Origin: Candidatus Multivoradales bacterium
GTDB lineage: Bacteria > Acidobacteriota > Thermoanaerobaculia > Multivoradales > JAHEKO01
Reading direction: 5' to 3'
Length of the DNA stretch: 64,000 nucleotides
Assembly: GCA_965223755.1 (NCBI GenBank)
Contig: CBDCXF010000002.1
Location: 733,780-797,779, forward strand
Both the position numbers and the translations under genes were made by a program. The notes under the pieces are model-generated. The model made no database searches. It worked only from the letters and a program-made list of their open reading frames with translations, and was not told where the DNA came from. Below are positions 1 through 64,000 of this stretch, piece by piece; the first letter of the stretch is position 1, and every line of letters begins with the position of its first letter.

Positions 1-263
1 CTTTTTTCGACTTCGGCGCGCGCTTCGCGAATGGGCTTGCCCATCTCCTCGGTCATCAAAGACGCGTGGCGGTCCACTTCCGCACGCAAGCGAGCGGCCA
101 GAGAACGCAGGACCGAACTCCGCTTATCGAGCCCGACCAGGGACCATTTGGAGAAAGCCTGCTGGAGAGAGTTGAGGCGTCGCCGAACCTCCGCCTTGTT
201 GTGTTCGGGCCACTCCCGCACGATTTCGCCGGTGGCCGGATTGATGGATTGCATGGCAGCCAT
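1..263 (-). CDS. NAD(P)-dependent aldehyde dehydrogenase, N-terminal part (gene continues beyond window start)
   Basis: Reverse-strand ATG at 263-261 with open frame to position 1. Translation MAAMQSINPATGEIVREWPEHNKAEVRRRLNSLQQAF... carries the SINPATGE N-terminal signature typical of ALDH/succinate-semialdehyde dehydrogenases. Absent from ORF track because it is cut by the window edge. Confidence 0.5.
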   Translation of the reverse strand, partial: MAAMQSINPATGEIVREWPEHNKAEVRRRLNSLQQAFSKWSLVGLDKRSSVLRSLAARLRAEVDRHASLMTEEMGKPIREARAEVEK

Positions 264-297
264 CTTAAGCAATTCTGTGTACAATCTTGCGCCCTCG

Positions 298-800
<503 letters not shown>

Positions 801-895
801 TTCTCGACTGCACAACCTGTCATCCCGAGCGTAGTCGAGGGATCTGGGGGCTGGTGCAGCGGCTAATCAGCTCAACAACGCTTGGCTCGAACTAG

Positions 896-2785
896 CTAAG
901 GATCCAGATAGCAGGCCGCAACGTCATCTTTACCTGCGCGTTTTGCTCTCCGCTTGCCCATCGGCAGATCCCAACACAGGTCGCCACCGCAGTCATTGCG
1001 CAGCACCACTCCAAGGCGGCGGGAGTCTCGAATCAACACGCGTGGCTCGGCGTCGAGTCTTGACGCCCAAAAAGGACGGAAGGAGGGCTCGACTTCGAAC
1101 TCAACCACGACGTCGCGCTCGGCCGGTTCGACTGGGATGCGGCACAGGCTCCAGCGGTTCGGGATTTCGGTTTCTAGGGCCAAGGCGCCATCCACCCAAA
1201 CTTTGAGTTTCGATTCGTGAGTTGCCGCTCGCGGATGTCCGTCGATGATCGAGAATGAAAGCCATTGGCCTTCACGCGGTAGAGCCGCGACGGCTCGCTC
1301 GGATATCCAATGACGCTGACCCGGAACGCCAGCTCTCGGGCTACTTGCCATCGGGCGTGGGCCCTCCCAGCCGTAGAAACCCCATCGAACTGACTGCTGC
1401 CATGGTCGCTGCTGTTGAAATGGCAAGGCGGCAAACGCAGCGACCGTTAGAGCCACGGCACCGGTGCCGACAAGCTTGCGTGCAACAGCGGTTTCATTCG
1501 TGCTCACAATCCACAGCGCTGCAAACAACCATAACTGCCATTCGAGCACCTTTAAATAGAGCAAGTACTGAAACACTCCGTAGGCCAAAAGCCCCAAAGC
1601 CGACAAGGCTAACGCGCGCTGCAAACTGCCTTCGCTCGAAGATTTCGGGCGAACGCGAAGCGCCAAGACAACGAAGAGGAAAAGGAACGCCAATGCCCCC
1701 ACAGTTCCACGTTCGGCGAGGATCTGCATCGGCAGGTTGTGAGCCGTGTCAGCTCCGCGCACGCGGCCGCCGTGGCTGCTGGCTTCGAGTGCGTAGGCGT
1801 TGGCGTAGGAACCTGTTCCCCAACCGAGAATCGGCCTCTGCCGGAACAATGCAAGCGACACTTCGAAAAAGTGGTCGCGGCTGGATGCGCTGGTGGACAA
1901 GGCGCGCTCCAGCAGGGGCCGGCGAAGATCCGGCACTGCAGCGACGATGGAAGCTGACACCAAGCCGACTACAATGGCCGCACTCGACCAGTGCCGCCAT
2001 CGCGCTCGCTGAACAAAGAGCAGCACCAGGAACTGCAGAGCCATGGTGATCCAAGCGCCCCGCTGGAGGGTCCAGGCGACCGCCACCACGACGGTGAGGA
2101 CGAACGCTCCGGAGACCCAAGCCATTTGCCATCGCCGCTGAACCCAGGCCAAACCAAGAGGCCAAACCAGAATCAGGTACTCGGCAAACCTGCGCGAATC
2201 GACGAAAACCGACTGCAATCTTGGGTCGTCAAGTTCCCGCGGGCTCGGGCGGTAGGTCCAAAGATCAACCCATCCCAAGCGGTTGAGATAACCCAGCGCC
2301 AGCGCTGATATCAATCCGACGGTAATCGCGCCGGTCAATTCCCAAACTCGCTCGCGTGGAATCAGTCGAAGGACGGACCAGGCAACGCCTATTCCGAGAA
2401 TGAGCGCGAGCAGGACATTCCACGCAAAAGCCGCCTGCCCACTATGAAAGTGGGAGATCTCATCTGCTACGCGTGCCCAGCCGCGCAGGCCCGTGGCTGG
2501 TACGGCTGGGAAGGGCCACATCGCCGCCAATGCCACGACCAACCACGTCGCCACCGCGATCGCGGTGCTCCAATAACGCACCGCTGGTTTGTGTCCTCGA
2601 ACGGCCGCCAATGCTATTACCACTATGGCAGCAAGGTTGATCGGCTCGGAGTAAAGCCCGCCGGGCGAAAATCCAAAGAAGGGAAGGAAAGCGGCAAACC
2701 CGTAGAGTGCAAAGCGGGGGCGCACCAATCCTGCCGCAGCCACAATCAGGGGCGCCAACCAAGTCAGCTGATCAATGAGCTCCAC
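896..2785 (-). CDS. O-antigen ligase (WaaL/Wzy_C) family membrane protein with C-terminal periplasmic domain
   Basis: 629-aa ORF with ~12 predicted TM helices. Contains the Wzy_C-like block ILGWGTGSYANAYALEASSHGGRVRGADTAHNLPMQILAERGTVG. ~190-aa C-terminal extension of unknown fold. Confidence 0.6.
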   Translation of the reverse strand: MELIDQLTWLAPLIVAAAGLVRPRFALYGFAAFLPFFGFSPGGLYSEPINLAAIVVIALAAVRGHKPAVRYWSTAIAVATWLVVALAAMWPFPAVPATGLRGWARVADEISHFHSGQAAFAWNVLLALILGIGVAWSVLRLIPRERVWELTGAITVGLISALALGYLNRLGWVDLWTYRPSPRELDDPRLQSVFVDSRRFAEYLILVWPLGLAWVQRRWQMAWVSGAFVLTVVVAVAWTLQRGAWITMALQFLVLLFVQRARWRHWSSAAIVVGLVSASIVAAVPDLRRPLLERALSTSASSRDHFFEVSLALFRQRPILGWGTGSYANAYALEASSHGGRVRGADTAHNLPMQILAERGTVGALAFLFLFVVLALRVRPKSSSEGSLQRALALSALGLLAYGVFQYLLYLKVLEWQLWLFAALWIVSTNETAVARKLVGTGAVALTVAAFAALPFQQQRPWQQSVRWGFYGWEGPRPMASSPRAGVPGQRHWISERAVAALPREGQWLSFSIIDGHPRAATHESKLKVWVDGALALETEIPNRWSLCRIPVEPAERDVVVEFEVEPSFRPFWASRLDAEPRVLIRDSRRLGVVLRNDCGGDLCWDLPMGKRRAKRAGKDDVAACYLDP

Positions 2786-2914
2786 TAAGAACCGCCTTCA
2801 TCAAAGAGATCTGAGGGTCTACATGCCTTGAACTCACGCTGCAGATCGTACCGCCAGCGAGAAGTTCCACAATCAACATGGTCTATATTCACACTCACAA
2901 AAAGGGCACCGCAA

Positions 2915-4906
2915 ATGGATCATCAACTCGCCATCAACACCATCCGATTCCTGGCCATCGATATGGTCGAGGCAGCCAAATCCGGGCATCCCGGCGCACC
3001 GATGGGACAGGCCGCGATGGCCTATCAGTTGTGGACGCAGCACTTGGCGTTCGACCCTCAGCAACCTGAGTGGCCCAATCGCGATCGCTTCGTGCTGTCT
3101 TGCGGCCATGCTTCGGCACTTATCTACGCCCTGCTGCATCTCGCGGGCTACGATCTTTCGATCGACCAACTCAAGAATTTCCGTCAACTGGATTCGCAGA
3201 CCCCAGGACATCCCGAGTACGGACACACTCCCGGCGTGGAAACGACCACCGGGCCGCTCGGCCAAGGACTGGCCACTGCGGTTGGTATGGCGATCGGCGA
3301 ACAGATGCTGGCGGAACGCTTCAATCGTTCGGACTTCCCGCTGTTCGACTACCGAACTTGGGTCATCGCCAGTGACGGCGACCTCATGGAAGGCGTGACG
3401 TCTGAAGCCTGCTCGCTGGCCGGCCACTTGCGCCTGGGCAAGCTCATTTGCCTTTACGACGACAACCGCATTTCGATTGACGGCTCGACCGACCTCACCT
3501 TTTCGGAGAACGTCCTGCAGCGCTACGAGTCTTATGGCTGGCACGTGGCAGAGGTCGAAGACGGCAACGACTTACAAGCGCTCGACCAAGCCATGGCTGC
3601 GGCGACCGCCGAAGCGGATCGACCGAGTCTGATCTCCGTGCACACCCACATCGGCTTCGGCAGCCCCAACAAGCAAGACTCCGCAGCCGCGCATGGGTCT
3701 CCGCTGGGAGACGAGGAAGCCGCACGCACGCGAGTCGCCCTGGACTGGCCGGAGGATGCCCGATTCTTGGTACCCGAGGAGGCGACCGCAGCGTTCGCTC
3801 ACGCCGCTCAAAGAGGAGCGCAAAAGCACGCTGGATGGCAGGAACTGCTGGATGAATACCGTCGCCAACACCCTCGACCGGCGGCGGAACTCGACCGGCG
3901 CCTCGCCCGATCTCTCGACGATGACTTTGCCGCCGGGATTCCCGAATTCACTCCGGAAGACGGCCCCATGGCCACCCGCAAAGCCTCCGGGGCCGTGCTC
4001 AACGGCCTGGCCCGGAACACCCCTGAACTTGCCGGCGGTTCGGCCGACCTCACCGGTTCCAACAAGACCTTCCTTGACGGACAACCCGTCTTCTCGGCGG
4101 AGAAGCGTGACGCTCCAAACTTCCACTTTGGCGTGCGCGAGCACGCCATGGGTTCGATCCTCAACGGTCTGGCATTGACCCCTGGGTTCATCCCTTACGG
4201 CGGCACCTTTTTGATCTTTTCCGACTACATGCGGCCGGCCATCCGCATTGCAGCACTCATGGGTCTGCACGTGGTCTATGTCTTTACCCACGATTCCATT
4301 TTCTTAGGTGAGGACGGGCCCACCCATCAGCCCATCAGCCAGTTGCTGTCATTGCGTTCGATCCCCAACCTCTTGGTCTTGCGCCCGGCTGACGCCGCCG
4401 AAACCGCGGAGGCATGGAAAGTGGCGGCGGCTCATCGTGGCGGTCCGGTTGCGCTGTCGCTGACCCGCCAAGGGCTGCCGATCCTGGCGGAGACGCTGGA
4501 AGGCGCGGCTGAGGGAGTGCCGTGCGGCGGCTACGTACTCTCCGGCGCCGACAGCGACCCGGATCTGATTCTCATCGCCACCGGGTCAGAAGTGCCCTTG
4601 GTAGTGGATGCCGGACGCCAATTGAGCGAAGACGGAGTGAATGTACGGGTTGTCAGTTTGCCGTCTTGGGAGCTTTTCGATGCCCAGAGCGATCACTACC
4701 GGCAGTCAGTATTGCCCGCGACTGGAAAACGCCTGGCGGTCGAGGCTGCCAGTCCTCTGGGGTGGGAACGCTATGTCGGCGATCAAGGCGACATCCTGGG
4801 AATCGAAGGCTTCGGCGCTTCGGCACCAGCGGGTGACCTCGCGGAACGCTACGGATTCACCGTCGCCAACGTCATCGAGCGCGCGCAGCGACTCCTTGAT
4901 TCGTAG
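2915..4906 (+). CDS. tkt: Transketolase
   Basis: [33 protein letters not shown]... is the TPP-binding N-terminus. GDGDLMEG and [15 protein letters not shown] motifs present. Start moved to internal ATG 2915 with aaaggg RBS. Full length ~663 aa. Confidence 0.9.
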
Positions 4907-4931
4907 CCCCGTTTTTTGGTGACTCGGTCCT

Positions 4932-5306
4932 CTACATCCCCTCGCGACTGACCGTGGTGATGAAGCCGTCCGGATCCTGGACCGCGAAGTCCCGCGTCCC
5001 CCAGGGTTGATCGGTCAGGGGCTGGAAGAATTCGTAGCCGGACTCCTCCACCCGCTTTGCTGCTGCGTCCACGTCGTCGCAGGAAATGTAGAAGCGCATA
5101 CCGACCCCCTTGGTGCGCTCGCTGCCCTTGGCGAAGTCGTCCTGCGAAAGAAAGTACTGGACGCCGCCCGCCTGCATCTTGAGGCCGAGGACTTTGCCGT
5201 CTTCTTCGTAGGTGTCGGTGACTTCGAGTCCGAGCGCATCTTCATAGAACTTGCGGCTGGCGGCGAGATCGCTGGCGGTGATGGATGGCGACAAAAGCTT
5301 GTACAT
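4932..5306 (-). CDS. VOC family (glyoxalase/bleomycin-resistance/dioxygenase fold) protein
   Basis: 124 aa, two beta-alpha-beta-beta-beta modules (ASRKFYEDALGLEV...; GVGMRFYISCDDVDAAAKRVEESG). Convergent with tkt. Confidence 0.7.
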   Translation of the reverse strand: MYKLLSPSITASDLAASRKFYEDALGLEVTDTYEEDGKVLGLKMQAGGVQYFLSQDDFAKGSERTKGVGMRFYISCDDVDAAAKRVEESGYEFFQPLTDQPWGTRDFAVQDPDGFITTVSREGM

Positions 5307-5363
5307 GGGGTTCCTCCTGAAAACGATGTGCTGTGAGGTGAGGATCTTTCCTACTGCAGGCCG

Positions 5364-5458
5364 ACCCTATTGTAGATAGCCCCTACTGTAGAAAACCCCT
5401 ACCGTAGATAACCCTTACTGTAGATAACCCCTACTGTAGATAACCCAGACTGCGCAGA
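5364..5458. repeat. 16-bp tandem repeat (CCCCTACTGTAGATAA-like, ~6 copies) spanning the sulfatase stop codon
   Basis: ccctattgtagatag / cccctactgtagaaaa / cccctaccgtagataa / cccttactgtagataa / cccctactgtagataa / cccagactgcgcagac. Last 1.5 copies encode the C-terminal ...SLGYLQ* of the 5431..7848 gene. Period 16 puts TAG/TAA in all three frames. Confidence 0.7.
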
Positions 5459-7848
5459 CTCTCTGCTTCAGCGTCGCTCAAGGACTGTCCGAACTCAGCG
5501 TCGGAAGGCAACCGTCGACGCTCGGTTTCCGCCCGCCAGGCGTCGAGGTCGGCGGTGAGCGACGCGACGACGTCTTCATTTTCGCCAGCCACGTTGTTCT
5601 GGTCCAACGGATCGGCAGTGCGGTCGTAGAGTTCGGTGGAAACGACCTCGCCGTCCGGCCGTTGCTTGACAATCAGCTTCCATTCCGTGGTGCTCAGCGC
5701 CGACCAGTTGTATTGATCTTCCTCCTCGGACCGCACGTCTTCGGCAAACACCTCGGTGAACGCCGGCTGGGTGCGCAATGTCCGTTCGCCTCGAATCTCC
5801 GGTACCAAGCTCCGGCCCTGCGTCTGTTGCGGCAGCGGTAACCCGGAAAGTTCGAGCATTGTGGGCATCATGTCGATGGTCTGAGTCGGTCCCTCGAGGC
5901 GAACGCCCTCGGGGATGAACCCAGGCCCCCACATGATGAGAGGCACTTGATTGAGCTCTCCATACACCGTGTGGCCATGGAAATGCGCGTCGTGGTCAAG
6001 AAACTCGGTTCCGTGATCGGATACGAAGGCGACGATCACCTCGTCGCGCAAACCCCACTCCTCCAGGTTTGCAATCAGTTTTTGCAGTTCGTCGTCCATG
6101 CCCCGGATCGAGCCGTCATAAGCATCGAGTTCGTAGCCCACGTAGGCATCCGGATCCAATCCCGCTGCCTGGATCTCGTCGCGGCGTGGCATCCCGAACA
6201 CACGCATCAAAGGGGAATGCTCAATGAAGGGCCTCACCGCGTTCTGCTGACGCAAGTACTCCTCGACATCGCCGTCGGCACCGTAGAGATCGTCGTAGGG
6301 TTCATAGGGCTCGTACGGACTGTGCGGATCGGCAACGTGCAAGAAAGCAAAGAAGGGACTTTTGTGGCGGGGTTCGAGCCAGGACAGGAGGCGCTCGACC
6401 TGAATGCGGGCGGTCTTGGCCTTGGTGTTTTGCAACGACGACGACTCATACATGGTCTCGTAGCCTTGGTGCAGATTCGTAAACCGTCCGGTGAACGGAA
6501 TCGACGACAGCGCTAAGGTTGCGTAGCCGGCATCGCGGTAGATTTCGGCCATGGTCTGCGCCGCCGCCGGCAGGCGGTCGTGGAAGTTGGTGACCGTATG
6601 GCTGGAAGGGTACATCGAGGTGAACAGCGAGGTCACCGCCAGCTTGGTCCACGACGACTGCGAGATCGGATCCATGGCCACCGCTCCCTGCTCTGCCAAA
6701 GCCGTCAGCCCTGGAGCTGGATCTCGTTCGTAGCCATAGATGCCGAGATGATCGCGGCGCAGTGTGTCGGTCACCACCACGATGACGCCACGCGGCCCAG
6801 CGATTTCAGGAGTTCGCGACCGCACCACCGGAGCGCCCCACAGCCCCACTGGAGACCCCTCTCCTGCCGCTTCCAAGGACAAAGACAGGCGCACATCGCG
6901 ACCGGACCATTGCGAAAGGTCGACGGAGGTCGGCTCCCAGGTATCACCGACTTCGGGCGTCTGCGTCAAAACTTCCTCGGCCTCGCCCTCGTTCTTGCCA
7001 TCGCTTTCAATTGTCACCGCGAACCGAGCTGACGCCGCCCCCAACTGACTGAGGGCCAAATCGAGCCACGCATCCTTCGGTAGGGTCAGGTCATAGGCAA
7101 TTGTGTCCCCGACGCGGGCGACAATGGCTTCTTTGTAGATGTGTTGTACACCTTGCCAGGTGACCGTCGGCTCGGCCGCCAACAAACTGGCTCGGCGGTA
7201 GGTGATGCCCGCCGACTGCAGTGCAAAATCGCCGGCAGAGTCGGCCAGGCGCAAGACCAAAAAGGCCTCCCCATCGACTGGGACCTCGGTGGTCGCGGTC
7301 ATTACCACGTCTTGCCAGTCGTCACCGGCTTCAACCGAAGCCTGAAACGGCCACGGGAACACGCCTTCGATCGGCCCGCGCGGGCCGGAAGGAGGTTCGT
7401 CCATAACCCGCGCCGAGAGCTCGACAGCGCGGTCGCTCATCAGCCGCAGATGGATTTGGTGCAGCGTGTCACCGCCAGGAGGCCCTTCGATGGCGGCGTA
7501 GATCAATGGAAAGTCGTCGCTCGCGGAGCCGCGCAGGGCCGCATCCTCCACTTGCAAGCCGGCAACCCCCATTGCGGCATTCCAACTATCAGAGGCCGCA
7601 GATGTCCCCGAAAACTCCCACCGTGTGGATTGGCGGTCGGCGGGCTGTGTCTCGCCGTTGGCGAGTTCTGAAGTCACCGTTGCCTGCGGAAATAAATCCA
7701 CGAGGCTAACGGGATCCTGCGACGGAGGTCCGCCGCACGCGACCAAAGCCACAACTGCAACGACCAGACACCCCGCACGTAGATAACCAGCACCCAGATA
7801 ACCAGTACCCAGATAACCAAATTGGCCGAGACCAACTCGTTTGCTCAT
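5431..7848 (-). CDS. Sulfatase-like hydrolase/transferase (alkaline phosphatase superfamily) with ~330-aa N-terminal domain of unknown function, secreted/lipoprotein
   Basis: 805 aa. N-terminus MSKRVGLGQFGYLGTGYLGAGYLRAGCLVVAVVALVACG (signal/lipobox). Sulfatase-domain blocks VIVVVTDTLRRDHLGIYGY, SQSSWTKLAVTSLFTSMYPSSH (Ser-type, non-canonical S-x-W-x-K instead of C/S-x-P-x-R) and FVSDHGTEF. Confidence 0.65.
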   Translation of the reverse strand: MSKRVGLGQFGYLGTGYLGAGYLRAGCLVVAVVALVACGGPPSQDPVSLVDLFPQATVTSELANGETQPADRQSTRWEFSGTSAASDSWNAAMGVAGLQVEDAALRGSASDDFPLIYAAIEGPPGGDTLHQIHLRLMSDRAVELSARVMDEPPSGPRGPIEGVFPWPFQASVEAGDDWQDVVMTATTEVPVDGEAFLVLRLADSAGDFALQSAGITYRRASLLAAEPTVTWQGVQHIYKEAIVARVGDTIAYDLTLPKDAWLDLALSQLGAASARFAVTIESDGKNEGEAEEVLTQTPEVGDTWEPTSVDLSQWSGRDVRLSLSLEAAGEGSPVGLWGAPVVRSRTPEIAGPRGVIVVVTDTLRRDHLGIYGYERDPAPGLTALAEQGAVAMDPISQSSWTKLAVTSLFTSMYPSSHTVTNFHDRLPAAAQTMAEIYRDAGYATLALSSIPFTGRFTNLHQGYETMYESSSLQNTKAKTARIQVERLLSWLEPRHKSPFFAFLHVADPHSPYEPYEPYDDLYGADGDVEEYLRQQNAVRPFIEHSPLMRVFGMPRRDEIQAAGLDPDAYVGYELDAYDGSIRGMDDELQKLIANLEEWGLRDEVIVAFVSDHGTEFLDHDAHFHGHTVYGELNQVPLIMWGPGFIPEGVRLEGPTQTIDMMPTMLELSGLPLPQQTQGRSLVPEIRGERTLRTQPAFTEVFAEDVRSEEEDQYNWSALSTTEWKLIVKQRPDGEVVSTELYDRTADPLDQNNVAGENEDVVASLTADLDAWRAETERRRLPSDAEFGQSLSDAEAESLRSLGYLQ

Positions 7849-8141
7849 AGGAGCTCCTTTCGCGCCACGCTGTTCAAACCAACGGCAAAGCTGCCAACCG
7901 CAAAGCTGGCCGGATCTTAGAAAAAGACCAATGCGTGAAACAAGTTCGCTAGCCGGACCTTCTCACCAGAGTTGGAGTCAGGGTGCCGCAAATGGCTGAA
8001 GATACAAGGCTTGTGAGCGAGGATCGACGCAGGCGTAGCGGTAGCTACGTTGAGGATCTCGAGGAAGCGTAACGCCGTAGATTCAGTGATTTACTGCATC
8101 CTGGACGAAGTCTGATGAAAAGATCAGGCTAAACTTCATCG

Positions 8142-10007
8142 ATGTTTGGGAACCAGGTTACAAACACTATGAAGAAGGGGTTCGCGGGGGCCGTTTTGGG
8201 AATTGTTGTCCTCGCTTTTCCAACATCAGCGGATGAGTCGACTCTCGTCGATGCCGCTCGCGAGGTGGCCGAGAACGCCGGCTTCGTCACCTTGATCACT
8301 CAGGGCGATGATGGGCGGGCCAGGTCTCGCATTATGGATCCTCATCTTCCCGGCGAGAACTTCGTGGTGTGGATGGCGACCAACCCCCAAAGCCGCAAGG
8401 TGGAAGAGCTGCGCCGCGATCCTCGAGTGACTTTGCACTACTTTCAGGCCGATCCACCCGCCTACGTCACCTTGCACGGACGAGCCACGCTGGTCAACGA
8501 TGCTGAGGCCAAACTGAAGTACTGGAAAGAAGAATGGGCTCCTCACTGGCCCGATCGCGAGGAGTCGTTGCTGCTCATCCGCGTCGAACCCGAATGGTTG
8601 GAGGTCGTCGACCCAGCTAACGAAGTCTTCCCCGACCCGCAGACCTGGCAGCCGCAAGGTGTGGCCTTCGCGCCGCCCCAACTCGACCGCGTTCTTCTGC
8701 TAGGCGGCACCGTCCTCACCATGGATGGCGACGACACCACAATCGAAGACGGCGCGGTTGCGATTGAGCAAGGCGAGATCGTTGCCGTAGGTGAGCGCGA
8801 CGCAGTCACCACAGACTTCCACGCCGACCGAGTCATCGACGCCGACGGCGGTCTCATTCTGCCCGGACTCATCAACACCCACACCCACGTACCCATGACG
8901 CTTTTTCGCGGTCTCGCCGACGACCTACCCCTGATGGAATGGCTGCAGGAACACATCTTCCCAGCGGAGGCGGAGTTCGTAGACGAAGACTTCGTCCGCT
9001 TGGGCACGCAACTCGCCTGCGCCGAGATGCTGCGTTCGGGAACCACGACGGTTGTGGACATGTACTACTTCGAAAACGCCATTGCCGAGGAAGTGGACCG
9101 TTGCGGCATACGGGCGATCCTGGGGCAGACTCTGATCGACTTTCCGGCGCCGGACTACGCGACCTGGGACGAAGTGATGGCCGCGACCCGCGCGTTCGTC
9201 GAGACCTGGAGCGACCATCCACGAGTTATCCCTGCCGTAGCTCCCCACGCTCCCTATACGGTGTCACCCGAGCATCTGGTCGCCGCTCACGATCTGGCTG
9301 AAGAACTGGATGCGCCCTTCATGATTCACCTGGCGGAAGACCGCACCGAACTCGCAACCATCAACGAGCGCCACGGAACGACCCCGGTACGCCACCTCAA
9401 CCGACTCGGCATTCTCGAGGACCGCGTGCTCGCCGCCCACATGATCTGGCCGGACGGTGAAGAAATCGACCTCCTCGCCGCCAACGGGGTCGGTGTCGCC
9501 CACTGTCCGCAATCCAACATGAAGGTCGCAGCCGGCATTGCCCCGGTTCCGGAGATGCTGGCAGCAGGAGTGGCCGTCGGTTTGGGCACCGACGGTCCCG
9601 CCAGCAACAACGATCTCAACCTGTGGGAGGAGATGGATACCGCGGCCAAACTCCACAAAGTCGACGACAACGATCCAACGGTAGTGAGCGCTCGCCAGGC
9701 GTTACGCATGGCCACCATCGACGGAGCAAAGGCTCTCGACCTCGACCACCGTATCGGATCTCTGGAGGTCGGCAAGCGGGCCGATGTCATCGTCGTGGCA
9801 ACCGATGGCTTGCACCAGATTCCAGCCAGCGACCCGTACTCGACCCTGGTTTACGCCACCAAAGCGGCGGATGTGCGGACGGTGCTCGTTGACGGCAAGA
9901 TTGTGGTCGACAACAACCAAGTTCTGACTGTCGATCGTGAGGCGGTGGGAGCAGCGGCCAATTCGCTCCGCGATCGGATCGAACAGGCTCAATCGCAGGG
10001 AAATTAA
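8142..10007 (+). CDS. Fusion protein: N-terminal PNPOx-like (general stress protein 26 / pyridoxamine-5'-phosphate-oxidase fold) domain + C-terminal amidohydrolase of the MTA/SAH-deaminase (TRZ/ATZ) family, signal peptide
   Basis: Residues ~30-165 (ENAGFVTLITQGDDGRARSRIMDP...VVWMATNPQSRKVEELRRDPRVTLHY...LIRVEPEWLEV) resemble FMN-binding split-barrel GSP26 proteins. Residues ~185-610 carry LPGLINTHTHVPMT, HLAED, GTDGPASNN and EVGKRADVIVV amidohydrolase motifs. Alternative start ATG 8169 (MKKGFAGAVLGIVVLAFPTSA signal peptide). Confidence 0.7.
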   Translation: MFGNQVTNTMKKGFAGAVLGIVVLAFPTSADESTLVDAAREVAENAGFVTLITQGDDGRARSRIMDPHLPGENFVVWMATNPQSRKVEELRRDPRVTLHYFQADPPAYVTLHGRATLVNDAEAKLKYWKEEWAPHWPDREESLLLIRVEPEWLEVVDPANEVFPDPQTWQPQGVAFAPPQLDRVLLLGGTVLTMDGDDTTIEDGAVAIEQGEIVAVGERDAVTTDFHADRVIDADGGLILPGLINTHTHVPMTLFRGLADDLPLMEWLQEHIFPAEAEFVDEDFVRLGTQLACAEMLRSGTTTVVDMYYFENAIAEEVDRCGIRAILGQTLIDFPAPDYATWDEVMAATRAFVETWSDHPRVIPAVAPHAPYTVSPEHLVAAHDLAEELDAPFMIHLAEDRTELATINERHGTTPVRHLNRLGILEDRVLAAHMIWPDGEEIDLLAANGVGVAHCPQSNMKVAAGIAPVPEMLAAGVAVGLGTDGPASNNDLNLWEEMDTAAKLHKVDDNDPTVVSARQALRMATIDGAKALDLDHRIGSLEVGKRADVIVVATDGLHQIPASDPYSTLVYATKAADVRTVLVDGKIVVDNNQVLTVDREAVGAAANSLRDRIEQAQSQGN

Positions 10008-10017
10008 CTCCCTGGCA

Positions 10018-10050
10018 GCTTGTGAAGAACTTCACAAGCTCCTATACTTT
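10018..10050 (+). terminator. Putative intrinsic terminator after the amidohydrolase gene
   Basis: Perfect 10-bp stem GCTTGTGAAG-aa-CTTCACAAGC beginning 11 nt after the TAA stop, followed by tcctatactttgcc. T-tract is weak. Confidence 0.45.
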
Positions 10051-10120
10051 GCCGTTGCAGGGCAGCCCGCAGAGCATCTCGGGCTGCCTTTGCGTGTAAC
10101 CGTTCACTCCAACCAGCATC

Positions 10121-11473
10121 GTGGCTGTTCATCGTTCTCAACGAGGTCTTGACCTTCCCATTCTTGGGCAGGCGCGGCCGGAAACCGAAGTCGCCTCGAC
10201 GCCCAAGTACGTCGCCGTGCTGGGCTCAGAGTCCATCGGCCTTAAGCCGACAATGCGCGTGCAGGCCGGCGATCGGGTGCGCCCGGGAGAACCGCTTTTC
10301 GAGGACAAAAAGAACCCCGGCGTCGTCTACACCTCCCCCTTCGGCGGCACCGTTGAGGCCGTGCATCGGGGCGAACGCCGCGCGTTTCTTTCTCTGGTCA
10401 TCGCCGTCGATGAGTCGGCCGAACCGGTGTCGTTTGAGGCCTACAACGGCAAGGCCCCGGAGGAGCTTTCCGGCGACGAGATTCGCGCTCTGCTGTTGGA
10501 ATCCGGAGAATGGTCGGCGATCCGCTCTCGTCCTTTTGGGCGCGTCGCCAAGCCCGGCGACAGCCCTGCTGCGATCTTGGTCAACGCCACCGACTCCCAG
10601 CCGCTGGCGCCAAATCCGATCGGCACCATTGCCGGCCGCGAAGATGAGTTCCGCGCCGGCGTCCAGCTTTTAACCGGCTTGACCGAAGGCAAGGTCTATG
10701 TGACCACGGCGCCCGGCTACTCCCTGGAACTGCCCGAGAACGATCGCGTACGCCACGAAATCTTCTCCGGGCCGCATCCTGCGGGAACCGCCGGCTACCA
10801 AATTCATCGCCTGGCCCCGGTAAGCGCGGAACGAACTGTTTGGCATCTCGACGCCCAAGAGGCCGTAGCCTTGGGTCACTTGGCGCTGACCGGCACCATC
10901 GACAGCCAACGCGTAGTCGCCTACGGCGGGCCTGCGGCGGACGACGCTCGCTGGCTACGTGTTGCCCGGGGTGCTTCGATCTTCGAAATCCTGCAAGCCG
11001 AATCCAATGCCGATGTGCGAACCATCGCCGGGTCGGTTCTCTCCGGCCGGCAGGTCACCGACTCAGAAACAGCATTCCTGGGTCGTTTCGATCGGCAGAT
11101 CTCAGCCATTGACGAAAACCGCGAGCGCGAATTCCTGGGCTGGCTGAAGCCTGGCGGCAATTTGTTCTCACTCACTCGTGCCTTCACTTCAGCATTGAGC
11201 AGCGGCAAGCAATTCGCGTTTGGTAGCTCCACCAATGGCTCGAAGCGTGCCATCGTGCCGATCGGTCTTCACGAACGGGTGAACCCCTTCGACTTCGAGC
11301 CCACCTTTTTGCTCAAGGCACTGCTGATGCAGGATCTCGAGCAAGCAGAGGAGCTCGGCTGTCTGGAGCTGGTGGAAGAGGACGTCGATCTGTGGACCTT
11401 CGTCTGTCCCGGCAAGAACGACTATCGATCGGCTTTGCGCGGCGTCCTCGACGAACTGGAGAGGGGCAACTGA
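10121..11473 (+). CDS. nqrA: Na+-translocating NADH:quinone oxidoreductase subunit A
   Basis: GTG start. N-terminal RGLDLPILG(Q/A) motif and length (450 aa) match NqrA. First gene of contiguous nqrABCDEF. Confidence 0.9.
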
Positions 11474-12690
11474 TGCAGTGGCTCCGTCGCCAGTTGGACC
11501 GTCAGGAAAAGCACTTCCGCCCCGGAGGCAAGCTCGCCAAGTTCTACCCGCTGTGGGAGGCGCAGGACACCTTCCTATATACGCCGGGCGAGACCACCTC
11601 CGGTCCCGCCCACGTGCGCGACGGCCTCGACCTCAAGCGCATGATGATGACAGTGGTTTTTGCCTTGACCGGTTGCGTGGCGATGGCGATGTACAACACC
11701 GGCTACCAGATCCATAACGCCATCGCCGCAGGGGCGCAGCCGCTCGACAACTGGCGAACCGCGTTCATGGGCACCCTGGGCTTGACTTTCGACCCGGGTA
11801 GCTTTGCCGCCAACTGGATTCATGGCGCGCTCTACTACCTGCCGGTGGTGATCGTTACGCTCGCCGTCGGTGGTGCTTGGGAAGCGCTGTTCGCGATCGT
11901 GCGCAAGCACGACATCAACGAAGGTTTCCTGGTGACGTGGATGCTCTTTCCCCTGATCCTGCCGCCGACCATTCCACTGTGGCAGGTGGCCCTGGGCATC
12001 AGCTTTGGCGTGGTACTCGGCAAGGAGATCTTCGGCGGCACTGGAATGAACATTCTCAACCCGGCCCTCACCGCCCGCGCTTTCTTGTTCTTCGCCTATC
12101 CGGCTGAGATTTCCGGCGATCGCGTTTGGACCGCCGCCGACACCTCAATTGACGCTGTTTCCGGGGCTACCGCTTTGGCCAACGCCGCGACCCATGGCAT
12201 GGCGGGGATCGCCGGCCTCGATTGGTGGGACGCCTTTCTGGGCTTCATCCCCGGCTCAATGGGAGAGACATCGGCTCTCGCCTGTCTCATCGGCGCTTTG
12301 ATCTTGATCGCCAGCGGCATTGGATCGTGGCGCATCATGCTCGGTGTGGTGCTGGGGTCAACGGTTACGGCCGCGCTGCTCAACGCCATCGGTTCGGAGA
12401 CCAATCCGTTCTTCGGCATGCCCATTTGGTGGCACATGGTGCTCGGCGGTTGGGCCTTTGGCGCGGTCTTCATGGCGACGGATCCGGTCTCGGCCGCCCA
12501 GACTCAGCGCGGACGCTGGATCTACGGCCTGCTGATCGGCGTCTTCGCGATCCTCATTCGCGTGGTCAACCCGGCCTATCCCGAGGGCATGATGCTGGCC
12601 ATTCTGCTCATGAACGTGTTCGCCGCCACCATCGACCACTACGTCATACGCGGCAACATCAAACGGCGGAAGGAACGCTATGCAGCGTAG
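11473..12690 (+). CDS. nqrB: Na+-NQR subunit B
   Basis: Internal ATG overlapping nqrA stop (TGATG). [38 protein letters not shown] is the canonical NqrB N-terminus. Polytopic membrane protein with FMN-attachment region. Confidence 0.9.
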
Positions 12691-13483
12691 CGTGCTCTAC
12701 ACCCTGCTGTTTGCCGCCGCGGTCTGCGTCGTTTGCGCCATCGTCGTCTCCGGCGCTGCGGTGCAACTCAAGGAACGCCAAGACGCCAACGCCACTCTCG
12801 ACAAACAGCAGAACGTGCTGCTCGCGGCCGGCCTCAAGGAAGAAGACGAAAAGCTCTCCGCTGAAGAGGTCGACCGCCGCTTCGCGTCGATTCAAATGAA
12901 AGTGATCGATCTCGGCACCGGCGAGGAAGTCGCCGATGTCGATCCCCGCACCTTCGACCAAAAAAAGGCTTCGACCGATCCCAGCACTAGCAGCCGGGCG
13001 CCGGAGAATCCAGCGCGGGTGCAGCGCCTACCCAATCAAGCTCTGGTCTACGAACGATTCAATGATGACGGATCGCTGGCAATGGTGGTGCTGCCGGTGG
13101 AGGGCAAGGGCCTGTGGTCGACGCTGTACGGCTTTGTCGCACTGGACTCCGATCTAACGACCGTGCGCGGCCTGACTTTCTACGACCACAAAGAGACCCC
13201 GGGTCTCGGCGGGGAGGTCGACAACCCACGCTGGAAGGCTTTGTGGCCTGGGCGCCAGGTCTTTGACGTCTCGGGCGAACCCACCATCGAGGTCATCAAG
13301 GGTCGTGCGGGTAGCCCCGAGCAGGACCCCAATCGGGTCGACGGCTTGTCCGGCGCCACCATCACCAGCCGCGGTGTCACCTACTTGATGCGCTTCTGGC
13401 TCAGTGAGGATGGCTTCGGGCCGTATCTTGAGCGATTGGAACGCGAGCGACTCGAAGGTCAACGGCTGGAGGAGGCTGCGTAA
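12680..13483 (+). CDS. nqrC: Na+-NQR subunit C
   Basis: 267 aa, single N-terminal [14 protein letters not shown] flavin-attachment motif (S-G-A-T). Confidence 0.9.
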
Positions 13484-14103
13484 TGGCGAAGACGCGCGAC
13501 GTCCTCCTCGACCCGCTGTTCAACAACAATCCGATCGCGCTGCAGGTGCTCGGCATCTGCTCGGCTTTGGCTGTGACCACGAAGATGGACACCGCTCTGG
13601 TCATGAGCCTGGCAGTGATCTTCGTACTCACCCTGTCGAACTTCTTCGTCAGTCTGCTACGAAATCTGATCCCCACCAATATCCGCATCATCGTCCAGTT
13701 GACCATCATCGCCTCCTTGGTAATCCTCGCCGACCAGATCTTGAAGGCGTTCGTCTATGACATCTCCAAACAGTTGTCGGTGTTTGTCGGTCTGATCATT
13801 ACCAACTGCATCGTCATGGGCCGCGCCGAGGCCTTCGCGATGCAAAACGGCCCCGGAGCATCTATCGTTGACGCCCTTGGCAACGGATTCGGCTATGCCT
13901 GGATCCTGATGATCACCGCCGCACTGCGCGAGTTCTTTGGTTCGGGTTCACTCTTCGGCCAACAGATTCTGCCTCTGGTGTCGGAGGGCGGTTGGTACAA
14001 CCCCAATGGGCTGATGGTGCTGTCGCCAGGAGCGTTCTTCATCATCGGGTTTCTGATTTGGATCTTGCGGGTGTGGAAGCCCGAACAAGTCGAAAAGGAG
14101 TGA
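13483..14103 (+). CDS. nqrD: Na+-NQR subunit D
   Basis: 206 aa, NqrD/RnfE family. Start overlaps nqrC stop (ATGG/TAATG). Confidence 0.9.
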
Positions 14104-14104
14104 A

Positions 14105-14283
14105 GCCTCGATGATCTGCCAGCGTTCTACTGCAAGGCCGCATATGGCGCCACTCGCCTTGTTGTCCTTCCCTCGCCGTCCTCGACGTATTGCAGTGAAT
14201 ACGCCTGCGTCCGGCTTGGTTGGCCGCCGCGCGATTGGCACCATCTTCAACCTTTCGCCACAAACGTGGCAGATCACCGAGGC
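14105..14283. repeat. 179-bp element bounded by 15-bp terminal inverted repeats, inserted precisely between nqrD stop and nqrE start (MITE-like or long-range RNA stem)
   Basis: Left arm GCCTCGATGATCTGC (14105-14119), right arm GCAGATCACCGAGGC (14269-14283) = reverse complement with 1 mismatch. nqrD stop TGA at 14101-14103 and nqrE ATG at 14288 flank it. nqrD/nqrE are normally adjacent. Contains a 59-codon ATG ORF (14111-14287) of doubtful coding value. Confidence 0.5.
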
Positions 14284-14287
14284 TTAG

Positions 14288-14905
14288 ATGCTCGAGCATT
14301 ACCTCAGCCTGGCGGTCAAATCGATCTTCGTCGAGAACATGGCGCTCGCCTTCTTTCTCGGCATGTGCTCGTTTCTGGCGGTCTCCAAGAAAGTCGATAC
14401 GGCAGTCGGACTTGGGTCCGCGGTGGTCTTCGTCCTCGGGCTCACCGTGCCGATGAACAATCTGATCTACAACTTCCTGCTGCGCGAGGGCGGTCTGGCC
14501 TGGATCAGTCCGGGGTTGGCCGAGTACGACCTGAGTTTTCTCGGCTTTCTCACCTACATCGGCACCATTGCCGCGGCGGTGCAGATCGTCGAAATGGTTC
14601 TCGACCGTTATGCGCCCAAGCTCTACTCGGCCTTGGGCGTCTTTCTGCCTTTGATCGCGGTGAATTGCGCCATCCTCGGCGCGTCGCTGTTCATGGTCGA
14701 GCGCGATTACACCTTTGGTGAAAGTGTCGTCTTTGGCTTCGGATCGGGAATCGGCTGGGCTTTGGCGATCGTGGCCCTGGCCTCCATCCGTGAACGCATG
14801 CGCTACTCCAATGTGCCCAAAGGGCTACGCGGTCTGGGCATGGCTTTTATCTTGACCGGCTTGATGGCGATCGGCTTTATGGCTTTCGCCGGCGTGCAAC
14901 TGTAG
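14288..14905 (+). CDS. nqrE: Na+-NQR subunit E
   Basis: [36 protein letters not shown]... is the near-invariant NqrE N-terminus. 205 aa. Confidence 0.9.
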
Positions 14906-14918
14906 GGCTCGAAGAAGT

Positions 14919-16142
14919 ATGACCACCATCCTTCTCGGCGTCCTGATGTTCACAGGGGTGATTGTCGCCCTGGTGGGCGTGTTGATGATCGCGCGGTCGC
15001 GTCTGGTTTCCACCGGAGATGTGACTATCACCATCAACGACGATCCCGACAAGGCGCTGACGACGCAAGCGGGATCGACTCTGCTCGGGACGCTGGCCGC
15101 CAACAAGATCTTCATTCCGTCGGCGTGCGGCGGTAAGGGCAGTTGCGGCGTATGCACGGTCGAGGTCTGTGAGGGTGGCGGCGCCCTGCTGCCGACAGAA
15201 GAAGGCCATATCTCTCGCGCCGAGGCGGCGGCCGGGATCCGTCTCTCTTGCCAAGTCAAGGTCAAGAACGACCTCGAAATCAAATTGCCGGCCGAGGTCT
15301 TCGACGTCAAGCGGTGGAAGTGCGTAGTGCGCTCAAACGAAAACGTCGCAACCTTCATCAAGGAACTGGTCCTCGAACTCCCAGCGGGCGAAGCAGTGCC
15401 CTTCCGCGCCGGCGGCTATATCCAGATCGAGGCGCCCGAGCACGTCGTCGAGTACAAGGACTTCGATATCGAAGAGGAGTACCGCGACGCCTGGGACAAC
15501 TTCAACATGTGGCAGTACGTGTCGAAAGTCGAAGAGCCGGTGACGCGCGCCTATTCGATGGCCAACTACCCGGAAGAACGCGGCATCATCATGCTCAACA
15601 TTCGTATTGCCTCGCCGCCACCGCGGATGCCGGATGTACCCCCAGGCAAGATGTCGTCCTACGTCTTCAACTTGAAACCGGGCGATGAAGTCACCATCAG
15701 CGGTCCGTTTGGGGAGTTCTTTGCCAAGGAAACCAACGCAGAGATGATGTTCATCGGCGGCGGCGCCGGCATGGCGCCGATGCGCTCCCACATCTTTGAC
15801 CAGTTCCGACGCCTGCACACGGACCGCAAAGTGACCTTTTGGTACGGTGCGCGCAGTCTGCGCGAGGCCTTCTACGTCGACCACTTCGACACCATCGCCG
15901 CCGAGAACGACAACTTCGAGTGGCACCTGGCGATGTCCGAACCCCAGCCGGAGGACAACTGGGAGGGCTACACCGGATTCATTCATCAGGTGGCCTACGA
16001 CAACTACCTCAAAGACCACCCCGCGCCGGAGGACATCGAGTACTACCTGTGTGGGCCGCCGATGATGCTCAAAGCCTGCATGGACATGTTGGACGGTCTC
16101 GGCGTGGAGCGCGAGAACATCCTCTTCGACGACTTCGGATAG
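14919..16142 (+). CDS. nqrF: Na+-NQR subunit F (2Fe-2S ferredoxin + FAD/NADH-binding)
   Basis: N-terminal [14 protein letters not shown] 2Fe-2S motif, RAYSMAN FAD motif, [12 protein letters not shown] motif. 407 aa. Confidence 0.9.
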
Positions 16143-16338
16143 ACAGCTTCATAACTTGCGGTTCCGCTTGTCTTCGGAAGTTTCAAACGCCTCAGCAGCC
16201 GCTGGCTCTCGGCGGCGTCTCCGCTGGCGCATGTTCAGAGCGGTCGCCAAAGAAATCGCTCCGGCGCCAAGCGGAGCCGAGGCGAGCGCTTTCCTTCACA
16301 GTCAGAGTGGGCGAGCCGTTCGCCGAGAACAGGGCCTG

Positions 16339-17364
16339 ATGAGGGTTGCTCGGTTCAACTTGCCATCTCTCTGTGCAGTCATCGCAGTTGGAGCCATCGT
16401 CGGTTGTGGATTGCAAGAAGGCAATGACGCTCCCTCTCCACAGTGGGTCTTTGAGGGCCCGACAATGGGAACAACCTACCGGGTTGTCGTACCCGTCGAT
16501 CGCGGAACGGAGTTCGACAAGGAGCAAATGGCAAGTTTGATCCAAGAAGCCCTCGATGATGTCGACGCGCGCATGTCGACATGGAAGCCAGACTCCGAAG
16601 TCTCCCGCTTCAATGCCACGCAGTCGACCGAGCCGTTTTCGGTGTCACAAGATGTGCTCAACGTCGTCGTGCGGGCCCAGGAAGTGGCTGAAGCCACGGG
16701 CGGCGCTTTCGACATCACCGCCGGGCCGTTGATTGACGCCTGGGGTTTCGGATCGGACGACAGCGAGCTTCCCAGTGAAGAACACCTGCAACAGATCGCA
16801 CAACGCGTCGGCTACCAGAAGCTCTTGGTCGACGCCGAAGCATCGACCCTGACAAAAGTGCACCCGGCTCTCGAAATCAACCTCTCCGCCATCGCCAAGG
16901 GCTACGGCGTCGATCGGGTTGCCGACGCTTTGCTCAGTACGGGTGTTCTCGACGCACTGATCGAGGTTGGCGGCGAGGTGCGGGCGCTCGGCCGGCCGCA
17001 AGCGGATCTCCGATGGCGCGTCGCCATCGAGCAACCGGACGGCTCCGGTGCAACGCAAAGGATCATCGAGCTCGAAGATCAAGCCCTGGCGACATCCGGG
17101 GATTACCGGAACTTCCGGCAACTCGAAGACGGTAGCTCGGTTTCGCATCTCCTCGACCCACGGCGGAAACGACCGATGCAACACCGAGGAGCCTCGGTCA
17201 GCGTCATCGCTGCCAATTGCACTAGTGCCGACGCGTGGGCGACCGCGCTATTTGTGCTCGGTCCGGATGAGTCTGAAGGTGCCATCCCCGGTGAGGTATC
17301 GGCTCTATTCGTTCTTCACCGTCCAGACGGTAGCTACTCCGAGAGCATGCTAGGCGCTTTCTGA
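16339..17364 (+). CDS. apbE: FAD:protein FMN transferase ApbE (flavinylates NqrB/NqrC), lipoprotein
   Basis: Start moved to internal ATG 16339 (MRVARFNLPSLCAVIAVGAIVGC lipobox). ApbE blocks GTTYRVVV, AIAKGYGVD, ATSGDYRNF, TSADAWATALFV. The 196-bp upstream leader is noncoding with several short hairpins. Confidence 0.85.
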   Translation: MRVARFNLPSLCAVIAVGAIVGCGLQEGNDAPSPQWVFEGPTMGTTYRVVVPVDRGTEFDKEQMASLIQEALDDVDARMSTWKPDSEVSRFNATQSTEPFSVSQDVLNVVVRAQEVAEATGGAFDITAGPLIDAWGFGSDDSELPSEEHLQQIAQRVGYQKLLVDAEASTLTKVHPALEINLSAIAKGYGVDRVADALLSTGVLDALIEVGGEVRALGRPQADLRWRVAIEQPDGSGATQRIIELEDQALATSGDYRNFRQLEDGSSVSHLLDPRRKRPMQHRGASVSVIAANCTSADAWATALFVLGPDESEGAIPGEVSALFVLHRPDGSYSESMLGAF

Positions 17365-17413
17365 CTGGGTGCTTTCTGACTAGACACTTTCTGACTGGGC
17401 ACTTTCTGAAGTT
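17354..17413. repeat. 15-bp direct repeat x4 (CTTTCTGA core) overlapping the apbE stop codon
   Basis: gcgCTTTCTGActgggt / gCTTTCTGActagaca / CTTTCTGActgggca / CTTTCTGAagttgg. First TGA (17362-17364) is the apbE stop. Followed by hairpin ggccgtcagatcggcc. Lies between convergent genes. Confidence 0.5.
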
Positions 17414-17440
17414 GGCCGTCAGATCGGCCTCGGGTTGTTG

Positions 17441-19168
17441 CTAAGGAACCAGCTCGACTGTGAGGGTTCCACCCGCCTGCACGCTGACCCCATTGCCGAA
17501 CGCGATCCATTGGCTTGCGGTCAGAGTAGCCGCTCCCGTTGGGCTCACGTCCCAAGACGGCCCTGCCGTAATCGTGCACCCGTTGAAGGTCTCCGCACCA
17601 GTTACCGTAGAGCCCGACAACGTCAAGCTGCACGCCGGCTCGCTGACCACCACCTGAACTCCGCTGGAGCAATTGTTGGCCGTATCGGACTCACCGGCAA
17701 CACTGTCGACGCAAGCGCCCACCCAATAGGTACCCGCCGTTGCGATGCTGTGGTCGTCACTCAACGCTTCGTTGCCGCCGGCGGCCAAAGATGAAACAGC
17801 ATCCGTCGACATCTCCGTGTCGGAAGTCGTAATGACGGAGTCGTCGGACCGGTAATAGCGCAAAGTCGATGCGTCAGACATGCCCGCGCCTTGGTTCTGC
17901 ACCGTGGCGTTGGTGGTGAAGGTCTCGATGGTGGTTGGCGTGGTGTCGGTGACACCAGCTCCAGTGACAACGAGATCTGGCACAGCCGCACGTAGGCGAA
18001 AGTCGGTGACGATCGGCGCCGTAAGGTCTCCACTGCGGGCGTTGTCGCGGGTGTTGTTGATGCCAGTTGCCGCCCCAGCATGATCGATCCCCGGATTCGA
18101 GAAGTGTGCGACTCGCGTGCAGCCCAATGTGCATTCGCTCGAATACGACATGACGGTACGGTAAGAACCGTCGACAAAGTGGCCAAACGACCAAGGATAC
18201 GAGGCGTTGGCGGGATTCCCACCGTTGGCCGGATCGTGCTCAAATCCCATGTTGTGGCCGTGCTCGTGAGCAAAAGTGAGATTGCCCACCGCACATCCGA
18301 AATGAGTGACTTGAAAGGCCGAATCTTCAAATGTAGGACTTGGGTTGTTCATCAGGTAAGCGCGGCCACAGTAATCACCAGAGGAAACCAGCAATCCGAC
18401 CATGTCCGCCCGATATTGATCGCGTAAGGCCGCGACGCCGGCATTCGATGCCAACCACTGCAAGTCGGCAGTGAGATCTCCTCCGACCTCATTCCGGGTC
18501 GTCTCCTCGTGATGGACGAGGACGAAGCGTGCGTCCATATCGCTGTCAATAAAAGCGGTATTGGTGACGTCGATAGCCGACTGGATATGGGCCGCCACGG
18601 CGGGCGGATCGCCGATCGCTGCGGTCACCTGCGAGCTGTAGAGCACCATGATGTCGATGCCATCGACCGGGTCCACCGACGAGGTCGTCAAGTGGGGAAA
18701 CTTTGCTGGAGTGCGGGCGGGCAGGGGCTCACCTTCCGGAGCAAACTGAAAGGCATCGACTTCTCGAATTCGATGACCTGCCGCTGTTGGTTCCAGCAAA
18801 ACCACCTGTTCGTCGTCCGAGAATCTGCCGACGACCATTTCGCCAAGCAAGGTCAGGACAACGCGGCTGCGACCGCGGCCAGCAAAACGTCCCCGCCACG
18901 CTATGTCCTCAGGTCCTCTCCGCTCGGCGCCATCCCGCACCGCAAGGCGCGTGGTTCCATCCGGAAGTTCGATCCACAATGCCGAAGGGTCGTCTGCCAC
19001 AGCTGCCGCATCAACCACCACAGCTCGGCCGCGGCCCACGCCGTCCGGTGTGACCTGGCGTTGGTAATCGAGTAGCCGTTCCTGCGCTTTCGCGGTTGGC
19101 ACCGCCAACAGCCCACAAAAGAAAAGGCCCAAGTAGATGAAGTGTCTCTTTGCTATTGACCGAAACAT
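17441..19168 (-). CDS. Secreted metzincin zinc metalloprotease (HEXXHXXGXXH) with C-terminal CARDB-like adhesion domain
   Basis: 575 aa, signal peptide MFRSIAKRHFIYLGLFFCGLLAVPTAKA. Catalytic AHEHGHNMGFEHD. C-terminal ~110 aa (PDLVVTGAGVTDTT...ANNCSSGVQVVV) resembles CARDB. Interrupts the nqr locus on the opposite strand. Confidence 0.7.
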   Translation of the reverse strand: MFRSIAKRHFIYLGLFFCGLLAVPTAKAQERLLDYQRQVTPDGVGRGRAVVVDAAAVADDPSALWIELPDGTTRLAVRDGAERRGPEDIAWRGRFAGRGRSRVVLTLLGEMVVGRFSDDEQVVLLEPTAAGHRIREVDAFQFAPEGEPLPARTPAKFPHLTTSSVDPVDGIDIMVLYSSQVTAAIGDPPAVAAHIQSAIDVTNTAFIDSDMDARFVLVHHEETTRNEVGGDLTADLQWLASNAGVAALRDQYRADMVGLLVSSGDYCGRAYLMNNPSPTFEDSAFQVTHFGCAVGNLTFAHEHGHNMGFEHDPANGGNPANASYPWSFGHFVDGSYRTVMSYSSECTLGCTRVAHFSNPGIDHAGAATGINNTRDNARSGDLTAPIVTDFRLRAAVPDLVVTGAGVTDTTPTTIETFTTNATVQNQGAGMSDASTLRYYRSDDSVITTSDTEMSTDAVSSLAAGGNEALSDDHSIATAGTYWVGACVDSVAGESDTANNCSSGVQVVVSEPACSLTLSGSTVTGAETFNGCTITAGPSWDVSPTGAATLTASQWIAFGNGVSVQAGGTLTVELVP

Positions 19169-19222
19169 GACTGTGGTTTTTGGCCTAAACGGGGGAGTGG
19201 GGGTTACTGTACCATTGTCAGT

Positions 19223-19432
19223 ATGACACTGGTTTTGCTCTCCGGCGGTGTGATTGCACTCATTATGCTCGCCATGGCGGTCGGCGTGCTACTGGGCAGA
19301 AGGCCGCTCAAGGGTTCGTGTGGAGGAGCAGAAGGAATCGTAGGACCCGACGGCGAAGTCATCGTGTGTAGCAATTGCGGTTGCGGCCTCGCGCACATGC
19401 GCGAAGAGACGCAAACGGAGGTCGCCGCGTGA
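19223..19432 (+). CDS. nqrM: (Na+)-NQR maturation protein NqrM
   Basis: 69 aa, one TM (LLSGGVIALIMLAMAVGVLLG) then GSCGG...C..C.C cysteine cluster, as in DUF539/NqrM. Confidence 0.75.
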   Translation: MTLVLLSGGVIALIMLAMAVGVLLGRRPLKGSCGGAEGIVGPDGEVIVCSNCGCGLAHMREETQTEVAA

Positions 19433-19965
19433 AACCGGGGCCTTCGATTCCTTCGATCGAGTCTTTAGTTACGCCGGTTCGCCTCGTCCTCTACCCCAAC
19501 ACCAACATCCACCAAGCGGTCAACCTTCTCATCAAGAAAGAAGCGCTGGCGGCTCCGGTCGTCAACGAAAAGGACGGTTCCCTTCTCGGTTTGCTGACCG
19601 AGAAGGACTGCCTGCGGGTGATGAGTTCGGGAGGCTTCGACGATCAGTTCCAAGGTGGCGACGTCGTCAACTTCATGTCACCGGCGCGAGAGATTCTTCA
19701 TCGACAGATGAGCTTAGTGGAGGCGACCACGGCGTTTTTACGCTGCAACTTCGCATCGTTGCCGGTCGTTGAAGATGGGCGCTTAGATGGCAGATTGGCC
19801 CGCCGCGACCTGATGCGGGCGGTCAACAGCCACGTCGTGAGCTTGAGCCAAGCGGCGGCGGCTGAAAAATCAGCTGAACGCCCGCGTTCGATTGAAGATA
19901 TGCAGCGCAGTGCGGCCCGCCAGAACCCGAGCAGTCTGGGACGCATCTTCTCGCGCCGGCGCTAG
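19429..19965 (+). CDS. CBS-pair domain protein
   Basis: GTG start overlapping nqrM stop (GTGA). Two CBS motifs (VRLVLYPNTNIHQAVNLL...GLLTEKDCLRVM; MSPAREILHRQMSLVEATTAFL...VVEDGRLDGRLARRDLMRA). Confidence 0.65.
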   Translation: MKPGPSIPSIESLVTPVRLVLYPNTNIHQAVNLLIKKEALAAPVVNEKDGSLLGLLTEKDCLRVMSSGGFDDQFQGGDVVNFMSPAREILHRQMSLVEATTAFLRCNFASLPVVEDGRLDGRLARRDLMRAVNSHVVSLSQAAAAEKSAERPRSIEDMQRSAARQNPSSLGRIFSRRR

Positions 19966-20007
19966 CTGTTCCCCTCAAGACTAGTGGCGCTTTCAGAGTT
20001 CAAAAAA

Positions 20008-21915
20008 CTATCTTGGGACGGGCGCAATCCCGGTGCGGACGACTCCACTTTCCTCCAGTAGATCGCGAAATCGAGGGTCTTCGCTGATCGAGTCAAAGAG
20101 CGGACTCTTGATCAGGTGTGGAAAGTACTCCGATCGCTCGTCAACTGCCCGTGTGAGCCATTCGAACGCCTCGTCTGAGCGCCCCAGCGCGGCGTAAGCT
20201 TCGGCGATTTCAATGGCGGGAACCCAGCGGCCTTCGATCGAGGTCAGATGATCCAATCGCGCCGCCCAAAACCCTGCATCCCCCCGCGCTGCGATTTGCT
20301 GGTCGACAATACTCAAGGCCTCCACGCTCCACCCCCTTTTTTCAAGCCACGGACGGCGCTGTGCCAACGCGCCTGGAACGTCACCGAGCCTTCGGTACGC
20401 ATATGCCAGTTCGCGGTGCGGCCACGACAGTGCCGGGTCCATTTCGATCGCCTGTTCGAGCTTGAGAATGGCCTCTTGGTGGTCCCCCGCCGCATTGAGG
20501 CGCTGGCCCCAAACAGCCTGCATCAATGGAGACAATGGATCGAGCTCGACTGCCCTGCGAATCTGCGCCAGCGCCTCCTCATGGCGGCCCATAAAGCTGA
20601 GGCATTCGGCGTACCATTGGTGTGCACTGGCATAACCCGGCTGAAGATCGATGGCCCGAAGATAGGACTCCTCGGCCGCCGACCAATCCCAATCGCGATT
20701 GGTGCGAATCAGACCGCGGGTGGCGTGGGCCTCTGCAAGTTCAGGATCGAGTTCGAGAGCCCGCTGCACCAATTCATCCGCCTCTGGAAAGGCTTCTTGT
20801 GGGTGCATCATGGTGTAGTTAGCAAGCTGAATGATGGCGTCAGCAAGGCCAGCATAGGCGCGCGAAAAATTGGGGGCCAGCTCAATTGCGGATTCGAAAT
20901 GCTCTTTACTCTTAGGTAAATCTCTATCTCGTCGGTTCCAATAGAGCCGGCCTTTCAAGTACTCGCGATAGGCCTCGGCGTCCACCTCGTCGCGGTGGGC
21001 GAGCTGCGCCACACGGTCGAGGCTAAGTTGCCCTTGGATCTCGCGAGCAACAGCGTAGGAAATGTCTGACTGGAGTTCCAGAAGGTCCACGGCCTCCCTG
21101 TCGTAGCTTTGTGCCCACAGAAGTTCTCCGGTCTGCCCGGAGAGTAGATGGGCGATCACGCGCAGTTGCCCATCTGAATGTGAAACGGATCCTTTGAGTA
21201 CCGTCTTGACATCCACCTTCTGTGCGAACTCAGGAATCGCGCCCGCAGGTCCCTGATACCTTCTCGCGGAAGCCAACGAAATGACTTTCAACTCGGGAAT
21301 CTTGGCCAAGTCCGTGGTGAGCATGTCGGTGATGCCGGCAGCGAGATAGTCGTCGCTGCTGGAGGACAGGTTCTCAAACGGCAAAACGGCGATCGAAGAG
21401 TAGCCATCTGAGACCTCGACGGCACCAGGCCTGTTCATCGTCGCCAATATCGCCAACAGCGCGACTACTGCAGTAGCGGCTCCGCCAATTAGAAAGCGCA
21501 GTCGCCGGTCCTTCGTGGCGGCCCGCCGCGAGGGGGCATCTTCCTCTGGTTGAGTTGATTCAAGCCAGGTCACTGCCGCGACCAGACGGTATCCACGACT
21601 GTGAACCGTTTGGATGTAGTGAGGTGATTTTGGATCGTCCTCGAACAGGCGGCGCAACTGCGAGATCCCTTGGGTCAGCACCGCCTCGACCACGAAGCGA
21701 TCGTGCCAAACGTTGTCCAAGAACTCATCGCGCGAGACGGTTCTACCAGCATGATGGGCCAGGTAGACCAGCAACTCCATCACTCTGGGCTCTAGGTGGC
21801 GTGTATCGGCCCCTTTCCTGACCTCTAGTAACGAAGGGTCCACCTCCCAGTCGCCGACGCGGAAGGGGCCATCGTCGTCATTCCTCGGCTTCGAAGTTGG
21901 TGGGACTTCGTTCAT
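20008..21915 (-). CDS. CadC/ToxR-like membrane-anchored transcriptional activator: OmpR-type winged-helix DNA-binding domain, TM, TolB-N-like domain, TPR repeats
   Basis: N-terminus WEVDPSLLEVRKGADTRHLEPRVMELLVYLAHHAGRTVSRDEFLDNVWHDRFVVEAVLTQGISQLRRL (trans_reg_C). TM RFLIGGAATAVVALLAILATM. SIAVLPFENLS (TolB_N-like). Multiple TPR helices to C-terminus. 635 aa. Confidence 0.7.
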   Translation of the reverse strand: MNEVPPTSKPRNDDDGPFRVGDWEVDPSLLEVRKGADTRHLEPRVMELLVYLAHHAGRTVSRDEFLDNVWHDRFVVEAVLTQGISQLRRLFEDDPKSPHYIQTVHSRGYRLVAAVTWLESTQPEEDAPSRRAATKDRRLRFLIGGAATAVVALLAILATMNRPGAVEVSDGYSSIAVLPFENLSSSSDDYLAAGITDMLTTDLAKIPELKVISLASARRYQGPAGAIPEFAQKVDVKTVLKGSVSHSDGQLRVIAHLLSGQTGELLWAQSYDREAVDLLELQSDISYAVAREIQGQLSLDRVAQLAHRDEVDAEAYREYLKGRLYWNRRDRDLPKSKEHFESAIELAPNFSRAYAGLADAIIQLANYTMMHPQEAFPEADELVQRALELDPELAEAHATRGLIRTNRDWDWSAAEESYLRAIDLQPGYASAHQWYAECLSFMGRHEEALAQIRRAVELDPLSPLMQAVWGQRLNAAGDHQEAILKLEQAIEMDPALSWPHRELAYAYRRLGDVPGALAQRRPWLEKRGWSVEALSIVDQQIAARGDAGFWAARLDHLTSIEGRWVPAIEIAEAYAALGRSDEAFEWLTRAVDERSEYFPHLIKSPLFDSISEDPRFRDLLEESGVVRTGIAPVPR

Positions 21916-22149
21916 TTAAGTCTCAGCGCGGGCGACCCAGGCTACCGACAATAGGTGCAAAAAAAGAGCCGGAGATGAGGCCACCCGAACAAACACCTTT
22001 GATTTCCCTTATGCCATCTTTCTGTTTTCCGATAGCCAACGCATCAACATCGATCACAGTTTTCTGGAGCGATATCGAGCCGGTCATGCGACTCGCCCAT
22101 CAAACAAGGCGCATTATCACTGGATCATTTATCGAGAGAGGAGAAACAA

Positions 22150-22899
22150 ATGTCGGGAAAAAGGCACTATTGCACCGCCGTGAGAATATTCCTGCTAGGA
22201 CTATTGGTAGCGACGCCAAACCTATTCGCGCAAAACGTCTCCATTGGCAACGGAACCGTTGAAGTCTTCGATACGGATGGCGACTCCGCTGTGTTAATCG
22301 ACAACGGCGCCGATTACACCGCTGGTGGCGACGGACGCACGGCGTCGTTGACCCTAAGAGCTTCGGACGGACTCCCCACCCTCACCTACAACGCTTTTCT
22401 GGCGCAGTTGATTGTCGGCGGGGACTCCCACGAAGGAATCCTTCTGATAAAGGATGACGACTTCGTCACCACCATCGAACTCGATGGCCAGACCGGAGCC
22501 GTGCGCCTGGGGGGGCTAGGGAAAGACGGAGATGTCATCGTCTTCGATAACACTGCTGTGGAGACTTTTCGCATCAATGGCGCCAACGGAACCGCCACCA
22601 ACGACCAAAACGGCAATGGACTGGTAAAAGCTTGGGCTCGAGTCGGTAGCGACGGTACCGTCGAGAGTTGCTGGCGATGCAGCGACGCCAACCGTAGTGG
22701 GGCGGGTATCTACACCGTCTCGTTCAACATTGATGTGAGCGGGCGGCCGCGCACCGCCACCATTGACAGCCATGCGGGAGGTCCTCCCAGTACCGGCACG
22801 GTTCGGCTCGACAACGCTGGAACCTCAGGGATCGGTGTGCGCACGACGGACAACAGCTTTACCAATGCTGACCGACCTTTCACGGTGGTCGTCTACTAG
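22150..22899 (+). CDS. Hypothetical secreted protein (Gly/Asp/Thr-rich beta-rich fold)
   Basis: 249 aa, signal peptide. No recognisable catalytic motif. AT-richer promoter region upstream. Confidence 0.45.
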   Translation: MSGKRHYCTAVRIFLLGLLVATPNLFAQNVSIGNGTVEVFDTDGDSAVLIDNGADYTAGGDGRTASLTLRASDGLPTLTYNAFLAQLIVGGDSHEGILLIKDDDFVTTIELDGQTGAVRLGGLGKDGDVIVFDNTAVETFRINGANGTATNDQNGNGLVKAWARVGSDGTVESCWRCSDANRSGAGIYTVSFNIDVSGRPRTATIDSHAGGPPSTGTVRLDNAGTSGIGVRTTDNSFTNADRPFTVVVY

Positions 22900-22901
22900 A
22901 G

Positions 22902-23813
22902 ATGGGCATGAGAACGTACGCGGTTCTATTTATTTGCTCATTCCTCGCAACCACGGCACAAGCGGGTGAAAGGCCACTCTCCCTCGATCCAGACGATCTG
23001 CAGGTGGCCGAACTGGAGCGACTCGACCAAGCGATCCTGTTGTACGCCTCACCGGATGCCTCCGACAGATTGGCTGCAGTTCAGCAGTTCGCCCACCAGG
23101 CCGGAGGACGAGCAGAGCTGGAGCGGCACCTGGAGCGACTTTTGCTCAAAGCGACTGCCGATTCCGATTCCGAAGTCGCATGGTTGGCAACGCAGACACT
23201 CAAACGGCGGCGGCGTCCGCTCGAAGCCGAACCACCATCAGATCGTGAACTCAGTCAAGGGACCCAGCAGCAGCGAGTGAGGTGGGCCAGAGAGGCTTTA
23301 TCCAGACCGGCAAGTGTCCCTGGGTCGAAATCAGATCGCCTGGCGGCAGCTCACGTGCTGATATATCAACTACTAAAAGGTTCAAATGATGACGTTGGGG
23401 CGGCTTGGCTGCTGGCGGATGTGCGCCATGGCCCCAACCGTGAGATTGCGCATTTAGTCGAAACAGCGTTGTCCCGATACGAAGGTCGAGGAGTCGACCC
23501 CAGGTTCGCGCTGGCTCTTGTTCCTTCTCAAGAAGGGCCCAACGAGAGGTCGGCCCGAGACCTTAGGGCCGAAGCGATCTACGCCACATTGGAGGACCCT
23601 AATCCTACGGTGCGCCTGACCGGCCTGCATTGGGTGTTGGACGTCGCCTTGGACGAAGGAACCGACTCCGACCCTCGCATACGACAGGCCTTCGACACCC
23701 ATCGCGAAGATCCAGACCTGCAGGTCGGCAGCTTCGTACAGTTTGCCATCGCAGGACTCGACGGCAACGAAGATTCTCTGCGCCAGGTTCTTGTCGGGCA
23801 GGTTGCACGCTAG
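22902..23813 (+). CDS. Hypothetical secreted alpha-helical (HEAT/ARM-like) protein
   Basis: 303 aa, signal peptide MGMRTYAVLFICSFLATTAQA, Leu/Ala/Arg-rich repeats. Starts 3 nt after previous gene. Confidence 0.45.
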   Translation: MGMRTYAVLFICSFLATTAQAGERPLSLDPDDLQVAELERLDQAILLYASPDASDRLAAVQQFAHQAGGRAELERHLERLLLKATADSDSEVAWLATQTLKRRRRPLEAEPPSDRELSQGTQQQRVRWAREALSRPASVPGSKSDRLAAAHVLIYQLLKGSNDDVGAAWLLADVRHGPNREIAHLVETALSRYEGRGVDPRFALALVPSQEGPNERSARDLRAEAIYATLEDPNPTVRLTGLHWVLDVALDEGTDSDPRIRQAFDTHREDPDLQVGSFVQFAIAGLDGNEDSLRQVLVGQVAR

Positions 23814-23843
23814 CGAAGCAAAGGCGATTCACAACCGCGAGAG

Positions 23844-24236
23844 CTATGACCTACCCTCAAAAAACCGTCGCAGACTGACGATTTGCATTTCCAGTCGCTT
23901 GATCTCGCGCGTCAACGCGTGGCGCTGGAACTCCATCCACGACCAGATCTTCATGCCAAACACAGCGCCCAGACTGAAGAAGAATGCTACGACCCAAAGG
24001 ACCAGTTCGCGTGTACCTTCGACAACGATGATCTTGTGCACGCTCCACGCTCCCAGCGCCATGAAGGCGATCCCAATCAAGATTGAAGCGCGGTTGAGCC
24101 GCCGCATGCGGCCGCCAAAGACCTCGGTCACCATCTGTCGCACCGACGGCTCACCCAAGGCGTCGTAGAACGCCGCTTCTTCCTCGTTCATCGCTTCGCG
24201 AATGAGCCGATCGATGTCTTGTTTGTCGTTTCGCAT
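23844..24236 (-). CDS. Putative anti-sigma factor (single-TM protein cotranscribed downstream of ECF sigma)
   Basis: 130 aa, cytoplasmic N-terminus, two hydrophobic segments (ILIGIAFMALGAWSV; LVLWVVAFFFSLGAVFGM). Overlaps 3' end of sigma gene. Start may be later ATG. Confidence 0.4.
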   Translation of the reverse strand: MRNDKQDIDRLIREAMNEEEAAFYDALGEPSVRQMVTEVFGGRMRRLNRASILIGIAFMALGAWSVHKIIVVEGTRELVLWVVAFFFSLGAVFGMKIWSWMEFQRHALTREIKRLEMQIVSLRRFFEGRS

Positions 24237-24771
24237 TTGAGTCCTCCAGAGACTGTTTGAGCTGGCGGCGGGCGTGGAAGAGACGAGATTTCACCGTTCC
24301 CTCGGCGACGCCCAACAGTTCAGCGATCTCGCGCACTGAGTTTTCCTCCAAGTAAAACAACTCGATGACGCGTCGTTGTTCGTTCGGTAGACGCGCAATA
24401 GCCGCGCGCAGGACGCCTAAGTCTTCGCGACCACTTTGGGTCGGTGGTTGAGCAATTTCCGGCTCGGCGTCCGTTTCCTGACCACGGATGTGCTGGCGAC
24501 GTTGAATCCAATCGGCCGCCTTGTGCTGGACGATTCGATAGGACCAACTACCAAACCGTGCTGGATCTTGCAGTCTGCTGAGCCCTTTGACGATGGCTAA
24601 CCAGGCTTCTTGCGCCACTTCCTGCGCGCCGTCTCTTTCGCCCACCAGAGACATCGCGCGGTAGAGCAGACGTTGATGCCAGCGGCGAGCCAGGTGCTCG
24701 AGGGCGCGCTGATTGCGCGCCTGACACTCCAGCACTAGGAACTCATCGAGAATTTTGGGTCCGCCACGCAC
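24151..24771 (-). CDS. ECF-type RNA polymerase sigma-70 factor
   Basis: Region 2 (AQEVAQEAWLAIVKGLSRLQDPARFGSWSYRIVQHKAADWIQRR) and region 4 HTH (LPNEQRRVIELFYLEENSVREIAELLGVAEGTVKSRLFHARRQLKQ). Confidence 0.8.
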   Translation of the reverse strand: MRGGPKILDEFLVLECQARNQRALEHLARRWHQRLLYRAMSLVGERDGAQEVAQEAWLAIVKGLSRLQDPARFGSWSYRIVQHKAADWIQRRQHIRGQETDAEPEIAQPPTQSGREDLGVLRAAIARLPNEQRRVIELFYLEENSVREIAELLGVAEGTVKSRLFHARRQLKQSLEDSNAKRQTRHRSAHSRSDERGRSGVLRRLG

Positions 24772-24929
24772 GACTGTCCTCGACTATAAGGTCGCCGTTG
24801 ACGAGTTTCGGTTCAATCTGGATCCAACTCGGCGCTACTTTCGTCCAGTGCCCGGCGAGTCTCTTAGGCGATCTGGCCCTTCGGGGTATAGTCGCATGGG
24901 CTCATTTGCTGTTGGAGGGATCCGCGAAC

Positions 24930-27900
24930 ATGCGCATCGTGAATTGTTGGTCGCTTAGTCGTCGCAGGGTTTCTCTGTGTTCTGCTGTCGTGCTCTCTTT
25001 TTCGCTCGCCGGAACAACACAGGCTCAGCCCACTCTTTCCAAGAGTTTCAATCCCACGACCATCGGCCCCGGATCGGTCGCCACCGCAACTTTCACCATC
25101 ACCAACGGTGGAGGCTCGCCGGTCTCCGAGATTGGTTTCATTGACAACCTGCCTGTTGTTCCCGGCCCATTGGTGATCGCCGACCCCGCCAACGCCTCGA
25201 CCACCTGCTCGTTTCGCGCTGGAGGAAGCCTGGTGGCTCCGGACGGAGGGTCCACGATCTCACTCAGCGGCGTCGAACTCGGGGCGGACCAGGCCTGCGT
25301 GGTCTCGGTGGATGTCACAGCCGCCACCCAGGGTATCCACACCAATCCTGCGATCACCTTGAACTCGAGCGCGGGAAGCAGCATGAGCCAGCCCACCGAC
25401 TTGACCGTAGCCACGAATCTCCCCGGCTTTTCGAAGAGTTTCGCTCCCAGCTCGATCGCTCGCGGGGACCGCAGCACCTTGACCTTTACCATCGACAATA
25501 GCCTCAATGCTTCACGGGTCGGCAACTTGGACTTTGTCGACAATCTGCCCGCTGGGGTCGTCGTCGCCGATCCCAACAACGCGTTCACCGACTGTGTCAG
25601 TGCCGGCGCCCCCAACTCGACGGTGACGGCGGTCCCTGGAACCGGCACCGTCGTACTGGACGCTAACGGCAGCACCTTCGTAGGATTCGAAGTCCTTGCT
25701 GTGGGAGCCGTCTGCACGGTCACAGTTGACGTGATCGGCAATGGCGTTGGGGACCTCGACAACGTCACCGATCAACTGCTCGTAGACTTCACAGCGGCCG
25801 GCAAAGCCAGCGACACCCTCGAAGTCACGGTGACGGCGTTGGCTCTCGACAAAGATTTTGCCGACGATCCGGTCGCCCCAGGTGACACGGTGACCCTCGA
25901 GTTCCAGGTTCACAACTTGGATCGCAATGAGGCGGCGACCGGTGTCGCCTTCAACGACGACCTCAGCAGTCTAGTGCCCGCTTTGCCTGGGCTCACCTTT
26001 AGCTCTCTGCTCTCGAATACCTGCGGCGGCTCGGTGACCGGTGTTGGCGGCACCTCCATCGGGTTCACCGGTGGCGCGCTGCCGGCTCAAGGATCGTGTT
26101 CGATTCAAGTCTCCCTCGCGGTACCCGCCGGGGCGGTCCCCGGCACCTACTCCAATACCACCAGCGCGATCACCGGCGACATCGGCGGATCGCCGACGGT
26201 CGGCAACATGGCTGCGGATGACCTTTTCGTCGAGCCGACGCCGGTCTTGACCAAAGAATTTCTCGCCACCGGCACCTTCGCTCCCGACCCGGTCGTGGTG
26301 CCGGGCGATGATGTGGTCCTGCGATTCACGATCACCAACGTCAGCACGACTTCCGGGGCAACCGACATCGCCTTTGGCGACGAACTGACCGACGGCGGCC
26401 CCGGCACCGGCTTTCTCCCCTTTCCAGTCACTATTTCGCTCCCACCGGTTCCGGATCCGCCCTGTGGCAATGGATCTTCTCTATCTTTGGTCAGTTTCGG
26501 CACCGATCGCCAAGGACTAATGTTGTCGGCAGGCAATTTGGCCGCCTCCCCGGGACCTGGTGATTCCTGCTCGTTCGATGTCACCCTATCCATTCCCTCC
26601 GATCTCACTCCTGGCGTCTATACCAATACAACCGAGGAAATCACCGCCACCGTCGACGGCGCTCAGCGCACCGGAGCCCCAGCGAGCGACACTTTGACCG
26701 TGGTCGCGGCGCCGAAGCTGACCAAGTCTTTCGTTGACGACCCCGTGGCACCCGGACAGACGGTAACTCTCGCCTTCAGCCTCACTCATTCCGCCAACTC
26801 GCCGGACTCTGCAACCGCGATCACCTTCACCGACGATCTGACGACGGTGCTGGCGGGAATGACCGCCAACCCACCGTCCAATCCCGATCCACCCTGTGGC
26901 GCTGGCTCCTCCTTGGTCGCCTCGGCCGGAAACACTTTGCTCACTCTGATGGATGGCGTACTGGCACCCGGTGAGAACTGCGCTTTCAGCATCACCCTCA
27001 ACGTGCCGATATCGGCTGTCGCCGGCACCTACTCCAATACCACCAGTGGAGTCCTCGCAACCGTCGCCGGTGAAGCGCGCGCTTCGCAACCGGCAAGCGA
27101 TGACCTCACCGTCTCCGGACTGACCTTTGCCAAGGAGTTCCTTGGCGACCCCTCTCTCCCCGGCGAAACAGTGACCCTACGCTTCGTCATCGACAATACG
27201 GCGTCTACCGACAATGCAACCGACATCGCCTTTACCGATGACCTCGCCGCCGTGTTGCCTGGCACCCCGGATCTCACCAGCACCGGTGCACCATCGGTGA
27301 ATACGTGTGGGGGGACACCGGGCGGATCGAGTACCTTTCTCATTTACAGCGGCGGCTCGCTGCTGGCCGGCCAAATGTGCACCATCGAATACGAAATTCT
27401 GATTCCCGCTGGGGCGGACGATGGCACCTTCAACAACACAACCAACACCATGACTGCGACGCAGGGCGGCGTCACCGTTCTCGTCGACCCCGCGACCGAT
27501 CTGTTGACCATCGATTCTGACCTGCTGTCCCTCTCCAAGGCCTTCATCGACGACCCGGTGGCCCCCGGTGACACCGTCACACTTGAGTTCACGCTCGCCA
27601 ACCTCGACGCCAGCAACGCGGCGACGGCGGTGGCGTTCACCGACGACCTCAACGCCGCATTGACCGGTCTGACGTTCGACGGTCTCGCGTTCAATGACTG
27701 TGGCGGCAGCGTCGGCGGCATCGCGACCCAGACCGTTTCGGTATCCGGGGTCACCATCGCCGCCGGGGCCTCATGCACGATTCGCGTCTTGCTGTCGGTT
27801 CCCGCCAACGCCGCCGCCGGCCTGTACACCAACACCACCAGCGACGTCACCGGCACGATCGGTGGGTTCGCCGTCTCCGGAAGTCCCGCCTCCGATGATC

Positions 27901-28910
27901 TGGAGGTCTTGAACTTGCTCTTGTTCAGCAAGTCTTTCGTAGCGACCAACACCAACAATGGCTATCCGTTGTTGAACTTCACCATCACCAACCCGGGACC
28001 CAATCCCGTCGCCGACCTTGCTTTTTCCGATGACCTCTCCGCCGTGTTTGCCAGCCTGACCGCAGTCGGGTTGCCGCTGAACGACATCTGCGGCGCTGGG
28101 TCGCAGATCGCGGGAACGCCCTTCCTGACCTTCACCGGTGGCAACCTGCCGCCCAGCGGAGGTACTTGTTCGTTTGACGTTCCGCTGGCAGTACAGGGTG
28201 CGGTGCCGGCAGGGAACTTCACCAACACCACCAGCGACCTGTTGCAGGCCGGATTGAAGGTCGCCGATCCCGCTACCGACAGCCTCACAGTGCAACCGCC
28301 CGCTTTCAGCAAAATATTTGTACCCGACAACGTTGTCCTCGGCGGCGTGAGCACCTTGACCTTCACCATTGACAATGTGAACTCGGTGTTTGCCGCTGAC
28401 AATCTCAGTTTCGTTGACAACCTCCCGTCGGGCACGCGCGTGGCCTCTCCGGCCAATGCCTCGACCACTTGCACGGGTGGAACGCTGACCGCATCGCCCG
28501 GCAGCACCGCGGTCAGTTACGCCGGCGGCACGGTGGCCGCGGGAGCGAGCTGTGAAGTCGAGGTCGACATTGTGGCCAACAGTCTCGGCATCCGCATCAA
28601 CACCACCGACATCCTGATGTCCTCGCTCGGAATGAGCGCCGCTGCCACCGATCTGCTGTTCGTGTCTGGACCGGGCCCGTGCTTTGCCAACGACGGCGAG
28701 TTCCTGCAGCTCCAAAACGGAGCCGTCACCGACAACCAAGCCTACGAAGTGTGCAACACCATCCTGGTGGCGCCCGACTTCGTCGTCTTCGGCTCCGGTG
28801 GCTCTCTGAATCTGACCGCAGGCCTCGCAGTGGTGTTTCAGAACGGCTTCGAAATCCTGCCCGGCGGCGAACTCTCGGTGAGTCTTGACGCAGGCCTGCT
28901 CAACGACTGA
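24930..28910 (+). CDS. Giant secreted repeat protein made of ~12 DUF11 ('conserved repeat domain') modules, probable surface/adhesin protein
   Basis: Start at internal ATG 24930 (ggaggg RBS; MRIVNCWSLSRRRVSLCSAVVLSFSLAGTTQA signal peptide). Recurrent ~110-aa modules of type LxKxFxDDPVAPGDTVTLEF(T/Q)xxN...ATxVAFTDDL...CGG...C. 1,326 aa. Confidence 0.75.
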   Translation: MRIVNCWSLSRRRVSLCSAVVLSFSLAGTTQAQPTLSKSFNPTTIGPGSVATATFTITNGGGSPVSEIGFIDNLPVVPGPLVIADPANASTTCSFRAGGSLVAPDGGSTISLSGVELGADQACVVSVDVTAATQGIHTNPAITLNSSAGSSMSQPTDLTVATNLPGFSKSFAPSSIARGDRSTLTFTIDNSLNASRVGNLDFVDNLPAGVVVADPNNAFTDCVSAGAPNSTVTAVPGTGTVVLDANGSTFVGFEVLAVGAVCTVTVDVIGNGVGDLDNVTDQLLVDFTAAGKASDTLEVTVTALALDKDFADDPVAPGDTVTLEFQVHNLDRNEAATGVAFNDDLSSLVPALPGLTFSSLLSNTCGGSVTGVGGTSIGFTGGALPAQGSCSIQVSLAVPAGAVPGTYSNTTSAITGDIGGSPTVGNMAADDLFVEPTPVLTKEFLATGTFAPDPVVVPGDDVVLRFTITNVSTTSGATDIAFGDELTDGGPGTGFLPFPVTISLPPVPDPPCGNGSSLSLVSFGTDRQGLMLSAGNLAASPGPGDSCSFDVTLSIPSDLTPGVYTNTTEEITATVDGAQRTGAPASDTLTVVAAPKLTKSFVDDPVAPGQTVTLAFSLTHSANSPDSATAITFTDDLTTVLAGMTANPPSNPDPPCGAGSSLVASAGNTLLTLMDGVLAPGENCAFSITLNVPISAVAGTYSNTTSGVLATVAGEARASQPASDDLTVSGLTFAKEFLGDPSLPGETVTLRFVIDNTASTDNATDIAFTDDLAAVLPGTPDLTSTGAPSVNTCGGTPGGSSTFLIYSGGSLLAGQMCTIEYEILIPAGADDGTFNNTTNTMTATQGGVTVLVDPATDLLTIDSDLLSLSKAFIDDPVAPGDTVTLEFTLANLDASNAATAVAFTDDLNAALTGLTFDGLAFNDCGGSVGGIATQTVSVSGVTIAAGASCTIRVLLSVPANAAAGLYTNTTSDVTGTIGGFAVSGSPASDDLEVLNLLLFSKSFVATNTNNGYPLLNFTITNPGPNPVADLAFSDDLSAVFASLTAVGLPLNDICGAGSQIAGTPFLTFTGGNLPPSGGTCSFDVPLAVQGAVPAGNFTNTTSDLLQAGLKVADPATDSLTVQPPAFSKIFVPDNVVLGGVSTLTFTIDNVNSVFAADNLSFVDNLPSGTRVASPANASTTCTGGTLTASPGSTAVSYAGGTVAAGASCEVEVDIVANSLGIRINTTDILMSSLGMSAAATDLLFVSGPGPCFANDGEFLQLQNGAVTDNQAYEVCNTILVAPDFVVFGSGGSLNLTAGLAVVFQNGFEILPGGELSVSLDAGLLND

Positions 28911-28913
28911 GCG

Positions 28914-29471
28914 CTACTCGGAATCCGAAACCCGCGTCAGGTTCATGCTGAAAAACTGCACCCAGTTCTCGCCATCGGCGCTGAACTCCCCGATTTCGAC
29001 CCAAGTGTCCTCAGTAAAGGTCGCGGTGTAGCGAGCCCGTCCGCGCGGCGCCGCGAAGCTCCAAACGAGTTGGTTTTCGGTGATTTCGACGTCGGCGTCG
29101 GTTTCACGGGCCGGCGTGAACGCCTTCATGCGGTATTGGTCTAGGCCAGAGTCGTACCAGATGAGACCGATGGCCTGGTGGGTTGTTTCGACCTCGCCGT
29201 TCTCGAGTTCGCGAGTGCCCAGTCCTTCGAGGTAGAGGACCGTTCCGTCCAACCGCGTTTCAACCTTCTCGAAGACGCGGCTGCCCTCGGTCTCCGGCCC
29301 GCGGCGAATCTCTCCCTCTCCCTCCCAGGTTCCAACCATGAAGGAAAGCGCGGCGATGGCTTCCTGGTGCTCCGCCAGATCGGGCTGCGCCAAGACAGGT
29401 GCCACGAAAAAAACTGGTGCCGCAAAAAAAACCAGAACGAACGCCAGATAGCAACTTTTTGCATACTTCAT
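28914..29471 (-). CDS. Hypothetical periplasmic protein (lipocalin/DUF1579-like beta-barrel suggested)
   Basis: 185 aa with signal peptide. Tightly convergent (3-nt gap) with DUF11 gene. Confidence 0.45.
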   Translation of the reverse strand: MKYAKSCYLAFVLVFFAAPVFFVAPVLAQPDLAEHQEAIAALSFMVGTWEGEGEIRRGPETEGSRVFEKVETRLDGTVLYLEGLGTRELENGEVETTHQAIGLIWYDSGLDQYRMKAFTPARETDADVEITENQLVWSFAAPRGRARYTATFTEDTWVEIGEFSADGENWVQFFSMNLTRVSDSE

Positions 29472-29509
29472 TGTTCACTCTCCTTAGGAGTTTTCGAGTT
29501 GTTCAATTT

Positions 29510-29770
29510 CTATTTTCCTTCCACTGTCCCATTGACTCCGTCGCCGGAAACAAGAGCGGTGAGTGCTGTGAGGTGTTTTTCGAGTCTCTCTTGGCCGCCG
29601 GACGTCAATCGATACCAGCTCAGCGGTCGGCGACCGGAAAAAGCCTTGCGCACAGTGATGTACTTGGCTTCTTCCAGCTTGCGCAGGTGGGTTCCCATGG
29701 CACCGTCAGTTTCCTCGAGCAAGTCGCGCAGACGAGAGAAGGTCATTTCGTCGCTGCGCGCCAACAGCAC
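29510..29770 (-). CDS. Small winged-helix (HTH_34/PadR-like) transcriptional regulator
   Basis: C-terminal 86 aa (VLLARSDEMTFSRLRDLLEETDGAMGTHLRKLEEAKYITVRKAFSGRRPLSWYRLTSGGQERLEKHLTAL...) match short wHTH regulators. GTG at 29770 chosen because the longer ORF (to 29980) would overlap the upstream membrane-protein gene by 130 nt. Start uncertain. Confidence 0.45.
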   Translation of the reverse strand: MLLARSDEMTFSRLRDLLEETDGAMGTHLRKLEEAKYITVRKAFSGRRPLSWYRLTSGGQERLEKHLTALTALVSGDGVNGTVEGK

Positions 29771-29849
29771 ACAGGCACCCAATCGAGTCCGATGCTCGAG
29801 AAGGCGGTCGAAACCTTCCAGGTGTCGCCAGAGGGATTCGGCGGTTGCC

Positions 29850-30422
29850 TCAACCAATGCTCTTCTCCCACGAAATCCCAGCCAAAACCCAGAACCCCAA
29901 GGCGACAATCGCTCCGGTCCAAGTCCAGCCGTACGGCGGAGAAAACAGCAGTGCGATGTACCCAGCGGCGACCAGTCCACTGACTAAGAGCATCCTGCGA
30001 TCCAAATGCAGGCCCGCCAAAAAGTAGACCAAGGCGATAAAGATCAGAAAGAGGCGGGCAAGTGCCGGCCAAGCAATATCCCCAGCAAAGACCATCGGCA
30101 AGGTCATGGCGATGGCGGCAAGCAGTGCGGCCCAATGCAACATGTGCTTGCGCCCGGCGCGCTCATTGCGCTGGCCAGCCTGTTGCGCCGCGCGGCGGCC
30201 AAGGAGCACGCTGGCGACAAAACCGAGCGGCGCGGCGACGAGAAAGAACCGCCCCACCCACTCTGGAGCAAAGTCGACCAGCGAGAACCCGATCAAAGCG
30301 ATCAATCCCCACAGTGCGTAGATGGGGGCGGGAGTTCCCGACCCGGAGCGATCGATCGACTGACGAATGTGTTGTAAGTCTTCAGCAACTCGATCGCGGG
30401 CTGCAGACTGAGTTGATGTCAT
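29850..30422 (-). CDS. Integral membrane protein (5-6 TM), function unknown, cotranscribed with downstream wHTH regulator
   Basis: 190 aa, hydrophobic helices throughout. aaggag RBS 7 nt before ATG at 30422. Confidence 0.5.
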   Translation of the reverse strand: MTSTQSAARDRVAEDLQHIRQSIDRSGSGTPAPIYALWGLIALIGFSLVDFAPEWVGRFFLVAAPLGFVASVLLGRRAAQQAGQRNERAGRKHMLHWAALLAAIAMTLPMVFAGDIAWPALARLFLIFIALVYFLAGLHLDRRMLLVSGLVAAGYIALLFSPPYGWTWTGAIVALGFWVLAGISWEKSIG

Positions 30423-30449
30423 CTTTTCATCTCCTTCACTCCCAATATT

Positions 30450-30482
30450 GGAGTGCTCTAAAATTTAGAGCAAAAGAGCTCC
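30450..30482. promoter_or_regulatory. Perfect palindrome TGCTCTAAA-a-TTTAGAGCA (nested in GGAG...CTCC) between dnaE2 stop and the membrane-protein/wHTH operon: candidate operator or terminator
   Basis: 19-bp dyad at 30454-30472, AT-rich centre, lies 25-50 nt upstream of the aaggag/ATG of gene 30422<-. No T-tract on the transcribed strand, so an operator is favoured. Confidence 0.35.
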
Positions 30483-30494
30483 ACTGTCAAGCAA

Positions 30495-33400
30495 TCAATG
30501 AAAATCGCGGCTGCCGCCGGAGGCCGGACGCTCGTTCAACTGGGGCTCCCAGAAACGATCTGCAATCAGGTGCACCACCCCATCCTGGACTTGCAGGCGA
30601 CCACTGACCCCCAAGAATTGGGTGGTCTTGATCAACAGCGCAAAGCGCTGGAACGTCTTCGACCACACCACGACGTTGACGAAGCCCGACTCGTCTTCCA
30701 AGGTCATGAAGACGACTCCAGAAGCCGTCCCCGGGCGCTGGCGGCAGATCACCATCCCCGCGTAGTGCATCGCTTGTCCATCTTGTGATTGGTTGACCTG
30801 CGCGGCCCTGGGCAGATTCATGTGCTCCAGGGTGGACCGCAATGGTTGGAGTGGATGACCGCGGGCGCTGTGGCGGCTGGTGGTGTAGTCCCAGCCGATA
30901 GCGGTGAATTCATCGAGAGGCTGGATCTGCGCCGCTGGTTCGCGGTCGGTCAAGGCCAGGGTCGATGGTGCTCTCCGCGCAGCACCTCGACTGCGCCACA
31001 GGGCGAGGCGACGATGGTCCTCTAAAGACTCGAAGGCGCCGGCTTTGGCCAGGCGCACGACCGTTCCCTCGTCGACGTCCGCTCGTTGAACGAGATCTTC
31101 CAGAGTCTTAAAGTCTCCGGCATCGATTTCTTTCCGCAACCCTCGCCAAACTTCTTCCCGCAACCCTTTGACATAGCGCATGCCCATGCGCACAGCGTGG
31201 TTTTCTTGCTCGCCCTCTTTGGAAATGCAGTCCAGCGTGCAGTTCCAGTCACTGTAGAGAACGTCGAGCGGACGCACCTCAACTCCGTGACGCTTGGCGT
31301 CCTCGACCAAGGTCGAAGCCGAATAGAACCCCATCGGCTGGGCGTTCAAGATCGAACAAAGAAATACCTCAGGATGGTGGCACTTCATCCACGCGGTGGC
31401 GTAGGCGATGAGGGCGAAGCTGGCAGCGTGACTTTCCGGAAAGCCGTATTCGCCAAAGCCCCGAATCTGATCGAAGACTCTCTCGGCAAACTCCAAGGCG
31501 ATGCCCTTGGCGGTCATGCGGTGGATGAGGCGGGCGCGATGCCGCTCGATACGCCCGCTGCGTCGCCACGCCGCCATGTCGCGGCGCAGTTGGTCGGCTT
31601 CACCGGGGCTGTAATCGGCGGCCACCATTGCCAGGCGGATGACTTGTTCCTGAAACAGGGGCACTCCCAGTGTCTTCTTGAGCACCGGTTCCAGACACGG
31701 ATGCGGGTAAGTAACTTCCTCCTCGCCGTTACGCCTTTTGAGGTAGGGATGAACCATGCCACCGGTGATCGGCCCCGGGCGCACGATCGAGACCTCCACC
31801 ACGATGTCGTAGTAGTTCTCGGGCTTTAAGCGCGGCAGCATCGACATCTGCGCCCGGCTTTCGATCTGGAAGGTGCCCACCGTGTCGGCCGCCTGAATCA
31901 TGGAATAGGTCGCGGCGTCATCTTCCGGAATCGTCTCCATCGACCATTCCTCGCCCTTGACCTCCCGCAGTAGGTCAAATCCCAAATGCAACTGGTGCAG
32001 AGCACCGATTCCCAGAAGATCGACCTTGAATAACCCCAGTTCCTCCAGAGAATCCTTGTCCCACTGAATGACCGTGCGGTTCTCCATAGTCGCGTTCTCG
32101 ATCGGCACCACCGTCGCCACCGGCTCGTGCCCAAGCAAAAAACCACCGGGGTGGATGGAAAGATGGCGTGGAAAATCTTGTATCTCTTGCGACAGCCTCA
32201 GCAGATGGCCGTAAATCGTGTCGCTGGGATCAAAGCCGGCCTGCCGGAAGGAATTGGAATCAAAGCCTCCGTAGTAGGGCAAAACCTTGGCCAATCGATC
32301 CAGTTCGGTGGCCGGCACGCCCAGGGCCTTGCCTACATCGCGCACCGCTGACCGCGTTCGGTAGCGCACCACGTTGGCAACCATGGCTGCATGTTCACGC
32401 CCGTATTTGGCGTAGACAAACTGAATTGCTTCTTCGCGCCGGTTGTGTTCGATGTCGAGGTCGATGTCGGGGGGTTCGGCGCGTTCGCGAGAGAGGAAGC
32501 GTTCAAACAACAATCCCATATGGATAGGGTCGACAGCAGTGATACCCAAGCAATAGCAAACGGCCGAGTTGGCGGCAGATCCCCGCCCCTGACACAGAAT
32601 GTCGTGCCGCTGACAGAACTGGACGATCTCCCACATGGTCAAGAAATAGCCGCCATAGTCCAGATCTTCAATGAGGTCGAGTTCCTTGTCGAGTTGCTTG
32701 GCCACCTCTTCGGGAACCTCGCCTCCGTAGCGTCCTCGAGCGCCCTCAAAAGTGAGACGGCGCAGCCAGCTCGAGCTGGTCTCCCCGTTGGGGATCTCTT
32801 CGGCCGGATAGCGGTAGCGAATCTGGTCGAGGGAGAACGTACAACGCTCGGCTACTTCCAGTGTGCGCTCGACCGCGGCGGGGTCGTCACTGAATAGATC
32901 CTGAAAGGAAACGGTGCTGTGGAGATGGTGTTCGGCGTTGCCGGTGGTCAGTACACCGGCTTCCGCCAAGGTGATGCCCTCGCGCAAAACCGTCAGCACG
33001 TCTTGCAAATCCTTGCGGTTGGCAGCGTGGTAGAGCACTTCATTGGCGGCCACCATCGGAATGTCGAACCTCTTGGCCCTTTGTCGCAGAATCTCCTCGT
33101 CTCCGACCTCATGGGCGAGTCGATGGCGTGCGACGAGAGCGTAGAGGCGATCTCCAAAAGCTTCGTGCAAATGGTGAGCGACAAAGAATGGATCCGCCTG
33201 GCCGGTCAGCAAACTTCTTCTTCCACCCCACAGAGCCAAGAGACCTTGAGCGTGTTCACAGACTTCCTCCCAGGAGACCTCACTCGAGCCCTTGTCACAG
33301 CGCAACCGGCCGCGGGTGATCAAACGGCAGAGGTTCGCGTATCCCTCACGATCTTGCGCCAGCAACATCAGGGTCGTGCCGTCGGTCACGGTGATCTCCG

Positions 33401-33593
33401 AACCGAGGATCAACTGAACGCCGGTGGATTGCGCCGCGGCGTGCGCTTCGACCACTCCATAGACGCCATCGCGGTCGGTCAGTGCAATAGTGGGTATCCC
33501 CAGGCGGGCACAAGTTCCCACCAACTCCTCGGGGTGGCTGGCACCTTCCAGGAAGGAAAAATTGCTCTTGGCCCATAAAGCTGCGTAACTCAC
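30495..33593 (-). CDS. dnaE2: Error-prone DNA polymerase III alpha subunit DnaE2 (ImuC)
   Basis: GTG start overlapping imuB stop (GTGA). N-terminal PHP domain begins ...YAALWAKSNFSFLEGASHPEELV. Polymerase core GxGSAANS/ DxDxD-like motifs. ~1,030 aa typical for DnaE2 rather than DnaE1. Confidence 0.85.
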   Translation of the reverse strand: MSYAALWAKSNFSFLEGASHPEELVGTCARLGIPTIALTDRDGVYGVVEAHAAAQSTGVQLILGSEITVTDGTTLMLLAQDREGYANLCRLITRGRLRCDKGSSEVSWEEVCEHAQGLLALWGGRRSLLTGQADPFFVAHHLHEAFGDRLYALVARHRLAHEVGDEEILRQRAKRFDIPMVAANEVLYHAANRKDLQDVLTVLREGITLAEAGVLTTGNAEHHLHSTVSFQDLFSDDPAAVERTLEVAERCTFSLDQIRYRYPAEEIPNGETSSSWLRRLTFEGARGRYGGEVPEEVAKQLDKELDLIEDLDYGGYFLTMWEIVQFCQRHDILCQGRGSAANSAVCYCLGITAVDPIHMGLLFERFLSRERAEPPDIDLDIEHNRREEAIQFVYAKYGREHAAMVANVVRYRTRSAVRDVGKALGVPATELDRLAKVLPYYGGFDSNSFRQAGFDPSDTIYGHLLRLSQEIQDFPRHLSIHPGGFLLGHEPVATVVPIENATMENRTVIQWDKDSLEELGLFKVDLLGIGALHQLHLGFDLLREVKGEEWSMETIPEDDAATYSMIQAADTVGTFQIESRAQMSMLPRLKPENYYDIVVEVSIVRPGPITGGMVHPYLKRRNGEEEVTYPHPCLEPVLKKTLGVPLFQEQVIRLAMVAADYSPGEADQLRRDMAAWRRSGRIERHRARLIHRMTAKGIALEFAERVFDQIRGFGEYGFPESHAASFALIAYATAWMKCHHPEVFLCSILNAQPMGFYSASTLVEDAKRHGVEVRPLDVLYSDWNCTLDCISKEGEQENHAVRMGMRYVKGLREEVWRGLRKEIDAGDFKTLEDLVQRADVDEGTVVRLAKAGAFESLEDHRRLALWRSRGAARRAPSTLALTDREPAAQIQPLDEFTAIGWDYTTSRHSARGHPLQPLRSTLEHMNLPRAAQVNQSQDGQAMHYAGMVICRQRPGTASGVVFMTLEDESGFVNVVVWSKTFQRFALLIKTTQFLGVSGRLQVQDGVVHLIADRFWEPQLNERPASGGSRDFH

Positions 33594-35080
33594 TCGACTT
33601 TTCCGTGCAAAAACCACCGCCGCGACAAGCGGTCGAAGAAGATCCACAGAATGTCGCCTTTGCGGGTCTCAGCGAAGTGGTACTCCCGGTGTACCGCGCG
33701 CCGCCACCAGCCACCCGCGACCACAAACGGCCCCTTCACTCGATCCACCGGGCTGTCCGCCAAACCCCGCAGCAGCCAACCGTCCGGTTCTCTGCGCGGC
33801 CGCGGAGGCAGCGGCATGGGCTTGGCGAGAAAGCGACGCACCAGTCTCGACTCGGCAAGGCGCGGCGGCTTGGCTTCCGCCAGGCCTTCAAACGACCGCC
33901 ACTCAAACTGCCCTTCCGGAAGATGACCGGCGCGCAATTCGGCTTTTTGCACCGAACTCTCGCCTAGCTCAGCCCGCACTCGCGCCAAAGCTCGATTGGC
34001 AGCCGCCAGATCTCGTCGCGTCTCGGTGGTAAACAAGTCCATCTGGCCGGAGCGCATGTGTTTGCCCCGCACACTCAGGATGATTTCCTCAGCGCCCTCT
34101 TGTAGGCGCAAGCCGTCAAAGCGCAACGACAGAAGTTCGAGCCACTGCCTGAGGTCGTTGGTGGGCTCCGCAGTGCGCATCGACTCGCACCGGGGTTCGC
34201 CCCTTTCCAGGCGCAACTCCACATCGATTTCTTGAGTCAGCTCACTCCGCAGAGTCATCGCCGCGAGCAGCGAAGAAAGGAGAGCTTCAATCCAGTTGAG
34301 AAGACGGGTGAGATCGCGAACGGACTCCTCCAAAAAAATCTGCTCACGGATCTCAACTTCGACTTCCTGCGGCTGTAAAGGAGGCTCGCGCTCGCCGCAC
34401 ACCTGCTGATGCAGGGCGCGCGCAGATTCGCCGAAGCGCCGCTCGATCCCTTCCCGCGGGAGGGCAGCAAACTCTCCCAGGGTCCGAATCCCCAGATCTT
34501 TCAAGGCATCGCGTACTTGAGGTTCCACACCCAAGTCGGCCAGTCGAACCCGGGCTGCCAACCGTCGCTCTTGCTTCCGTGACGGGCTGATCCAAATTCG
34601 CTCGGCAACCCCTTTGGCGAGTGCATAGGTGGCAAAGCGATCCCAGCCGACCACAACCCGGCCGACAAACTCCTTGCGCTGCAAACGATCTTGTAAATCC
34701 TCCGCCCAACGATTGAGATCGGGAAACAAGCGCTCGAGTCCTGAGAGATCGAGCCAGAAAACACCCGGCTCTTCGGCCGCTGCTTCCACCCGCGGGGAAT
34801 AGGCGGTCAGAACTTCATCAATGAGTCCGTCAATGGCCTGTTGGATGGTCGCCGCTGGCATTTCGGCAGCGCGCAGATCGCGGCAAAGGGCCAGAGCTGA
34901 GGCATAGCGCATCCCGGGAAGAATCCTCTGTTGGCGCGCCAATCGATTGATCCACAGCAGCTTGCCCTGAGGTTTGTCTTCGTCAACAACCGCAGAGGGA
35001 TGACACCGCCATTCGGGCTTCTGGAGCAGTTGCAACTGCAGTGGAAACGCGGCGAGATCAACACACGCCTGGCGGCCCAC
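33590..35080 (-). CDS. imuB: Y-family polymerase-like protein ImuB
   Basis: 496 aa, UmuC/DinB-like fold lacking catalytic acidic residues in the usual positions. Located between imuA and dnaE2 as in characterised mutagenic cassettes. Confidence 0.75.
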   Translation of the reverse strand: MGRQACVDLAAFPLQLQLLQKPEWRCHPSAVVDEDKPQGKLLWINRLARQQRILPGMRYASALALCRDLRAAEMPAATIQQAIDGLIDEVLTAYSPRVEAAAEEPGVFWLDLSGLERLFPDLNRWAEDLQDRLQRKEFVGRVVVGWDRFATYALAKGVAERIWISPSRKQERRLAARVRLADLGVEPQVRDALKDLGIRTLGEFAALPREGIERRFGESARALHQQVCGEREPPLQPQEVEVEIREQIFLEESVRDLTRLLNWIEALLSSLLAAMTLRSELTQEIDVELRLERGEPRCESMRTAEPTNDLRQWLELLSLRFDGLRLQEGAEEIILSVRGKHMRSGQMDLFTTETRRDLAAANRALARVRAELGESSVQKAELRAGHLPEGQFEWRSFEGLAEAKPPRLAESRLVRRFLAKPMPLPPRPRREPDGWLLRGLADSPVDRVKGPFVVAGGWWRRAVHREYHFAETRKGDILWIFFDRLSRRWFLHGKVE

Positions 35081-35795
35081 GGAAACTCTCCAAGTGCTCC
35101 CATCCCGGTCCGCGGCGTTTGTCCTTGAGTACTTTCGCTCTGCATCGATAGTGCTTGCCCGATCGATCTACTTCGCGTTCAACCTGAGCGCGTAGCGACA
35201 CCAAAGACCCCAAAGAGGGTTCTTGGCTCTCTTTTTCCGTCAGACACAACATCGCCGTCTCGTGCTTCTTCGCCAAGGAAGACAGGCGCGTCTGCACCGG
35301 CATCGGCATGCGCGCCCGCGACGGCATGTCCAACACGATGAGGCCAAAGGCTCCACATCGCAAAAGGTGGTCCGCAGCCCGGAAGGAGTCCAGAGCGGAG
35401 CGGGGATGGATCACCGGCAAAGCTTCGAGATCGACGCCACAAGTCGCCGCATCGGGAGGGAAAAACGATCCACCCGGACGTCCAATCCAAGCCACCGGCT
35501 CCCCTAGGAGCTGTGCCTCACGCACCAAGGCAACCGCCAAACTCAGCGCTGCATTCGCCCTTCCCGATGAGAGCTCGGTTAGGCGTCCGGAAAAGGTAGT
35601 CCAAGTCCAGCCCGTAACCGGAGCCGGTACTGGACGAATCCCCCGTTGGACTTCGTGCTGTAGCTGCTCGGTGGACTTGAGAACGCCCGAGCCCGCTAGA
35701 TTTTGGGACTGGGTTTGCTGAGCTTGCCGGGCTTGCCGGGCTTGCTGGGCTTGGGCTTGCTGGGTCTGGACTTGGGGAGCGGCAAGTGCGGTCAT
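35058..35795 (-). CDS. imuA: ImuA (SulA/RecA-fold cell-division-inhibitor-like protein of the imuA-imuB-dnaE2 cassette)
   Basis: 245 aa. Q/A-rich N-terminus. Core ...VTGWTWTTFSGRLTELSSGRANAALSLAVALVREAQLLGEPVAWIG...CGAFGLIVLD resembles ImuA/SulA. ATG overlaps lexA stop (ATGA). Confidence 0.7.
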   Translation of the reverse strand: MTALAAPQVQTQQAQAQQARQARQAQQTQSQNLAGSGVLKSTEQLQHEVQRGIRPVPAPVTGWTWTTFSGRLTELSSGRANAALSLAVALVREAQLLGEPVAWIGRPGGSFFPPDAATCGVDLEALPVIHPRSALDSFRAADHLLRCGAFGLIVLDMPSRARMPMPVQTRLSSLAKKHETAMLCLTEKESQEPSLGSLVSLRAQVEREVDRSGKHYRCRAKVLKDKRRGPGWEHLESFRGPPGVC

Positions 35796-36403
35796 GTCAG
35801 GAACCTCCGCACTTCAATCACACGACCCAAAATGGTCAGCTCCTCCGATTCCTCAGAATCAACAACGATGGGATCGAAAGCTGGGTTCTCAGCTCGCAGC
35901 TCTACCGTCGAGTCCCGTTTATACAAGCGCTTGACCGTTGCTTCTTCGCCCACCAAAGCAACGATGATCTCCCCTGATTCGGCATTGGGCTGGCGGCGGA
36001 CAACGACCACATCGCGATCCAAAATTCCAGCCCCCACCATGCTCTCGCCCTGCACGCGCAGCCCAAACAATTCACCACCGGAGTCATGATCGAGAGGCAA
36101 GTACCCTTCGAGATCTTCAACCGCGGTGGTCAACGAACCCGCTTGCACTCGCCCCAAGAGAGGAATCCAACGGGGAGAGACTTCCACTTTCTGCGGCAGG
36201 CGATAGCCGCGAGCGCGCCCGGCTGTCTTGGTCAACCGCCCTTCGTCGACCAATGTCTCCAAGTGTTGGCGCGCAGTTTGGACGGAACGAAAGCCGAATT
36301 CATCTTGCACTTCTCGCACCGTCGGTGGCTCGCCATTTAGCAAGCGCTGACGTACAAACTGGAAGATGCGATTGCGGGTTTGGCCGGGAGGTGTCTTTCC
36401 CAT
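35792..36403 (-). CDS. lexA: LexA repressor (S24 peptidase)
   Basis: N-terminal wHTH (PTVREVQDEFGFRSVQTARQHLETLVDEGRL), cleavage site region and Ser/Lys dyad (GESMVGAGI...VKRL). First gene of lexA-imuA-imuB-dnaE2 operon. Confidence 0.85.
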   Translation of the reverse strand: MGKTPPGQTRNRIFQFVRQRLLNGEPPTVREVQDEFGFRSVQTARQHLETLVDEGRLTKTAGRARGYRLPQKVEVSPRWIPLLGRVQAGSLTTAVEDLEGYLPLDHDSGGELFGLRVQGESMVGAGILDRDVVVVRRQPNAESGEIIVALVGEEATVKRLYKRDSTVELRAENPAFDPIVVDSEESEELTILGRVIEVRRFLT

Positions 36404-36473
36404 ACCAACATGGTACCATACATTTGTGTGTAACCAAAATCACATCGTGTTACAGTCTTTTCAACATTACCGC

Positions 36474-36494
36474 TTGTTGCTTTGCAAGCAACAA
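36474..36494. promoter_or_regulatory. Perfect 9-bp inverted repeat TTGTTGCTT-tgc-AAGCAACAA in the lexA / 36518 divergent promoter region. A LexA operator is one possibility but unconfirmed
   Basis: Located ~70 nt upstream of lexA start and 24 nt upstream of the ATG of the divergent gene. Additional dyads nearby (TACATTTGTGTGTA; TGTTacagtcttttcAACA). Does not match the gammaproteobacterial CTGT-N8-ACAG box. Confidence 0.3.
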
Positions 36495-36517
36495 CACAAA
36501 CCACAGGAGGTAGTTGA

Positions 36518-37306
36518 ATGAAGCGAATCGGACTTCTAGTTGTGGGGGCAGCTTTGGTCTTTCCAGCCACTGCTGTGGTGACTCCGGCTGCTGCCGACCC
36601 GGTCACCTTGGTCACCTATTACCAAGCCAAAGACCAAGACGGCAACGGCCTCGTCGAACACATGAAGACCTATGGGCTCGACGATGTCTTAAATGCCCAG
36701 ATGGAAGACGGCAACGTCCTCGGTTGGGGCATCGGCAACCGCACTCTCGACGGCCCTGAGCACACCCACATGGCCTGGGTCACCTACCCCAGCTTCACCG
36801 CTTGGCAGACCACCAATGAGGCTTTTGAGGCTCATTTCAATGAACTCGGGGAGGACGGGGCGGGTTCTCAGCAAGCCTTGCAGGATCTCATTCACGGCAT
36901 GGATGAGATGGTCATCAGCCACTCGACCTTCGAGGTCAACCTTGATGCCGAGTCGGAATTTTTGGCAGTTTCAACCTTTCGCGCCAACCCCGGCATGAAC
37001 GTCAAAGCGTCGGCCTGGATCGATGGCGGCAATGAAGCTAACGCTCAACTTTTGGGGGATGGCGTCCTTGATGGCTACGGGGTCTTCTCGCAGGTCTACC
37101 ACACCAATCCCGAGTGGACACATGGCACCTGGAGCAGCTTTACCGGTATCGACAAGCATGACGCTGTCATCGCGGCCTATGAAGCGGCCAGCAACGAGGA
37201 GAGTCGAGCCGCTCGGGCCGCTGCCATGGATTTCAGTGGACACCGCGACGAACTGTACTGGATCGTGTATGCCCCATGGCTGGTTGATGGAGAGGAAGAG
37301 GAGTAG
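36518..37306 (+). CDS. Hypothetical secreted protein
   Basis: 262 aa, signal peptide MKRIGLLVVGAALVFPATAVVTPAAA, aggagg RBS. Acidic C-terminal tail (DGEEEE). Confidence 0.5.
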   Translation: MKRIGLLVVGAALVFPATAVVTPAAADPVTLVTYYQAKDQDGNGLVEHMKTYGLDDVLNAQMEDGNVLGWGIGNRTLDGPEHTHMAWVTYPSFTAWQTTNEAFEAHFNELGEDGAGSQQALQDLIHGMDEMVISHSTFEVNLDAESEFLAVSTFRANPGMNVKASAWIDGGNEANAQLLGDGVLDGYGVFSQVYHTNPEWTHGTWSSFTGIDKHDAVIAAYEAASNEESRAARAAAMDFSGHRDELYWIVYAPWLVDGEEEE

Positions 37307-37404
37307 CGCTTAGAGACTAAGAAGTCTCCTTGGGGGGCGGCTCCAGGTCAGGCGGGTTTCGCCGAGGAAGACCGGAGCCGCCTTTCTTGTCTCAGTCATC
37401 AGAT

Positions 37405-38433
37405 ATGAAAGGTCGAGGAAGCGCCACCAACCCAGCTAGTCGATTTGATCGGCTGCAGGTGCAATGGGAAATCCCACCGCCGGATCGGGAACCGACTCAG
37501 TTTCTGGTTGACGCCAGCAAAACAGTCATCGCCACCAACTCCAGCCCCGACGTCGGGTTTGACGCTTCCATCAACCCCTATCGAGGATGCGAGCATGGTT
37601 GCAGTTATTGCTACGCTCGCAATACTCACGAGTACTTGGGGTTCTCGGCTGGCCTTGATTTCGAGACCCGTATCTTGGTCAAACAAAATGCCCCTGAATT
37701 GCTGCGCAGGGAACTGGCGTCTCCCAAATGGAAGCCCACGCCACTCGGCATGTGCGGGGTCACGGATCCTTATCAGCCGGTCGAGCGCAAGCTCGAAATC
37801 ACCCGACGATCTCTCGAGGTGTTAGCCGAAGCTCGCAATCCGGTGATGCTGGTGACCAAAAACCACCTCGTAACTCGGGACATCGATCACCTGACCGAAC
37901 TTGCCCGGCACAACTGCGTCGCGGTGACGATATCGATTCCCAGTCTCGACCCCCACTTGACCCGCATCATGGAACCTCGGGCTTCTCATCCGCGCGACCG
38001 AATCAAGGCGATTGCTGAACTCAGTCGGGCGGGGATTCCCAGCGCGGTCAACATCGCACCACTGATTCCCGGACTTACCGACCACGAAATTCCAAGCATC
38101 CTCAAGTCTGCTGCCGAGGCCGGTGCCACTCGCGCCAACTACATACTGCTCAAACTTCCGGGCGCGGTAAGGGGCCTGTTCGTTTCCTGGTTGGAAGAAC
38201 ACTTCCCCGACCGCAAAGACAAAGTCCTGTCTCGAGTTCGCCAACTGCGTCGAGGAAAACTCAATAGCTCCGACTTCGCGACCCGCGGTCGCGGAGAGGG
38301 ACATCTCGCCAAGGAGCTACACGAGTTCTTCGAAATCCACAGGAAGAGAGCTGGGCTGGAAAAAGGGGCTCCCTTTTTGTCGACGGAGTCTTTCCGTCGA
38401 CCGGAGTTGGAGCAGAAGAGATTGTTTGACTAG
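37405..38433 (+). CDS. Radical SAM protein of the SplB / PA0069 (DNA-repair-photolyase-like) family
   Basis: Start at internal ATG 37405. CxxxCxxC cluster region PYRGCEHGCSYCYARNTHEYLGF. Conserved blocks VTDPYQP, NPVMLVTKN, ANYILLKLPGAVRGLF. Immediately downstream (divergent) of the SOS mutagenesis operon. Confidence 0.75.
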   Translation: MKGRGSATNPASRFDRLQVQWEIPPPDREPTQFLVDASKTVIATNSSPDVGFDASINPYRGCEHGCSYCYARNTHEYLGFSAGLDFETRILVKQNAPELLRRELASPKWKPTPLGMCGVTDPYQPVERKLEITRRSLEVLAEARNPVMLVTKNHLVTRDIDHLTELARHNCVAVTISIPSLDPHLTRIMEPRASHPRDRIKAIAELSRAGIPSAVNIAPLIPGLTDHEIPSILKSAAEAGATRANYILLKLPGAVRGLFVSWLEEHFPDRKDKVLSRVRQLRRGKLNSSDFATRGRGEGHLAKELHEFFEIHRKRAGLEKGAPFLSTESFRRPELEQKRLFD

Positions 38434-38477
38434 TGGTTAGTGGTTAGTGGTTAGTGGTTAGTGGTTAGTGGTTAGTG
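38431..38477. repeat. (TGGTTAG)x6 heptanucleotide microsatellite beginning on the radical-SAM stop codon
   Basis: TAG TGGTTAG TGGTTAG TGGTTAG TGGTTAG TGGTTAG TGGTTAG TG. Period 7 gives TAG in all three forward frames and TAA in all three reverse frames (CTAACCA). Confidence 0.8.
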
Positions 38478-38533
38478 AAAAAGATACGACGGACAGGGGG
38501 TCAGCGTCACCAGTCACCCTGTCACTTCGTCAC

Positions 38534-39598
38534 TTACCCTCCCGCATCATCGGCCAAGTGCTCAGCCCGGATGCGAGCTTGCGCCGCCCCCAAGCGAATG
38601 TCGTGAGTCGAGAGCACCGCTTCTTTCCGCACGCCTGCTTCTTGCTGCCGCTCCCAACTGCCCAGCGCATTGCTTTCATCGGCCGCGGTCGTCGGAGTCA
38701 ACAGCTTGAGAACGACCGGCAAGACCTCGATGGTCACCAGCATGGCCAGCAGAAACCCAAATAAAAGTCCCACGTGCGGGTTGCGCCGGGATAGCTCGAC
38801 CAGCGCACGGCTGCGAGCGACGACGCCGGTGGCGAAGGTTGCTTCGACCTCGGCCAATTCCGCGTTTCGGTCTTCTTCCAGTTTGATGGACTGCGGATCC
38901 AGGTCCGCCCGCATCGCATTCAGTTCTTGGCTGCGGTCGGCAACGCGCGCACGAGCTTCATCCAAAGCTCGCTCGTAGCGTTCATAGACCTGGCCCGCGC
39001 CGCGAATTCCGGTGGTACCTGGAAGATCCGTGCTTCCCGCCAACTCGGCCGCTGCGGTGGCGTCCAGTTCGACCAACCGCTCGCGCTCGGACCCCAGCTC
39101 ACGCTCAAGCTCTGCGATAGGCGCCAGCAAGGCTTCTCGCTGACCATCGAATTCGGAGTTGACCTCGATTCGAGCGGCCGCCAATTGATCGTGCAACTCC
39201 TCGCTGAGGACATCGTCAAAAAGACGCAGGCCGACCAGATGTCCGTTGAGCGTGCCCAAGAACAGCGCCAGGAGAAGTCGGATTCCTACGTGTCCGAGCA
39301 CCCGTAGAGGTCGGCTCCAGACTCGATCTGCATCTCCTTCAACTTTAGGCAGCCAAACCGGTGTGGTCAGCACCAAGTGACGATCGATCACCAAGATCAC
39401 CAACCCCCAAAGAAGGGCGATGAGGGTGGCGAGCCACCACGGGGCTCCCAGATAGTCGGCGAAGACAAAGCCGCCAAAGACAGCGACGATCGCCGGGATC
39501 AGCAACACCGCGCCCAGGCTGCTTAGATTTCGTCTGGCGTAGGAATCGCTTTCGACCGACGTGGCACCCGCGAGTTCGGCTAGAAATCGAGATTCCAT
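38534..39598 (-). CDS. DUF4407-like membrane protein (TM - long coiled coil - TM architecture)
   Basis: 354 aa. Two N-terminal TM helices, ~170-aa Glu/Arg/Ala/Leu-rich coiled coil (ELERELGSERERLVELDATAAAEL...), C-terminal TM. Confidence 0.5.
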   Translation of the reverse strand: MESRFLAELAGATSVESDSYARRNLSSLGAVLLIPAIVAVFGGFVFADYLGAPWWLATLIALLWGLVILVIDRHLVLTTPVWLPKVEGDADRVWSRPLRVLGHVGIRLLLALFLGTLNGHLVGLRLFDDVLSEELHDQLAAARIEVNSEFDGQREALLAPIAELERELGSERERLVELDATAAAELAGSTDLPGTTGIRGAGQVYERYERALDEARARVADRSQELNAMRADLDPQSIKLEEDRNAELAEVEATFATGVVARSRALVELSRRNPHVGLLFGFLLAMLVTIEVLPVVLKLLTPTTAADESNALGSWERQQEAGVRKEAVLSTHDIRLGAAQARIRAEHLADDAGG

Positions 39599-39807
39599 GG
39601 TTGCAAGTCGCTCCGCGGACAGACCCCGGCTCGACTGCCAGGGCGTCTACATCACGCTACGGGAATGGACGGCGAGTTGTTTCGCTGAGTTCTTTTTCTG
39701 TGTAGTAGTTGGGGGACGGACCGGGCAGTTTTCCGTCATGCCCAGGACCGTAGTCAAGCGCCTTCGCAACAGTGAGCGACGCGCGGAATGAGAAAACGAG
39801 TCATTCG

Positions 39808-40170
39808 CTAGTCCTCCATCGGTTGGGTCGCCACCTCGGTATCCGCGTCCGGGTCGGGGCAGCAACGGTCAACGGCATCAGCCATGTTTCTGAGCCAGTT
39901 CGACAACTCCTGATAGCGCACGGTGTAGCGCACTTCGCGACCTACCTTCCGTGACTCGATGACGCCGGCTTCGCGCAGGGTCGCCAAGTGCCTGGAAACC
40001 ACCGACAGGTCCACCGAGCAACAGGAAGCTGCCTGGCTTACCGTCTGCGGCTGGCCGCAACAACCCACCAACGACTGAAAGATCTCCAGTCGACAGGGGT
40101 CGGACAGCGCCCGAAAAATGTGTGCGTCCTCAGGGGTCACGTTGGCCGGTTGTAGAACCTTCATTGCCAT
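39808..40170 (-). CDS. ArsR/SmtB family metalloregulatory transcriptional repressor
   Basis: HTH SDPCRLEIFQSLVGCCGQPQTVSQAASCCSVDLSVVSRHLATLREAGVIESRKVGREVRYTV with Cys-rich metal-site candidates (CCG, CC, C-terminal CC). Start at internal ATG. Confidence 0.65.
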   Translation of the reverse strand: MAMKVLQPANVTPEDAHIFRALSDPCRLEIFQSLVGCCGQPQTVSQAASCCSVDLSVVSRHLATLREAGVIESRKVGREVRYTVRYQELSNWLRNMADAVDRCCPDPDADTEVATQPMED

Positions 40171-40243
40171 CACGAAGACAACTATAGCACATTTGCACAA
40201 ATATGCAAGTATTTAATTCGAGTCGCTACGCTAAAGTCCTTCC

Positions 40244-41305
40244 GTGAACTTCTCGGTCCTACTTGAATCGATTGTCGAGCATCTACCGGGGATTGCCGTC
40301 ACGGTGCTGGTGTTCCTCATCGCCGCCCTTGCTCACTTTCTCCTCAACAAGCGTTGGCGCCCGATTGCCGCGGCACGGTTGCGCCTGCAGGTCAGCATAT
40401 TCGCCATCTGGGTGTTGGCTCTGTTGTTCGCTTTGGTCACCATTCCGATGGACTCCGATCTGCGCGGCTCCTTGCTCACCCTCCTCGGAATCGTCCTTTC
40501 CGCAGCGATCGCGCTCTCCTCCACCACCCTGCTCGGCAACGCCATGGCGCGAGGCATGCTCATGGCTTTCGACAACGTCAAGATCGGCGATTTCTTGCGC
40601 GTCGACGGCCATTTTGGGCGCATCACCGAGATCGGCCTCTTTCACACCGAGATTCAGACCGAGAACCGTAACCTCACTACCATCCCCAACCTCTATCTGG
40701 TTGGCAATCCCCACACCGTGTTTCCTGCCTCAGGGACCATTGTGTCAGCGACGCTGTCGCTGGGCTACGATGTCGCCCACAGCCAAGTGCGGGCGGCGCT
40801 TCTCACCGCGGCCGAAGAAGTCGGACTGGAGAAAGCCTTTGTTTCGGTCATCGAACTGGGCGACTTCTCGATTACATATCGCGTCGCCGGACTGCTGAGC
40901 GACCTCAAACAACTGGTGTCGACGCGTTCGAAATTGCGCATCGCGGCTCTCGATGCACTTCATGGTGCCGGCATCGAGATCGTGTCTCCCGGCTTTCTCA
41001 ACTTGCGCGAGTATCCAAAAACGCAGCGGTTCATCCCCAGTCCCGCGGAAACGGAAGTTACAACTTCCTCGGGCTCTCCCGAAGATTTGATGTTCGATAA
41101 GGCCGATCGAGCCGAACTCTTGGCCGAACTCCAACTCAGCCAAGGCCAACTGGTTGACGCCCTGGCCAAAGTCGCCGAAGAACTCAAAGAAGCCGAAGGC
41201 GACCGCGCCGTAGCGCTTGAGAAGGAGCTGCGGAATATAGAACGACGACAAGCTCGCCTGGAGGCGTTTATCCATCGCACGGAAGATCGGCTAAGAGATT
41301 CCTAG
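40244..41305 (+). CDS. Mechanosensitive ion channel, MscS family
   Basis: 3 N-terminal TM helices followed by the MscS beta-domain block IGDFLRVDGHFGRITEIGLFHTEIQTENRNLTTIPNLYLVGNPH. 353 aa. Confidence 0.75.
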   Translation: MNFSVLLESIVEHLPGIAVTVLVFLIAALAHFLLNKRWRPIAAARLRLQVSIFAIWVLALLFALVTIPMDSDLRGSLLTLLGIVLSAAIALSSTTLLGNAMARGMLMAFDNVKIGDFLRVDGHFGRITEIGLFHTEIQTENRNLTTIPNLYLVGNPHTVFPASGTIVSATLSLGYDVAHSQVRAALLTAAEEVGLEKAFVSVIELGDFSITYRVAGLLSDLKQLVSTRSKLRIAALDALHGAGIEIVSPGFLNLREYPKTQRFIPSPAETEVTTSSGSPEDLMFDKADRAELLAELQLSQGQLVDALAKVAEELKEAEGDRAVALEKELRNIERRQARLEAFIHRTEDRLRDS

Positions 41306-41377
41306 GGTATGCAATGGGGGGCAATGACGCATCGCTCGTCTAATTAAAGAAAGCGGAGTACCGACTAGGAAAGCGTA

Positions 41378-41923
41378 ATGGAAGATTTGGAGCAGTACCG
41401 CCCAGCCCTGCGACGATTCTTAGCTCGCCGAATGGTGGCGTATGAAGAGATCGATGACCTGGTTCAAGAAGTTTTTCTTCGGGTACATGCGGCTGCCGCC
41501 AAGAAACCCCTGCGGTCCCCAAAAACTTTCCTGTTCACCACCGCAAAGAACCTCATAATCGATCGTCAGCGACGTCGGTTCGTGCGCGGCCCGAAGTGGA
41601 CTGTCGAGGATTTCGACGAGATCGCACAGCCACAAATTTCTCCGGAAGAGAGCGCCTCGAACTCTGAGCAAGCGGCCATTCTGTGGGGTGCCATTAAGCG
41701 TCTTCCACCTCGTTGCCGTATCGCTCTCGTCCTCAGGAAGTTCCATCATTTGAGCTACAAGGAAATTGCCACAGAGATGGAGATTTCGGAGAAGACGGTG
41801 GAGAAACACCTGGCACGGGCTCTGACGCTGTGCCAAGAACACTTATCCGATATGGAAAGCTCCAGCTTGATCGACTTTGAGGAATTTCGCCTCAAGCGGC
41901 TAGCGGCCAACCGAGAGACGTAG
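41378..41923 (+). CDS. ECF sigma factor, FecI-like
   Basis: Region 2 DDLVQEVFLRVH...FLFTTAKNLIIDRQRRR and region 4 HTH LPPRCRIALVLRKFHHLSYKEIATEMEISEKTVEKHLARAL. Followed by FecR and STN-TonB transducer. Confidence 0.8.
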   Translation: MEDLEQYRPALRRFLARRMVAYEEIDDLVQEVFLRVHAAAAKKPLRSPKTFLFTTAKNLIIDRQRRRFVRGPKWTVEDFDEIAQPQISPEESASNSEQAAILWGAIKRLPPRCRIALVLRKFHHLSYKEIATEMEISEKTVEKHLARALTLCQEHLSDMESSSLIDFEEFRLKRLAANRET

Positions 41924-41929
41924 CTGATT

Positions 41930-42892
41930 ATGAGTTCAGACGACGCCGAAAAACGACGGATCTACGATGAGGCCGCGGATTGGTTGATTCAACAGGATCA
42001 CACTGAGGACTCCGCTGATAGAGCGGCTGGATTGCGGCAGTGGCTCCTCGCCAATCCCGCACATAAAGACGCCTACCATGAACTCCGCAAAATCTGGCTG
42101 GAGATGGACGATCTCGGCCCGCAATCTTGGGGCGAAGACAAGGCCGTAAAGCACGAGCCAGTAAAGCCTTGGTACAGATGGGCGGCGGCCGCGTTACTCG
42201 TCGCTCTGGGAGCTCTCACTTTCGCGATGTCGAACCGGAATGCCCCACAACACCAACTGGTCAAGACGGGTACAGCCAGACATCAAAAGCTGACCCTCGA
42301 AGATGGTAGCCAATTGCATTTAAGCGCCGAAACAACGATCTACATCGAAATGAATCAACGCTCGCGACAGATTGAGTTGCGTGAAGGTGAAGCATTGTTT
42401 TCAGTGGCCCCCGATGAAACAAGACCTTTCGTTGTTCGCACATCTGCGGGTGCGATCGCCGCGTTGGGTACCCAGTTCAACGTTCGTGCAAGAAACGGTG
42501 AAGTCGATATCGCCGTAGTTGAAGGTAGGGTTCTGGTCATTCCCGAGTCTGACTCACCGGTCGAGGTGGCTTCTGCCGAAGCCGCCAGCCTCGAAAAATC
42601 CGGGGCAAAGACGAGGGTCATGGCTGCCGGCGAGATCGATCGCACTTTGTCTTGGCGCAAGAAAGTTCTTGAATTCGACGACGTCCCGTTGGCGACCGTT
42701 CTGGAGGATCTAGACCCCTACGTCAAGGGTTCGATCTTCCTCCTTGGTGATGAGGCTCGCTCTCTACGAGTCGGTGGCGTCTTGCGTGTGGGTGAAGACC
42801 AAGACCCCATCCAGAGCTTGGCGCGGTCGCTCACTCTGGAGACAGTCCAGCTCGGGGATGCAGTGACGGTCGTTTGGCGCCGCTCACCATAA
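41930..42892 (+). CDS. FecR-family anti-sigma factor / sigma regulator
   Basis: N-terminal cytoplasmic domain AADWLIQQD...LRQWLLANPAHKDAYHEL, single TM (WAAAALLVALGALTFAM), periplasmic FecR domain. Confidence 0.8.
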   Translation: MSSDDAEKRRIYDEAADWLIQQDHTEDSADRAAGLRQWLLANPAHKDAYHELRKIWLEMDDLGPQSWGEDKAVKHEPVKPWYRWAAAALLVALGALTFAMSNRNAPQHQLVKTGTARHQKLTLEDGSQLHLSAETTIYIEMNQRSRQIELREGEALFSVAPDETRPFVVRTSAGAIAALGTQFNVRARNGEVDIAVVEGRVLVIPESDSPVEVASAEAASLEKSGAKTRVMAAGEIDRTLSWRKKVLEFDDVPLATVLEDLDPYVKGSIFLLGDEARSLRVGGVLRVGEDQDPIQSLARSLTLETVQLGDAVTVVWRRSP

Positions 42893-43004
42893 GAAAATTC
42901 GGCTTCAAGACGAATCAGGCGGCAATGGGGGATTTACCTCCTTAGCACGTCTGAAACAACAAGGTCGGGGCCGATCTTGGCCAAATAACCTGTTGGGAGG
43001 TTCG

Positions 43005-45599
43005 ATGACATACCGTCGTGCGTTTGCGTTTACTGGCTTGGCACTGGCGGCTGCCATGGTCTATGGCCAGCCCGCCAATGCAGAAGCAACTCGATTCGAG
43101 ATAGAGGCCCAGGGACTCGCCAGTGCTTTACGTGACTTTGCTCGGCAGGCTGATTTTCAGGTGATCTACGAACAGGAGCTTGTCGCCGACCTTGCCTCAC
43201 AGGGAGTCAGCGGCCACTACAAACCGACGCGGGCCTTGGAAATATTGCTCCATGACACATCGCTGGTGTACGAGGTGACGGAAACCAATACGGTTACAGT
43301 CATGGCCCCGGCCATGGACCCCGCAAACACAGATCCTAACGATGCCGAAGGAGATCAAGAGTCTGCCCCGTCGGCGACCAACGAAACGTCCGAGAGTGAC
43401 GAGTCGCAAGAAGAACCTGAATCAGAACAAGACGACGGCGCCGAGACTACCAACACCGCCTCGACGGAAACGACTCAGAGCGTGGATGAGGCTAGTGAAA
43501 GTTTTGTCGATCGAATCCTCGTTACTGCGTCCAAGCGCGGTGAAACGGATGCCCAAGAACTAGCGAGCACCATCTCCGCCTTTAGCCCCGAGAAGTTGGA
43601 TCGCCTCGACGCCCTGGAGTTCGAAGATGTGATCGTCCAAGTGCCGGGCACCAACTTCATCGACAACGGCGGCCCCGGACGCGGTCAAGAGATCGCGTCG
43701 ATCCGCGGACTTTCTCCGGTCGCCGACAACACCGTCTCCATCGTGGGGCAATACCTTGATGGCGCGCCGCACTTTGGCCGCAATTACAGGTTATTCGACA
43801 TTGGCGAAGTCTCAGTTTTGCGCGGTCCACAGGGTACTTTGTGGGGATCGCAGGCCATGGGTGGCTTGATCTCCTACCGGTCCAACCGTCCCGATGTTTC
43901 AGCGGCAAGTTGGAGTTTCAAAACGGATCTGATGGACACTTCTGGAAGCTCTGGAATTGGTCACAGAGTCTCGGGACATCTGAACATCCCTCTAGCCAAA
44001 GACAAGTTCGCGATCCGGATAGCAGCCCACCGTGTTGACGAAAGCGGCTACATCGACAACGTCGCCACTGGAGCCACCGGCGTCAATGATGTCGAAGAAA
44101 CCGCTTGGCGTCTTTCCGCCTTGGCGAAACCGTCCGAAAACGTCACATTGACGGCCATCTACCACGGCAACGATTTGACCGCGGACGCTCCAACGTTTTT
44201 CGATCTCGATCTTGGCGAGTTCCAAATCGATGTGCCGTTCAGCGAACTTCCGGCAACGCAAGAATTCGATTTGTTCAACTTCATCATCGATGTCGATTTG
44301 AGCTGGGCCAACCTTAGTTACACAGCTTCGCTGTTCGACAATGACAACGTTTACCAAGACGCTCAGCGTGGCTTCTTTGGTTTCATTCCCGTAGCTCGAT
44401 CCGACACCATCCTTCGTCAAGAATCCACCACCCACGAGCTTCGCCTCGCGTCAAAAAATAGTGGCCGTTTCAACTGGGTGGCGGGCCTGTATCTCGACGA
44501 CCTCGAACAAATCGATCTTTCCGAAAGTCGCGAAGTGGAGGATCCCTTCAATCCCGGCACCACTGTGATTGGCGACGGAGCCCTACTCTTCTTCCTCGGT
44601 GGGCCTCAAACATTTGAGGAGCAAGCGATCTTCGGCGAACTCACGATCGAACTGGCTCCCGACTGGGAGTTGCTTCTCGGAGGCCGCTACTTCGATTGGG
44701 AGGTCGACAATGACCAAGACACAGTATTTCTTGGCACAAGCTTCGGTCAGGAAGTTGGCACTGTTGGGGATAGCGACAGCTTCTTCAAAGGCCAGATCAC
44801 CCATCATTTAAGCGACGACCGCTTCCTCTACTTCACACGTTCTGAGGGCTTTCGCATTGGTGGTTTCAACCCCTTCGTCGGACCCAACTTCAACAGCTCC
44901 CTCGACTTTCTGGAGTTCAAGCCCGATCGCTTGATCAACTATGAACTGGGATTTAAATCGGCTTGGGCCAACAACAGGCTGCTCTTGAACACCGCCGTCT
45001 ACCAGATGGATTGGGAAGACGTACAGACCGTGGTTCGCGATTCCATAGGGGTGTTTGCTTTTACCGCCAATGCTTCAGACTTAGAAGCGGAAGGCTTCGA
45101 AGTTGAACTGGCGACCCAAGACCTGCTCGCAAAAGGTGTCTACGCCAACGCTAACTTCACCTACAACACCAACGAATTCACCAGGGACGCGGAAGTGTTC
45201 CCTGGGGTGGGTCGACTCCTAGTTGAAGCCGGCGATTCGCTACGTCGCACGCCCAAGAACACCTGGTCGATGGATGTCGGCTATGACTTTCTCATCTCTG
45301 ACCGCATCGCCGGTTACGTGCGCGGTAATTACTGGCACAAGGACGCGACCACCACCGAGGGCTTCAATGGTGGCGATGGTGCGGTACCGATTCCGGCGCA
45401 GAACGTGGTTAACGCCTCCACAGGCGTCTACATGGGGGATTGGGAATTCAAGTTGGTTATTGACAACCTCACCGACGCCATGCCTCTGCTGCAGGTCTTC
45501 TCCGCCGCTCCCGCCGGCCTGCCGGGAGGGATGACAGCGTCTAGGGCCTCGAGTATCCGGCCGCGCACCATTTCTCTACAGCTCAAATACACACCGTAA
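43005..45599 (+). CDS. TonB-dependent outer-membrane transducer with N-terminal STN signalling domain
   Basis: ATG 43005 with gggagg RBS. Signal peptide. STN domain (FEIEAQGLASALRDFARQADFQVIYEQELVADLASQGVSGHYKPTRALEILLHDTSLVYEV). Plug (DRILVTASKRGE...) and 22-strand barrel ending in terminal aromatic ...LQLKYTP. Confidence 0.85.
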   Translation: MTYRRAFAFTGLALAAAMVYGQPANAEATRFEIEAQGLASALRDFARQADFQVIYEQELVADLASQGVSGHYKPTRALEILLHDTSLVYEVTETNTVTVMAPAMDPANTDPNDAEGDQESAPSATNETSESDESQEEPESEQDDGAETTNTASTETTQSVDEASESFVDRILVTASKRGETDAQELASTISAFSPEKLDRLDALEFEDVIVQVPGTNFIDNGGPGRGQEIASIRGLSPVADNTVSIVGQYLDGAPHFGRNYRLFDIGEVSVLRGPQGTLWGSQAMGGLISYRSNRPDVSAASWSFKTDLMDTSGSSGIGHRVSGHLNIPLAKDKFAIRIAAHRVDESGYIDNVATGATGVNDVEETAWRLSALAKPSENVTLTAIYHGNDLTADAPTFFDLDLGEFQIDVPFSELPATQEFDLFNFIIDVDLSWANLSYTASLFDNDNVYQDAQRGFFGFIPVARSDTILRQESTTHELRLASKNSGRFNWVAGLYLDDLEQIDLSESREVEDPFNPGTTVIGDGALLFFLGGPQTFEEQAIFGELTIELAPDWELLLGGRYFDWEVDNDQDTVFLGTSFGQEVGTVGDSDSFFKGQITHHLSDDRFLYFTRSEGFRIGGFNPFVGPNFNSSLDFLEFKPDRLINYELGFKSAWANNRLLLNTAVYQMDWEDVQTVVRDSIGVFAFTANASDLEAEGFEVELATQDLLAKGVYANANFTYNTNEFTRDAEVFPGVGRLLVEAGDSLRRTPKNTWSMDVGYDFLISDRIAGYVRGNYWHKDATTTEGFNGGDGAVPIPAQNVVNASTGVYMGDWEFKLVIDNLTDAMPLLQVFSAAPAGLPGGMTASRASSIRPRTISLQLKYTP

Positions 45600-45603
45600 C
45601 CAC

Positions 45604-47118
45604 GTGACTGTGTCCTGGAAGAAGCCGCTCACTGCCGCATTCGTTGGCTTGGCACTTACCGCTTCGGCGCCAAGCGCCGGCAGCGACCTCGCCCTGGTCG
45701 GAGGAACGGTCATCTCTGCAACAGGGGATGCACCGATCGCGAACGCCGTCGTGCTTGTGCGCGATGGCGTCATTGAATCTGTGGGACCGCGAAGCGCGAT
45801 TTCCATCCCCAAAGACATCCAAATCGTCAACACCACCGGGCAGTGGGTCACTCCCGGCCTGATCGACACCAACGTTCACCTGATTTTGACCACGGTGCCC
45901 GAATTCTTCGTCAAGTACGAAGACCGCCTGGTCGACGTCGCGATTCAGTCCGCTCAAGTAGGCCTCAAATACGGTCTGACGACCATGGCCGACAGTTGGG
46001 GGCCACTGCCCCCGTTACTGGAGGCCCGCGACCGTATCAATCGAGGTGAGGTTCCGGGCAGCCGCGTGTTGATCGCCGGCAACATTGTCGGGACTGGCGG
46101 ACCGTTCAGCTCCTATTTCATGCGCAGTTGGGATCCCCGCGGTCTCAGCTTGCGCTACGGCGGCTGGGTACATCCAGCAATCCAGTCACGGATCGATGTC
46201 TTGTGGGAGGACGATGTAGGCCCCTCTCTACTCGCAATGACTCCTGCCGAGGTGGGCGAAGCCGTGCGCAACTACATCGCCAAAGGGATCGATTTCCTCA
46301 AGGTCGGTGTCAGCGCACACGGAATCGCCCCCGTCGAGCCGATGCTCTTTTCGGAAGCGGCGATGCGGGCGATGCGGGAAGTGGCGCGGGAATTGGCCGT
46401 CCACTTTCAAACGCACACGTTCACCGTCGAGAGCCTGCGGGTCGCCGCCGAATTGGAGCCCGAACTGCTGCAACACCCCAATGTGATGAGCCCCCCCTGG
46501 GCGTACGCGACAGAAGCCCAGCGCGAGTCGATCAGACAATCGATCGAACTCTTGAAAGCCCAGGGGGCGTACGTCGCTTTGATGTCAATCCCGGAGCGCA
46601 ATCAAGTTCAGATTTCGTCTCAGTGGGATGCGTCCGAACATCCAGATAAGCCCCATCTCAACCGCATCATGGAATCGAGGAAGCCGTGGCTAACGGAGGA
46701 AAACTTCGAACTCCGAGCCGAGGGGGTCCGCGTCTGGCTCGAAAGCGGGCTGCGCTACACCCTGGCCACAGACCAGGGCCCGGAGGCTGCCGACTTGGGC
46801 CCCACCGTGTGGGGCCGGCTGGGCCGAGCGCATTTTGACCGTCTGCAGGGCCTTCAGGATTGTGGCGCCGAACCGATGGATATCTTGATCGCCGCCACGC
46901 GCAACGGAGCCGAAGCCTATGGTCTCGGCGATGAACTGGGGACCATCGAAGTCGGCAAGAAGGCCGACCTGCTGGTATTGGATGCCGATCCTCTCGAAGA
47001 CATCGACAACCTACGGCAAATCGCCGAAGTCATCCAAAACGGCGTCGTCGTGGACCGCGATTCGCTGCCGCTCAACCCGGTTCTGGACTCAGATCCGGAA
47101 GCTCCCTGGCCGCACTAA
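45604..47118 (+). CDS. Secreted metal-dependent amidohydrolase family protein
   Basis: GTG start, signal peptide. PGLIDTNVHLIL metal-binding HxH-like N-terminus. C-terminal GTIEVGKKADLLVLDADPLEDI typical of amidohydrolase_1/3 enzymes. Confidence 0.7.
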   Translation: MTVSWKKPLTAAFVGLALTASAPSAGSDLALVGGTVISATGDAPIANAVVLVRDGVIESVGPRSAISIPKDIQIVNTTGQWVTPGLIDTNVHLILTTVPEFFVKYEDRLVDVAIQSAQVGLKYGLTTMADSWGPLPPLLEARDRINRGEVPGSRVLIAGNIVGTGGPFSSYFMRSWDPRGLSLRYGGWVHPAIQSRIDVLWEDDVGPSLLAMTPAEVGEAVRNYIAKGIDFLKVGVSAHGIAPVEPMLFSEAAMRAMREVARELAVHFQTHTFTVESLRVAAELEPELLQHPNVMSPPWAYATEAQRESIRQSIELLKAQGAYVALMSIPERNQVQISSQWDASEHPDKPHLNRIMESRKPWLTEENFELRAEGVRVWLESGLRYTLATDQGPEAADLGPTVWGRLGRAHFDRLQGLQDCGAEPMDILIAATRNGAEAYGLGDELGTIEVGKKADLLVLDADPLEDIDNLRQIAEVIQNGVVVDRDSLPLNPVLDSDPEAPWPH

Positions 47119-47134
47119 GCACTCGGTCCAGGAT

Positions 47135-47548
47135 ATGAGCAAGCACAGCCTGAACGCTGCCGCAGCTCTTTTGATGGCGGGGGTCGCTTTTGCCAACGAA
47201 ACTACTGAGTTTTTTCTCACCGCCGACGACTACGCAGCAGCAGGACAACTCGACGACACCAACTTAGCCTCGTTGGTCAAGAATGGAGCCGTCGATCCGC
47301 ACTGGGTCGGCGATTCGATCTGGTACCGACGTGACGAGGGAGACGGACATTCCGTTGTCATGGTGGACGCAGATAGTGGCACTCGAAGGGCACCGTTCGA
47401 CATTGCTGCAATGGCCGAAGAACTTGAGCCGCTGGTCAACACCGAGGCCGATCACTTGGTCACAATGCCTGAACAAATCGCTCTTGAGCCCGACGGATAT
47501 ACGGTCAAGTATCGGCACGCAGGGCGCGGGATCGTCTGCACAGGCTGA
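47135..47548 (+). pseudogene. 137-aa fragment resembling the N-terminal region of an S9-family (DPP-IV-like) peptidase, probably a truncated gene remnant
   Basis: Signal peptide then ...DYAAAGQLDDTNLASLVKNGAVDPHWVGDSIWYRRDEGDGHSVVMVDADSGTRRAPFD, reminiscent of the start of bacterial DPP-IV N-terminal beta-propeller domains. Full-length proteins are ~700 aa. ORF stops 75 nt before tRNA-Ser. Confidence 0.35.
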
Positions 47549-47622
47549 ATCCCCCGATTTAAAGTCAGAGTTCTCCGACCCAAGGCCGATCACAAACAAG
47601 AACCGGCTATGATCCGCAGCCC

Positions 47623-47712
47623 GGAGGGGTGGCTGAGTGGTCGAAAGCACTGGTCTTGAAAACCAGCGACGGTGCAAGCCGTCCGCGGGTTCGAATCCCG
47701 CCCCCTCCGCCA
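47623..47712 (+). tRNA. tRNA-Ser (anticodon UGA), long variable arm
   Basis: GGAGGGG/CCCCTCC acceptor stem, G discriminator, CCA 47710-47712. Anticodon stem CTGGT/ACCAG with loop CTTGAAA (TGA). T-arm GCGGGTTCGAATCCCGC. 90 nt. Confidence 0.85.
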
Positions 47713-48130
47713 ACTGCCAACAGCAGTTGGCGCTATGGGGCGGGATTCTGGGACATCGCTCGCTACCGCGAGCTCAGGTCGCGAATCCTCTGACTCTCGT
47801 TCAGCGCCGATGCGAGCGGGAGGCATTCTGACAAGCAGTTCGCTCACGCGAACTGGGAACGAATCCCGCTGTTCTTCGCCAGCCCGCCGCCCCAGTTGGC
47901 GCTATGGGGCGGGATTCTGGGACATCGCTCGCTACCGCGAGCTCAGGTCGCCAATCCCCTGACTCTCGTTCAGCGCCGATGCGAGCGGGAGGCATTCTGA
48001 CAAGCAGTTCGCTCACGCGAACTGGGAACGAATCCCGCTGTTCTTCGCCAGCCCGCCACCCCAGTTGGCGCTATGGGGCGGGATTCTGGGGCATCGCTCG
48101 CTACCGCGAGCTCAGGTCACGAATCCCCTA
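47713..48130. repeat. Tandem array (~2.4 copies, period 169 bp) of a two-hairpin structured repeat immediately 3' of tRNA-Ser(UGA)
   Basis: Unit starts 47724, 47893, 48062. Each unit has hairpin 1 GGGATTCTGGGACATCGCTCGCtaccGCGAGCTCAGGTCGCGAATCC and hairpin 2 GGCATTCTGACAAGCAGTTCGCtcacGCGAACTGGGAACGAATCCC. Hairpin 2 is homologous to the repeat at 390-800. Confidence 0.8.
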
Positions 48131-48210
48131 CTCGCTACCATTGACGCTCAGCGACGCGAGCAAGTACAGCTCCAGCAAGTAACTCACTATCGGTCTTCTC
48201 GACTATAGCC

Positions 48211-48239
48211 TTGCAATTACCAATAGATGTTCTAGTATC
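48211..48239 (+). promoter_or_regulatory. Candidate sigma70 promoter of the aro-trp operon (TTGCAA-N17-TAGTAT)
   Basis: -35 TTGCAA 48211-48216, -10 TAGTAT 48234-48239, in the only AT-rich stretch (48130-48250) between the repeat array and the leader ORF. Predicted start ~48246 would make the leader peptide mRNA nearly leaderless. Confidence 0.35.
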
Positions 48240-48248
48240 CTGCTCTCG

Positions 48249-48305
48249 ATGACGATTTTAGCCCTCCTACGCACGACCTCTGGAGCTTGGTGGTGGCCCA
48301 ATTAG
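48249..48305 (+). CDS. trpL: Tryptophan operon leader peptide (18 aa, three consecutive Trp codons)
   Basis: ATG ACG ATT TTA GCC CTC CTA CGC ACG ACC TCT GGA GCT TGG TGG TGG CCC AAT TAG = MTILALLRTTSGAWWWPN*. Followed by alternative hairpins and an intrinsic terminator directly upstream of the DAHP synthase-trpEGDCFBA genes. Confidence 0.6.
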   Translation: MTILALLRTTSGAWWWPN

Positions 48306-48350
48306 GCGGGCCGCTGGCTGTAGTCATCTAAGAAACAAATCAGACCAACC

Positions 48351-48383
48351 GAGCCCGCCGATCCGGCGGGCTTTTTGTTTGTT
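48351..48383 (+). terminator. Attenuator terminator (3:4 hairpin + U-tract) of the trp leader
   Basis: GCCCGCCG-atc-CGGCGGGC followed by TTTTTGTTTGTT. The 3' arm sequence GGCGGGC also occurs at 48305-48311 just after the leader stop, able to pair with the 5' arm (antiterminator 2:3). GGCCC (48295-99) / GGGCC (48308-12) can form a 1:2 pause hairpin. Confidence 0.65.
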
Positions 48384-48429
48384 GGTGCCCGCCTGGGTCC
48401 GGGCTCTTTTGATTCAAAGGAGCTCGATC

Positions 48430-49446
48430 GTGATCATCATTCTCAAACCTGACACCGGCCCGGAGGTGGCCGAGGAACTGATGGCTCGCATTGAAGCCGA
48501 GGGCTGCCGGCCGCTGCACATGCCGGGCAGCGAGCGGGTGGTTCTTGGAGCGCTGGGCGACGAGCGCGTACTCGAGCGGCTGCACCTCGGCAGCCACCCA
48601 GCCGTCGAACAGGTCAAGCGAGTTCTTGCCCCCTATCAGTTGGTCAGCCGTGAAGCCCACCCACAGGATTCGGTGGTCAAGATTGGCGACGTATTGGTGG
48701 GAGGCGGAGCGTTCATGGTCGTTGCCGGCCCCTGTGCGGTCGAGAGTCTCGATCAATTGCAGCGAACCGCCGAAGCGGTGAGTGAAGCCGGGGGCCACGC
48801 CTTGCGCGGGGGCGCGTTCAAACCCCGCACCAGTCCCTACAGTTTTCAAGGCCTTGGCGTCGAGGGCCTCAAGATTCTGCAGCAGGTCTCGTCCGAGACT
48901 TCGCTGCCGACAGTGACCGAAGTGGTCGAAGTCCAGGATGTCGACGATGTCGAGGACCACGCCGATTGCTTCCAAATCGGCACCCGCAATATGCAGAACT
49001 TCCGCCTCCTCAAAGCAGTGGGCAAAAGTTCCAAACCGGTGATCCTCAAGCGCGGCATGGCGGCCAAACTCGACGACCTCTTGTTGGCCGCGGAATACAT
49101 CGTCAGCGAGGGCAATCCCCAGGTGATCCTGTGTGAGCGTGGCATCCGCACCTTCGAAACGGCGATGCGCAACACCCTCGATCTAGCCGCCGTTCCCTAC
49201 CTCAAGCAGCGCACCCACCTGCCCGTATTCGTCGATCCCTCTCACGGTACCGGCCTGCGCGAGCTGGTCTTGCCGACCGCCCTGGGAGCCGCCGCGGTTG
49301 GTGCCGACGGCCTCATCGTCGAGGTCCATCATGATCCCGGCGAAGCGCTATCCGATGGTCGCCAGTCCCTTTATCCAGAACAGTTCAGCGAGCTGATGGA
49401 GGCCCTCATACCTCTGCTCGCCTCTTTGGGTCGGAGGTTGGCGTGA
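48430..49446 (+). CDS. 3-deoxy-D-arabino-heptulosonate-7-phosphate (DAHP) synthase, type I-beta with N-terminal regulatory (ACT/ferredoxin-like) domain
   Basis: GTG 48430 preceded by AAGGAG 8 nt upstream (the longer ORF from 48379 would read through the terminator). Catalytic TIM barrel blocks VVAGPCAVES, GGAFKPRTSPYSFQGLG, KRGMAAK, GLIVEVHHDP. Also related to KDO8P synthases. Confidence 0.85.
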   Translation: MIIILKPDTGPEVAEELMARIEAEGCRPLHMPGSERVVLGALGDERVLERLHLGSHPAVEQVKRVLAPYQLVSREAHPQDSVVKIGDVLVGGGAFMVVAGPCAVESLDQLQRTAEAVSEAGGHALRGGAFKPRTSPYSFQGLGVEGLKILQQVSSETSLPTVTEVVEVQDVDDVEDHADCFQIGTRNMQNFRLLKAVGKSSKPVILKRGMAAKLDDLLLAAEYIVSEGNPQVILCERGIRTFETAMRNTLDLAAVPYLKQRTHLPVFVDPSHGTGLRELVLPTALGAAAVGADGLIVEVHHDPGEALSDGRQSLYPEQFSELMEALIPLLASLGRRLA

Positions 49447-51002
49447 CTGCCCACGAAAACCTGCGGGAACTTGAAATCAATCCCGAACCTTGCGGGCTCT
49501 ATCGGGCTCTCTGCCAAGAGCGCGTCGACACGGCGCTGCTGGAATCGGGAGATGGAACCGAGGGACGGCCGGGACAAAGCTTGCTCCTGGTACGAGCGGC
49601 ACTTCGCATCCAGATTCGCAACCGCACATCGACTGTCTTTCCTTTGACCCCCTACGGCGAGGCGTTGTGCCTGGTGATGGCAGACGACCCCAGATTGAAG
49701 CCGTTTCTCAACCTTCGGTGCAGCGAACGCACGGTCTTCGTTCATCCTGAGCCAGACTCCTATCTTGAGGATCTCGAACGGCTCACTGAACCGGGACCGT
49801 TCGACACCCTGCGCTGTGCCCTCAAGTCTCTCATTTCGATTCCCAACCAGCAGCGACTGCTGGTCGGAGTGTTCAACTTCGAGTTGATCGCCGCCTTCGA
49901 GGACATCCCGGGAATGGATGACGATGACGCGCGCGCCGACTTTCTCCTCGCCCAGCGCTTTGTGCGCATCGACCACCGGGCTGGCAAGACACAGCTCTTC
50001 AATCTCGGCAACGGCAAACCAGATTTTGAGCAACAGGTGCTTGATTTCGCTGGCAGCGAGGTTCCAAGCCAAAGCCATCTCGACCGCAGTCCGCTCACCA
50101 AGGAGGTCGAAGTGGACCTCAGCGACGCCGACTTCTCCAGAGTGGTGCGCCATTGCCGACAAAAGATCCACGAAGGAGAGGTCTTTCAAGTCGTCCCGTC
50201 GCGCAGTTTTCGCGCTCCTTGCCAGGACCCACTCGCCGCTTACCGGCGCTTGCGACAATTGAATCCCAGTCCGTACCAGTTCTTTCTGCGCTCCAAGGAT
50301 GAGGTCCTTTTCGGGGCTTCGCCGGAGACTTGCGTCAAAGTGACCACGGGGGACAAAGGAGCGCGCCTCACTCTGCGCCCGATCGCGGGAACCAGACCGC
50401 GCGGCAGAGATGGCGACGGCAATCTCAACGTGGATTTGGACAATCGGTTGGCCGCCGAACTCGTCCTCGACACCAAAGAGCAAGCCGAGCACATGATGCT
50501 GGTGGACTTGGCGCGCAACGATGTTGCCCGCGTCTGCGTACCAGGAAGCCGGCGCGTCAGCCACTTGCTTTCCCTCGAGCATTACTCCCACGTCTCTCAT
50601 CTGGTCTCGGAGATTGAAGGCCGCCTACGGCCGGACCTCGACGCGTTGCACGCCTACCAAGCCTGCATGAACATGGGCACCCTGACCGGTGCTCCCAAGT
50701 TGCGCGCCACCGAACTCATTGCCGAGTTCGAGGCGACGCCGCGAGGTCCCTATGGCGGCGCCGTCGCCTACCTTCTAGGTGACGGCGGAACGTCGACATC
50801 GCTCGACAGTGCCATTGCCATCCGCAGTGCCCAAGTCCGCGATGGGACAGCTCGCGTACGCGCGGGGGCTGGAGTGGTGCGCGACTCGAATCCAAGTGCC
50901 GAAGCACTGGAGACCCGGCGCAAGGCTGCAGCGGTCCTCATGGCGTTGCGCCCGGAAAGGACCCCAAAGAAGACCCAAGATATAGCAGGAGAGTCACAGT
51001 GA
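49443..51002 (+). CDS. trpE: Anthranilate synthase component I
   Basis: GTG overlapping upstream stop (GTGA). Chorismate-binding C-terminal domain motifs LTGAPK, GPYGGAVAYL, GAGVVRDS. Confidence 0.9.
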   Translation: MTAHENLRELEINPEPCGLYRALCQERVDTALLESGDGTEGRPGQSLLLVRAALRIQIRNRTSTVFPLTPYGEALCLVMADDPRLKPFLNLRCSERTVFVHPEPDSYLEDLERLTEPGPFDTLRCALKSLISIPNQQRLLVGVFNFELIAAFEDIPGMDDDDARADFLLAQRFVRIDHRAGKTQLFNLGNGKPDFEQQVLDFAGSEVPSQSHLDRSPLTKEVEVDLSDADFSRVVRHCRQKIHEGEVFQVVPSRSFRAPCQDPLAAYRRLRQLNPSPYQFFLRSKDEVLFGASPETCVKVTTGDKGARLTLRPIAGTRPRGRDGDGNLNVDLDNRLAAELVLDTKEQAEHMMLVDLARNDVARVCVPGSRRVSHLLSLEHYSHVSHLVSEIEGRLRPDLDALHAYQACMNMGTLTGAPKLRATELIAEFEATPRGPYGGAVAYLLGDGGTSTSLDSAIAIRSAQVRDGTARVRAGAGVVRDSNPSAEALETRRKAAAVLMALRPERTPKKTQDIAGESQ

Positions 51003-51592
51003 AAGACCCGACTCCCATCATCTTGGTCGACAACCGCGACTCGTTTACCTTCAATCTGGTTGACTCTTTCCGGCGCCTCGGCAGCCAGGTCTCGGTGTAC
51101 CGCAACTGCTCGGCGGCACATCACCTCTTTGACCTCGCAAGACACGAAAAGGCATTGGTGGTTTTGTCTCCCGGTCCGGGCCGACCCGAGGACGCGGGCT
51201 GCTGCCTTGAACTCATCGAGTTGGCTTGTGACAGGGCTCCCGTTCTCGGCATTTGTCTCGGCCTTCAGGCAATCGGCCAGGCAAATGGTATTCCGGTGGT
51301 TTCTGCACCGCTGCCGGTGCATGGCGAAGCGTCTTATCTCGACCACGACGGGGAAGGTCTGCTGTCCGATTTGCCGCAAACTATCCGCGTCGGCCGCTAT
51401 CACAGCCTTTGCATTCGTTCTTTGCCTGGATTCCAGATCCATGCGTCGCTGGACGGCATGGTGATGGCGGCGGGCGACTCGAAAAGCGGGCAAATGGGAT
51501 TGCAGTTTCACCCTGAATCCATCCTGACGCCCTACGGCGATGCCATCCTCGCCAACGCCCTCTCCATCAGTCGGAGCTTCTACGATGCGTGA
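50999..51592 (+). CDS. trpG: Anthranilate synthase component II (glutamine amidotransferase)
   Basis: Class-I GATase triad context (GICLGLQAIG, HPES). 197 aa. GTGA overlap with trpE. Confidence 0.9.
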   Translation: MKDPTPIILVDNRDSFTFNLVDSFRRLGSQVSVYRNCSAAHHLFDLARHEKALVVLSPGPGRPEDAGCCLELIELACDRAPVLGICLGLQAIGQANGIPVVSAPLPVHGEASYLDHDGEGLLSDLPQTIRVGRYHSLCIRSLPGFQIHASLDGMVMAAGDSKSGQMGLQFHPESILTPYGDAILANALSISRSFYDA

Positions 51593-52592
51593 AGTCCTCG
51601 ACCTTCTCTGCCAACGAACCGACCTGGATGGCGCCGCTACCGAGACTGTTTTTCGAGAACTGGTAGCGGGAAAGCTGGATCCTCTGTTCGTCGCCGCATT
51701 CCTCGCCGCCCTTCGCTCCAAAGGAGAAACGCCGTCGGAAGTGGCTGGAGCGGCGAAGGCGCTGCTGGACAGCGCCTTGCCGTTTCCACGCCCCGACTAC
51801 CCGTTCGCCGACTTGGTCGGAACCGGCGGTGACGGAGCCGGCACCATCAATCTCTCGACTGCAGCGGCTCTTACGGTGGCCGCGGCCGGTTTGCCGGTCG
51901 CCAAACATGGCAACCGCTCGGTCTCATCCCAATGCGGATCGGCTGATGTCTTGGAAGCATTGGGAGTGCGCATCGACCCCCAACCGGATGTCGCTCGCCG
52001 GGGCCTGGACGAGTGCGGTTTCTGTTTTCTCTTCGCGCCGCAATATCACTCCGGATTGAAGCATGCGATGCCGGTGCGGAAAGCCCTCGGCATTCGTACG
52101 ACGATGAATCTGCTCGGGCCGCTGGTCAATCCAGCACGACCGACTATCTTGCTGGTCGGGGTCTACGATCCCCGCATCCTGCATCTGGTGGGCGCCGCAC
52201 TCTCCGATCTCGACGCGGACATGGCATTGGTCGTCCACGGGAGTGGAATCGACGAAGTGGCGTTGCACGGTTCCACCGATGCCGTTCGCTTGCACGACGG
52301 CCAACTCGAGAGTTTGCACATCGTTCCCGAGGAAGTCGGTCTGCAGCGACACGCTCTTGAGGGTCTGCGCGGTGGCGATGCCGACGCAAACGCGGCGCGA
52401 CTGAGGAGCATTCTTGCCGGGCAAGGGTCGTCCGCCGAAGCTGCCGCGGTAGCGCTCAATGCCGGAGCGTTGCTGTGGATCTCGGGGCACTCCGAGTCTT
52501 TGACCGAAGGAGTGAAGCGAGCTGGCGGTGTCTTGGCCACGGGCAAACCACTTGAGGTGGTCGAGGCCTATGGAGCAATCTCCCATGGCTGA
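51585..52592 (+). CDS. trpD: Anthranilate phosphoribosyltransferase
   Basis: Start at internal ATG (MREVLDLL...) overlapping trpG by 8 nt. GTGGDGAGTINLSTAAA and NLLGPLVNPA signature blocks. Confidence 0.9.
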   Translation: MREVLDLLCQRTDLDGAATETVFRELVAGKLDPLFVAAFLAALRSKGETPSEVAGAAKALLDSALPFPRPDYPFADLVGTGGDGAGTINLSTAAALTVAAAGLPVAKHGNRSVSSQCGSADVLEALGVRIDPQPDVARRGLDECGFCFLFAPQYHSGLKHAMPVRKALGIRTTMNLLGPLVNPARPTILLVGVYDPRILHLVGAALSDLDADMALVVHGSGIDEVALHGSTDAVRLHDGQLESLHIVPEEVGLQRHALEGLRGGDADANAARLRSILAGQGSSAEAAAVALNAGALLWISGHSESLTEGVKRAGGVLATGKPLEVVEAYGAISHG

Positions 52593-54054
52593 GCCCGAAT
52601 CTGGACTCCTGCGCCCATCCGCGGGGAAAGCGTCCGTCCTCGAGGAAATCGTCGCGAGCTGCCGCAAACGGCTCGAGGCACGGATGCACGGTCGATCTTT
52701 GGCGGGGTTGCTTGAGGCGGCGAGCCCGAGCCAACGCGGCCTGACCAAAGCGCTCCAGCGTCCGGGAGCGCGTTTCATCCTTGAAATGAAGCGCCGATCT
52801 CCGTCACGAGGCAATCTGCGACCACTGGCGACCGTCCAGGAGATGAGCGCCGCCTATCGCGGACTTGCCGACGCCGTCAGCGTCCTGACAGAACCGGACT
52901 TTTTCGGCGGATCCTTGACCGACCTCGAACAGATGAGCTCGGCTATCGATATCCCCATCTTGCAAAAGGACTTCATTCTTGACCCCTTCCAGATTGTGGA
53001 CGCACGCCTGCATGGCGCCGACGCCGTCTTGCTGATGCTGTCCGTTGTGAACGACCGCACCGCGCGCGAGTGCTTGGAGATGTGCGAAAAGCTGAGGGTC
53101 GACGCCCTTGTAGAAGTTCACGATGAGGAGGAACTGCAGCGCGCAATTGAACTAGATGTTCCGCTGATCGGCATCAACAACCGAGACTTGCGGACTCTAG
53201 AAGTCGACCCAACCACGACCGAGCGTCTGGCGCCAAGGGTTCCTGACAATCGAATTCTGGTGGCCGAATCGGGGATTGCCAGCGCTAAGGAAGTTGCGCG
53301 TTTGGCTCCGCTGGTTGACGGGTTTCTGGTCGGAAGCTCGCTGATGGTGGACCCGGATCTGCGCGGAGCCGCAGCCGCACTGGTGTCGGGACGAATCAAG
53401 ATCTGTGGTTTGACTCGAGCCGAAGACGCGGTCGCTGCGGCGCGGATCGGTGCTTGGCGTCTGGGGGCCGTATTGGCTCCGGATTCACCTCGACGCACGA
53501 CTCCAGAGGCGGCGCGGCGCATGACCGAGGCCACAGAACTGCCAACCGTCGCGGTGTTCCGATCCCAGGCAGTCGACGAGATCGCTCGTTTGGCCGACGA
53601 AGCCGGCGCGCCTTGCGTTCAAATCCACCAAGACCTTTCCATCGCAGACATCCAAGGATTGCGCGACGCTCTTCCAGGGGTCGAGATCTGGGGCGCGACC
53701 GGCTTCACGCCAAACCGCAAAGTCGAGGCGATTCCCACTCTGCCGGTGGATCGCATGGTCTTGGATGCCGCGGTCAACGGACGCAGTGGCGGCACCGGAC
53801 GTCAGCTCGATTGGGAACGCTTTTCCCACTTGCTCGGATTCGAGAAGACCATCCTTGCCGGAGGGATTCGTCCCGACAATGCCCTTCGTGCACGGAACTA
53901 CGGCGCCTACGCTTTGGATCTGAGTTCCGGAGTCGAGTCGGAGCCGGGGATCAAAGATCACCGCAAACTGGCGGCGTTACAAGATGCCCTGCGCGCCGCC
54001 AGCAGCCCCGACTTTCGACATCGGGCGGCCCCAGATACGGAGACCTCACCATGA
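52585..54054 (+). CDS. trpC: Bifunctional indole-3-glycerol-phosphate synthase / phosphoribosylanthranilate isomerase (TrpC-TrpF fusion)
   Basis: N-half IGPS ([32 protein letters not shown]). C-half PRAI ([26 protein letters not shown]). Alternative start ATG 52570. Confidence 0.9.
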
Positions 54055-55235
54055 CCTTTGCCGCATCGACCCGCTTTGGCGAGTACGGTGGCGCCTTTGT
54101 TCCGCAAATCCTCGTCCCTGCTCTCAGCCAACTTGAACAAGCCTGGCTCGCCGCTCGGGAGGATCGCTCCTTCCAGAGCGAACTCAACGCCCTTCTTGCC
54201 GACTACGCCGGCCGCCCCACCCCCCTGACGCGCTGCAGCAATCTCTCCGGCGAGGGAGTGGACATCTATCTCAAGCGCGAGGACTTGCTGCACGGAGGCG
54301 CCCACAAGACCAACCAAGTGCTGGCGCAAGGACTGCTCACTCGGGCGATGGGCAAGAAGCGGGTGATCGCCGAAACCGGAGCCGGCCAGCACGGCGTCGC
54401 CTGCGCCTTGGTCGGTGCGTTGCTCAACCTCGAGACGGTTGTCTATATGGGCGCCAAAGACATAAAACGCCAGCAGCCCAACGTCTACCGAATGCGCTTG
54501 ATGGGCGCTGAGGTGGTGCCGGTGGACAGTGGCAGCGGCACCCTCAAAGACGCCATCAACGAGGCCTTACGCGATTGGTCGGCGTCCTACGAGTCCAGCC
54601 ACTACCTGCTGGGCACGGCCGCGGGACCGCACCCCTATCCGAGCATGGTCGCCGACTTCCAGAAAATCATCGGCGATGAAGCGCGCGAACAGATCCTCGG
54701 CGCCGCCGGTCGGTTGCCCGATCAGATCATTGCCTGCGTCGGCGGCGGATCCAACGCCATCGGCATCTTTCAAGCCTTCCTCGACGATGAGGTGGAGTTG
54801 ATCGGCGTTGAACCGGGGGGCTCTGGAACCAGGCATGGTGCGACCTTGGGCCGCGGTCGTCCGGGTGTTCTGCATGGTGCGTTCAGTTACCTTCTGCACG
54901 ATCCAGACGGGCAAATATCGGAAAGTCACTCCGTCTCCGCTGGACTCGACTATCCGGGTGTCGGGCCCCAGCACGCCCAACTCAAGGACAGCGGGCGAGC
55001 CCGCTACACCGAAGCAACCGACGACCAGGCTCTTGAGGCGTTCCACCAACTCGCCCGGGGCGAAGGCATTCTTCCGGCGTTCGAGTCCGCGCACGCGTTG
55101 GCCTACGCCTTCCAGGAGGCCGAGCGCCTTCGCGCCGGAGGTGTTGAAGCAACGCTTCTCGTCAACCTCTCCGGGCGCGGCGACAAAGACGTGCCGACAG
55201 CCATGGCATTTACAGCTGAAGGTAGCGAATCATGA
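54051..55235 (+). CDS. trpB: Tryptophan synthase beta chain
   Basis: ATG 54051 overlapping trpC/F stop (ATGA). The ORF-track entry 53454..55235 has a spurious 199-codon N-terminal extension. PLP-lysine region [35 protein letters not shown]. Confidence 0.9.
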
Positions 55236-56056
55236 TTGACCGCTACGCAGAGCTGTTCGCCAGGGCGGCCGCTGAGAAACGAGGCGTCTTCGTGCCGTTT
55301 GTGGTGCTGGGCGACCCAGGCCCTGCAACCTCAGACCGCATCCTCGACGCCTTGGTCGAGGGTGGTGCCGACGCGCTGGAACTCGGCATCCCCCACTCCG
55401 ACCCGATCGCCGACGGACCGGTAATCCAAAGAGCGGGGCGGCGATCGCTCAATGCCGGAACGACCGTGGGCTCCTGCCTGGATCAATTGGCCCGCTTTCG
55501 ACAGCGACACAACGACATCCCGGTTGGCGTCCTCACCTACGCCAACCTTGCCATCGCCCGGGGCGTTGATCGCTTCTATGGCGATCTAGCAGAAGCAGGT
55601 GTCGATTCGGCTCTCCTGGCCGACGTTCCCGTCGAGGAGGCAGAGCCCTTCGTCACCGCTGCAAGGACGACGGGCATCCATCCCATCTTGATCGCGCCGC
55701 CCAACGCCGATGACGCCACGCTCAAGTCGGTGGCAGATCTTTCCGGTGGCTACACCTACTGCGTCGCCCGTCCGGGCGTCACCGGCAAGCGAGAAGAGCT
55801 TGGCGAAGATGCGTTTGGACTGTTTTCAAGACTTCGTCAGTTGGGCGCTCCGCCCACGCTCCTCGGTTTCGGCATCAGCGCACCCGAGCACGTCCGTAGG
55901 GCCATCGCGGCAGGTGCCGCCGGGGCCATTTCGGGCTCGGCCGTAGTCGCGCGAATCGAAGATCGCCTCAAACAAGGCGAAGATCCGTTCGCCGCGGTCA
56001 AGGAATGCGTTCTATCGATGCGCTCCGCCGGAGGGACGCCAACCGGTGCTCAATGA
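55232..56056 (+). CDS. trpA: Tryptophan synthase alpha chain
   Basis: 274 aa TIM barrel. [17 protein letters not shown] and GFGIS motifs. ATGA overlap with trpB. Confidence 0.9.
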
Positions 56057-56079
56057 AGCGTGTTGGCGGGGCGACCAGC

Positions 56080-56559
56080 CTAGGTCGCCTCGCGCCTCAG
56101 GACCTGCTCCCAAATGCCACGCAAATGCTTGTCGGAGCCGCCGCGACGAAAGTACTCCATCTTCATCAGAATCACGTCCTCCGGCGTAGCGAATGAGGCT
56201 TCGAACCCCGGCTGAGCTTGGACTCGAACCGCCCGGGCAAAACGACTCTTGTTGAACGGCGTCGACTCCGCGACCATGAAGTCAACTTTGAGCCCCGACC
56301 CTGGGTGAATTAGATTGAATTGTCCCTCGCGTCCGACAGCTTCTTTCGCCGCCTCTTCGCTTATATAAAAATCGGGCGAAGAAAACTCTTCGACCAACAA
56401 GGATGCATTCTTCGCAGAGAGCGACACGACGATGTCGATGTCATTGGTGAACCGAGGTTCGCCGTAAAAAATGGTCGCAATCGACCCAGTGACGAAGTAG
56501 GGAATACCGAGGTCTTCCAGAGCTTGCACAACCCTGCGAAGAAGCTCATCCTGTGCCAC
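56080..56559 (-). CDS. Minimal nucleotidyltransferase (pol-beta superfamily) domain protein, candidate toxin/antitoxin component
   Basis: GTG 56559 preceded by AGGAGG 7 nt upstream. hG[GS]x12DIDI motif in YFVTGSIATIFYGEPRFTNDIDIVVSL. 159 aa. Overlaps the 3' end of the preceding small ORF by 14 nt. The ORF-track entry extends a further 45 codons upstream. Confidence 0.5.
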   Translation of the reverse strand: MAQDELLRRVVQALEDLGIPYFVTGSIATIFYGEPRFTNDIDIVVSLSAKNASLLVEEFSSPDFYISEEAAKEAVGREGQFNLIHPGSGLKVDFMVAESTPFNKSRFARAVRVQAQPGFEASFATPEDVILMKMEYFRRGGSDKHLRGIWEQVLRREAT

Positions 56560-56761
56560 GCGATAGCCTCCTGGAGACTTCCTTGCGAGTCTTTGACTTC
56601 GACCATTCCGGGTGACTGGCCTCAAGGTGACTTGTGAGCATCCGCCGTGCCGCAGAGTACATTTCGCTGGCGATGCGCAGCCGCTCCGCTCCACTCATCG
56701 AACGCAATACAGCAGCCATTTCGGGATCGAGGCGTTCGATTGACGCAAGCTCAGAACCCAT
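56546..56761 (-). CDS. Small (71 aa) helical protein encoded immediately upstream of and overlapping the nucleotidyltransferase gene. Putative partner (antitoxin-like)
   Basis: ATG 56761 with AAAGGT 3 nt upstream. MGSELASIERLDPEMAAVLRSMSGAERLRIASEMYSAARRMLTSHLEASHPEWSK... Contains an R-x4-H motif (RMLTSH) but is shorter than canonical HEPN domains. Confidence 0.4.
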   Translation of the reverse strand: MGSELASIERLDPEMAAVLRSMSGAERLRIASEMYSAARRMLTSHLEASHPEWSKSKTRKEVSRRLSRGTG

Positions 56762-56805
56762 ACCTTTAGAATCCTACCCTGGGCACTACAAGTCTAGGCC
56801 GGGAT

Positions 56806-59394
56806 CTAGGGGTTCTCAATCAGCAACAACTCATTGGCTACCTCGCCGCGGGCAACGGCCAACCGCGTGAGGTCGGGGGAGACGGCAAAGGCGTGGATGT
56901 CGCCACTGCGGAAGTCGGTGACCTGGCGTGCTTCGCCCGACTCCACCGACACTTCGAAGATGTTCATGGTGCCCTCGACGATGCGAACTTCATAGATCGA
57001 CTCGTCACTAGCCCATGGCGAAGTTACAACGGAGTGAGACTCGAGAATCTTCGCCGGTGTCGATGCGTCGGCCGCGAAGATCCCAGTGCGGTAGGCACCG
57101 TCAACCAGAATATGAGAGTTGAAGCGAGCTCCGTCGGGTGAGAATTGCACAAGATGACTCGAGCCGTCATAGATCGGGATTGGCTCGCCCCCGTTCCAGG
57201 GCACGCGCACCATGCGCAGCCCTGTGTCAACAAGAAGGGGAAAGAACACCCATTCGCCATCTGGGGACAAGCCTGGGTTGCCATCGGTGATTTTGTCCGG
57301 AGGCGATAACCTGCGCGCCAAGCGCGCGTCGTCGTCGCTGAAACCGTAGACCCCGTATCGCTCCCCGCGCCAACCTCCACCGTAGACAACCTTGTCTGCG
57401 GCAGCAGCGGGTTGGTGAGCCCCATGCGTTGTCAGCACCCTATCGGAGCCGGTCTCCAGATCGACCTGCCACAGTTGCCAGTCCTCACCATGCGGTGCGT
57501 GGTAGATGAGAGTCTGGCTATCACGCCACGCGACACCGTCGGCACCATCACGCGGCCCCGAACTCGTGGCGACCGGCCTTGCCGTCTCGGGAGCATCGAC
57601 AGGAACGACCCACAACTGGGACCGGACGTCGTGACGAATGGTCACCACGAGCGCGCCGTCGGCGGAGCGGTCGCATCCTGAGTAGTCGTGGAAATCGGTT
57701 GAGAGCGGCGAAGTTGTCCCTGAGGCCCGGTCCAACCTCCAGATTTGGTGCGCCGAACCTTCGCTGCGGCCAGTGACCAAAATCGACTCTCCTTGCGAAT
57801 CAGGACAGATGTCGGAGATAGTGCTGAACGCTATGGTTGAAGGAATCGATACCGGATCGCCCCCGTCAGCGGAAACGACGAACAAACCCTCAGTGCGCTC
57901 GCTACCGATTTCCACCAAGAGGTCGCGCGAAGAGCTATCCCAAACAACACTCCAAAACTCCCGACCTTCAAGTTCCGTTCGTGAACGCAGCGCTCCGTCC
58001 TCCACCGACACCACCTCGAGTACGTTCCAGGGATCGTTGAACTCGTCGGCGCGCACCGCCGCCACCCACTGTCCGTCCGGGGAAATTGCGGCGTTGATGA
58101 CTCGCTCCAGAAGACGTTCCGAGGCGCCGCCCAAGATCGGGACTCGGTGCAGCTCGAACGCCGCCCCGGATTGACCGGAGACGTAGTAAAGATAATTGCC
58201 ATCACCGCTGAAACGGAGACCGCCGATAGAAAAGTCGTGTGCCGGACCGGAGACCAATTCGATGTCGGAACCGGTCTCGACCTGCTGGAGACGCACGGAA
58301 TGGGCTTGCAGCGAAGTACTCTCGTACGCGACGTAGCGACCATCGGGAGAGATCGCCGAAGAATTCGGGGTCCCCTGAGTGGTCAACCTCCGAACCTCTT
58401 GCCGCGCCGCCGGCTCGTCCCCGGGATCGCGTTGCAGCCAGAGGACCGCGAGCGCTACCGCCGCGACTGCCGCCAATGCCCACGGAACCCACCGCCAGCG
58501 TGGCTTAGCGGGAGCAACCGCTGCCGGTACCTCCAACGAGCCCGAATCCAACTCCTCTTTGAGTTCCAACAAATCGTTGCGCAGGTCGAGAGCCGTCTGG
58601 TAACGCCGCCGCGGGTCCTTCTGCAGGCAGCGGCGCACGATCCGGCCAAGATGCCTAGGGAACTGCGACCGCACTTCGGTGACCGAAGTGGGATCGTCAC
58701 GCAGGATTGAACTGATCACCGACATGCCGCTCTCCCCCTGAAAGGGGCGCTCACCGGTGGCCATCTCGTAGAGCATCACCCCGAGAGAAAAGATGTCGCT
58801 GCGGTGGTCGACGGGCTTGCCCTCCGCTTGCTCGGGCGACATGTAGGCCACCGTTCCCAGAATGCGGCCTTCTTCGGTCAGGCTTTCGGTTGAGCCGATG
58901 CTCTCGGCCAGATCCATTCCTTCAGCGGTCTTGGCGAGGCCGAAATCGAGTACGCGGACGCGATCCTCAGTGTCGATGAGAACGTTGGCCGGCTTGAGGT
59001 CACGGTGAGTGATGCCTTGTTTGTGGGCGGCGGCCACGGCCTCCGCCAGCGGCACCGCGACTTCGAAAAAATTTGCCAAGGCCATTCCCTGACGCGGAAT
59101 GTGTTTCGCCAGCGGCTTACCGTCCACCAACTCCATGACCAGGAAGAGCTGTTCGTCCTCTTCTTCGATCGAATGAAGGGTGACGATGTTGGGATGCTGC
59201 AACGCCGCAACCGTCTTGGCTTCTCGCTCGAAGCGGGTCCGGCGCTGGGCGTTATCGGAGAGGGATCGAGGAAGTATCTTGAGTGCGACCTTGCGCCCCA
59301 GCCGTTGATCTAGGGCCTCATACACTTCTCCCATGCCGCCCTTGCCGAGCAGTTTGACGATCTTGTAGTGGCCTAGTAGGCGACCGGGTTCCAC
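56806..59394 (-). CDS. Hanks-type Ser/Thr protein kinase with TM segment and C-terminal TolB-like (WD40-like) beta-propeller repeats
   Basis: GTG start with [22 protein letters not shown] (G-loop), VALKIL (K), [19 protein letters not shown]-like [22 protein letters not shown]. Repeated SPDG-x-VAY / DG-x-YLYYVS propeller blades over ~500 aa. Confidence 0.8.
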
Positions 59395-59400
59395 AGCCTC

Positions 59401-59444
59401 TCCAAAAAAACCGGCGCTGATTGTACCGGTTCGTTGGTTTTCAG
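59401..59444 (-). promoter_or_regulatory. Hairpin + U7 (terminator-like) immediately upstream of the kinase RBS
   Basis: Minus-strand reading ...ACCGGtacaatcagcgCCGGTTTTTTTGGAGAGGCTGTG: 5-bp GC stem, 11-nt loop, seven U's abutting the Shine-Dalgarno. Also flanked by an A-run on the other side (bidirectional form). Confidence 0.3.
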
Positions 59445-59559
59445 CCGGGCTTCGAGGCCGGCGCGCCGAGATTCAGACATGCAGTATTCTCAGTAGCAGC
59501 GACCGCCGTTTTCGGCGCATCGTGAATTCTCATTGCGCCGTTCGGCCTGCGACACCAAG

Positions 59560-61161
59560 ATGCCTAAGCGATCGCCCCATGAGCAGCGTATGGCGAAGAT
59601 CAGCCGACGCTTGGTCCCCTCCGAGTTCCTTGACGACCCAGTCCTCCGGGCAGCAATTCAGCGTAGCGCTCAAATGGACATCGCGGCTCGGAAGGAGCTT
59701 CGGGATCTCCGCAGGAAAATCGACCTCCTAGGGCACAGGGTATCGAACTCATCTTCTGGGCTTCGAATGGCGACGGAACTGCGTAGGTTCTGGCTCGAAT
59801 ACTTCGAGCGGTTCTTGCAGCACGGTCCTCATTCGTTACCTTCAAGTTTCAATGTAATCGAAGCCTTTTTGGAGTTTGAAGCGGAGCTATTTACGTTCGC
59901 GCTGCGCCCCGAGAATGAACATATTCTGGCGTTCGGTCACTACCTAGACTGGTACACCGCAGGCGGCTTTCCAGACGCGCCAGGATCGCTGGTCGACATA
60001 ATGGACGAAGGACTCATCTACTCGTACGACTTTGTTCTTTCTTCTGATCGACCACTTCTCAGAGCTGGTTCATCCAAACTTTCCATTGCCGGCATCTCCC
60101 TGGTAAGGCACGGTGACGAACTATCCGTGCTCCTACTTGCCGGGGAAGACCCACCGGTGCTGGCTGAACACTCAGATGACGCAGTTTCCGCTTCTGGCAA
60201 AGAGGCACTACGCCCAGCAGCAAAGCTAAGCAGCGAAGACAGGATGCTGGAAGGCTTCCCAAGTTGCAGTCGGGTCTTGCTTGCTACCCGCTTCGACCTT
60301 TCGAGTAGCTCAAGCGATGTTCGTTACCTGCTGGTGGACTTAGGCAACTCGTACCAAATCGCCACCGATGACTATGATGCGATCACGCGCGCCTTTCGTT
60401 TTGAGCCTTTTGATCCGCGGCTCACCAAACTCCGAGAAGCCCAAGCCGCCAGTTTAGCCCGGTATGCGGATCTGTTCTCAGCCTCAGCCTCTCTGATGTA
60501 CCTACCGGCGTTTTTCCTTGCTCAATCCCACAACTGGCACGACACAGAATTCCTTACGGAGCTTGGCATTGAGATCGAGGACCCGAAGACCAAGCGCTCA
60601 CACCGCGAGATGGGAGGCAGGTACTTAAGACCGAGGCGACGGGTTCGATGCCTGACAGCACCTTATGCTGCAACGTCTGCTGGTTTTAGCGTACGACCAC
60701 CGGAGTTGGAGTTCGCGTCAGAAGGCTACTGGAAGGCGCTGCCTCCCAGTCAGTTCGGCACGACGCCCGATGGACACGCGATCGTAGGCAAAACGTGGGT
60801 CAAGCGCACTGAGGCCTGGGAGTCAAGCACGCCGGCTGAATTTCTGGCGCAGAGAGCAACCCCCACACGCACCTGTCAGGAGTACGTTTACGTCGCACGT
60901 AGCCCTTCTCACGAATCGGATCTGTATAAGGTGGGCATGACAACGAGGGACGTTCCCACAAGGCTCTCCGAGCTTTCTGCCTCGACAGCTGCGCCGCTAC
61001 CGTTTGAGACCCTCGCCCGCTGGCCCGTCGCAGATGCTGCGGCTGCAGAAGCAGAGGTCCACGATGCGCTAGCCCAGTATCGCGTGTCACCTCGGCGAGA
61101 ATTTTTCCACGCGCCGCTCTCTACGATCATACAAACCATCGACCGAGTGCTGGCCCGCTAA
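59560..61161 (+). CDS. Protein with ~430-aa N-terminal domain of unknown function and C-terminal T5orf172 / MUG113 (GIY-YIG-like putative nuclease) domain. Lower-GC, probably horizontally acquired
   Basis: C-terminal ~90 aa YVYVARSPSHESDLYKVGMTTRDVPTRLSELSASTAAPLPFETLARWPVADAAAAEAEVHDALAQYRVSPRREFFHAPLSTIIQTI fit the T5orf172 pattern (YKIG-T, R--EL, E--lH--l---R---EFF). Stretches of 45-55% GC vs ~65% flanks. Start could also be TTG 59533 or ATG 59590. Confidence 0.6.
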   Translation: MPKRSPHEQRMAKISRRLVPSEFLDDPVLRAAIQRSAQMDIAARKELRDLRRKIDLLGHRVSNSSSGLRMATELRRFWLEYFERFLQHGPHSLPSSFNVIEAFLEFEAELFTFALRPENEHILAFGHYLDWYTAGGFPDAPGSLVDIMDEGLIYSYDFVLSSDRPLLRAGSSKLSIAGISLVRHGDELSVLLLAGEDPPVLAEHSDDAVSASGKEALRPAAKLSSEDRMLEGFPSCSRVLLATRFDLSSSSSDVRYLLVDLGNSYQIATDDYDAITRAFRFEPFDPRLTKLREAQAASLARYADLFSASASLMYLPAFFLAQSHNWHDTEFLTELGIEIEDPKTKRSHREMGGRYLRPRRRVRCLTAPYAATSAGFSVRPPELEFASEGYWKALPPSQFGTTPDGHAIVGKTWVKRTEAWESSTPAEFLAQRATPTRTCQEYVYVARSPSHESDLYKVGMTTRDVPTRLSELSASTAAPLPFETLARWPVADAAAAEAEVHDALAQYRVSPRREFFHAPLSTIIQTIDRVLAR

Positions 61162-61425
61162 AGGTAACGACCCCGCAGGCATTCAGGCCGAAGTGTCTTT
61201 CGAGGCATGGCTGGATGGGTCTCGATCTGCACGCCATTCTCCTGTCCTTTGAGAACATTGATTAGGCGGACAGCTCCTCACCCATGAGCCGGACCTTTCT
61301 ACAGCCTGTCTAGGGTGAGCCATCTCATTGCGAAGATCCCTCGAGCGGCCGGAACTTGGCCAGCCCCCTTCTGATTGGACGGCTGAGCGACAGAACGGCA
61401 CCTGACCGCGTCGATCTAGGGGGGG

Positions 61426-61668
61426 CTAGTCCTCGTCAGACCGTCGATGAGCGCGGTAGACCAAACAGCCGAGGATTCCCACGATCGTGAAGGGTGTGGC
61501 GAGAAGAAAGAGAATTCCGCCGCGAAGCGCGCCGGCGAGCTCCTGCCCTTCAGGAGAGGCAAGAGCGTTGCGGCACAGTGCGCACTGGGCAGCAGTCGGC
61601 TCGGCCGCGAGCAGCCAAATTGCGGCCACAACCGTAAGGGCCGCCGCCAAGGGCCAACGCCGAATCAC
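61426..61668 (-). CDS. Small membrane protein (signal/TM - CALC motif - C-terminal TM) downstream of cytochrome oxidase subunit IV
   Basis: GTG 61668 overlapping coxIV stop (GTGA). VIRRWPLAAALTVVAAIWLLAAEPTAAQCALCRNALASPEGQELAGALRGGILFLLATPFTIVGILGCLVYRAHRRSDED (80 aa). ORF-track lists a longer 178-aa frame that overlaps coxIV. Confidence 0.4.
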   Translation of the reverse strand: MIRRWPLAAALTVVAAIWLLAAEPTAAQCALCRNALASPEGQELAGALRGGILFLLATPFTIVGILGCLVYRAHRRSDED

Positions 61669-62009
61669 GTCCCTCCCATCCCCAGGATGCGCAGCCCGTC
61701 GGGAACAATGAGCGCGAAGAGAATGAATCCGTTCACCAGCAGACCCAACAGCACCGCCATTCCCAAAGCCAGTCGCTCGAACCGCAGATGCATGAAGAAG
61801 GCGGCTATCAGCCAGGCTTTGAGCAACATGGCCACCACCAGAATGAAGATCAACAGGCCTCGTGGCAGACCTCCCGACGTGGACCCCAACGCCTGCGCGG
61901 TGGGGCGATCCACGAACAACATCACCAGGGTGACCAACAACAGGATTCCCCAGATGCGCCAATAGAACCCGTATCCGGGTGTGTTCTCGTGTGCCATAAC
62001 CAACCTCAA
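61665..62009 (-). CDS. Cytochrome c oxidase subunit IV (prokaryotic CoxD/CtaF-type)
   Basis: 114 aa, three TM helices. MAHENTPGYGFYWRIWGILLLVTLVMLF...KAWLIAAFFMHL typical of bacterial subunit IV. Confidence 0.7.
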   Translation of the reverse strand: MRLVMAHENTPGYGFYWRIWGILLLVTLVMLFVDRPTAQALGSTSGGLPRGLLIFILVVAMLLKAWLIAAFFMHLRFERLALGMAVLLGLLVNGFILFALIVPDGLRILGMGGT

Positions 62010-62028
62010 GTCGATTGCGAGCCCATCT

Positions 62029-62634
62029 TCAGATGAGATAAAAGCAGGTGAAGACGAAAACCCAAACGAGGTCGACGAAGTGCCAGTAAAGACCGGCCAT
62101 CTCGACGCCCTCCGGTTTGGTAATCCCTTTCGCCCAGCGTAGCGCGGTAATCGCCAGAATCACCACACCGGAGAGCACGTGAGTTCCGTGGAAACCGGTG
62201 ATGAGGAAGAAGTAGGCACCGAACTGTGCCGACCCCCAAGGATTCGAACTGAGCGTCGCACCGGCGTGGATGAGGTGCGACCACTCAAAAGCCTGCATGA
62301 CCAAGAAGACCAACCCGATCGCCGCCGTCAGCCAAAGGAAACGCGAAGTGGCCTTGCGGTCGCCCACCGCGCTCGCCCGCACTGCGCTTGCCATGGTCGC
62401 GCTGGAGGTGATCAAGATGAAGGTCATCGCGGCGATGAAGGTGATGTTGAAGACGGCGCTTTGATCGGGCCAGGTCGCAGTCGTCAGGCGCGCGAATCCA
62501 TAGGACGCCAAGAAGCCCGCGAACAACAATCCATCGGTAATGATGAAGACCCACATCATCACCTTGCGCCAACCGGAGTCGGTGGCGTCGGGGTTTGCCG
62601 CCAAGATGTCTCTATCTAGGACCTGCTCAGCCAT
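62029..62634 (-). CDS. ctaE: Cytochrome c oxidase subunit III
   Basis: 201 aa. GFHGTHVLSGVVILA and YWHFVDLVWVFVF motifs. Confidence 0.85.
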   Translation of the reverse strand: MAEQVLDRDILAANPDATDSGWRKVMMWVFIITDGLLFAGFLASYGFARLTTATWPDQSAVFNITFIAAMTFILITSSATMASAVRASAVGDRKATSRFLWLTAAIGLVFLVMQAFEWSHLIHAGATLSSNPWGSAQFGAYFFLITGFHGTHVLSGVVILAITALRWAKGITKPEGVEMAGLYWHFVDLVWVFVFTCFYLI

Positions 62635-62652
62635 ATTCGCTCCTCCGTTGCT

Positions 62653-63207
62653 CTAGCCCCACCTCATACCCAGCAGCAGCAACACCCAAACCGCGGCAAA
62701 GAAATGCCAGTAGGTCGCGCACAAGGTGAGTCGGCGCGCGCGCTCGGCCGGTGCGGTTTCCCAGTTGACCGTCGCCCAGGTCAACATCGCCAATCCTCCG
62801 AGAACGTGCACGGCGTGCACACCAGTGAGCAAGTAGAAAAATGAACTGTGGGGGCTGCTAGGGATGAAGACACCTTGAGCGGCGAGTTGGTTCCAGGCAA
62901 AAACCTGACAAACCACAAACGCACACCCCAAAAGAACCGTCGGGATCATGCTGGATCGGCCGGCGCCGTTCTCGGCTCTCAGTCGTGCCACTTCCAGCGC
63001 GCCACTGCTGGCGATAAGAAACGCGGTACTGAGCCACAACGCGACCGGCAGTTGCACCGGAACCCAATCGGCTCCCGAACGGCGCACGATGTAGGCGCTG
63101 CCGAACGCCGCAAACAGCATCGTCGCGGTCCCCAAAAAAGCCCACAGACCCAGCAACGCGGGGTCCAAGGGCCGCGCGCGGCTGTTTCCCAAGGTCTTCT
63201 CAGGCAT
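62653..63207 (-). CDS. Second cytochrome c oxidase subunit III-family protein
   Basis: 184 aa, 5 TM. LTGVHAVHVLGGLAML and ATYWHFFAAVWVLLL motifs parallel those of the adjacent subunit III gene. Confidence 0.7.
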   Translation of the reverse strand: MPEKTLGNSRARPLDPALLGLWAFLGTATMLFAAFGSAYIVRRSGADWVPVQLPVALWLSTAFLIASSGALEVARLRAENGAGRSSMIPTVLLGCAFVVCQVFAWNQLAAQGVFIPSSPHSSFFYLLTGVHAVHVLGGLAMLTWATVNWETAPAERARRLTLCATYWHFFAAVWVLLLLGMRWG

Positions 63208-64000
63208 CGCCCGCCTGAGGTGAATAGCCGCCTAAGCCGACATCCGGTCCGTATTCGTAGGCCCACTGGCTCACTTGTGGCGGCCGCTCGGGCCAATTGC
63301 CGTGGACCGGCGGCGAGGGAAGGGTCCACTCGAGGGTCGTCGCCTCCCATGGGTTCTCGCCAGCGCGCTCGCCGCGCAGCAGACTCCAGCAGAAATTGAC
63401 CATGAAGAGCAGTTGGGAGGCGCCCATAACGAACGCCGCCAGCGTCACTAGTACCTGCAGATCGTGGGTGGACTCCAAAAAGGAGTAGTCCTTGAACGAG
63501 TAATAGCGGCGCGGCATTCCCGTCATGCCGATGAAGTGCTGGGTGAGGAAGACCGAATAGAACGACACGATCGTCAGCCAGAAGTGGGCCTTGCCCAGGG
63601 TCTCGTTCATGCGCCGACCGAAGATCTTCGGAAACCAGAAGTAGACCGCTGCAAAGGTCCCCAACAGGGTCACTCCGCCGATCATGAAGTGGAAGTGGCC
63701 GACGACGAAGTAGGTGTCGTGAAGCTGGATGTCTGCGGTAGCGTTGCCGAGAAAAATGCCGCCGAAACCGCCGGTCCCAAAGAACGCAATCAACCCGAGC
63801 GCGAACAGCATCGGCGTGCGCAGTCGCAGAGCGCCCCCCCACAGGCTGGCGAGCATGTTGACGCCGATGATCGCCGAAGGAACCGTGATCACCAGGGTCA
63901 TGATGGTGAAGTATTCGCCGGAGTAGGGGCTCATGCCGCTGACGAACATGTGATGACCCCAAACGATCATCGACAGAGCGCCGATCGCCAGATAGCAGTA
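63200..64000 (-). CDS. ctaD: Cytochrome c oxidase subunit I, C-terminal part (gene continues beyond window end)
   Basis: IVWGHHMFVSGM, HDTYFVVGHFHFMIGG (heme a3/CuB histidines), GMPRRY motif. Frame stays open to position 64000. Confidence 0.85.
   Translation of the reverse strand, partial: YCYLAIGALSMIVWGHHMFVSGMSPYSGEYFTIMTLVITVPSAIIGVNMLASLWGGALRLRTPMLFALGLIAFFGTGGFGGIFLGNATADIQLHDTYFVVGHFHFMIGGVTLLGTFAAVYFWFPKIFGRRMNETLGKAHFWLTIVSFYSVFLTQHFIGMTGMPRRYYSFKDYSFLESTHDLQVLVTLAAFVMGASQLLFMVNFCWSLLRGERAGENPWEATTLEWTLPSPPVHGNWPERPPQVSQWAYEYGPDVGLGGYSPQAGDA

Follow-up and report, generated by a model that had tools for sequence, protein, structure and literature searches.

An array of structured hairpins behind tRNA-Ser(UGA), framed by the tRNA's own T-arm strand, shares the architecture of the Escherichia coli RtT repeats

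The window, a 64,000-nt stretch of a Candidatus Multivoradales bacterium contig, holds only two tRNA genes according to both ARAGORN and Rfam, tRNA-Ser(UGA) and tRNA-Ser(GCU), and each of them is followed on its own strand by a tandem array of hairpins. Their T-arms read GCGGG-TTCGAAT-CCCGC in tRNA-Ser(UGA) and GAGGG-TTCGAAT-CCCTC in tRNA-Ser(GCU). The two arrays are designated here the UGA array and the GCU array after their anchor genes. The features are as follows; bit scores are given for two models of the hairpin, R1 and R2, the latter being a covariance model built from the hairpins of tRNA-Ser(GCU) loci alone in four genomes (leave-one-locus-out test).

47623..47712, + strand: tRNA-Ser(UGA), the anchor gene (ARAGORN; Rfam tRNA model, 64.8 bits)
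47713..47727, + strand: small hairpin ACTGC-CAACA-GCAGT directly 3' of CCA (sequence, RNAfold)
47724..48133, + strand: UGA array, 169-bp unit in 2.4 copies with 97% matches (TRF)
47738..47792, + strand: hairpin h1, copy 1, GCGGGATTC ... GCTCGC-TACC-GCGAGC ... CGAATCC (R1, 48.1 bits, E=4.5e-8; fold z = -2.95)
47818..47871, + strand: hairpin h2, copy 1, GCGGGAGGCATTCTGACAAGCAG-TTCGC-TCAC-GCGAA-CTGGGAACGAATCCCGC (R1, 57.6 bits; R2, 46.8 bits; fold z = -4.07)
47860..47881, + strand: degenerate T-loop-to-CCA copy of the tRNA 3' end, overlapping the 3' arm of h2 (local alignment, p = 0.036)
47907..47961, + strand: h1, copy 2, with the 3' arm decayed to CCAATCC (R1, 41.9 bits)
47987..48040, + strand: h2, copy 2 (R1, 57.6 bits; R2, 46.8 bits)
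48029-48050, + strand: second degenerate copy of the tRNA 3' end in the UGA array
48076..48130, + strand: h1, copy 3, in the last partial unit (R1, 51.1 bits)
298..389, + strand: tRNA-Ser(GCU), anchor of the sister array (ARAGORN; Rfam, 55.5 bits)
417..795, + strand: GCU array, 109-bp unit in 3.4 copies with four hairpins (TRF 420-790, 86% matches)
417-472, 525-577, 631-686 and 740-795, + strand: the hairpins of the GCU array (R1, 59.7-70.2 bits)

The repeat described in the initial annotation, a two-hairpin unit of 169 bp present 2.4 times behind tRNA-Ser(UGA), was recovered by TRF and ARAGORN, and the hairpins quoted there are present in the sequence. TRF also detected a second, internal period of ~80 bp at 62% matches, which indicates that the unit consists of two diverged half-units, h1 and h2. 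In a repeat-family search the repeat register reached back into the 3' end of the tRNA, from 47705. The small hairpin directly 3' of CCA is part of the tRNA-Ser(UGA) trailer; it is single, lies outside the repetition of the array, and is kept in one relative (L006) with one more pair (ACTGCC-AGC-GGCAGT). The first array hairpin begins 26-28 nt past CCA in both arrays of the window and 25-30 nt past it in the relatives. In the GCU array the second hairpin carries a different inner stem that is paired equally well (ACGCGC-ATCC-GCGCGT). The sequence GGGAACGAATCCC, with up to two mismatches, occurs 12 times against 2.75 expected, and the pattern GGATTCTG..GAATCC occurs four times against 0.03 expected, only inside the two arrays. 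Fold z values ranged from -2.7 to -5.1 for single hairpins and were about -4 for whole arrays. Open reading frames overlapping the arrays had no Pfam match, and those running across the repeats were treated as artefacts.

Several other assignments were considered and rejected. The 'spacers' themselves repeat at 86-97% identity, which does not fit a CRISPR array. ARAGORN and the Rfam tRNA model reported only the two genuine tRNAs, even at E <= 10, and not a further tRNA or tRNA pseudogene; other Rfam families (sX4, tmRNA_permuted, plastid 3'UTR) appeared at a permissive threshold as weak echoes of the tRNA itself. As for an intrinsic terminator, a consensus scan found no canonical one between either tRNA and the next gene, the arrays containing only weak 5-bp stems, and the same scan detected the true trp attenuator terminator, a hairpin plus U-tract, at 48351-48373.

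To compare the two arrays, we used the R2 model. It matched both copies of h2 in the UGA array, at 47818-47869 and 47987-48038, with 46.8 bits (E=1.5e-8), and the three copies of h1 more weakly, with 24.2, 19.1 and 15.4 bits (E = 0.003 to 0.35). Because a model made from GCU loci alone finds h2 at this level, we conclude that the UGA and GCU arrays are homologous, as had been proposed from the sequence. Pairing was then scored over 17 hairpins: 87% of the cells were paired, compared with 23-46% when the 3' partners were slid, and the eight pairs of the outer helix were 84% paired. In the inner helix, both sides had changed in 8 of the 10 pairs, for example TTGTGC/GCACAA in the window and L011 versus TTGCGC/GCGCAA in L012, and the observed covariation score was reached by none of 500 shuffles. 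The earlier observation that the inner stems differ in sequence and still pair thus stands, and covariation together with the R2 homology identifies a genuine structured element rather than a chance resemblance. Templated 'palindrome correction' can keep inner palindromes perfect without selection. Between the neighbouring units a2 and a3, otherwise ~95% identical, the whole inner stem is swapped, which resembles the exchange of a cassette more than a stepwise build-up of compensatory changes.

The occurrence of the hairpin was examined in ~250 kb of the clade, comprising the window and five relatives (203 kb plus 44 kb). All 19 forward R1 matches with E below 1e-5 in the 203 kb lay directly behind tRNA-Ser on the tRNA strand, and no significant R1 match was found away from tRNA 3' ends in the 203 kb and 44 kb. 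Conservation in related genomes had been named among the checks, and arrays do lie behind tRNA-Ser(GCU) in four relatives: 91 bp x 2.9 in L011, 160 bp x 2.8 in L012, an array tail at the contig end in L013, and 98 bp x 2.4 in L135, the last overlapping the tRNA 3' end. Behind tRNA-Ser(UGA), L007 carries a single unit and L006 one long hairpin with arms as in the array hairpins. Copy number among the relatives varies from 1 to 5. In L136, the same module interior is found behind tRNA-Ser and behind tRNA-Gln, the Gln copy having Gln-specific arms, and the class is therefore linked to tRNA 3' ends and not specific to Ser. Of the proposal of a tRNA-Ser-associated class, the tRNA linkage was borne out; the restriction to Ser or to long-arm tRNAs was not, given the tRNA-Gln of L136 and the tRNA-Tyr of the E. 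coli archetype.

Outside the clade, 125 unrelated control loci, 711 kb in total, contained no R1 match. No match was obtained when metagenomes were scanned with a 60-nt tRNA-Ser(UGA) pattern; the scan with the 29-nt T-arm/acceptor part of the GCU tRNA yielded 120 loci belonging to unrelated taxa, which were used as controls; RtT-like trailers were present at 2 of 109 control tRNA-Ser loci. The exact motif of the a and h2 hairpins (ATTCTGNCAAGC..GGRAACGAATC) had five single matches in 185,579 species-representative genomes, none of them linked to a tRNA, with ~4 expected by chance. In viral contigs, the specific motif had no match, and a generic outer-stem pattern had eight, all in apparent CDS and lacking inner hairpins or an adjacent tRNA; blastn against plasmid and phage collections gave no match.

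The initial annotation described a tRNA-Ser-associated element, and here our reading goes further: the element is not a foreign motif beside the tRNA. The conserved frame GGGATTC...CGAATCCC consists of the 3' strand of the T-loop/T-stem of the tRNA itself and an inverted copy of that strand. The outer stem is formed by this strand (CGAATCCC followed by G or T) pairing with its inverted copy, which lies upstream as GAGGGATTC or GCGGGATTC. The arms are cognate to the adjacent tRNA, with AGGG/CCCT behind the GCU tRNA, CGGG/CCCG behind the UGA tRNA and GCAGGG/CCCTGC behind the tRNA-Gln of L136. Within the window, the exact part of the tRNA copy is limited to CGAATCCC and the cognate base. The UGA array retains a degenerate ...CTTCGCCA, with p = 0.036 in local alignment to the tRNA (2000 shuffles); the copy at 47860..47881 reads CGAATCCCGCTGTTCTTCGCCA versus CGAATCCCGC-CCCCTCCGCCA in the tRNA. 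For the GCU-array unit, local alignment to the tRNA gave p = 0.19. Since the similarity between unit and tRNA is marginal inside the window, it is the relatives and the cognate bases that carry the derivation. The units of the relatives end in an exact or near-exact 17-23-nt copy of the tRNA 3' end (17 nt in L007, 18/20 in L135, and 23/23 at both the Ser and the Gln locus of L136; each p <= 0.0005), and the best match between unit and tRNA begins at T-loop position 0-6 in 9 of 9 loci. A line-up by eye also seemed to place the inner stem in the variable arm and the 5' flank in the anticodon arm; this was dropped, and no such origin is claimed, because plain Smith-Waterman alignment between whole tRNAs and the units of the window gave marginal values (p = 0.04-0.3).

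It might be supposed that the array is a neutral minisatellite, in which a chance partial duplication of the tRNA 3' region grew and shrank by slippage and the hairpins merely reflect the palindromic T-arm without constraint. Copy number and unit length do differ in every genome (91, 98, 109, 160 and 169 bp), and units are homogenised within arrays, as such a process would produce. However, arrays are retained at the same tRNA across genomes with transketolase identities of only 69-75%, the covariation of the inner helix is far above both shuffled and slid controls, the 5' arm changes in step with its cognate 3' arm at three different tRNAs, and the spacing from CCA to hairpin is constant at 25-30 nt. 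We regard a neutral minisatellite as very unlikely.

The resemblance among loci of one genome bears on another explanation, namely that the units are miniature mobile elements of a MITE-, REP- or PATE-like kind, which a transposase or recombinase directs to the T-loop or 3' end of tRNAs, the arrays being serial insertions. Two loci within one genome resemble each other more than loci of different genomes do: the flanks of h2 in the window's UGA array (winU_h2) are nearest to those of the window's GCU array (winG_a), and those of L007_U are nearest to those of L012_c, which is on the same contig. Such genome-specific flanks common to both loci, the same interior at the Ser and Gln tRNAs of L136, termini that are inverted repeats, and the whole inner stem swapped between adjacent units would all suit mobility. 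REP/BIME and MITE-type repeats, which are thought to affect mRNA 3' ends, are likewise short imperfect intergenic palindromes, sometimes clustered in tandem. In contrast to their hundreds of dispersed intergenic sites, every copy found of the present family sat at a tRNA 3' end, with none elsewhere in the ~250 kb of the clade, so that the earlier view of the hairpins as something other than randomly scattered REP/MITE copies holds; and the exact motif is no commoner than chance in the species-representative genomes and shows no tRNA linkage there. The arms are copies of the adjacent tRNA, and since both come from the cognate gene, a mobile element does not bring them along. No ordinary target-site duplication was seen, the spacers also repeat at high identity as in tandem duplication, and no RAYT- or TnpA-type transposase gene was found in the neighbourhoods examined. 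The only DDE genes seen lay at a distance of 6-7 kb from the tRNA in L011 and, in L136, ~0.9 kb past the tRNA-Gln gene, just beyond its array. A mobile origin is, in our estimation, quite improbable.

The surroundings of the arrays are variable. The junction between tRNA-Ser(UGA) and the aro-trp operon differs by rearrangement in every relative examined, in agreement with its earlier description as a rearrangement site; in L006, 5.4 kb separate tRNA-Ser(UGA) from the trp operon, and in L012 and L013 three additional genes precede Wzy_C. The 'truncated peptidase' gene reported to abut the array was not confirmed, the ORF at 47132-47548, before the tRNA, having no Pfam match.

Partial tRNA genes are a common product of the insertion of integrative elements (PMC9897764), and those at attR and attL have been described (Reiter 1989; Williams 2002; both cited by PMC9897764). 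The units could be scars of site-specific integration, left as functionless modules when elements with a T-loop-specific tyrosine integrase integrated repeatedly and underwent internal deletion; each short module, an integrase-less remnant, would then end in a displaced tRNA 3' fragment (attR). Like attR/attL scars, they are direct repeats of a tRNA 3' segment that starts in the T-loop, a classic sublocation of the crossover; the repeat is exact over 17-23 nt in L007 and L136, and the genes distal to the arrays vary among relatives (L006; L012/L013). Unlike such scars, they enclose no kb-scale insert, only 60-150 bp lying between the copies, and they form tandem units of just 91-169 bp at 86-97% identity. 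No integrase-family Pfam domain was detected in the window genes adjacent to the arrays or in the called genes of any fetched locus, and the phage, plasmid and viral collections yielded nothing beyond chance. Moreover, an attR site predicts a complete, uninterrupted T-arm and would have no inverted cognate arm at 35-90 nt upstream; this additional arm and the covarying inner stem are unexplained by integration, as are the covariation of the hairpin across genomes and the same interior behind different tRNAs with both arms cognate. Integration scars are therefore an unlikely explanation.

We propose that the array is probably an RtT-type structured tRNA trailer that expands by T-loop-anchored recombination, with a presumed cis role in 3'-end formation or insulation. 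Its anatomy, its strict position 25-30 nt past CCA on the tRNA strand, its covarying conservation and its cognate arms are observed directly. Each unit is centred on a partial copy of the 3' part of the adjacent tRNA, starting inside the T-loop. This copy always holds CGAATCCC and the cognate T-stem bases and, in less decayed relatives, extends through the acceptor 3' strand and CCA; paired with the inverted copy upstream, it forms a hairpin around a short, variable and always well-paired inner stem. In the mechanism we envisage, the direct repeat made by the genuine tRNA 3' end and the copy downstream of it, together with the near-universal T-loop TTCGAATCC, may supply the homology by which unequal crossing-over and gene conversion make arrays grow and shrink, homogenise units and move module interiors among tRNA loci. 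With the recombination junction in the T-loop, the distal part would always be cognate.

The array is presumably co-transcribed with the tRNA, a gene that is strongly transcribed and lacks a canonical terminator, and may act in cis to form its 3' end and to insulate it. The alternation of stable hairpins and C-rich spacers could block exonucleases, mark sites of processing or offer entry tracts to a Rho-type factor, and small stable RNAs might be released, by analogy with E. coli RtT. In the 40 nt past the hairpins, C outnumbered G for 15 of the 19 examined (mean +4.3), a weak support because the units are not independent; as a hint of Rho utilisation, the C-richness of the spacers was too weak to count as evidence.

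A bolder possibility is a T-loop-targeted, attC-like system of hairpin-guided exchange that stacks modules behind tRNAs, with the crossover in TTCGAATCC, and/or trans-acting RNAs that mimic the T-arm or 3' end and thereby influence starvation signalling or the processing or modification of tRNAs, a role once suggested for RtT. The same interior with cognate arms at different tRNAs, the shared flanks and the inner-stem swap would favour it, and we consider it a long shot.

Comparison with integron attC arrays is by analogy only. As in integrons, head-to-tail units lie at a fixed anchor, and conserved outer arms enclose a variable, paired interior. Unlike attC sites, the units have no R''/R' cores (RYYYAAC/GTTRRRY), no ORFs and no nearby intI, and their spacers are near-identical copies in place of unique cassettes; an integron attC array was rejected on these defining features.

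The closest parallel is RtT (RF00391) of the E. coli tyrT/tyrV locus, in the rttR/tpr region, which for more than 40 years has been an orphan curiosity of the tyrT operon. Bosl and Kersten reportedly described in 1991 that RtT is processed to a stable RNA. Processing of this kind is also mentioned in a preprint (bioRxiv 10.1101/2024.07.17.603846). The repeats at tyrT/tyrV measure 178 bp x 3.1 and contain four RtT matches of 133-138 bits. Compared with the RtT model, the window had no match at the gathering score of 45 bits and none at E <= 10 over 47550-48450 and 250-900, and R1 had no match in the E. coli RtT locus; given the absence of a match in either direction, the link to RtT is one of architecture and not of demonstrated homology. 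Relative to RtT, the present units are shorter and have a single hairpin of 50 nt for every 80-109 bp, the host phylum is Acidobacteriota-like, the tRNAs are Ser and, in one relative, Gln, and the acceptor/CCA part of the tRNA copy is degraded in this window. A metagenome locus (L096) carries an RtT-like array with Ser-specific arms behind tRNA-Ser, at 34 bits, which is below the threshold.

The points of agreement in architecture are these. RtT and the arrays described here sit immediately behind a tRNA gene, on its strand, as tandem repeats. The RtT unit ends, as do the units of L007, L135 and L136, in a tRNA 3'-end copy beginning within the T-loop, and its defining outer helix, as given by the RF00391 consensus, is formed by this 3'-end copy (AUCCUUCCCC) and an upstream inverted copy (GGGGAAGGAU); the helix encloses internal hairpins and is followed by a C-rich tail. 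An RtT-like design is present in an uncultured Acidobacteriota-like clade, behind both tRNA-Ser and tRNA-Gln, and with the design-level parallels behind tRNA-Ser in two unrelated metagenome contigs it turns what was once a single E. coli case into a recurring class open to comparative study. It points to the T-loop as a recombination anchor able to shuffle sequence among tRNA loci. As a rule for annotation, tandem repeats that start in the T-loop of an upstream tRNA are to be read as trailer modules and not as integration scars or novel mobile elements. The tRNA-tail design found here has a precedent in the 178-bp repeats of E. coli tyrT, which are built on the same architecture.

Both tRNA genes in the window are tRNA-Ser genes, and each is followed by a tandem array.

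298-389, plus strand: tRNA-Ser(GCU) gene
420-790: GCU array, 109-bp unit, 3.4 copies (TRF)
47623-47712, plus strand: tRNA-Ser(UGA) gene
47724-48133: UGA array, 169-bp unit, 2.4 copies, 97% matches (TRF)

The 2.4 copies of a 169-bp repeat reported behind tRNA-Ser(UGA) in the initial annotation were thus borne out, and the hairpin sequences quoted there were found as written. TRF also detected an internal period of ~80 bp in the UGA array, indicating that each unit comprises a diverged pair of half-units (h1 and h2); the repeat register extends into the real tRNA, from 47705. The motif GGATTCTG..GAATCC occurs four times (0.03 expected) and is confined to the arrays. Fold z-scores were -2.7 to -5.1 for individual hairpins and about -4 for whole arrays. 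The ORF that stops ~75 nt before tRNA-Ser(UGA) (47132-47548) has no Pfam match, leaving the proposed truncated peptidase unconfirmed, and nothing corresponding to it precedes the tRNA in the relative L006. Other repeats in the window were as follows.

5365-5446: tandem 16-bp repeat CCCTACTGTAGATAAC, 5.1 copies, 87% matches
17350-17409: intergenic tandem 15-bp repeat GGCACTTTCTGACTG, 3.8 copies (or 30 bp, 2 copies)
24798-28910: 1370-aa ORF, probably a repetitive surface protein, with internal DNA repeats at roughly 390-450 bp spacing
38431-38477: heptamer TAGTGGT, 6.7 perfect copies

We aligned 17 hairpins, drawn from four genomes and covering both loci (62 columns). The two-helix structure paired 87% of cells, versus 23-46% when the 3' partners were slid. 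Covariation, which the initial annotation had suggested testing, was evident in the inner helix, where 8 of 10 pairs changed on both sides, and the observed score was reached by none of 500 shuffles. A covariance model built from GCU-locus hairpins only (R2) recovered h2 of the UGA array with 46.8 bits (E=1.5e-8) and the UGA-locus unit of one relative with 40.1 bits; matches to h1 were weaker (24, 19, and 15 bits). The two arrays are homologous, as had been proposed, and the structure of the hairpin is constrained.

Relatives were reached via the proteins flanking the two loci, whose nearest named homologues belong to Acidobacteriota, Thermoanaerobaculia, and Gemmatimonadota MAGs (about 65-70% identity). 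The syntenic neighbourhood there is aldehyde dehydrogenase / tRNA-Ser(GCU) / Wzy_C / transketolase, and the hairpin is conserved in arrays behind tRNA-Ser(GCU) in four relatives.

L011: 91-bp unit, 2.9 copies, plus degenerate copies
L012: 160-bp unit, 2.8 copies, two hairpin types alternating
L013: array tail only, at contig end
L135, a more distant relative: 98-bp unit, 2.4 copies, overlapping the last 20 nt of the tRNA

Behind tRNA-Ser(UGA), the relative L007 has one unit and L006 a single long hairpin with the same arms, without an array. A covariance model of the hairpin (R1) gave 19 forward matches at E < 1e-5 in 203 kb; all 19 are located 25-30 nt past a tRNA-Ser CCA on the tRNA strand, and none lies elsewhere. 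R1 had no match in 125 unrelated control loci (711 kb), 120 of which carry tRNA-Ser with an identical 29-nt 3' end, so the hairpin family is lineage-specific. The exact motif was not found beyond chance-level matches in the species-representative genome collection. Within the sequence searched, the hairpin arrays thus occur strictly at tRNA 3' ends, and relatives retain them. A neutral minisatellite is at odds with the covariation and with the persistence of arrays between genomes that share only 69-75% transketolase identity, and we regard it as very unlikely.

The conserved frame of the hairpin is no independent motif. Its 3' arm, CGAATCCC+N, equals the T-loop 3' half plus the T-stem 3' strand of the tRNA, and its 5' arm is an exact inverted copy of the 3' arm; the extra A of GGGATTC (vs GGGTTC) is expected of an inverted copy, whereas directly copying the T-stem 5' strand would not produce it. 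The arms of each array carry the base pair found in the adjacent tRNA: the GCU arms are GAGGGATTC...GAATCCCT (tRNA T-stem GAGGG/CCCTC) and the UGA arms GCGGGATTC...GAATCCCGC (T-stem GCGGG/CCCGC). In the UGA array, a degraded copy runs on to a pseudo-3' end (CGAATCCCGCTGTTCTTCGCCA vs CGAATCCCGC-CCCCTCCGCCA in the tRNA). Unit-to-tRNA similarity inside the window is marginal (p = 0.036 and 0.19). In relatives, the resemblance to the tRNA 3' end is unambiguous: 17 nt are repeated exactly in L007, 18/20 match in L135, and 23/23, from T54 to CCA, in L136, whose 5-Mb genome belongs to the same sample series (p <= 0.0005 for each). The match starts inside the T-loop in all nine loci examined. Remnants of integration at the tRNA would account for this start and for the perfect direct repeats; integration often leaves partial tRNA genes behind (PMC9897764). 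Such scars leave unexplained the inverted arm matching the tRNA, tandem units of 91-169 bp, the covariation, and the lack of integrases among the genes next to the window arrays and those called in the fetched loci, which makes them an unlikely source.

The initial annotation's restriction to tRNA-Ser did not hold. L136 has one module behind tRNA-Ser(GCU) and an array behind tRNA-Gln(CUG), and a GC-rich hairpin recurs in both trailers.

5925-6341, minus strand: tRNA-Gln(CUG) array of L136, 160-bp unit, 2.6 copies, 3.3 kb from tRNA-Ser(GCU)
about 9440-9470, 6290-6320, 6130-6160, and 5970-6000, minus strand: GC-rich hairpin GAAGCGGCCGGCGTCCCTGCCGGCCG of L136

The Gln array has the same interior as the Ser module (GCGAGCGC-GGAG-GCGCTCGC ... 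CAGTTCGyCACGrAGTGyGC), with arms cognate to tRNA-Gln (GCAGGGATTCGAA and TTCGAATCCCTGCCTCCCAGCCA); its complete units end in a tRNA-Gln 3'-end copy (23/23 and 22/23) and carry the inverted cognate arm. Interiors are therefore common to different tRNA loci, whereas each locus takes its arms from its own tRNA, with the junction between them in the T-loop. In the window, the interior and flanks of h2 (TTCTGnCAAGCA...TGGGAACGAATC) are of the GCU-array type, with UGA-specific outermost bases. By flank identity, h2 is nearest to the GCU hairpins in the same genome and the L007 unit to the L012 hairpins, on its own contig; in these two genomes, this hints at an exchange of sequence between loci separated by about 50 kb. 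A miniature mobile element targeting the T-loop would be consistent with interiors being shared and with the replaced inner stem in a2, one unit of the GCU array. It is nevertheless improbable: every copy found in about 250 kb of the clade sits at a tRNA, the arms are copies of the neighbouring tRNA, and phage, plasmid, and viral collections gave no match beyond chance.

Most tRNAs have TTCGAATCC in the T-loop. In a tRNA-templated origin, this sequence and the direct repeat of real tRNA 3' end and downstream copy would together offer homology for unequal crossing-over, which could generate the copy numbers (1-5) and unit lengths (91-169 bp) seen among relatives and homogenise units. The two might also allow gene conversion between tRNA loci with a junction in the T-loop. 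This suggests the T-loop as a recombination anchor.

No canonical terminator was found between either window tRNA and the next gene, a convergent Wzy_C-family gene at one and the attenuator-controlled aro-trp operon at the other; in contrast, a hairpin followed by a U-tract is present in the trp attenuator nearby.

48249-48305: trp leader peptide MTILALLRTTSGAWWWPN, 18 codons, three consecutive Trp codons
48249-48379: trp attenuator region, upstream of the DAHP-synthase/trpEGD... operon
48351-48373: trp terminator hairpin and U-tract

With its sub-threshold Rfam Trp_leader match (31.4 bits, threshold 41), the annotated aro-trp leader is real in outline; L006 has a similar leader with WWW at about 9825-9902. 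The suspected junction rearrangement was seen in every relative: 5.4 kb of other genes separate tRNA and operon in L006, the tRNA is inverted and 2.2 kb away in L007, and the upstream gene is rpsT in the relative L008. As the tRNAs lack a canonical terminator, the array, if co-transcribed, could serve as a 3'-end-forming and insulating region. Spacers between stable hairpins are somewhat C-rich (C > G in 15/19), a weak indication.

The feature is real, conserved, and structure-constrained. We consider it fairly probable that it is an RtT-type, tRNA-templated trailer repeat under structural constraint; a specific cis function, judged about half as probable, is proposed tentatively. RtT (RF00391) is the Rfam family for the 178-bp repeats behind the E. 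coli tRNA-Tyr genes tyrT/tyrV. Egan and Landy reportedly described this repeat in 1978, Rossi et al. are said to have placed Rho-dependent termination within it in 1981, and Bosl and Kersten reportedly described a processed rtT RNA with a possible stringent-response link in 1991. The processed RNA and possible link are repeated in a 2024 preprint (bioRxiv 10.1101/2024.07.17.603846). In our analysis, the tyrT-tyrV region contained 178-bp repeats (3.1 copies) overlapping the tRNA 3' end, with four RtT matches of 133-138 bits. The RtT consensus outer helix pairs GGGGAAGGAU with AUCCUUCCCC of a tRNA-Tyr 3'-end copy, followed by CACCACCA, which is the architecture of the window arrays; however, the RtT model had no match on the window arrays, nor R1 on the tyrT-tyrV locus. 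The same architecture was found independently in 2 of 109 control tRNA-Ser loci with at least 300 nt of downstream sequence.

8318-8640: L096 array behind tRNA-Ser(GCU) on an unrelated metagenome contig, 126-bp unit, 2.5 copies
7248-8000: 3-4 L074 modules of about 190 nt each behind tRNA-Ser on an AT-rich metagenome contig

Complete L096 units end in an exact or near-exact tRNA 3'-end copy (exact 19 nt in the first). Their interior has a 34-nt stretch, CCCGAAGGGCGAGGCGCGCAGCGCCGAGTAATCC, in common with E. coli RtT and reached 34 bits against RF00391, short of the 45-bit threshold, which suggests that RtT-like elements also occur outside tRNA-Tyr loci. L074 modules have the form GGGATTCGAA...GAATCCCTCCCTCTCCGC, starting with an inverted T-arm and ending with a tRNA 3'-end copy. 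Weak sX4 (RF02223) matches span tRNA and trailer in the window (47615-47745, 27 bits) and L096 (8212-8409, 32 bits; threshold 70); the sX4 consensus, in the alignment shown, has a tRNA-like 3' end whose C-run pairs with a downstream G-run, and sX4 may likewise belong to this general type of tRNA-trailer element. The window arrays are the same kind of thing as RtT in architecture rather than by demonstrated homology. They are best regarded as a new, non-homologous version of the RtT-type tRNA-distal repeat, which generalises an old unexplained feature of E. coli.

What the first reader, a model, noticed from the sequence alone, without database searches (positions are those of the whole stretch)
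48211..48430. Classical Trp-codon attenuator (leader peptide MTILALLRTTSGAWWWPN) controlling a DAHP-synthase-trpEGD(CF)BA supraoperon
An 18-codon ORF with three consecutive TGG codons ends 44 nt before a perfect GC hairpin plus U-tract (48351-48383). The 3'-arm sequence GGCGGGC recurs immediately after the leader stop (48305-48311), so an antiterminator (2:3) can compete with the terminator (3:4). A GGCCC/GGGCC 1:2 hairpin overlaps the Trp codons. A near-consensus TTGCAA-N17-TAGTAT promoter would start transcription only ~3 nt before the leader ATG, making it leaderless. The first regulated gene is a type I-beta DAHP synthase, so the common aromatic pathway entry step would be co-attenuated by tryptophan.
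Basis: partly seen in the sequence, partly recalled or inferred. Interest (0 to 1): 0.55.

Follow-up and report, generated by a model that had tools for sequence, protein, structure and literature searches.

The report
Tryptophan attenuator ahead of DAHP-synthase–trp operon
This is a classic ribosome-sensing "attenuator" switch that shuts off a seven-gene tryptophan-synthesis operon (led by the first enzyme of aromatic amino-acid synthesis) when tryptophan is plentiful; it is a well-understood kind of switch, here found in an uncultured bacterium and conserved in several other bacterial groups.

Summary
An 18-codon ORF (48249-48305, MTILALLRTTSGAWWWPN*) with three consecutive Trp codons is followed by a strong intrinsic terminator (48351-48373 plus U-tract). 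It sits in front of seven overlapping genes: DAHP synthase I-beta, trpE, trpG, trpD, trpC-F, trpB, trpA.

Folding with a ribosome footprint reproduces the textbook logic:
- Free RNA forms 1:2 plus the terminator.
- A ribosome stalled at the Trp codons frees GGCGGGC (48305-48311), giving a -23 kcal/mol antiterminator.
- A ribosome at the stop codon masks that segment.

The same leader, terminator and operon head recur in every trp-linked orthologous locus I could inspect, about 18 loci. These include Gemmatimonadales, Polarisedimenticolia, Polyangiaceae and Sphingomonadales, among them cultured Sphingomonas ginkgonis. DAHP-synthase genes not linked to trp genes lack it.

In 16 of 17 leaders a -35/-10 pair ends 6-10 nt before the leader ATG and there is no Shine-Dalgarno sequence, which supports leaderless translation.

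Rfam Trp_leader matches below threshold (31.4 vs 41 bits).

Verdict: a new member of a known kind; nothing has been tested experimentally. Leaderless Trp leaders and attenuated DAHP synthases are already described.

The parts
48211..48238 (+). Promoter-like pair: -35 TTGCAA (48211-16), 16-nt spacer, -10 TAGTAT (48233-38). The -10 ends 10 nt before the leader ATG.
   Evidence: Sequence read. The match is 8/12, so one search did not flag it. An equivalent -35/-10 pair lies 6-10 nt before the ATG in 16 of 17 related leaders (P = 0.014 for the window; Fisher p about 1e-13 over 11 lineages).
48249..48305 (+). Leader ORF (trpL-like), MTILALLRTTSGAWWWPN*. It has no Shine-Dalgarno sequence and is presumed leaderless or to have a 5'UTR of 4 nt or less.
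   Evidence: Homologous Trp-run leaders occur in relatives.
48288..48296 (+). Three consecutive Trp codons, the sensing site.
48292..48299 (+). Segment 1 (GGUGGCCC), which pairs with 48308-48315 to form the 1:2 hairpin.
   Evidence: -14.8 kcal/mol. 87.5% of cells are paired in 5 clade members.
48305..48320 (+). Segment 2, the 5' strand of the antiterminator (GGCGGGCCGCUGGCUG). It starts at the last base of the stop codon.
   Evidence: pairs with 48341-48359 at -23.0 kcal/mol when the ribosome is masked at W1/W2; p = 0.006 against shuffles.
48341..48360 (+). Segment 3, shared by the antiterminator (with segment 2) and the terminator (with segment 4).
48364..48383 (+). Segment 4, the terminator 3' arm (48364-48373), and the U-tract UUUUUGUUUGUU.
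48387..48404 (+). Second, weaker hairpin (GCCCG...CGGGC, -7.6 kcal/mol) followed by UCUUUUGAUU. It holds a third copy of GCCCGCC that can pair with segment 4 or segment 2. Its role is unclear.
48400..48424 (+). Hairpin that sequesters the DAHP-synthase Shine-Dalgarno sequence AAGGAG (48416-21).
   Evidence: -11.1 kcal/mol; P(unpaired SD) = 0.003. Analogous hairpins occur in L081, L082, L173 and L083.
48430..49446 (+). DAHP synthase type I-beta with an N-terminal FXD regulatory domain. First structural gene, GTG start.
   Evidence: NF006421, 459 bits. (Pfam PF18152 + PF00793; P0001 is 100% identical).
49443..51002 (+). trpE, anthranilate synthase component I.
   Evidence: NF010079, 523 bits against a cut-off of 471. 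4-nt overlap with the DAHP synthase gene.
50999..51592 (+). trpG.
51585..52592 (+). trpD.
52585..54054 (+). Fused trpC-trpF.
   Evidence: NF006945, 463 bits against a cut-off of 380.
54051..55235 (+). trpB.
55232..56056 (+). trpA.

Best explanation
This is a ribosome-mediated (leader-peptide) transcription attenuator of the E. coli trpL type.

Proposed mechanism:
- Transcription starts at, or a few bases before, the leader AUG. The leader ORF is therefore translated without a Shine-Dalgarno sequence.
- When charged tRNA-Trp is plentiful, the ribosome runs to the UAG at 48303-48305. There it covers segment 2 (GGCGGGC, 48305-48311...), so segments 3 and 4 form the terminator and RNA polymerase stops at the U-tract near 48383. 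This would release a leader RNA of about 135 nt.
- When tRNA-Trp is scarce, the ribosome stalls with Trp codon 1 or 2 in the A site. Its 3' edge then lies near 48300-48304. Segment 1 is covered and segment 2 is free.
- Segment 2 pairs with segment 3 (48305-20 with 48341-59) before segment 4 is made. The terminator cannot form, and transcription continues into DAHP synthase-trpE-G-D-CF-B-A.
- Tryptophan would thus co-regulate the entry step of the common aromatic pathway and its own branch.

Shown in silico or by comparison: all sequence elements, the mutually exclusive pairings and their energies, their conservation, and their strict association with trp-linked DAHP synthase genes.

Inferred: the transcription start site, translation of the leader, and Trp-dependent termination in vivo.
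For: Anatomy:
- The sequence elements are all present.
- Free RNA folds as 1:2 plus terminator.
- Masking up to W1/W2+12 nt gives a 15-bp antiterminator at -23.0 kcal/mol, against -19.6 for the terminator. It remains the minimum-free-energy structure even when segment 4 is present.
- Masking up to stop+12 nt restores the terminator.

Statistics:
- The 2:3 duplex beats dinucleotide shuffles in the window (p = 0.006) and in 7 further sequences of the Acidobacteria/Gemmatimonadota-like group (p = 0.002-0.048).

Conservation:
- Among 167 DAHP-synthase loci, Trp-run leaders occur where trpE-trpG follow and not at unlinked genes.
- L003, first scored as an exception, turned out to have the leader ...RQFWWLWRRPAGHRSG* plus a terminator.
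- The same logic was seen in 12 relatives folded individually.
- Additional lineages carry it: L168 Gemmatimonadales, L169 Polarisedimenticolia, L171, L173, and cultured Sphingomonas ginkgonis, L174.

Three-way co-variation of segments 2, 3 and 4 across lineages:
- L168: GGUGGGC / GCCCACC / GGUGGG.
- L012: GGCA-GC / GCCUGCC / GGCAGGC.
- L171 and L169: lineage-specific stem extensions are mirrored in both partners.
- In the covariance-model-guided alignment of 16 leaders, 81.8% of pairs are canonical against 71.8 +/- 2.8% in shuffles (1 of 1000 shuffles reached this). Several pairs show 3-4 pair types.

Other support:
- Rfam Trp_leader RF00513 aligns over its full length at 31.4 bits, local E = 5e-5.
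- Promoter placement supports a leaderless start.
- Leaderless Trp leaders are documented in S. meliloti (PMC7298713) and D. deserti (PMC4007540). A WWW leader and an attenuated aroF are documented in C. glutamicum (PMC4046766).
Against: - There are no experimental data: no TSS mapping, no terminated transcript, no Trp response.
- Within the window's own clade of 5 sequences the core pairs are invariant, so there is no covariation there.
- In the sphingomonad group the simple 2:3 duplex test is not significant (p = 0.13-0.87), and a cognate versus non-cognate test did not discriminate.
- The promoter match is only 8/12 and was not flagged by the scan.
- A -10 element ending 10 nt before the ATG would normally give a 5'UTR of about 3-4 nt rather than a true 5'-AUG.
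- The Rfam score is below the gathering threshold.
- The DAHP-synthase Shine-Dalgarno sequence is sequestered in all predicted states, so read-through alone may not suffice for expression.
Confidence: 0.87

Rival explanations
1. The main control is translational, or is Rho/coupling-based, rather than intrinsic-terminator attenuation. In this reading, ribosome behaviour on the leaderless Trp ORF remodels downstream RNA. It would act through the GCCCGCC copy at 48387-93 and the Shine-Dalgarno-sequestering hairpin at 48400-24 to open or close the DAHP-synthase ribosome-binding site. This resembles the leaderless poly-Cys ORFs of mycobacteria.
For: - A stable Shine-Dalgarno-sequestering hairpin is predicted in the window and in the four other clade members.
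- A third GCCCGCC copy can pair with segment 4 or segment 2.
- Leaderless short ORFs acting as attenuators of operonic expression are described in bioRxiv 10.1101/834739.
Against: - The Shine-Dalgarno sequence stays paired (P unpaired = 0.003) in both the stalled and unstalled equilibrium folds, so no switch is evident.
- Lineages outside the window clade (L168, L169, L171) lack these downstream elements yet keep the leader and terminator.
- The terminator is canonical and strong.
Confidence: 0.06
2. The hairpin is merely a constitutive terminator or insulator, closing transcription from the upstream tRNA-Ser and repeat region or acting bidirectionally. The WWW ORF would then be a chance, untranslated ORF, and the operon would have its own promoter downstream or be read through constitutively.
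For: - TGGTGGTGG alone is not statistically rare.
- The hairpin also scores as terminator-like on the minus strand, and an A-tract (48331-40) mirrors the U-tract.
- The promoter match is weak.
Against: - Leader, Trp run and terminator are conserved next to different upstream neighbours: rpsT, a kinase, enolase, a tRNA.
- The ensemble is tied to trp-linked DAHP synthase genes only.
- Only 46 nt separate the U-tract from the gene, and that stretch holds structured RNA and no promoter.
- Segments 2, 3 and 4 co-vary.
Confidence: 0.03
3. Termination is controlled by a trans-acting factor, either a TRAP-like protein or uncharged tRNA (T-box), rather than by a translating ribosome.
For: Both systems control trp genes in Firmicutes. 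This rests on established knowledge of those systems, not on any result here.
Against: - There are no (G/U)AG repeat arrays and no T-box sequence.
- There is no T-box or other Rfam hit. The only leader-family hit is Trp_leader.
- A conserved in-frame Trp run in a short ORF is unexplained by these models.
Confidence: 0.01

Closest known systems
E. coli / enterobacterial trpL attenuator (Rfam RF00513 Trp_leader)
   Same: - Short leader ORF with tandem Trp codons.
- 1:2, 2:3 and 3:4 alternative hairpins.
- Stop codon abutting segment 2.
- Terminator core AGCCCGC...GCGGGCUUUUU nearly identical to the model consensus, with a full-length model alignment.
- Downstream trpE of the 'proteo' type and a fused trpC-F.
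   Different: - The score of 31.4 bits is below the 41-bit gathering threshold.
- Three Trp codons rather than two.
- No Shine-Dalgarno sequence; probably leaderless.
- The first regulated gene is a DAHP synthase.
- trpG and trpD are separate genes.
- No evidence of a TrpR operator.
Sinorhizobium meliloti trpL-trpE(G) attenuator (rnTrpL / peTrpL)
   Same: A leaderless leader ORF: the 5' end of the RNA is the ATG (PMC7298713). It has a Trp-codon leader and an intrinsic terminator and is constitutively transcribed (PMC6614838). Sphingomonad relatives of the window's element are also Alphaproteobacteria.
   Different: It controls trpE(G) only and has no DAHP synthase. Trans-acting sRNA and peptide functions are shown there and are untested here.
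Corynebacterium glutamicum trp leader (WWW) and aroF leader (F-Y-F)
   Same: Three consecutive Trp codons upstream of trpE, and a separate leader-peptide attenuator on the DAHP synthase gene aroF (PMC4046766). In the same organism the ilvBNC leader peptide is formed without a ribosome-binding site (cited in PMC4046766).
   Different: There the DAHP synthase and the trp operon are separate units with different regulatory codons. Here one Trp-specific leader governs both.
Deinococcus deserti trpEGD leader
   Same: A putative Trp leader peptide translated from an essentially leaderless transcript, with the TSS at -1 (PMC4007540).
   Different: A different operon content, with no DAHP synthase. 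It is only a prediction there too.
trp operons that contain an AroA-I-beta DAHP synthase (e.g. Simkania negevensis)
   Same: An operonic DAHP synthase presumed dedicated to supplying the Trp branch (PMC3937554). aroG/aroH adjacent to trpA has also been seen in marine metagenomes (PMC2395257).
   Different: In those cases the DAHP synthase is the last gene and control is by TrpR. Here it is the first gene and sits behind an attenuator.

Membership tests
Leader-peptide (ribosome-mediated) trp transcription attenuator | Short upstream ORF with tandem codons for the regulatory amino acid | tested here: met
   18-codon ORF with WWW at 48288-96. Homologous Trp-run leaders in about 18 related loci.
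Leader-peptide (ribosome-mediated) trp transcription attenuator | Intrinsic terminator between the leader ORF and the first structural gene | tested here: met
   10-bp stem, 8 G-C pairs, U-tract; -19.6 kcal/mol. 98% of cells paired in the clade.
Leader-peptide (ribosome-mediated) trp transcription attenuator | Antiterminator mutually exclusive with the terminator. Its 5' strand is free when the ribosome stalls at the regulatory codons and covered when the ribosome reaches the stop codon. | tested here: met
   Footprint-constrained folds. Segment 2 starts +17 nt from W1 and overlaps the stop codon. p = 0.006 against shuffles. This is in silico only.
Leader-peptide (ribosome-mediated) trp transcription attenuator | 1:2 (anti-antiterminator or pause) hairpin overlapping the regulatory codons | tested here: met
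   48292-99 with 48308-15, -14.8 kcal/mol. 87.5% of cells paired in the clade.
Leader-peptide (ribosome-mediated) trp transcription attenuator | Covariation supporting the alternative helices | tested here: inconclusive
   None within the 5-sequence clade, where the cores are invariant. Across clades there are three-way compensatory changes, and 81.8% of pairs are canonical against 71.8% in shuffles on a model-fitted alignment, which leans towards the structure.
Leader-peptide (ribosome-mediated) trp transcription attenuator | The leader ORF is actually translated (start signal present) | tested here: inconclusive
   No Shine-Dalgarno sequence. A leaderless start is inferred from the -35/-10 pair ending 6-10 nt before the ATG in 16 of 17 leaders. 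The TSS is not mapped.
Leader-peptide (ribosome-mediated) trp transcription attenuator | Trp-dependent premature termination in vivo or in vitro | not testable with these tools
   Requires Term-seq, Northern blots or reporter assays.
Rfam RF00513 Trp_leader | Covariance-model score at or above the curated gathering threshold (41 bits) | tested here: not met
   31.4 bits, full-length alignment, local E = 5e-5. No hit at the gathering threshold in the window or in 11 relatives' loci.
T-box leader | T-box covariance-model hit or conserved T-box sequence | tested here: not met
   No Rfam hit. No T-box motif.
TRAP-regulated trp leader | Array of (G/U)AG repeats spaced by 2-3 nt overlapping the antiterminator | tested here: not met
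   No such runs of repeats in 48201-48440.

The most novel reading that the evidence does not exclude
The element may be more than a simple on/off attenuator in two ways.

(a) The constitutively made, leaderless terminated RNA of about 135 nt, and/or its WWW peptide, could act in trans, as rnTrpL and peTrpL do in Sinorhizobium.

(b) The third GCCCGCC copy (48387-93) and the conserved Shine-Dalgarno-sequestering hairpin (48400-24) could form a second, translational checkpoint. DAHP synthase, and through translational coupling the whole operon, would then need a further signal besides Trp-tRNA scarcity.
Probability: 0.12. Interest if true: 0.55.

Novelty: new member of a known kind. Interest (0 to 1): 0.3.

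Why it matters
The finding shows that textbook Trp attenuation, best known from Proteobacteria and Actinobacteria, also heads a conserved seven-gene operon (DAHP synthase followed by the trp genes). This operon occurs in poorly studied lineages: Acidobacteriota-like MAGs, Gemmatimonadales, Polarisedimenticolia and Polyangiaceae. A shorter form occurs in Sphingomonadales.

The arrangement puts the committed step of the whole aromatic pathway under Trp-specific control. That raises a physiological question: how are Phe and Tyr supplied when Trp is abundant? Possible answers are another isozyme, or allosteric control through the FXD domain.

There are two practical points:
- These leaders fall below the Rfam threshold and are missed by standard annotation.
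- Sphingomonas ginkgonis offers a cultured organism in which to test the element.

The apparently universal leaderless start of the leader ORF adds to evidence that leaderless uORFs are a common way to build attenuators.

Tried and rejected
- Exact look-up of the window's DAHP synthase found nothing, either with the GTG start translated as V or via P0001. I worked from homologues instead.
- Genome and metagenome scans returned nothing closer than 67-68% identity. Closer relatives (75-84%) came from the protein search plus contig look-ups.
- The MAFFT alignment of 8 leaders (A1) mis-registered segment 2 for L168 and L169, so I did not use it for pair counts.
- Pair counts on the 5-sequence clade gave no covariation.
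- The cognate versus non-cognate duplex matrix did not discriminate, because G+C-rich cores differ in intrinsic strength. I rejected it as a test.
- RNAalifold on the post-terminator region was confounded by alignment register.
- A chain model (1:2, 3:4, 5:6 off; 2:3, 4:5 on) was considered. Equilibrium folds instead give 2:5 pairing and a Shine-Dalgarno sequence that is always closed, so I kept it only as speculation.
- TRAP and T-box motifs were sought and are absent.
- The taxonomy of the window could not be fixed. DnaE2's best named hits are only 65-68% identical: Acidobacteriota, Zixibacteria, Polarisedimenticolaceae, Chromatiales.
- Key reviews (Xie 2003, Xie 2004, Merino 2008) are not held in the library. 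I therefore could not check whether a DAHP-synthase-first attenuated trp operon was already tabulated there.
Full report
**What is there**

- An ATG at 48249 opens an 18-codon ORF, MTILALLRTTSGAWWWPN, that ends at TAG 48303-48305. Three consecutive TGG codons lie at 48288-48296.
- Forty-five bases further on lies GAGCCCGCCG-AUC-CGGCGGGCUU (48351-48373), followed by UUUGUUUGUU. The scan tool calls this a terminator: 10 pairs, 8 of them G-C, with a 3-nt loop. It folds at about -19.6 kcal/mol.
- The heptamer GGCGGGC of the 3' arm (48365-71) also occurs at 48305-11, beginning with the last base of the stop codon.

The downstream genes are as claimed:
- A type I-beta DAHP synthase with the N-terminal FXD domain at 48430-49446. 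It scores 459 bits on NF006421 against a cut-off of 335, and its Pfam domains are listed.
- Then trpE, trpG, trpD, a fused trpC-F, trpB and trpA.
- Every junction overlaps by 4-8 nt, so this is a translationally coupled seven-gene operon.

- The -35/-10 spacer is 16 nt, not 17.
- TTGCAA/TAGTAT matches the consensus at 8 of 12 positions. That is below the scan's threshold, so no promoter was reported.

**Does it behave like an attenuator in silico?**

- The free leader folds better than dinucleotide shuffles (z = -2.8). Its structure is a 1:2 hairpin (48292-99 with 48308-15, -14.8 kcal/mol) plus the terminator.
- I then masked the RNA a ribosome would cover. With Trp codon 1 or 2 in the A site (mask to 48299-48302), the minimum-energy structure becomes a 15-pair antiterminator, 48305-20 with 48341-59. 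Its energy is -23.0 kcal/mol, and it stays the minimum-energy structure even when segment 4 is available.
- With the ribosome at the stop codon (mask to 48314), the terminator returns.
- Segment 2 starts 17 nt after the first Trp codon and overlaps the stop codon. This geometry is close to that of E. coli trpL, a comparison made from established knowledge rather than a test here.
- The 2:3 complementarity exceeds shuffles (p = 0.006).

**Comparative evidence**

The window's own genome is an uncultured organism. P0001 and P0137 both sit on a 1.64-Mb contig. DnaE2's best named relatives are only 65-68% identical and come from Acidobacteriota, Zixibacteria and Polarisedimenticolaceae. The phylum therefore remains uncertain.

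Relatives were retrieved through the DAHP synthase protein.
- The closest are L081 (84%), L082 and L173 (81%) and L083-87 (75%). They have the same seven-gene operon and leaders such as MTTASIQLAISGSWWWPSNAGRWLS*, all followed by GGCGGGC and the same terminator.
- More distant lineages with the same operon also have Trp-run leaders:
  - L168, Gemmatimonadales: ...SWWAWRG...
  - L169, Polarisedimenticolia: ...SWWAWRG...
  - L171: ...NGWWWWCS...
- Among 167 loci from genome and metagenome scans, Trp-run leaders appear where trpE-trpG follow the DAHP synthase gene and not at unlinked DAHP synthase genes.
- The one apparent exception, Polyangiaceae L003, was picked up by my covariance model. It turned out to have ...RQFWWLWRRPAGHRSG* plus a terminator.
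- Cultured Sphingomonas ginkgonis has MTVRTALVASFRWWWRPPAEEACAAIV* plus a terminator before DAHP synthase-trpE-trpG.
- Individually folded relatives show the same stalled and unstalled switch.

**Structure support**

- Inside the window's clade the helix cores never vary, so pair counts show conservation but no covariation. The terminator has 98% of cells paired, the antiterminator core 91%, and 1:2 87.5%.
- Across clades, segment 2 tracks segment 4, as expected if both pair with segment 3:
  - L168 has GGUGGGC / GCCCACC / GGUGGG.
  - L012 has a U in segment 3 matched by an A in both partners.
  - L171 and L169 have lineage-specific stem extensions mirrored in both partners.
- A model-guided alignment of 16 leaders gives 81.8% canonical pairs against 71.8 +/- 2.8% after shuffling partners (1 of 1000 shuffles reached this). 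Several distal pairs show 3-4 pair types. This alignment is fitted to the structure and so leans towards it.
- For the sphingomonad group, the simple duplex test is not significant. The antiterminator is less well defined there.

**Leaderless start**

There is no Shine-Dalgarno sequence before the leader ATG. In 16 of 17 leaders, a TTGnnn hexamer, a 16-18 nt spacer and a -10-like hexamer (often TAGnnT) end 6-10 nt before the ATG.
- The window's P against random placements in the same locus is 0.014.
- Fisher's combined p is about 1e-13 over 11 lineage representatives, which are not fully independent.
- L012 is the exception. It has GAGGAG 8 nt before a GTG start.

Leaderless Trp leaders are already documented in S. 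meliloti (PMC7298713) and predicted in D. deserti (PMC4007540).

**Comparison with what is known**

- Rfam's Trp_leader model aligns over its whole length (48286-48379), with a near-identical terminator core. It scores 31.4 bits against a gathering threshold of 41.
- Neither the window nor 11 relatives' loci reach that threshold. The element works like trpL but is not a curated member of RF00513.
- T-box and TRAP features are absent.
- Leader-peptide control of DAHP synthase genes is known for C. glutamicum aroF, with Phe-Tyr-Phe codons (PMC4046766), and for Acholeplasma aroF (PMC8632094).
- DAHP synthase genes inside trp operons are known in Simkania, as the last gene under TrpR control (PMC3937554), and in marine contigs (PMC2395257).
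- I found no description of a Trp-codon leader governing a DAHP-synthase-first trp operon in the searchable library. The main trp-operon reviews are not held.

**Open points**

- The DAHP-synthase Shine-Dalgarno sequence (48416-21) is buried in a -11 kcal/mol hairpin in every predicted state. Equivalent hairpins with different sequences occur in the four other clade members.
- A third GCCCGCC copy (48387-93) can pair with segment 4 or segment 2.
- Whether these add a translational layer is unknown. Lineages outside the clade lack them.

**Verdict**

This is a classical Trp leader-peptide attenuator. It is a new member of a known kind, of modest interest, and untested experimentally.

Noticed in passing
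window 48400-48424: The Shine-Dalgarno sequence AAGGAG of the DAHP synthase gene is locked in a predicted 10-12 bp hairpin (-11.1 kcal/mol; P(unpaired) 0.003 in all states). Relatives L081, L082, L173 and L083 have equivalent Shine-Dalgarno-sequestering hairpins with different sequences (CUCCUU/AAGGAG; GUUCCUCC/GGAGGAAC). This may be a second, translational control layer, but its function is unknown.
   Followed up: partly
window 48387-48404: A third copy of GCCCGCC lies just after the terminator. It forms a weak hairpin with CGGGC (-7.6 kcal/mol) followed by UCUUUUGAUU, which the scan flagged as terminator-like. It can alternatively pair with segment 4 or segment 2. It is present in 4 of 5 members of the window clade only.
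   Followed up: partly
window 47705-48129 (and tRNA-Ser 47623-47712): A 169-nt unit is repeated about 2.5 times in tandem (87-93% identity), starting inside the 3' end of tRNA-Ser(UGA). Each unit carries a T-arm-like GGGAACGAATCCCGC. These look like reiterated tRNA 3'-end remnants, possibly integration scars, directly upstream of the trp promoter.
   Followed up: partly
L081 7833-7928 (relative, 84% DAHP synthase identity): A degenerate second copy of the attenuator scores 49 bits on my model. Its leader is reduced to MNEWRSARRAVGYRS* with a single Trp codon. It has its own terminator and a duplicated promoter-like stretch, and it sits upstream of an FGE-sulfatase-domain gene located just before the true trp leader. 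This suggests a local duplication or insertion in the leader region.
   Followed up: partly
window 48303-48323: The window's leader has an earlier stop (TAG 48303) than its relatives. Beyond it the ancestral frame still reads AGRWL* to TAG 48321-23, matching ...AGRWLS* in L081. The stop was therefore moved up against segment 2, an E. coli-like geometry.
   Followed up: yes
window 48331-48340 with 48374-48384: An A-rich tract (AAGAAACAAA) upstream of the terminator is complementary to the U-tract and extends the helix in free folds. The same hairpin scores as terminator-like on the minus strand, so it could act bidirectionally. A similar A-tract occurs in L082.
   Followed up: no
L012 231-317; 17 leaders overall: The -10-like hexamers in front of the leaders are unusually often TAGnnT or TAGnnn. 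One sphingomonad leader (L012) breaks the leaderless pattern: it has a GAGGAG Shine-Dalgarno sequence 8 nt before a GTG start.
   Followed up: partly
L168 7742-7814: In the Gemmatimonadales relative a tRNA gene lies immediately upstream of the trp leader promoter, as tRNA-Ser does about 540 nt upstream in the window. The association may be coincidental.
   Followed up: no

Follow-up and report, generated by a model that had tools for sequence, protein, structure and literature searches.

Between a Ser/Thr kinase gene (56806-59394, minus strand) and a cytochrome oxidase (cox) cluster (from 61426, minus strand) of a Candidatus Multivoradales bacterium lies a single gene on the plus strand. The question raised by this locus is what the gene does: whether it protects the cell against foreign DNA, spreads as a selfish nuclease, or performs an ordinary cellular task. 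The window is the whole stretch of DNA that was analysed, 64,000 nucleotides in length.

The gene and its surroundings

The gene and the sequences on either side of it were annotated from the sequence, the ORF list and an identical database protein (P0001):
59395-59559, no strand: divergent intergenic region from the kinase start to the gene start
59404-59431, minus strand: hairpin followed by U7, directly 5' of the kinase ribosome-binding site (RBS)
59560-61161, plus strand: complete gene
61162-61425, no strand: convergent intergenic spacer of 264 bp from the gene stop to the end of the cox-cluster ORF

The results showed one intact ORF of 533 aa plus stop at 59560-61161, the only long plus-strand frame between the kinase and the cox cluster, which agrees with the single 533-aa protein of the preliminary description. 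Alternative starts are TTG 59533 (542 aa) and ATG 59590 (523 aa), and the database copy P0001 begins at the latter, with 523 aa. By alignment, the best start is ATG 59560, because the N-terminal 'KRxPHxxRM' stretch is kept in homologues: the extension 'PKRSPHEQRM' aligns with 'KRxPHDERM' in P0002, P0004 and P0005. Residue numbers follow the 523-aa version (start ATG 59590). Both promoters are presumably located in 59395-59559. The promoter scan of this region gave 0 sites, with no match to the sigma-70 consensus, and the terminator scan found no terminator-like site in the spacer 61162-61425. No Rfam families were present in the segment. The kinase RBS (GGAGAGG) is at 59397-59403 and its GTG start at 59392-59394. 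The hairpin-U7 described next to this RBS does exist, but a regulatory meaning did not hold up: the region folds into an interrupted stem of about 8 bp, no better than shuffled sequences (z = 0.28), and it was not among the calls of the terminator scan. When metagenomes were scanned with the C-terminus of the kinase, only distant matches came back; the best kinase homologues were 50-53% identical and had no synteny to the window.

The segment 59395-61425 had been described as a lower-GC islet of 45-55% against flanks of about 65%. Direct counts gave 56.7% for the gene, 57.3% for the segment and 59.8% for the window mean, with flanks of 58-65% and a 300-bp minimum of 52.3%. The earlier values were therefore wrong, and a strong low-GC island was rejected. 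The segment lies at the 10th percentile of same-size windows, and the region at 40-46 kb of the window is even lower (55-56%). The GC3 of the gene was 60% vs 69-78% in neighbouring genes (about 10-18 points lower), which is a real but modest signal. Insertion scars were also sought. There was no tRNA within about 12 kb of the segment, and no flanking repeats, tRNA or integrase marked 59395-61425 as an inserted island. Only short two-copy repeats were detected around the gene. A 13-nt CGTYGATCTAGGG pair at 59303 and 61409 was considered as a scar and discarded, as such a pair is close to chance expectation in 2.3 kb.

A conserved module in front of a nuclease domain

The following parts of the protein were delimited from alignments A1, A2 and A5 and AlphaFold (N-module), the charge/conservation profile and models (core), and Pfam PF10544 and Foldseek (nuclease domain):
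59590-60834, plus strand: N-module, aa 1-415, conserved and uncharacterised
59830-60375, plus strand: net-acidic, beta-rich core, aa 81-262, the best conserved part of the N-module
60880-61149, plus strand: T5orf172 (GIY-YIG-type) domain, aa 431-520

Profile and predicted fold identify the C-terminus as a nuclease domain of the T5orf172/GIY-YIG type, which retains the catalytic Arg and Glu. Pfam PF10544 (T5orf172) matched aa 441-530 with 59.4 bits (cut-off 20; E 2e-15 to 5e-16) over profile positions 1-100 of 101, and the Pfam MUG113 profile matched the same protein at E 9e-14. The AlphaFold pLDDT was 84-93 across aa 431-523. Foldseek against BFVD gave 56 matches at E<=1e-3, and the matches listed cover essentially only the domain of about 90-100 aa. 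The predicted domain superposed on viral BFVD models of T5orf172, Bro-C and 'GIY-YIG nuclease' with probability 1.0 and an RMSD of 1.3-2.5 A over 86-100 columns. Foldseek against PDB matched no solved GIY-YIG structure. Both the T5orf172 assignment and the nuclease-type fold proposed earlier for this end of the protein are thus supported. The key residues are Y434, K447-G449, R458, E487, H491 and R503-E504-F505-F506; in the family alignment, conservation reaches at least 90% at R458, E487, H491 and E504. E487 pairs with E180 of Odn in a weak pairwise alignment (E 0.12), and experiments showed that E180 of Odn, encoded by phage ICP1, is needed for cleavage (PMC8263062). The domain would then be expected to act as an endonuclease.

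The N-terminal part of about 430 aa had been said to carry no recognisable motif. This was correct in that it had 0 matches in Pfam, NCBIfam, PHROG and PADLOC, but a conserved and widespread module had been overlooked. Profile searches against PDB gave zero matches, and Foldseek of the full model and of the N-module model found nothing in PDB at E<0.1 (AlphaFold models: pLDDT 79.5/76, pTM 0.83/0.79). These searches recognised neither a sensor fold in the N-module nor a DNA-binding or enzymatic one. Argonaute/APAZ, PD-(D/E)xK and other known folds were each considered and set aside, with no PDB match by Foldseek or profile. The N-module consists of helices (1-78), the acidic beta-rich core (81-262), further helices (262-311) and a basic, beta-rich part (313-415). 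About 27 positions reach at least 90% conservation across phyla, and many of these carry charged residues; R65, E70, R74, E91, E108, R173, E177, R234, R245, D250, D260, D261, W381, G390 and W403 are near-invariant. Averaged over the family, the core has a net charge of about -12; the whole N-module has about -8, and basic segments (aa 31-80 and 313-415) flank the core. Conservation and models make the core a candidate site for sensing a ligand or protein, or for catalysis; its net acidity argues against simple DNA binding and names no ligand. The sequence 'GHAIVGKT' (aa 395-402) was tried as a Walker-A motif. This reading was dropped: most members have Arg in place of the Lys (consensus GRTWV), and the segment is modelled as a beta-strand or with low confidence.

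Spread of the family and its possible function

The protein was first regarded as an orphan. In fact, a word-index search found 21 full-length homologues, and an exhaustive search with the N-module profile found 563 cluster representatives among 1.84 billion, 307 of them at E<=1e-30. Annotation pipelines label the family members only 'GIY-YIG nuclease family protein'. The most informative feature of the family is a conserved N-module whose C-terminal nuclease is exchanged between T5orf172, HNH and DUF4365. T5orf172 was found in 80/88 full-length members, HNH in 7/88 and DUF4365 in 1/88; in those 8 members HNH or DUF4365 stands in place of T5orf172. The N-module identities indicate at least two independent effector swaps. 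One of the 80 T5orf172 members (P0040) adds an N-terminal TIR domain. DUF4365 is the effector nuclease of SPARDA. These natural swaps, together with the TIR fusion, provide a genetic argument for the N-module as the control unit. They also supply clear mutational targets.

Full-length members are known from Nitrospirales, Geobacteraceae, Verrucomicrobiae, Bacteroidota and Alphaproteobacteria. The distribution is scattered across phyla and extremely patchy: the patterns used retrieved only 6 full-length matches from 185,579 species genomes. In the same genome scan, loci with T5orf172 only were all short proteins with the domain at the N-terminus. The GC content of the gene was below that of the flanks at 11/14 loci, by up to 22 points. 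The insertion site differs in every genome, with unrelated genes on either side, and all-vs-all BLASTP of the neighbours across 13 loci found no conserved partner gene. Defence, toxin-antitoxin or mobile-element genes were neighbours at about 12/17 inspected loci (raw count). The loci include the following:
A. vitis plasmid: anti-phage dGTPase on one side; radical-SAM, WYL and TIR genes on the other
A. vitis plasmid, upstream: AAA ATPase plus helicase
L012: family gene between a GmrSD-type type IV enzyme and ApeA
L007: AbiJ-like gene and Septu PtuA
L043/L044: TIR, HEPN, VapBC and integrase
L004: PIN-MazE
L014: resolvase directly upstream of the family gene
L047: family gene directly after a phage integrase
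L048: family gene within the gpA-gpQ hotspot of a P2-like prophage
L009: family gene adjoining ruvA/yebC
L011: family gene adjoining a gyrB-like gene
The gpA-gpQ locus of P2 holds anti-phage systems (PMC9122126). Housekeeping neighbours were found for L009, L011 and the window's own gene.

Because its relatives lie among known anti-phage genes in many bacteria, the gene in the window probably encodes an undescribed single-gene defence nuclease, as far as sequence comparison allows. We believe, with a probability of about 0.55, that it is a horizontally acquired, soluble, single-chain conflict nuclease of two modules. The conserved N-module (about 420 aa) would be the sensing or targeting, regulatory unit, and the C-terminal T5orf172 domain the interchangeable DNA-cutting effector. 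Before infection, the N-module may hold the nuclease in an inactive state or keep it away from the host chromosome. It would then recognise a cue of infection, which may be a protein of the phage, some feature of a nucleic acid or a small ligand. The nuclease would cut DNA, either that of the invader or indiscriminately as abortive infection. The population would be shielded from phage or other mobile DNA, and no partner gene would be needed. This hypothesis is directly testable in tractable hosts, since the family has members on plasmids of Agrobacterium and Sinorhizobium and in a P2-like prophage. Homologues include WP_174000604.1 (A. vitis T60/94), WP_065658975.1 (A. tumefaciens) and the P2-like prophage copy in IMGVR_UViG_2844888124_000004.

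Another explanation is a type IV-like restriction endonuclease that depends on a modification or another DNA feature. The N-module would read a feature of foreign DNA (e.g. a hypermodified base) and position the nuclease, and no methyltransferase would be needed. This would also be defence, but the protein would recognise DNA directly and would not be activated through a sensor. A nuclease gene that stands alone, with neither a methyltransferase nor any other partner conserved beside it, fits such an enzyme, and so do the basic segments (aa 31-80 and 313-415) beside the core. One recognition module with alternative nucleases (GIY-YIG-type, HNH and DUF4365) is likewise seen in modification-dependent enzymes: winged-helix fusion endonucleases are of this kind (PMC11037411), and CMoRE is a GIY-YIG enzyme that depends on modification (PMC12923530). 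However, no known modified-base reader domain was found at Pfam E<=1 in 88 members, and none of the solved readers or restriction enzymes matched in structure. The net charge of the N-module (about -8, and about -12 in its most conserved part) also speaks against it, and the TIR fusion (P0040) and the SPARDA-type DUF4365 suit sensor-activated systems better. We consider a type IV-like enzyme unlikely.

The preliminary description left the choice between a single-gene defence nuclease and a selfish one. Such a single-gene nuclease fits the absence of a conserved neighbour, and the occurrence of relatives in defence islands and in the P2 hotspot. A selfish gene would be a free-standing homing endonuclease that spreads by cutting empty target sites, or an addictive nuclease that persists by post-segregational killing, and the N-module would be a large sequence-specific DNA-binding domain. 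Phage homing endonuclease genes often encode T5orf172 together with modular DNA-binding parts (PMC10448857). The single-gene insertions between unrelated genes, at another site in each genome, and the transposase, resolvase or integrase genes that adjoin at several loci are consistent with this explanation. However, selfish homing is weakened because the N-module had no tblastn match in 50,697 phage records, and in IMG/VR it occurred on only 2 of 2.9 million contigs, both prophage-like, in cargo positions. The Pfam search detected no Zn-finger CapR, DUF723 or DUF4397, which are typical of T5orf172 homing enzymes, and no flanking repeats or duplicated targets were detected. Conservation of at least 90% at about 27 positions of the N-module would be unexpected if it tracked diverging targets. 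We consider a selfish gene very unlikely.

A cellular nuclease for DNA repair, recombination or RNA processing, with an incidental neighbourhood signal, would suit the position of the window gene between kinase and cytochrome oxidase genes, the ruvA/yebC and gyrB-like neighbours at L009 and L011, and the small compositional deviation in the window, which counts against horizontally acquired defence, but it is very doubtful given the rarity of the family (6 full-length matches in 185,579 species genomes; 563 clusters in 1.84 billion representatives), the variable loci with atypical GC in most hosts, the effector swapping and TIR fusion, and the recurrence of known defence genes as neighbours.

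Comparison with known systems

The best PADLOC match of the window protein was the candidate system PDC-S57 (E 7e-20), which 80/88 members also matched. This match covers T5orf172 only (profile positions 5-91 of 212). The PDC-S57 models describe short proteins of about 210-245 aa with T5orf172 at the N-terminus, an architecture other than that of the window protein. No PADLOC model covered more of the window protein than its nuclease domain.

Odn (Gp88) of vibriophage ICP1 resembles the window protein in its N-terminal targeting domain, its C-terminal T5orf172 domain and the paired glutamates (E180 and E487). Odn and phage homing enzymes also have a modular architecture whose domains are exchanged (PMC8263062, PMC10448857). 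In contrast to the window protein, Odn is 226 aa long and carries a RepA_N-like DNA-binding domain (PMC8263062), and the T5orf172 homing enzymes carry Zn-finger CapR, DUF723 or DUF4397 (PMC10448857). The missing N-module in the 50,697 phage records is a further difference from phage homing enzymes.

Type IV enzymes (CMoRE, PMC12923530; winged-helix fusions, PMC11037411) share with the family a stand-alone gene, the lack of a methyltransferase and interchangeable nuclease folds. They differ from the window protein, which has no known reader domain or PDB match and an acidic N-module. The domain order of CMoRE is opposite to that of the window protein (PMC12923530). SPARDA and SPARTA (short pAgo/APAZ partners) place DUF4365, HNH and TIR effectors on a constant module. 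The family adds the GIY-YIG-type to this common effector set. Here, however, there is no Argonaute/APAZ partner and no sequence or fold similarity, and the protein is one chain.

SNIPE (PD-lambda-1) of E. coli has been validated as an anti-phage defence made of one protein, which ends in a GIY-YIG/T5orf172 nuclease domain whose catalytic Glu is essential (PMC13190303). Like the window protein, it is one chain of about 490-530 aa in which a larger non-catalytic region precedes the C-terminal T5orf172 domain. In SNIPE, the non-catalytic region governs where and when the nuclease cuts (PMC13190303). The PADLOC PD-Lambda-1 models matched the window protein (E 1.4e-8, aa 438-529) and 62/88 family members, but what matched was the nuclease domain alone, at positions 353-448 of the 496 in the profile. 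DUF4041, the central domain of SNIPE, binds DNA and the tape-measure protein (PMC13190303); it was absent at Pfam E<=1 from the window protein and its 88 relatives. A simple hydropathy test found no transmembrane segment or membrane anchor: the maximum 19-residue Kyte-Doolittle mean was 1.35, this peak lies on a helix buried in the model, and the N-terminus is hydrophilic and helical. Because both DUF4041 and a membrane anchor are missing, the membrane confinement of SNIPE at the injection site cannot apply as such.

Single-protein nucleases need to discriminate self from non-self without a methyltransferase or a guide. SNIPE does so through confinement to the membrane, and CMoRE reads modified cytosine. 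As the N-module of the window protein is unmatched in Pfam, PADLOC and PDB and no membrane anchor was found, another recognition principle would be required. We tentatively propose, at somewhat less than even odds, that the N-module is an undescribed sensor, possibly enzymatic, whose fold defines a stand-alone immune family with a new recognition principle. By the same proposal, this family would comprise at least 563 clusters in many phyla, with copies on plasmids of rhizobia and in the hotspot of a P2-like prophage, and its output would be interchangeable: GIY-YIG-type, HNH or DUF4365, with an occasionally added TIR. If true, this would give the catalogue a new sensor domain and annotation pipelines a new model, and the family would be distinct from a variant of SNIPE, from homing endonucleases and from type IV restriction.

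The predicted nuclease gene and its surroundings

A single long open reading frame (ORF) on the + strand, ending at 61161, lies between a kinase gene and cytochrome-oxidase genes, both on the - strand. The features of this region and the candidate start codons of the nuclease gene are as follows.

56806-59394, - strand: Ser/Thr kinase gene, Pkinase plus PD40/Tricorn-like propeller
59533, + strand: candidate start TTG
59560, + strand: candidate start ATG, 533 aa, the choice of the preliminary description
59590, + strand: candidate start ATG, 523 aa, same as the identical database copy P0001
61665-62009, - strand: COX4_pro gene, cytochrome-oxidase cluster
62029-62634, - strand: COX3 gene, cytochrome-oxidase cluster

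The true start is most likely 59560, because 'PKRSPHEQRM', encoded from this position, aligns with 'KRxPHDERM' at the N-termini of the homologues P0002, P0004, P0005 and others. This agrees with the reading of the interval as one 533-aa protein, as first proposed. Residue numbers follow the 523-aa version (ATG 59590).

The GC content was 56.7% in the nuclease gene, 57.3% in the interval 59395-61425 and 59.8% on average in the window, with flanks of 58-65%. The lowest 300-bp window had 52.3% GC, and the gene was at the 10th percentile among windows of the same length. The earlier estimate of about 45-55% against flanks of about 65% was overstated. GC3 is a clearer compositional signal than overall GC, at 60% in the nuclease gene versus 69-78% in the trpA, kinase and cox genes. 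The lowest-GC stretch of the window, below the flagged islet, is 40000-46000 (55-56%), which holds several large + strand ORFs, including 42993-45599 (868 aa).

No nearby tRNA, integrase or convincing flanking repeat was found around the gene. Copies of a 13-nt direct repeat, CGTTGATCTAGGG / CGTCGATCTAGGG, lie on either side of it at 59303-59315 and 61409-61421 (spacing 2106 nt). The upstream copy is within the kinase coding region, and chance alone would give about one such pair in 2.3 kb. A 178-aa ORF without a Pfam match (61426-61962, - strand) overlaps the COX4_pro gene, and its C-terminal part (61426-61664, just downstream of COX4) resembles a small CxxC-containing membrane protein. Just past the kinase gene lies a likely toxin-antitoxin pair (56080-56761, - strand), in which a 71-aa Rv0078B-related antitoxin (Pfam E 2.5e-7) overlaps a 204-aa protein with a weak, below-cut-off match to the AbiEii nucleotidyltransferase toxin (E 1.2e-3). 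Its GC content, 52-56%, is low like that of the nuclease gene.

The hairpin-U7 element previously noted at the kinase ribosome-binding site (RBS) is present on the - strand (59404-59431), directly 5' of the RBS and GTG start. Its function did not gain support: the terminator scan made no call on it, and the fold of the region was no more stable than those of shuffled sequences (z = 0.28). The element resembles an intrinsic terminator, yet no - strand gene is directly upstream, the intervening gene being on the + strand.

The nuclease domain and the N-module

The assignment of the C-terminus to T5orf172/MUG113 was confirmed. PF10544 (T5orf172) matched over nearly the whole profile (E 5.4e-16, 59.4 bits against a cut-off of 20), and MUG113 matched with E 9e-14. 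The full-length AlphaFold2 model, built with the family alignment, had a pLDDT of 79.5 and a pTM of 0.83. The check by structure prediction found a nuclease-like fold, as the C-terminal ~95 aa fit viral T5orf172, Bro-C and 'GIY-YIG nuclease' models (Foldseek probability 1.0, RMSD 1.3-2.5 Å). There were 56 Foldseek matches at E<=1e-3; the well-superposed ones were limited to this domain, whereas those few that extended further had an RMSD >20 Å. Residues K447, G449, R458, E487, H491, R498, R503, E504 and F506 were conserved in >=90% of an 88-member alignment. In Odn (Gp88 of ICP1), mutation of E180, equated with E75 of I-TevI, abolished all cleavage (PMC8263062). By motif and BLASTP, Odn 'TE(180)QRIH' aligns with 'AE(487)AEVH' of the window protein, although the pairwise alignment is weak (E 0.12). 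The effector looks active at the sequence level, because the catalytic residues are conserved in the family and E487 pairs with Odn E180.

The preceding ~430 aa had no match in Pfam, NCBIfam, PHROGs or PADLOC, in agreement with the earlier statement that they carry no recognisable motifs. For this N-module (aa 1-415), the Pfam scan returned no family even at E<=1 in any of the 88 full-length members. Modelled alone by AlphaFold2 with the family alignment (pLDDT 76, pTM 0.79), it is predicted to contain the following parts.

aa 1-78: helices
aa 94-259: long antiparallel beta-rich core
aa 262-311: helices
to ~aa 415: beta-rich tail

About 27 N-module positions were >=90% conserved in the 88-member alignment, many of them charged (R65, E70, R74, E91, E108, R173, E177, R234, R245, D250, D260 and D261). 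The most conserved part, aa 81-262, has a net charge of about -12 and basic segments on either side. No transmembrane segment was found in the window protein. The segment 'GHAIVGKT' (aa 395-402, 60772-60795) matches the Walker-A motif GxxxxGK[ST]. A P-loop is unlikely here, as most relatives have Arg for Lys and the segment is predicted to be a beta-strand.

A probably mobile family with exchanged effectors

The gene had been called an orphan, which did not hold. In the word-indexed search, 21 full-length homologues (30-62% identity) came up, and each shared this architecture. When the N-module alone, as a 15-sequence alignment, served as query for an exhaustive HMM search, the number of cluster representatives was 563 at E<=1e-3, 444 at E<=1e-10 and 307 at E<=1e-30; most are 520-580 aa long. 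Full-length members occur in genomes, for the most part MAGs, of Nitrospirales, Geobacteraceae, Verrucomicrobiae, 'Ca. Multivorans', Niabella (split) and Aliisedimentitalea. The family was also found on large Agrobacterium and Sinorhizobium plasmids, labelled by NCBI 'GIY-YIG nuclease family protein', and on the Methylorubrum extorquens AM1 megaplasmid.

The Pfam scan placed T5orf172 at the C-terminus of 80/88 full-length members. HNH took this place in seven (P0085, at aa 493-540, P0109, P0115, P0118, P0136, P0164 and P0165), and DUF4365, which serves as nuclease effector in short-Argonaute SPARDA systems, in one (P0064, aa 477-598). One T5orf172 member of the 80, P0040, has an extra N-terminal TIR domain. 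Across the 88 members, PADLOC models matched effector domains only, never the N-module. By N-module, the HNH variants are mutual nearest relatives, and P0064 nests among T5orf172 members (48% identity to P0040). This clustering and nesting indicate that the effector was replaced independently at least twice. The main finding on the family is a constant N-module joined to a swappable nuclease. The unannotated stretch 6896-8230 of the Methylorubrum megaplasmid (L049, NC_012811.1) encodes a 444-aa N-module-only member that stops soon after the 'GRTWV' motif and has no nuclease domain, possibly a decayed or effector-less copy. In the Niabella sp. MAG (L013, 9923-11556), the gene is in two overlapping ORFs (9923-10585 and 10537-11556), which suggests a frameshift, due either to a pseudogene or to an assembly error.

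In 11 of 14 loci the family gene had a lower GC content than the sequence around it; the difference was 22 points in Geobacteraceae, 13 in L003, and 10 in both L001 and L044. When the neighbouring ORFs of 13 loci were compared all-vs-all by BLASTP, no conserved partner gene emerged. Genes of defence systems or mobile elements recur next to the family gene. On the A. vitis plasmid, it lies 64 bp after an 'anti-phage deoxyguanosine triphosphatase'; AAA ATPase and helicase genes are on its upstream side, and downstream come genes for radical-SAM, exonuclease, WYL and TIR proteins. In L012 it is flanked by a GmrSD-type type IV enzyme (PADLOC mREase_IV, E 8e-69) and an ApeA-like protein, with a TraG coupling protein nearby. 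In L007 the gene immediately upstream encodes an AbiJ-like protein, and further upstream are Septu PtuA (E 1e-232) and a methyltransferase. Other neighbours were TIR, HEPN, VapBC, Phd and integrases (L043, L044), a PIN-MazE pair (L004-L006), HEPN_AbiU2 (L008), and transposases or resolvases (L001, L002, L003, L010, L014). A HEPN/ApeA-type protein of ~465-585 aa is directly downstream in three loci that are unlike in other respects, L043 (10950-12347), L044 (9940-11340) and L012 (11802-13559). BLASTP clustering, with L043 and L044 outside the comparison, linked the L012 copy to no other locus; this protein may be a recurrent, non-obligate neighbour.

Two IMG/VR prophage-like contigs carry the N-module. 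In L047 the family gene comes straight after the integrase, at the edge of the element. In the P2-like prophage of L048 (IMGVR_UViG_2844888124_000004) it is found between replication gene A and the portal/terminase genes. Experiments have shown this site, the gpA-gpQ locus, to be a hotspot for anti-phage systems (PMC9122126). Two other ORFs, of 330 aa (4559-5551) and 297 aa (9123-10016), accompany the family gene there within 4559-10016; both are unannotated, have no Pfam or PADLOC match, and may be further cargo genes.

Interpretation and comparison with known systems

The best-supported reading of the window protein is a horizontally mobile, stand-alone conflict nuclease, for which we infer activity, trigger and phenotype. 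The constant N-module would set when or where it acts, and the C-terminal nuclease would carry out cleavage. Sensor-activated immune proteins carry the same effector set (GIY-YIG-type, HNH, DUF4365, plus TIR). Direct reading of modified DNA by the N-module is a serious rival; we favour a sensor-licensed nuclease because of this effector set, the acidic, highly conserved core and the lack of a DNA-reader domain in the N-module. The preliminary description had offered single-gene defence or a selfish nuclease. The defence and mobile neighbours of the relatives fit the first, and selfish homing is less likely, since the N-module occurred in 0 of 50,697 phage records, the usual Zn-finger DNA-binding domains are absent, and conservation across phyla is strong at many charged positions. 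Housekeeping contexts surround the gene in the window itself, L009 (ruvA/yebC) and L011 (gyrB-like); a housekeeping role is unlikely given the patchy distribution and variable loci.

Overall, the preliminary observation was borne out in part, and its interpretation gained partial support. The prediction goes beyond an orphan T5orf172 gene, to a sizeable family without annotation in which a new N-module is combined with natural effector swapping in defence contexts. Among the papers searched, none described the N-module or the architecture. The predicted family falls under a known kind, the single-protein defence nucleases, and the closest validated system is SNIPE (PD-lambda-1), in which a transmembrane anchor and DUF4041 are joined to a GIY-YIG nuclease at the C-terminus (PMC13190303). 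Only the nuclease domain is common to both, PADLOC aligning profile positions 353-448 of 496. DUF4041 and membrane anchoring are missing from the window protein, which is therefore not to be filed as SNIPE. The match to PADLOC PDC-S57 is likewise confined to the nuclease domain. Type IV enzymes such as CMoRE (PMC12923530) are solitary like the window protein, but differ in domain order and reader. Odn and phage T5orf172 homing enzymes share its domain order, whereas their targeting domain is different.
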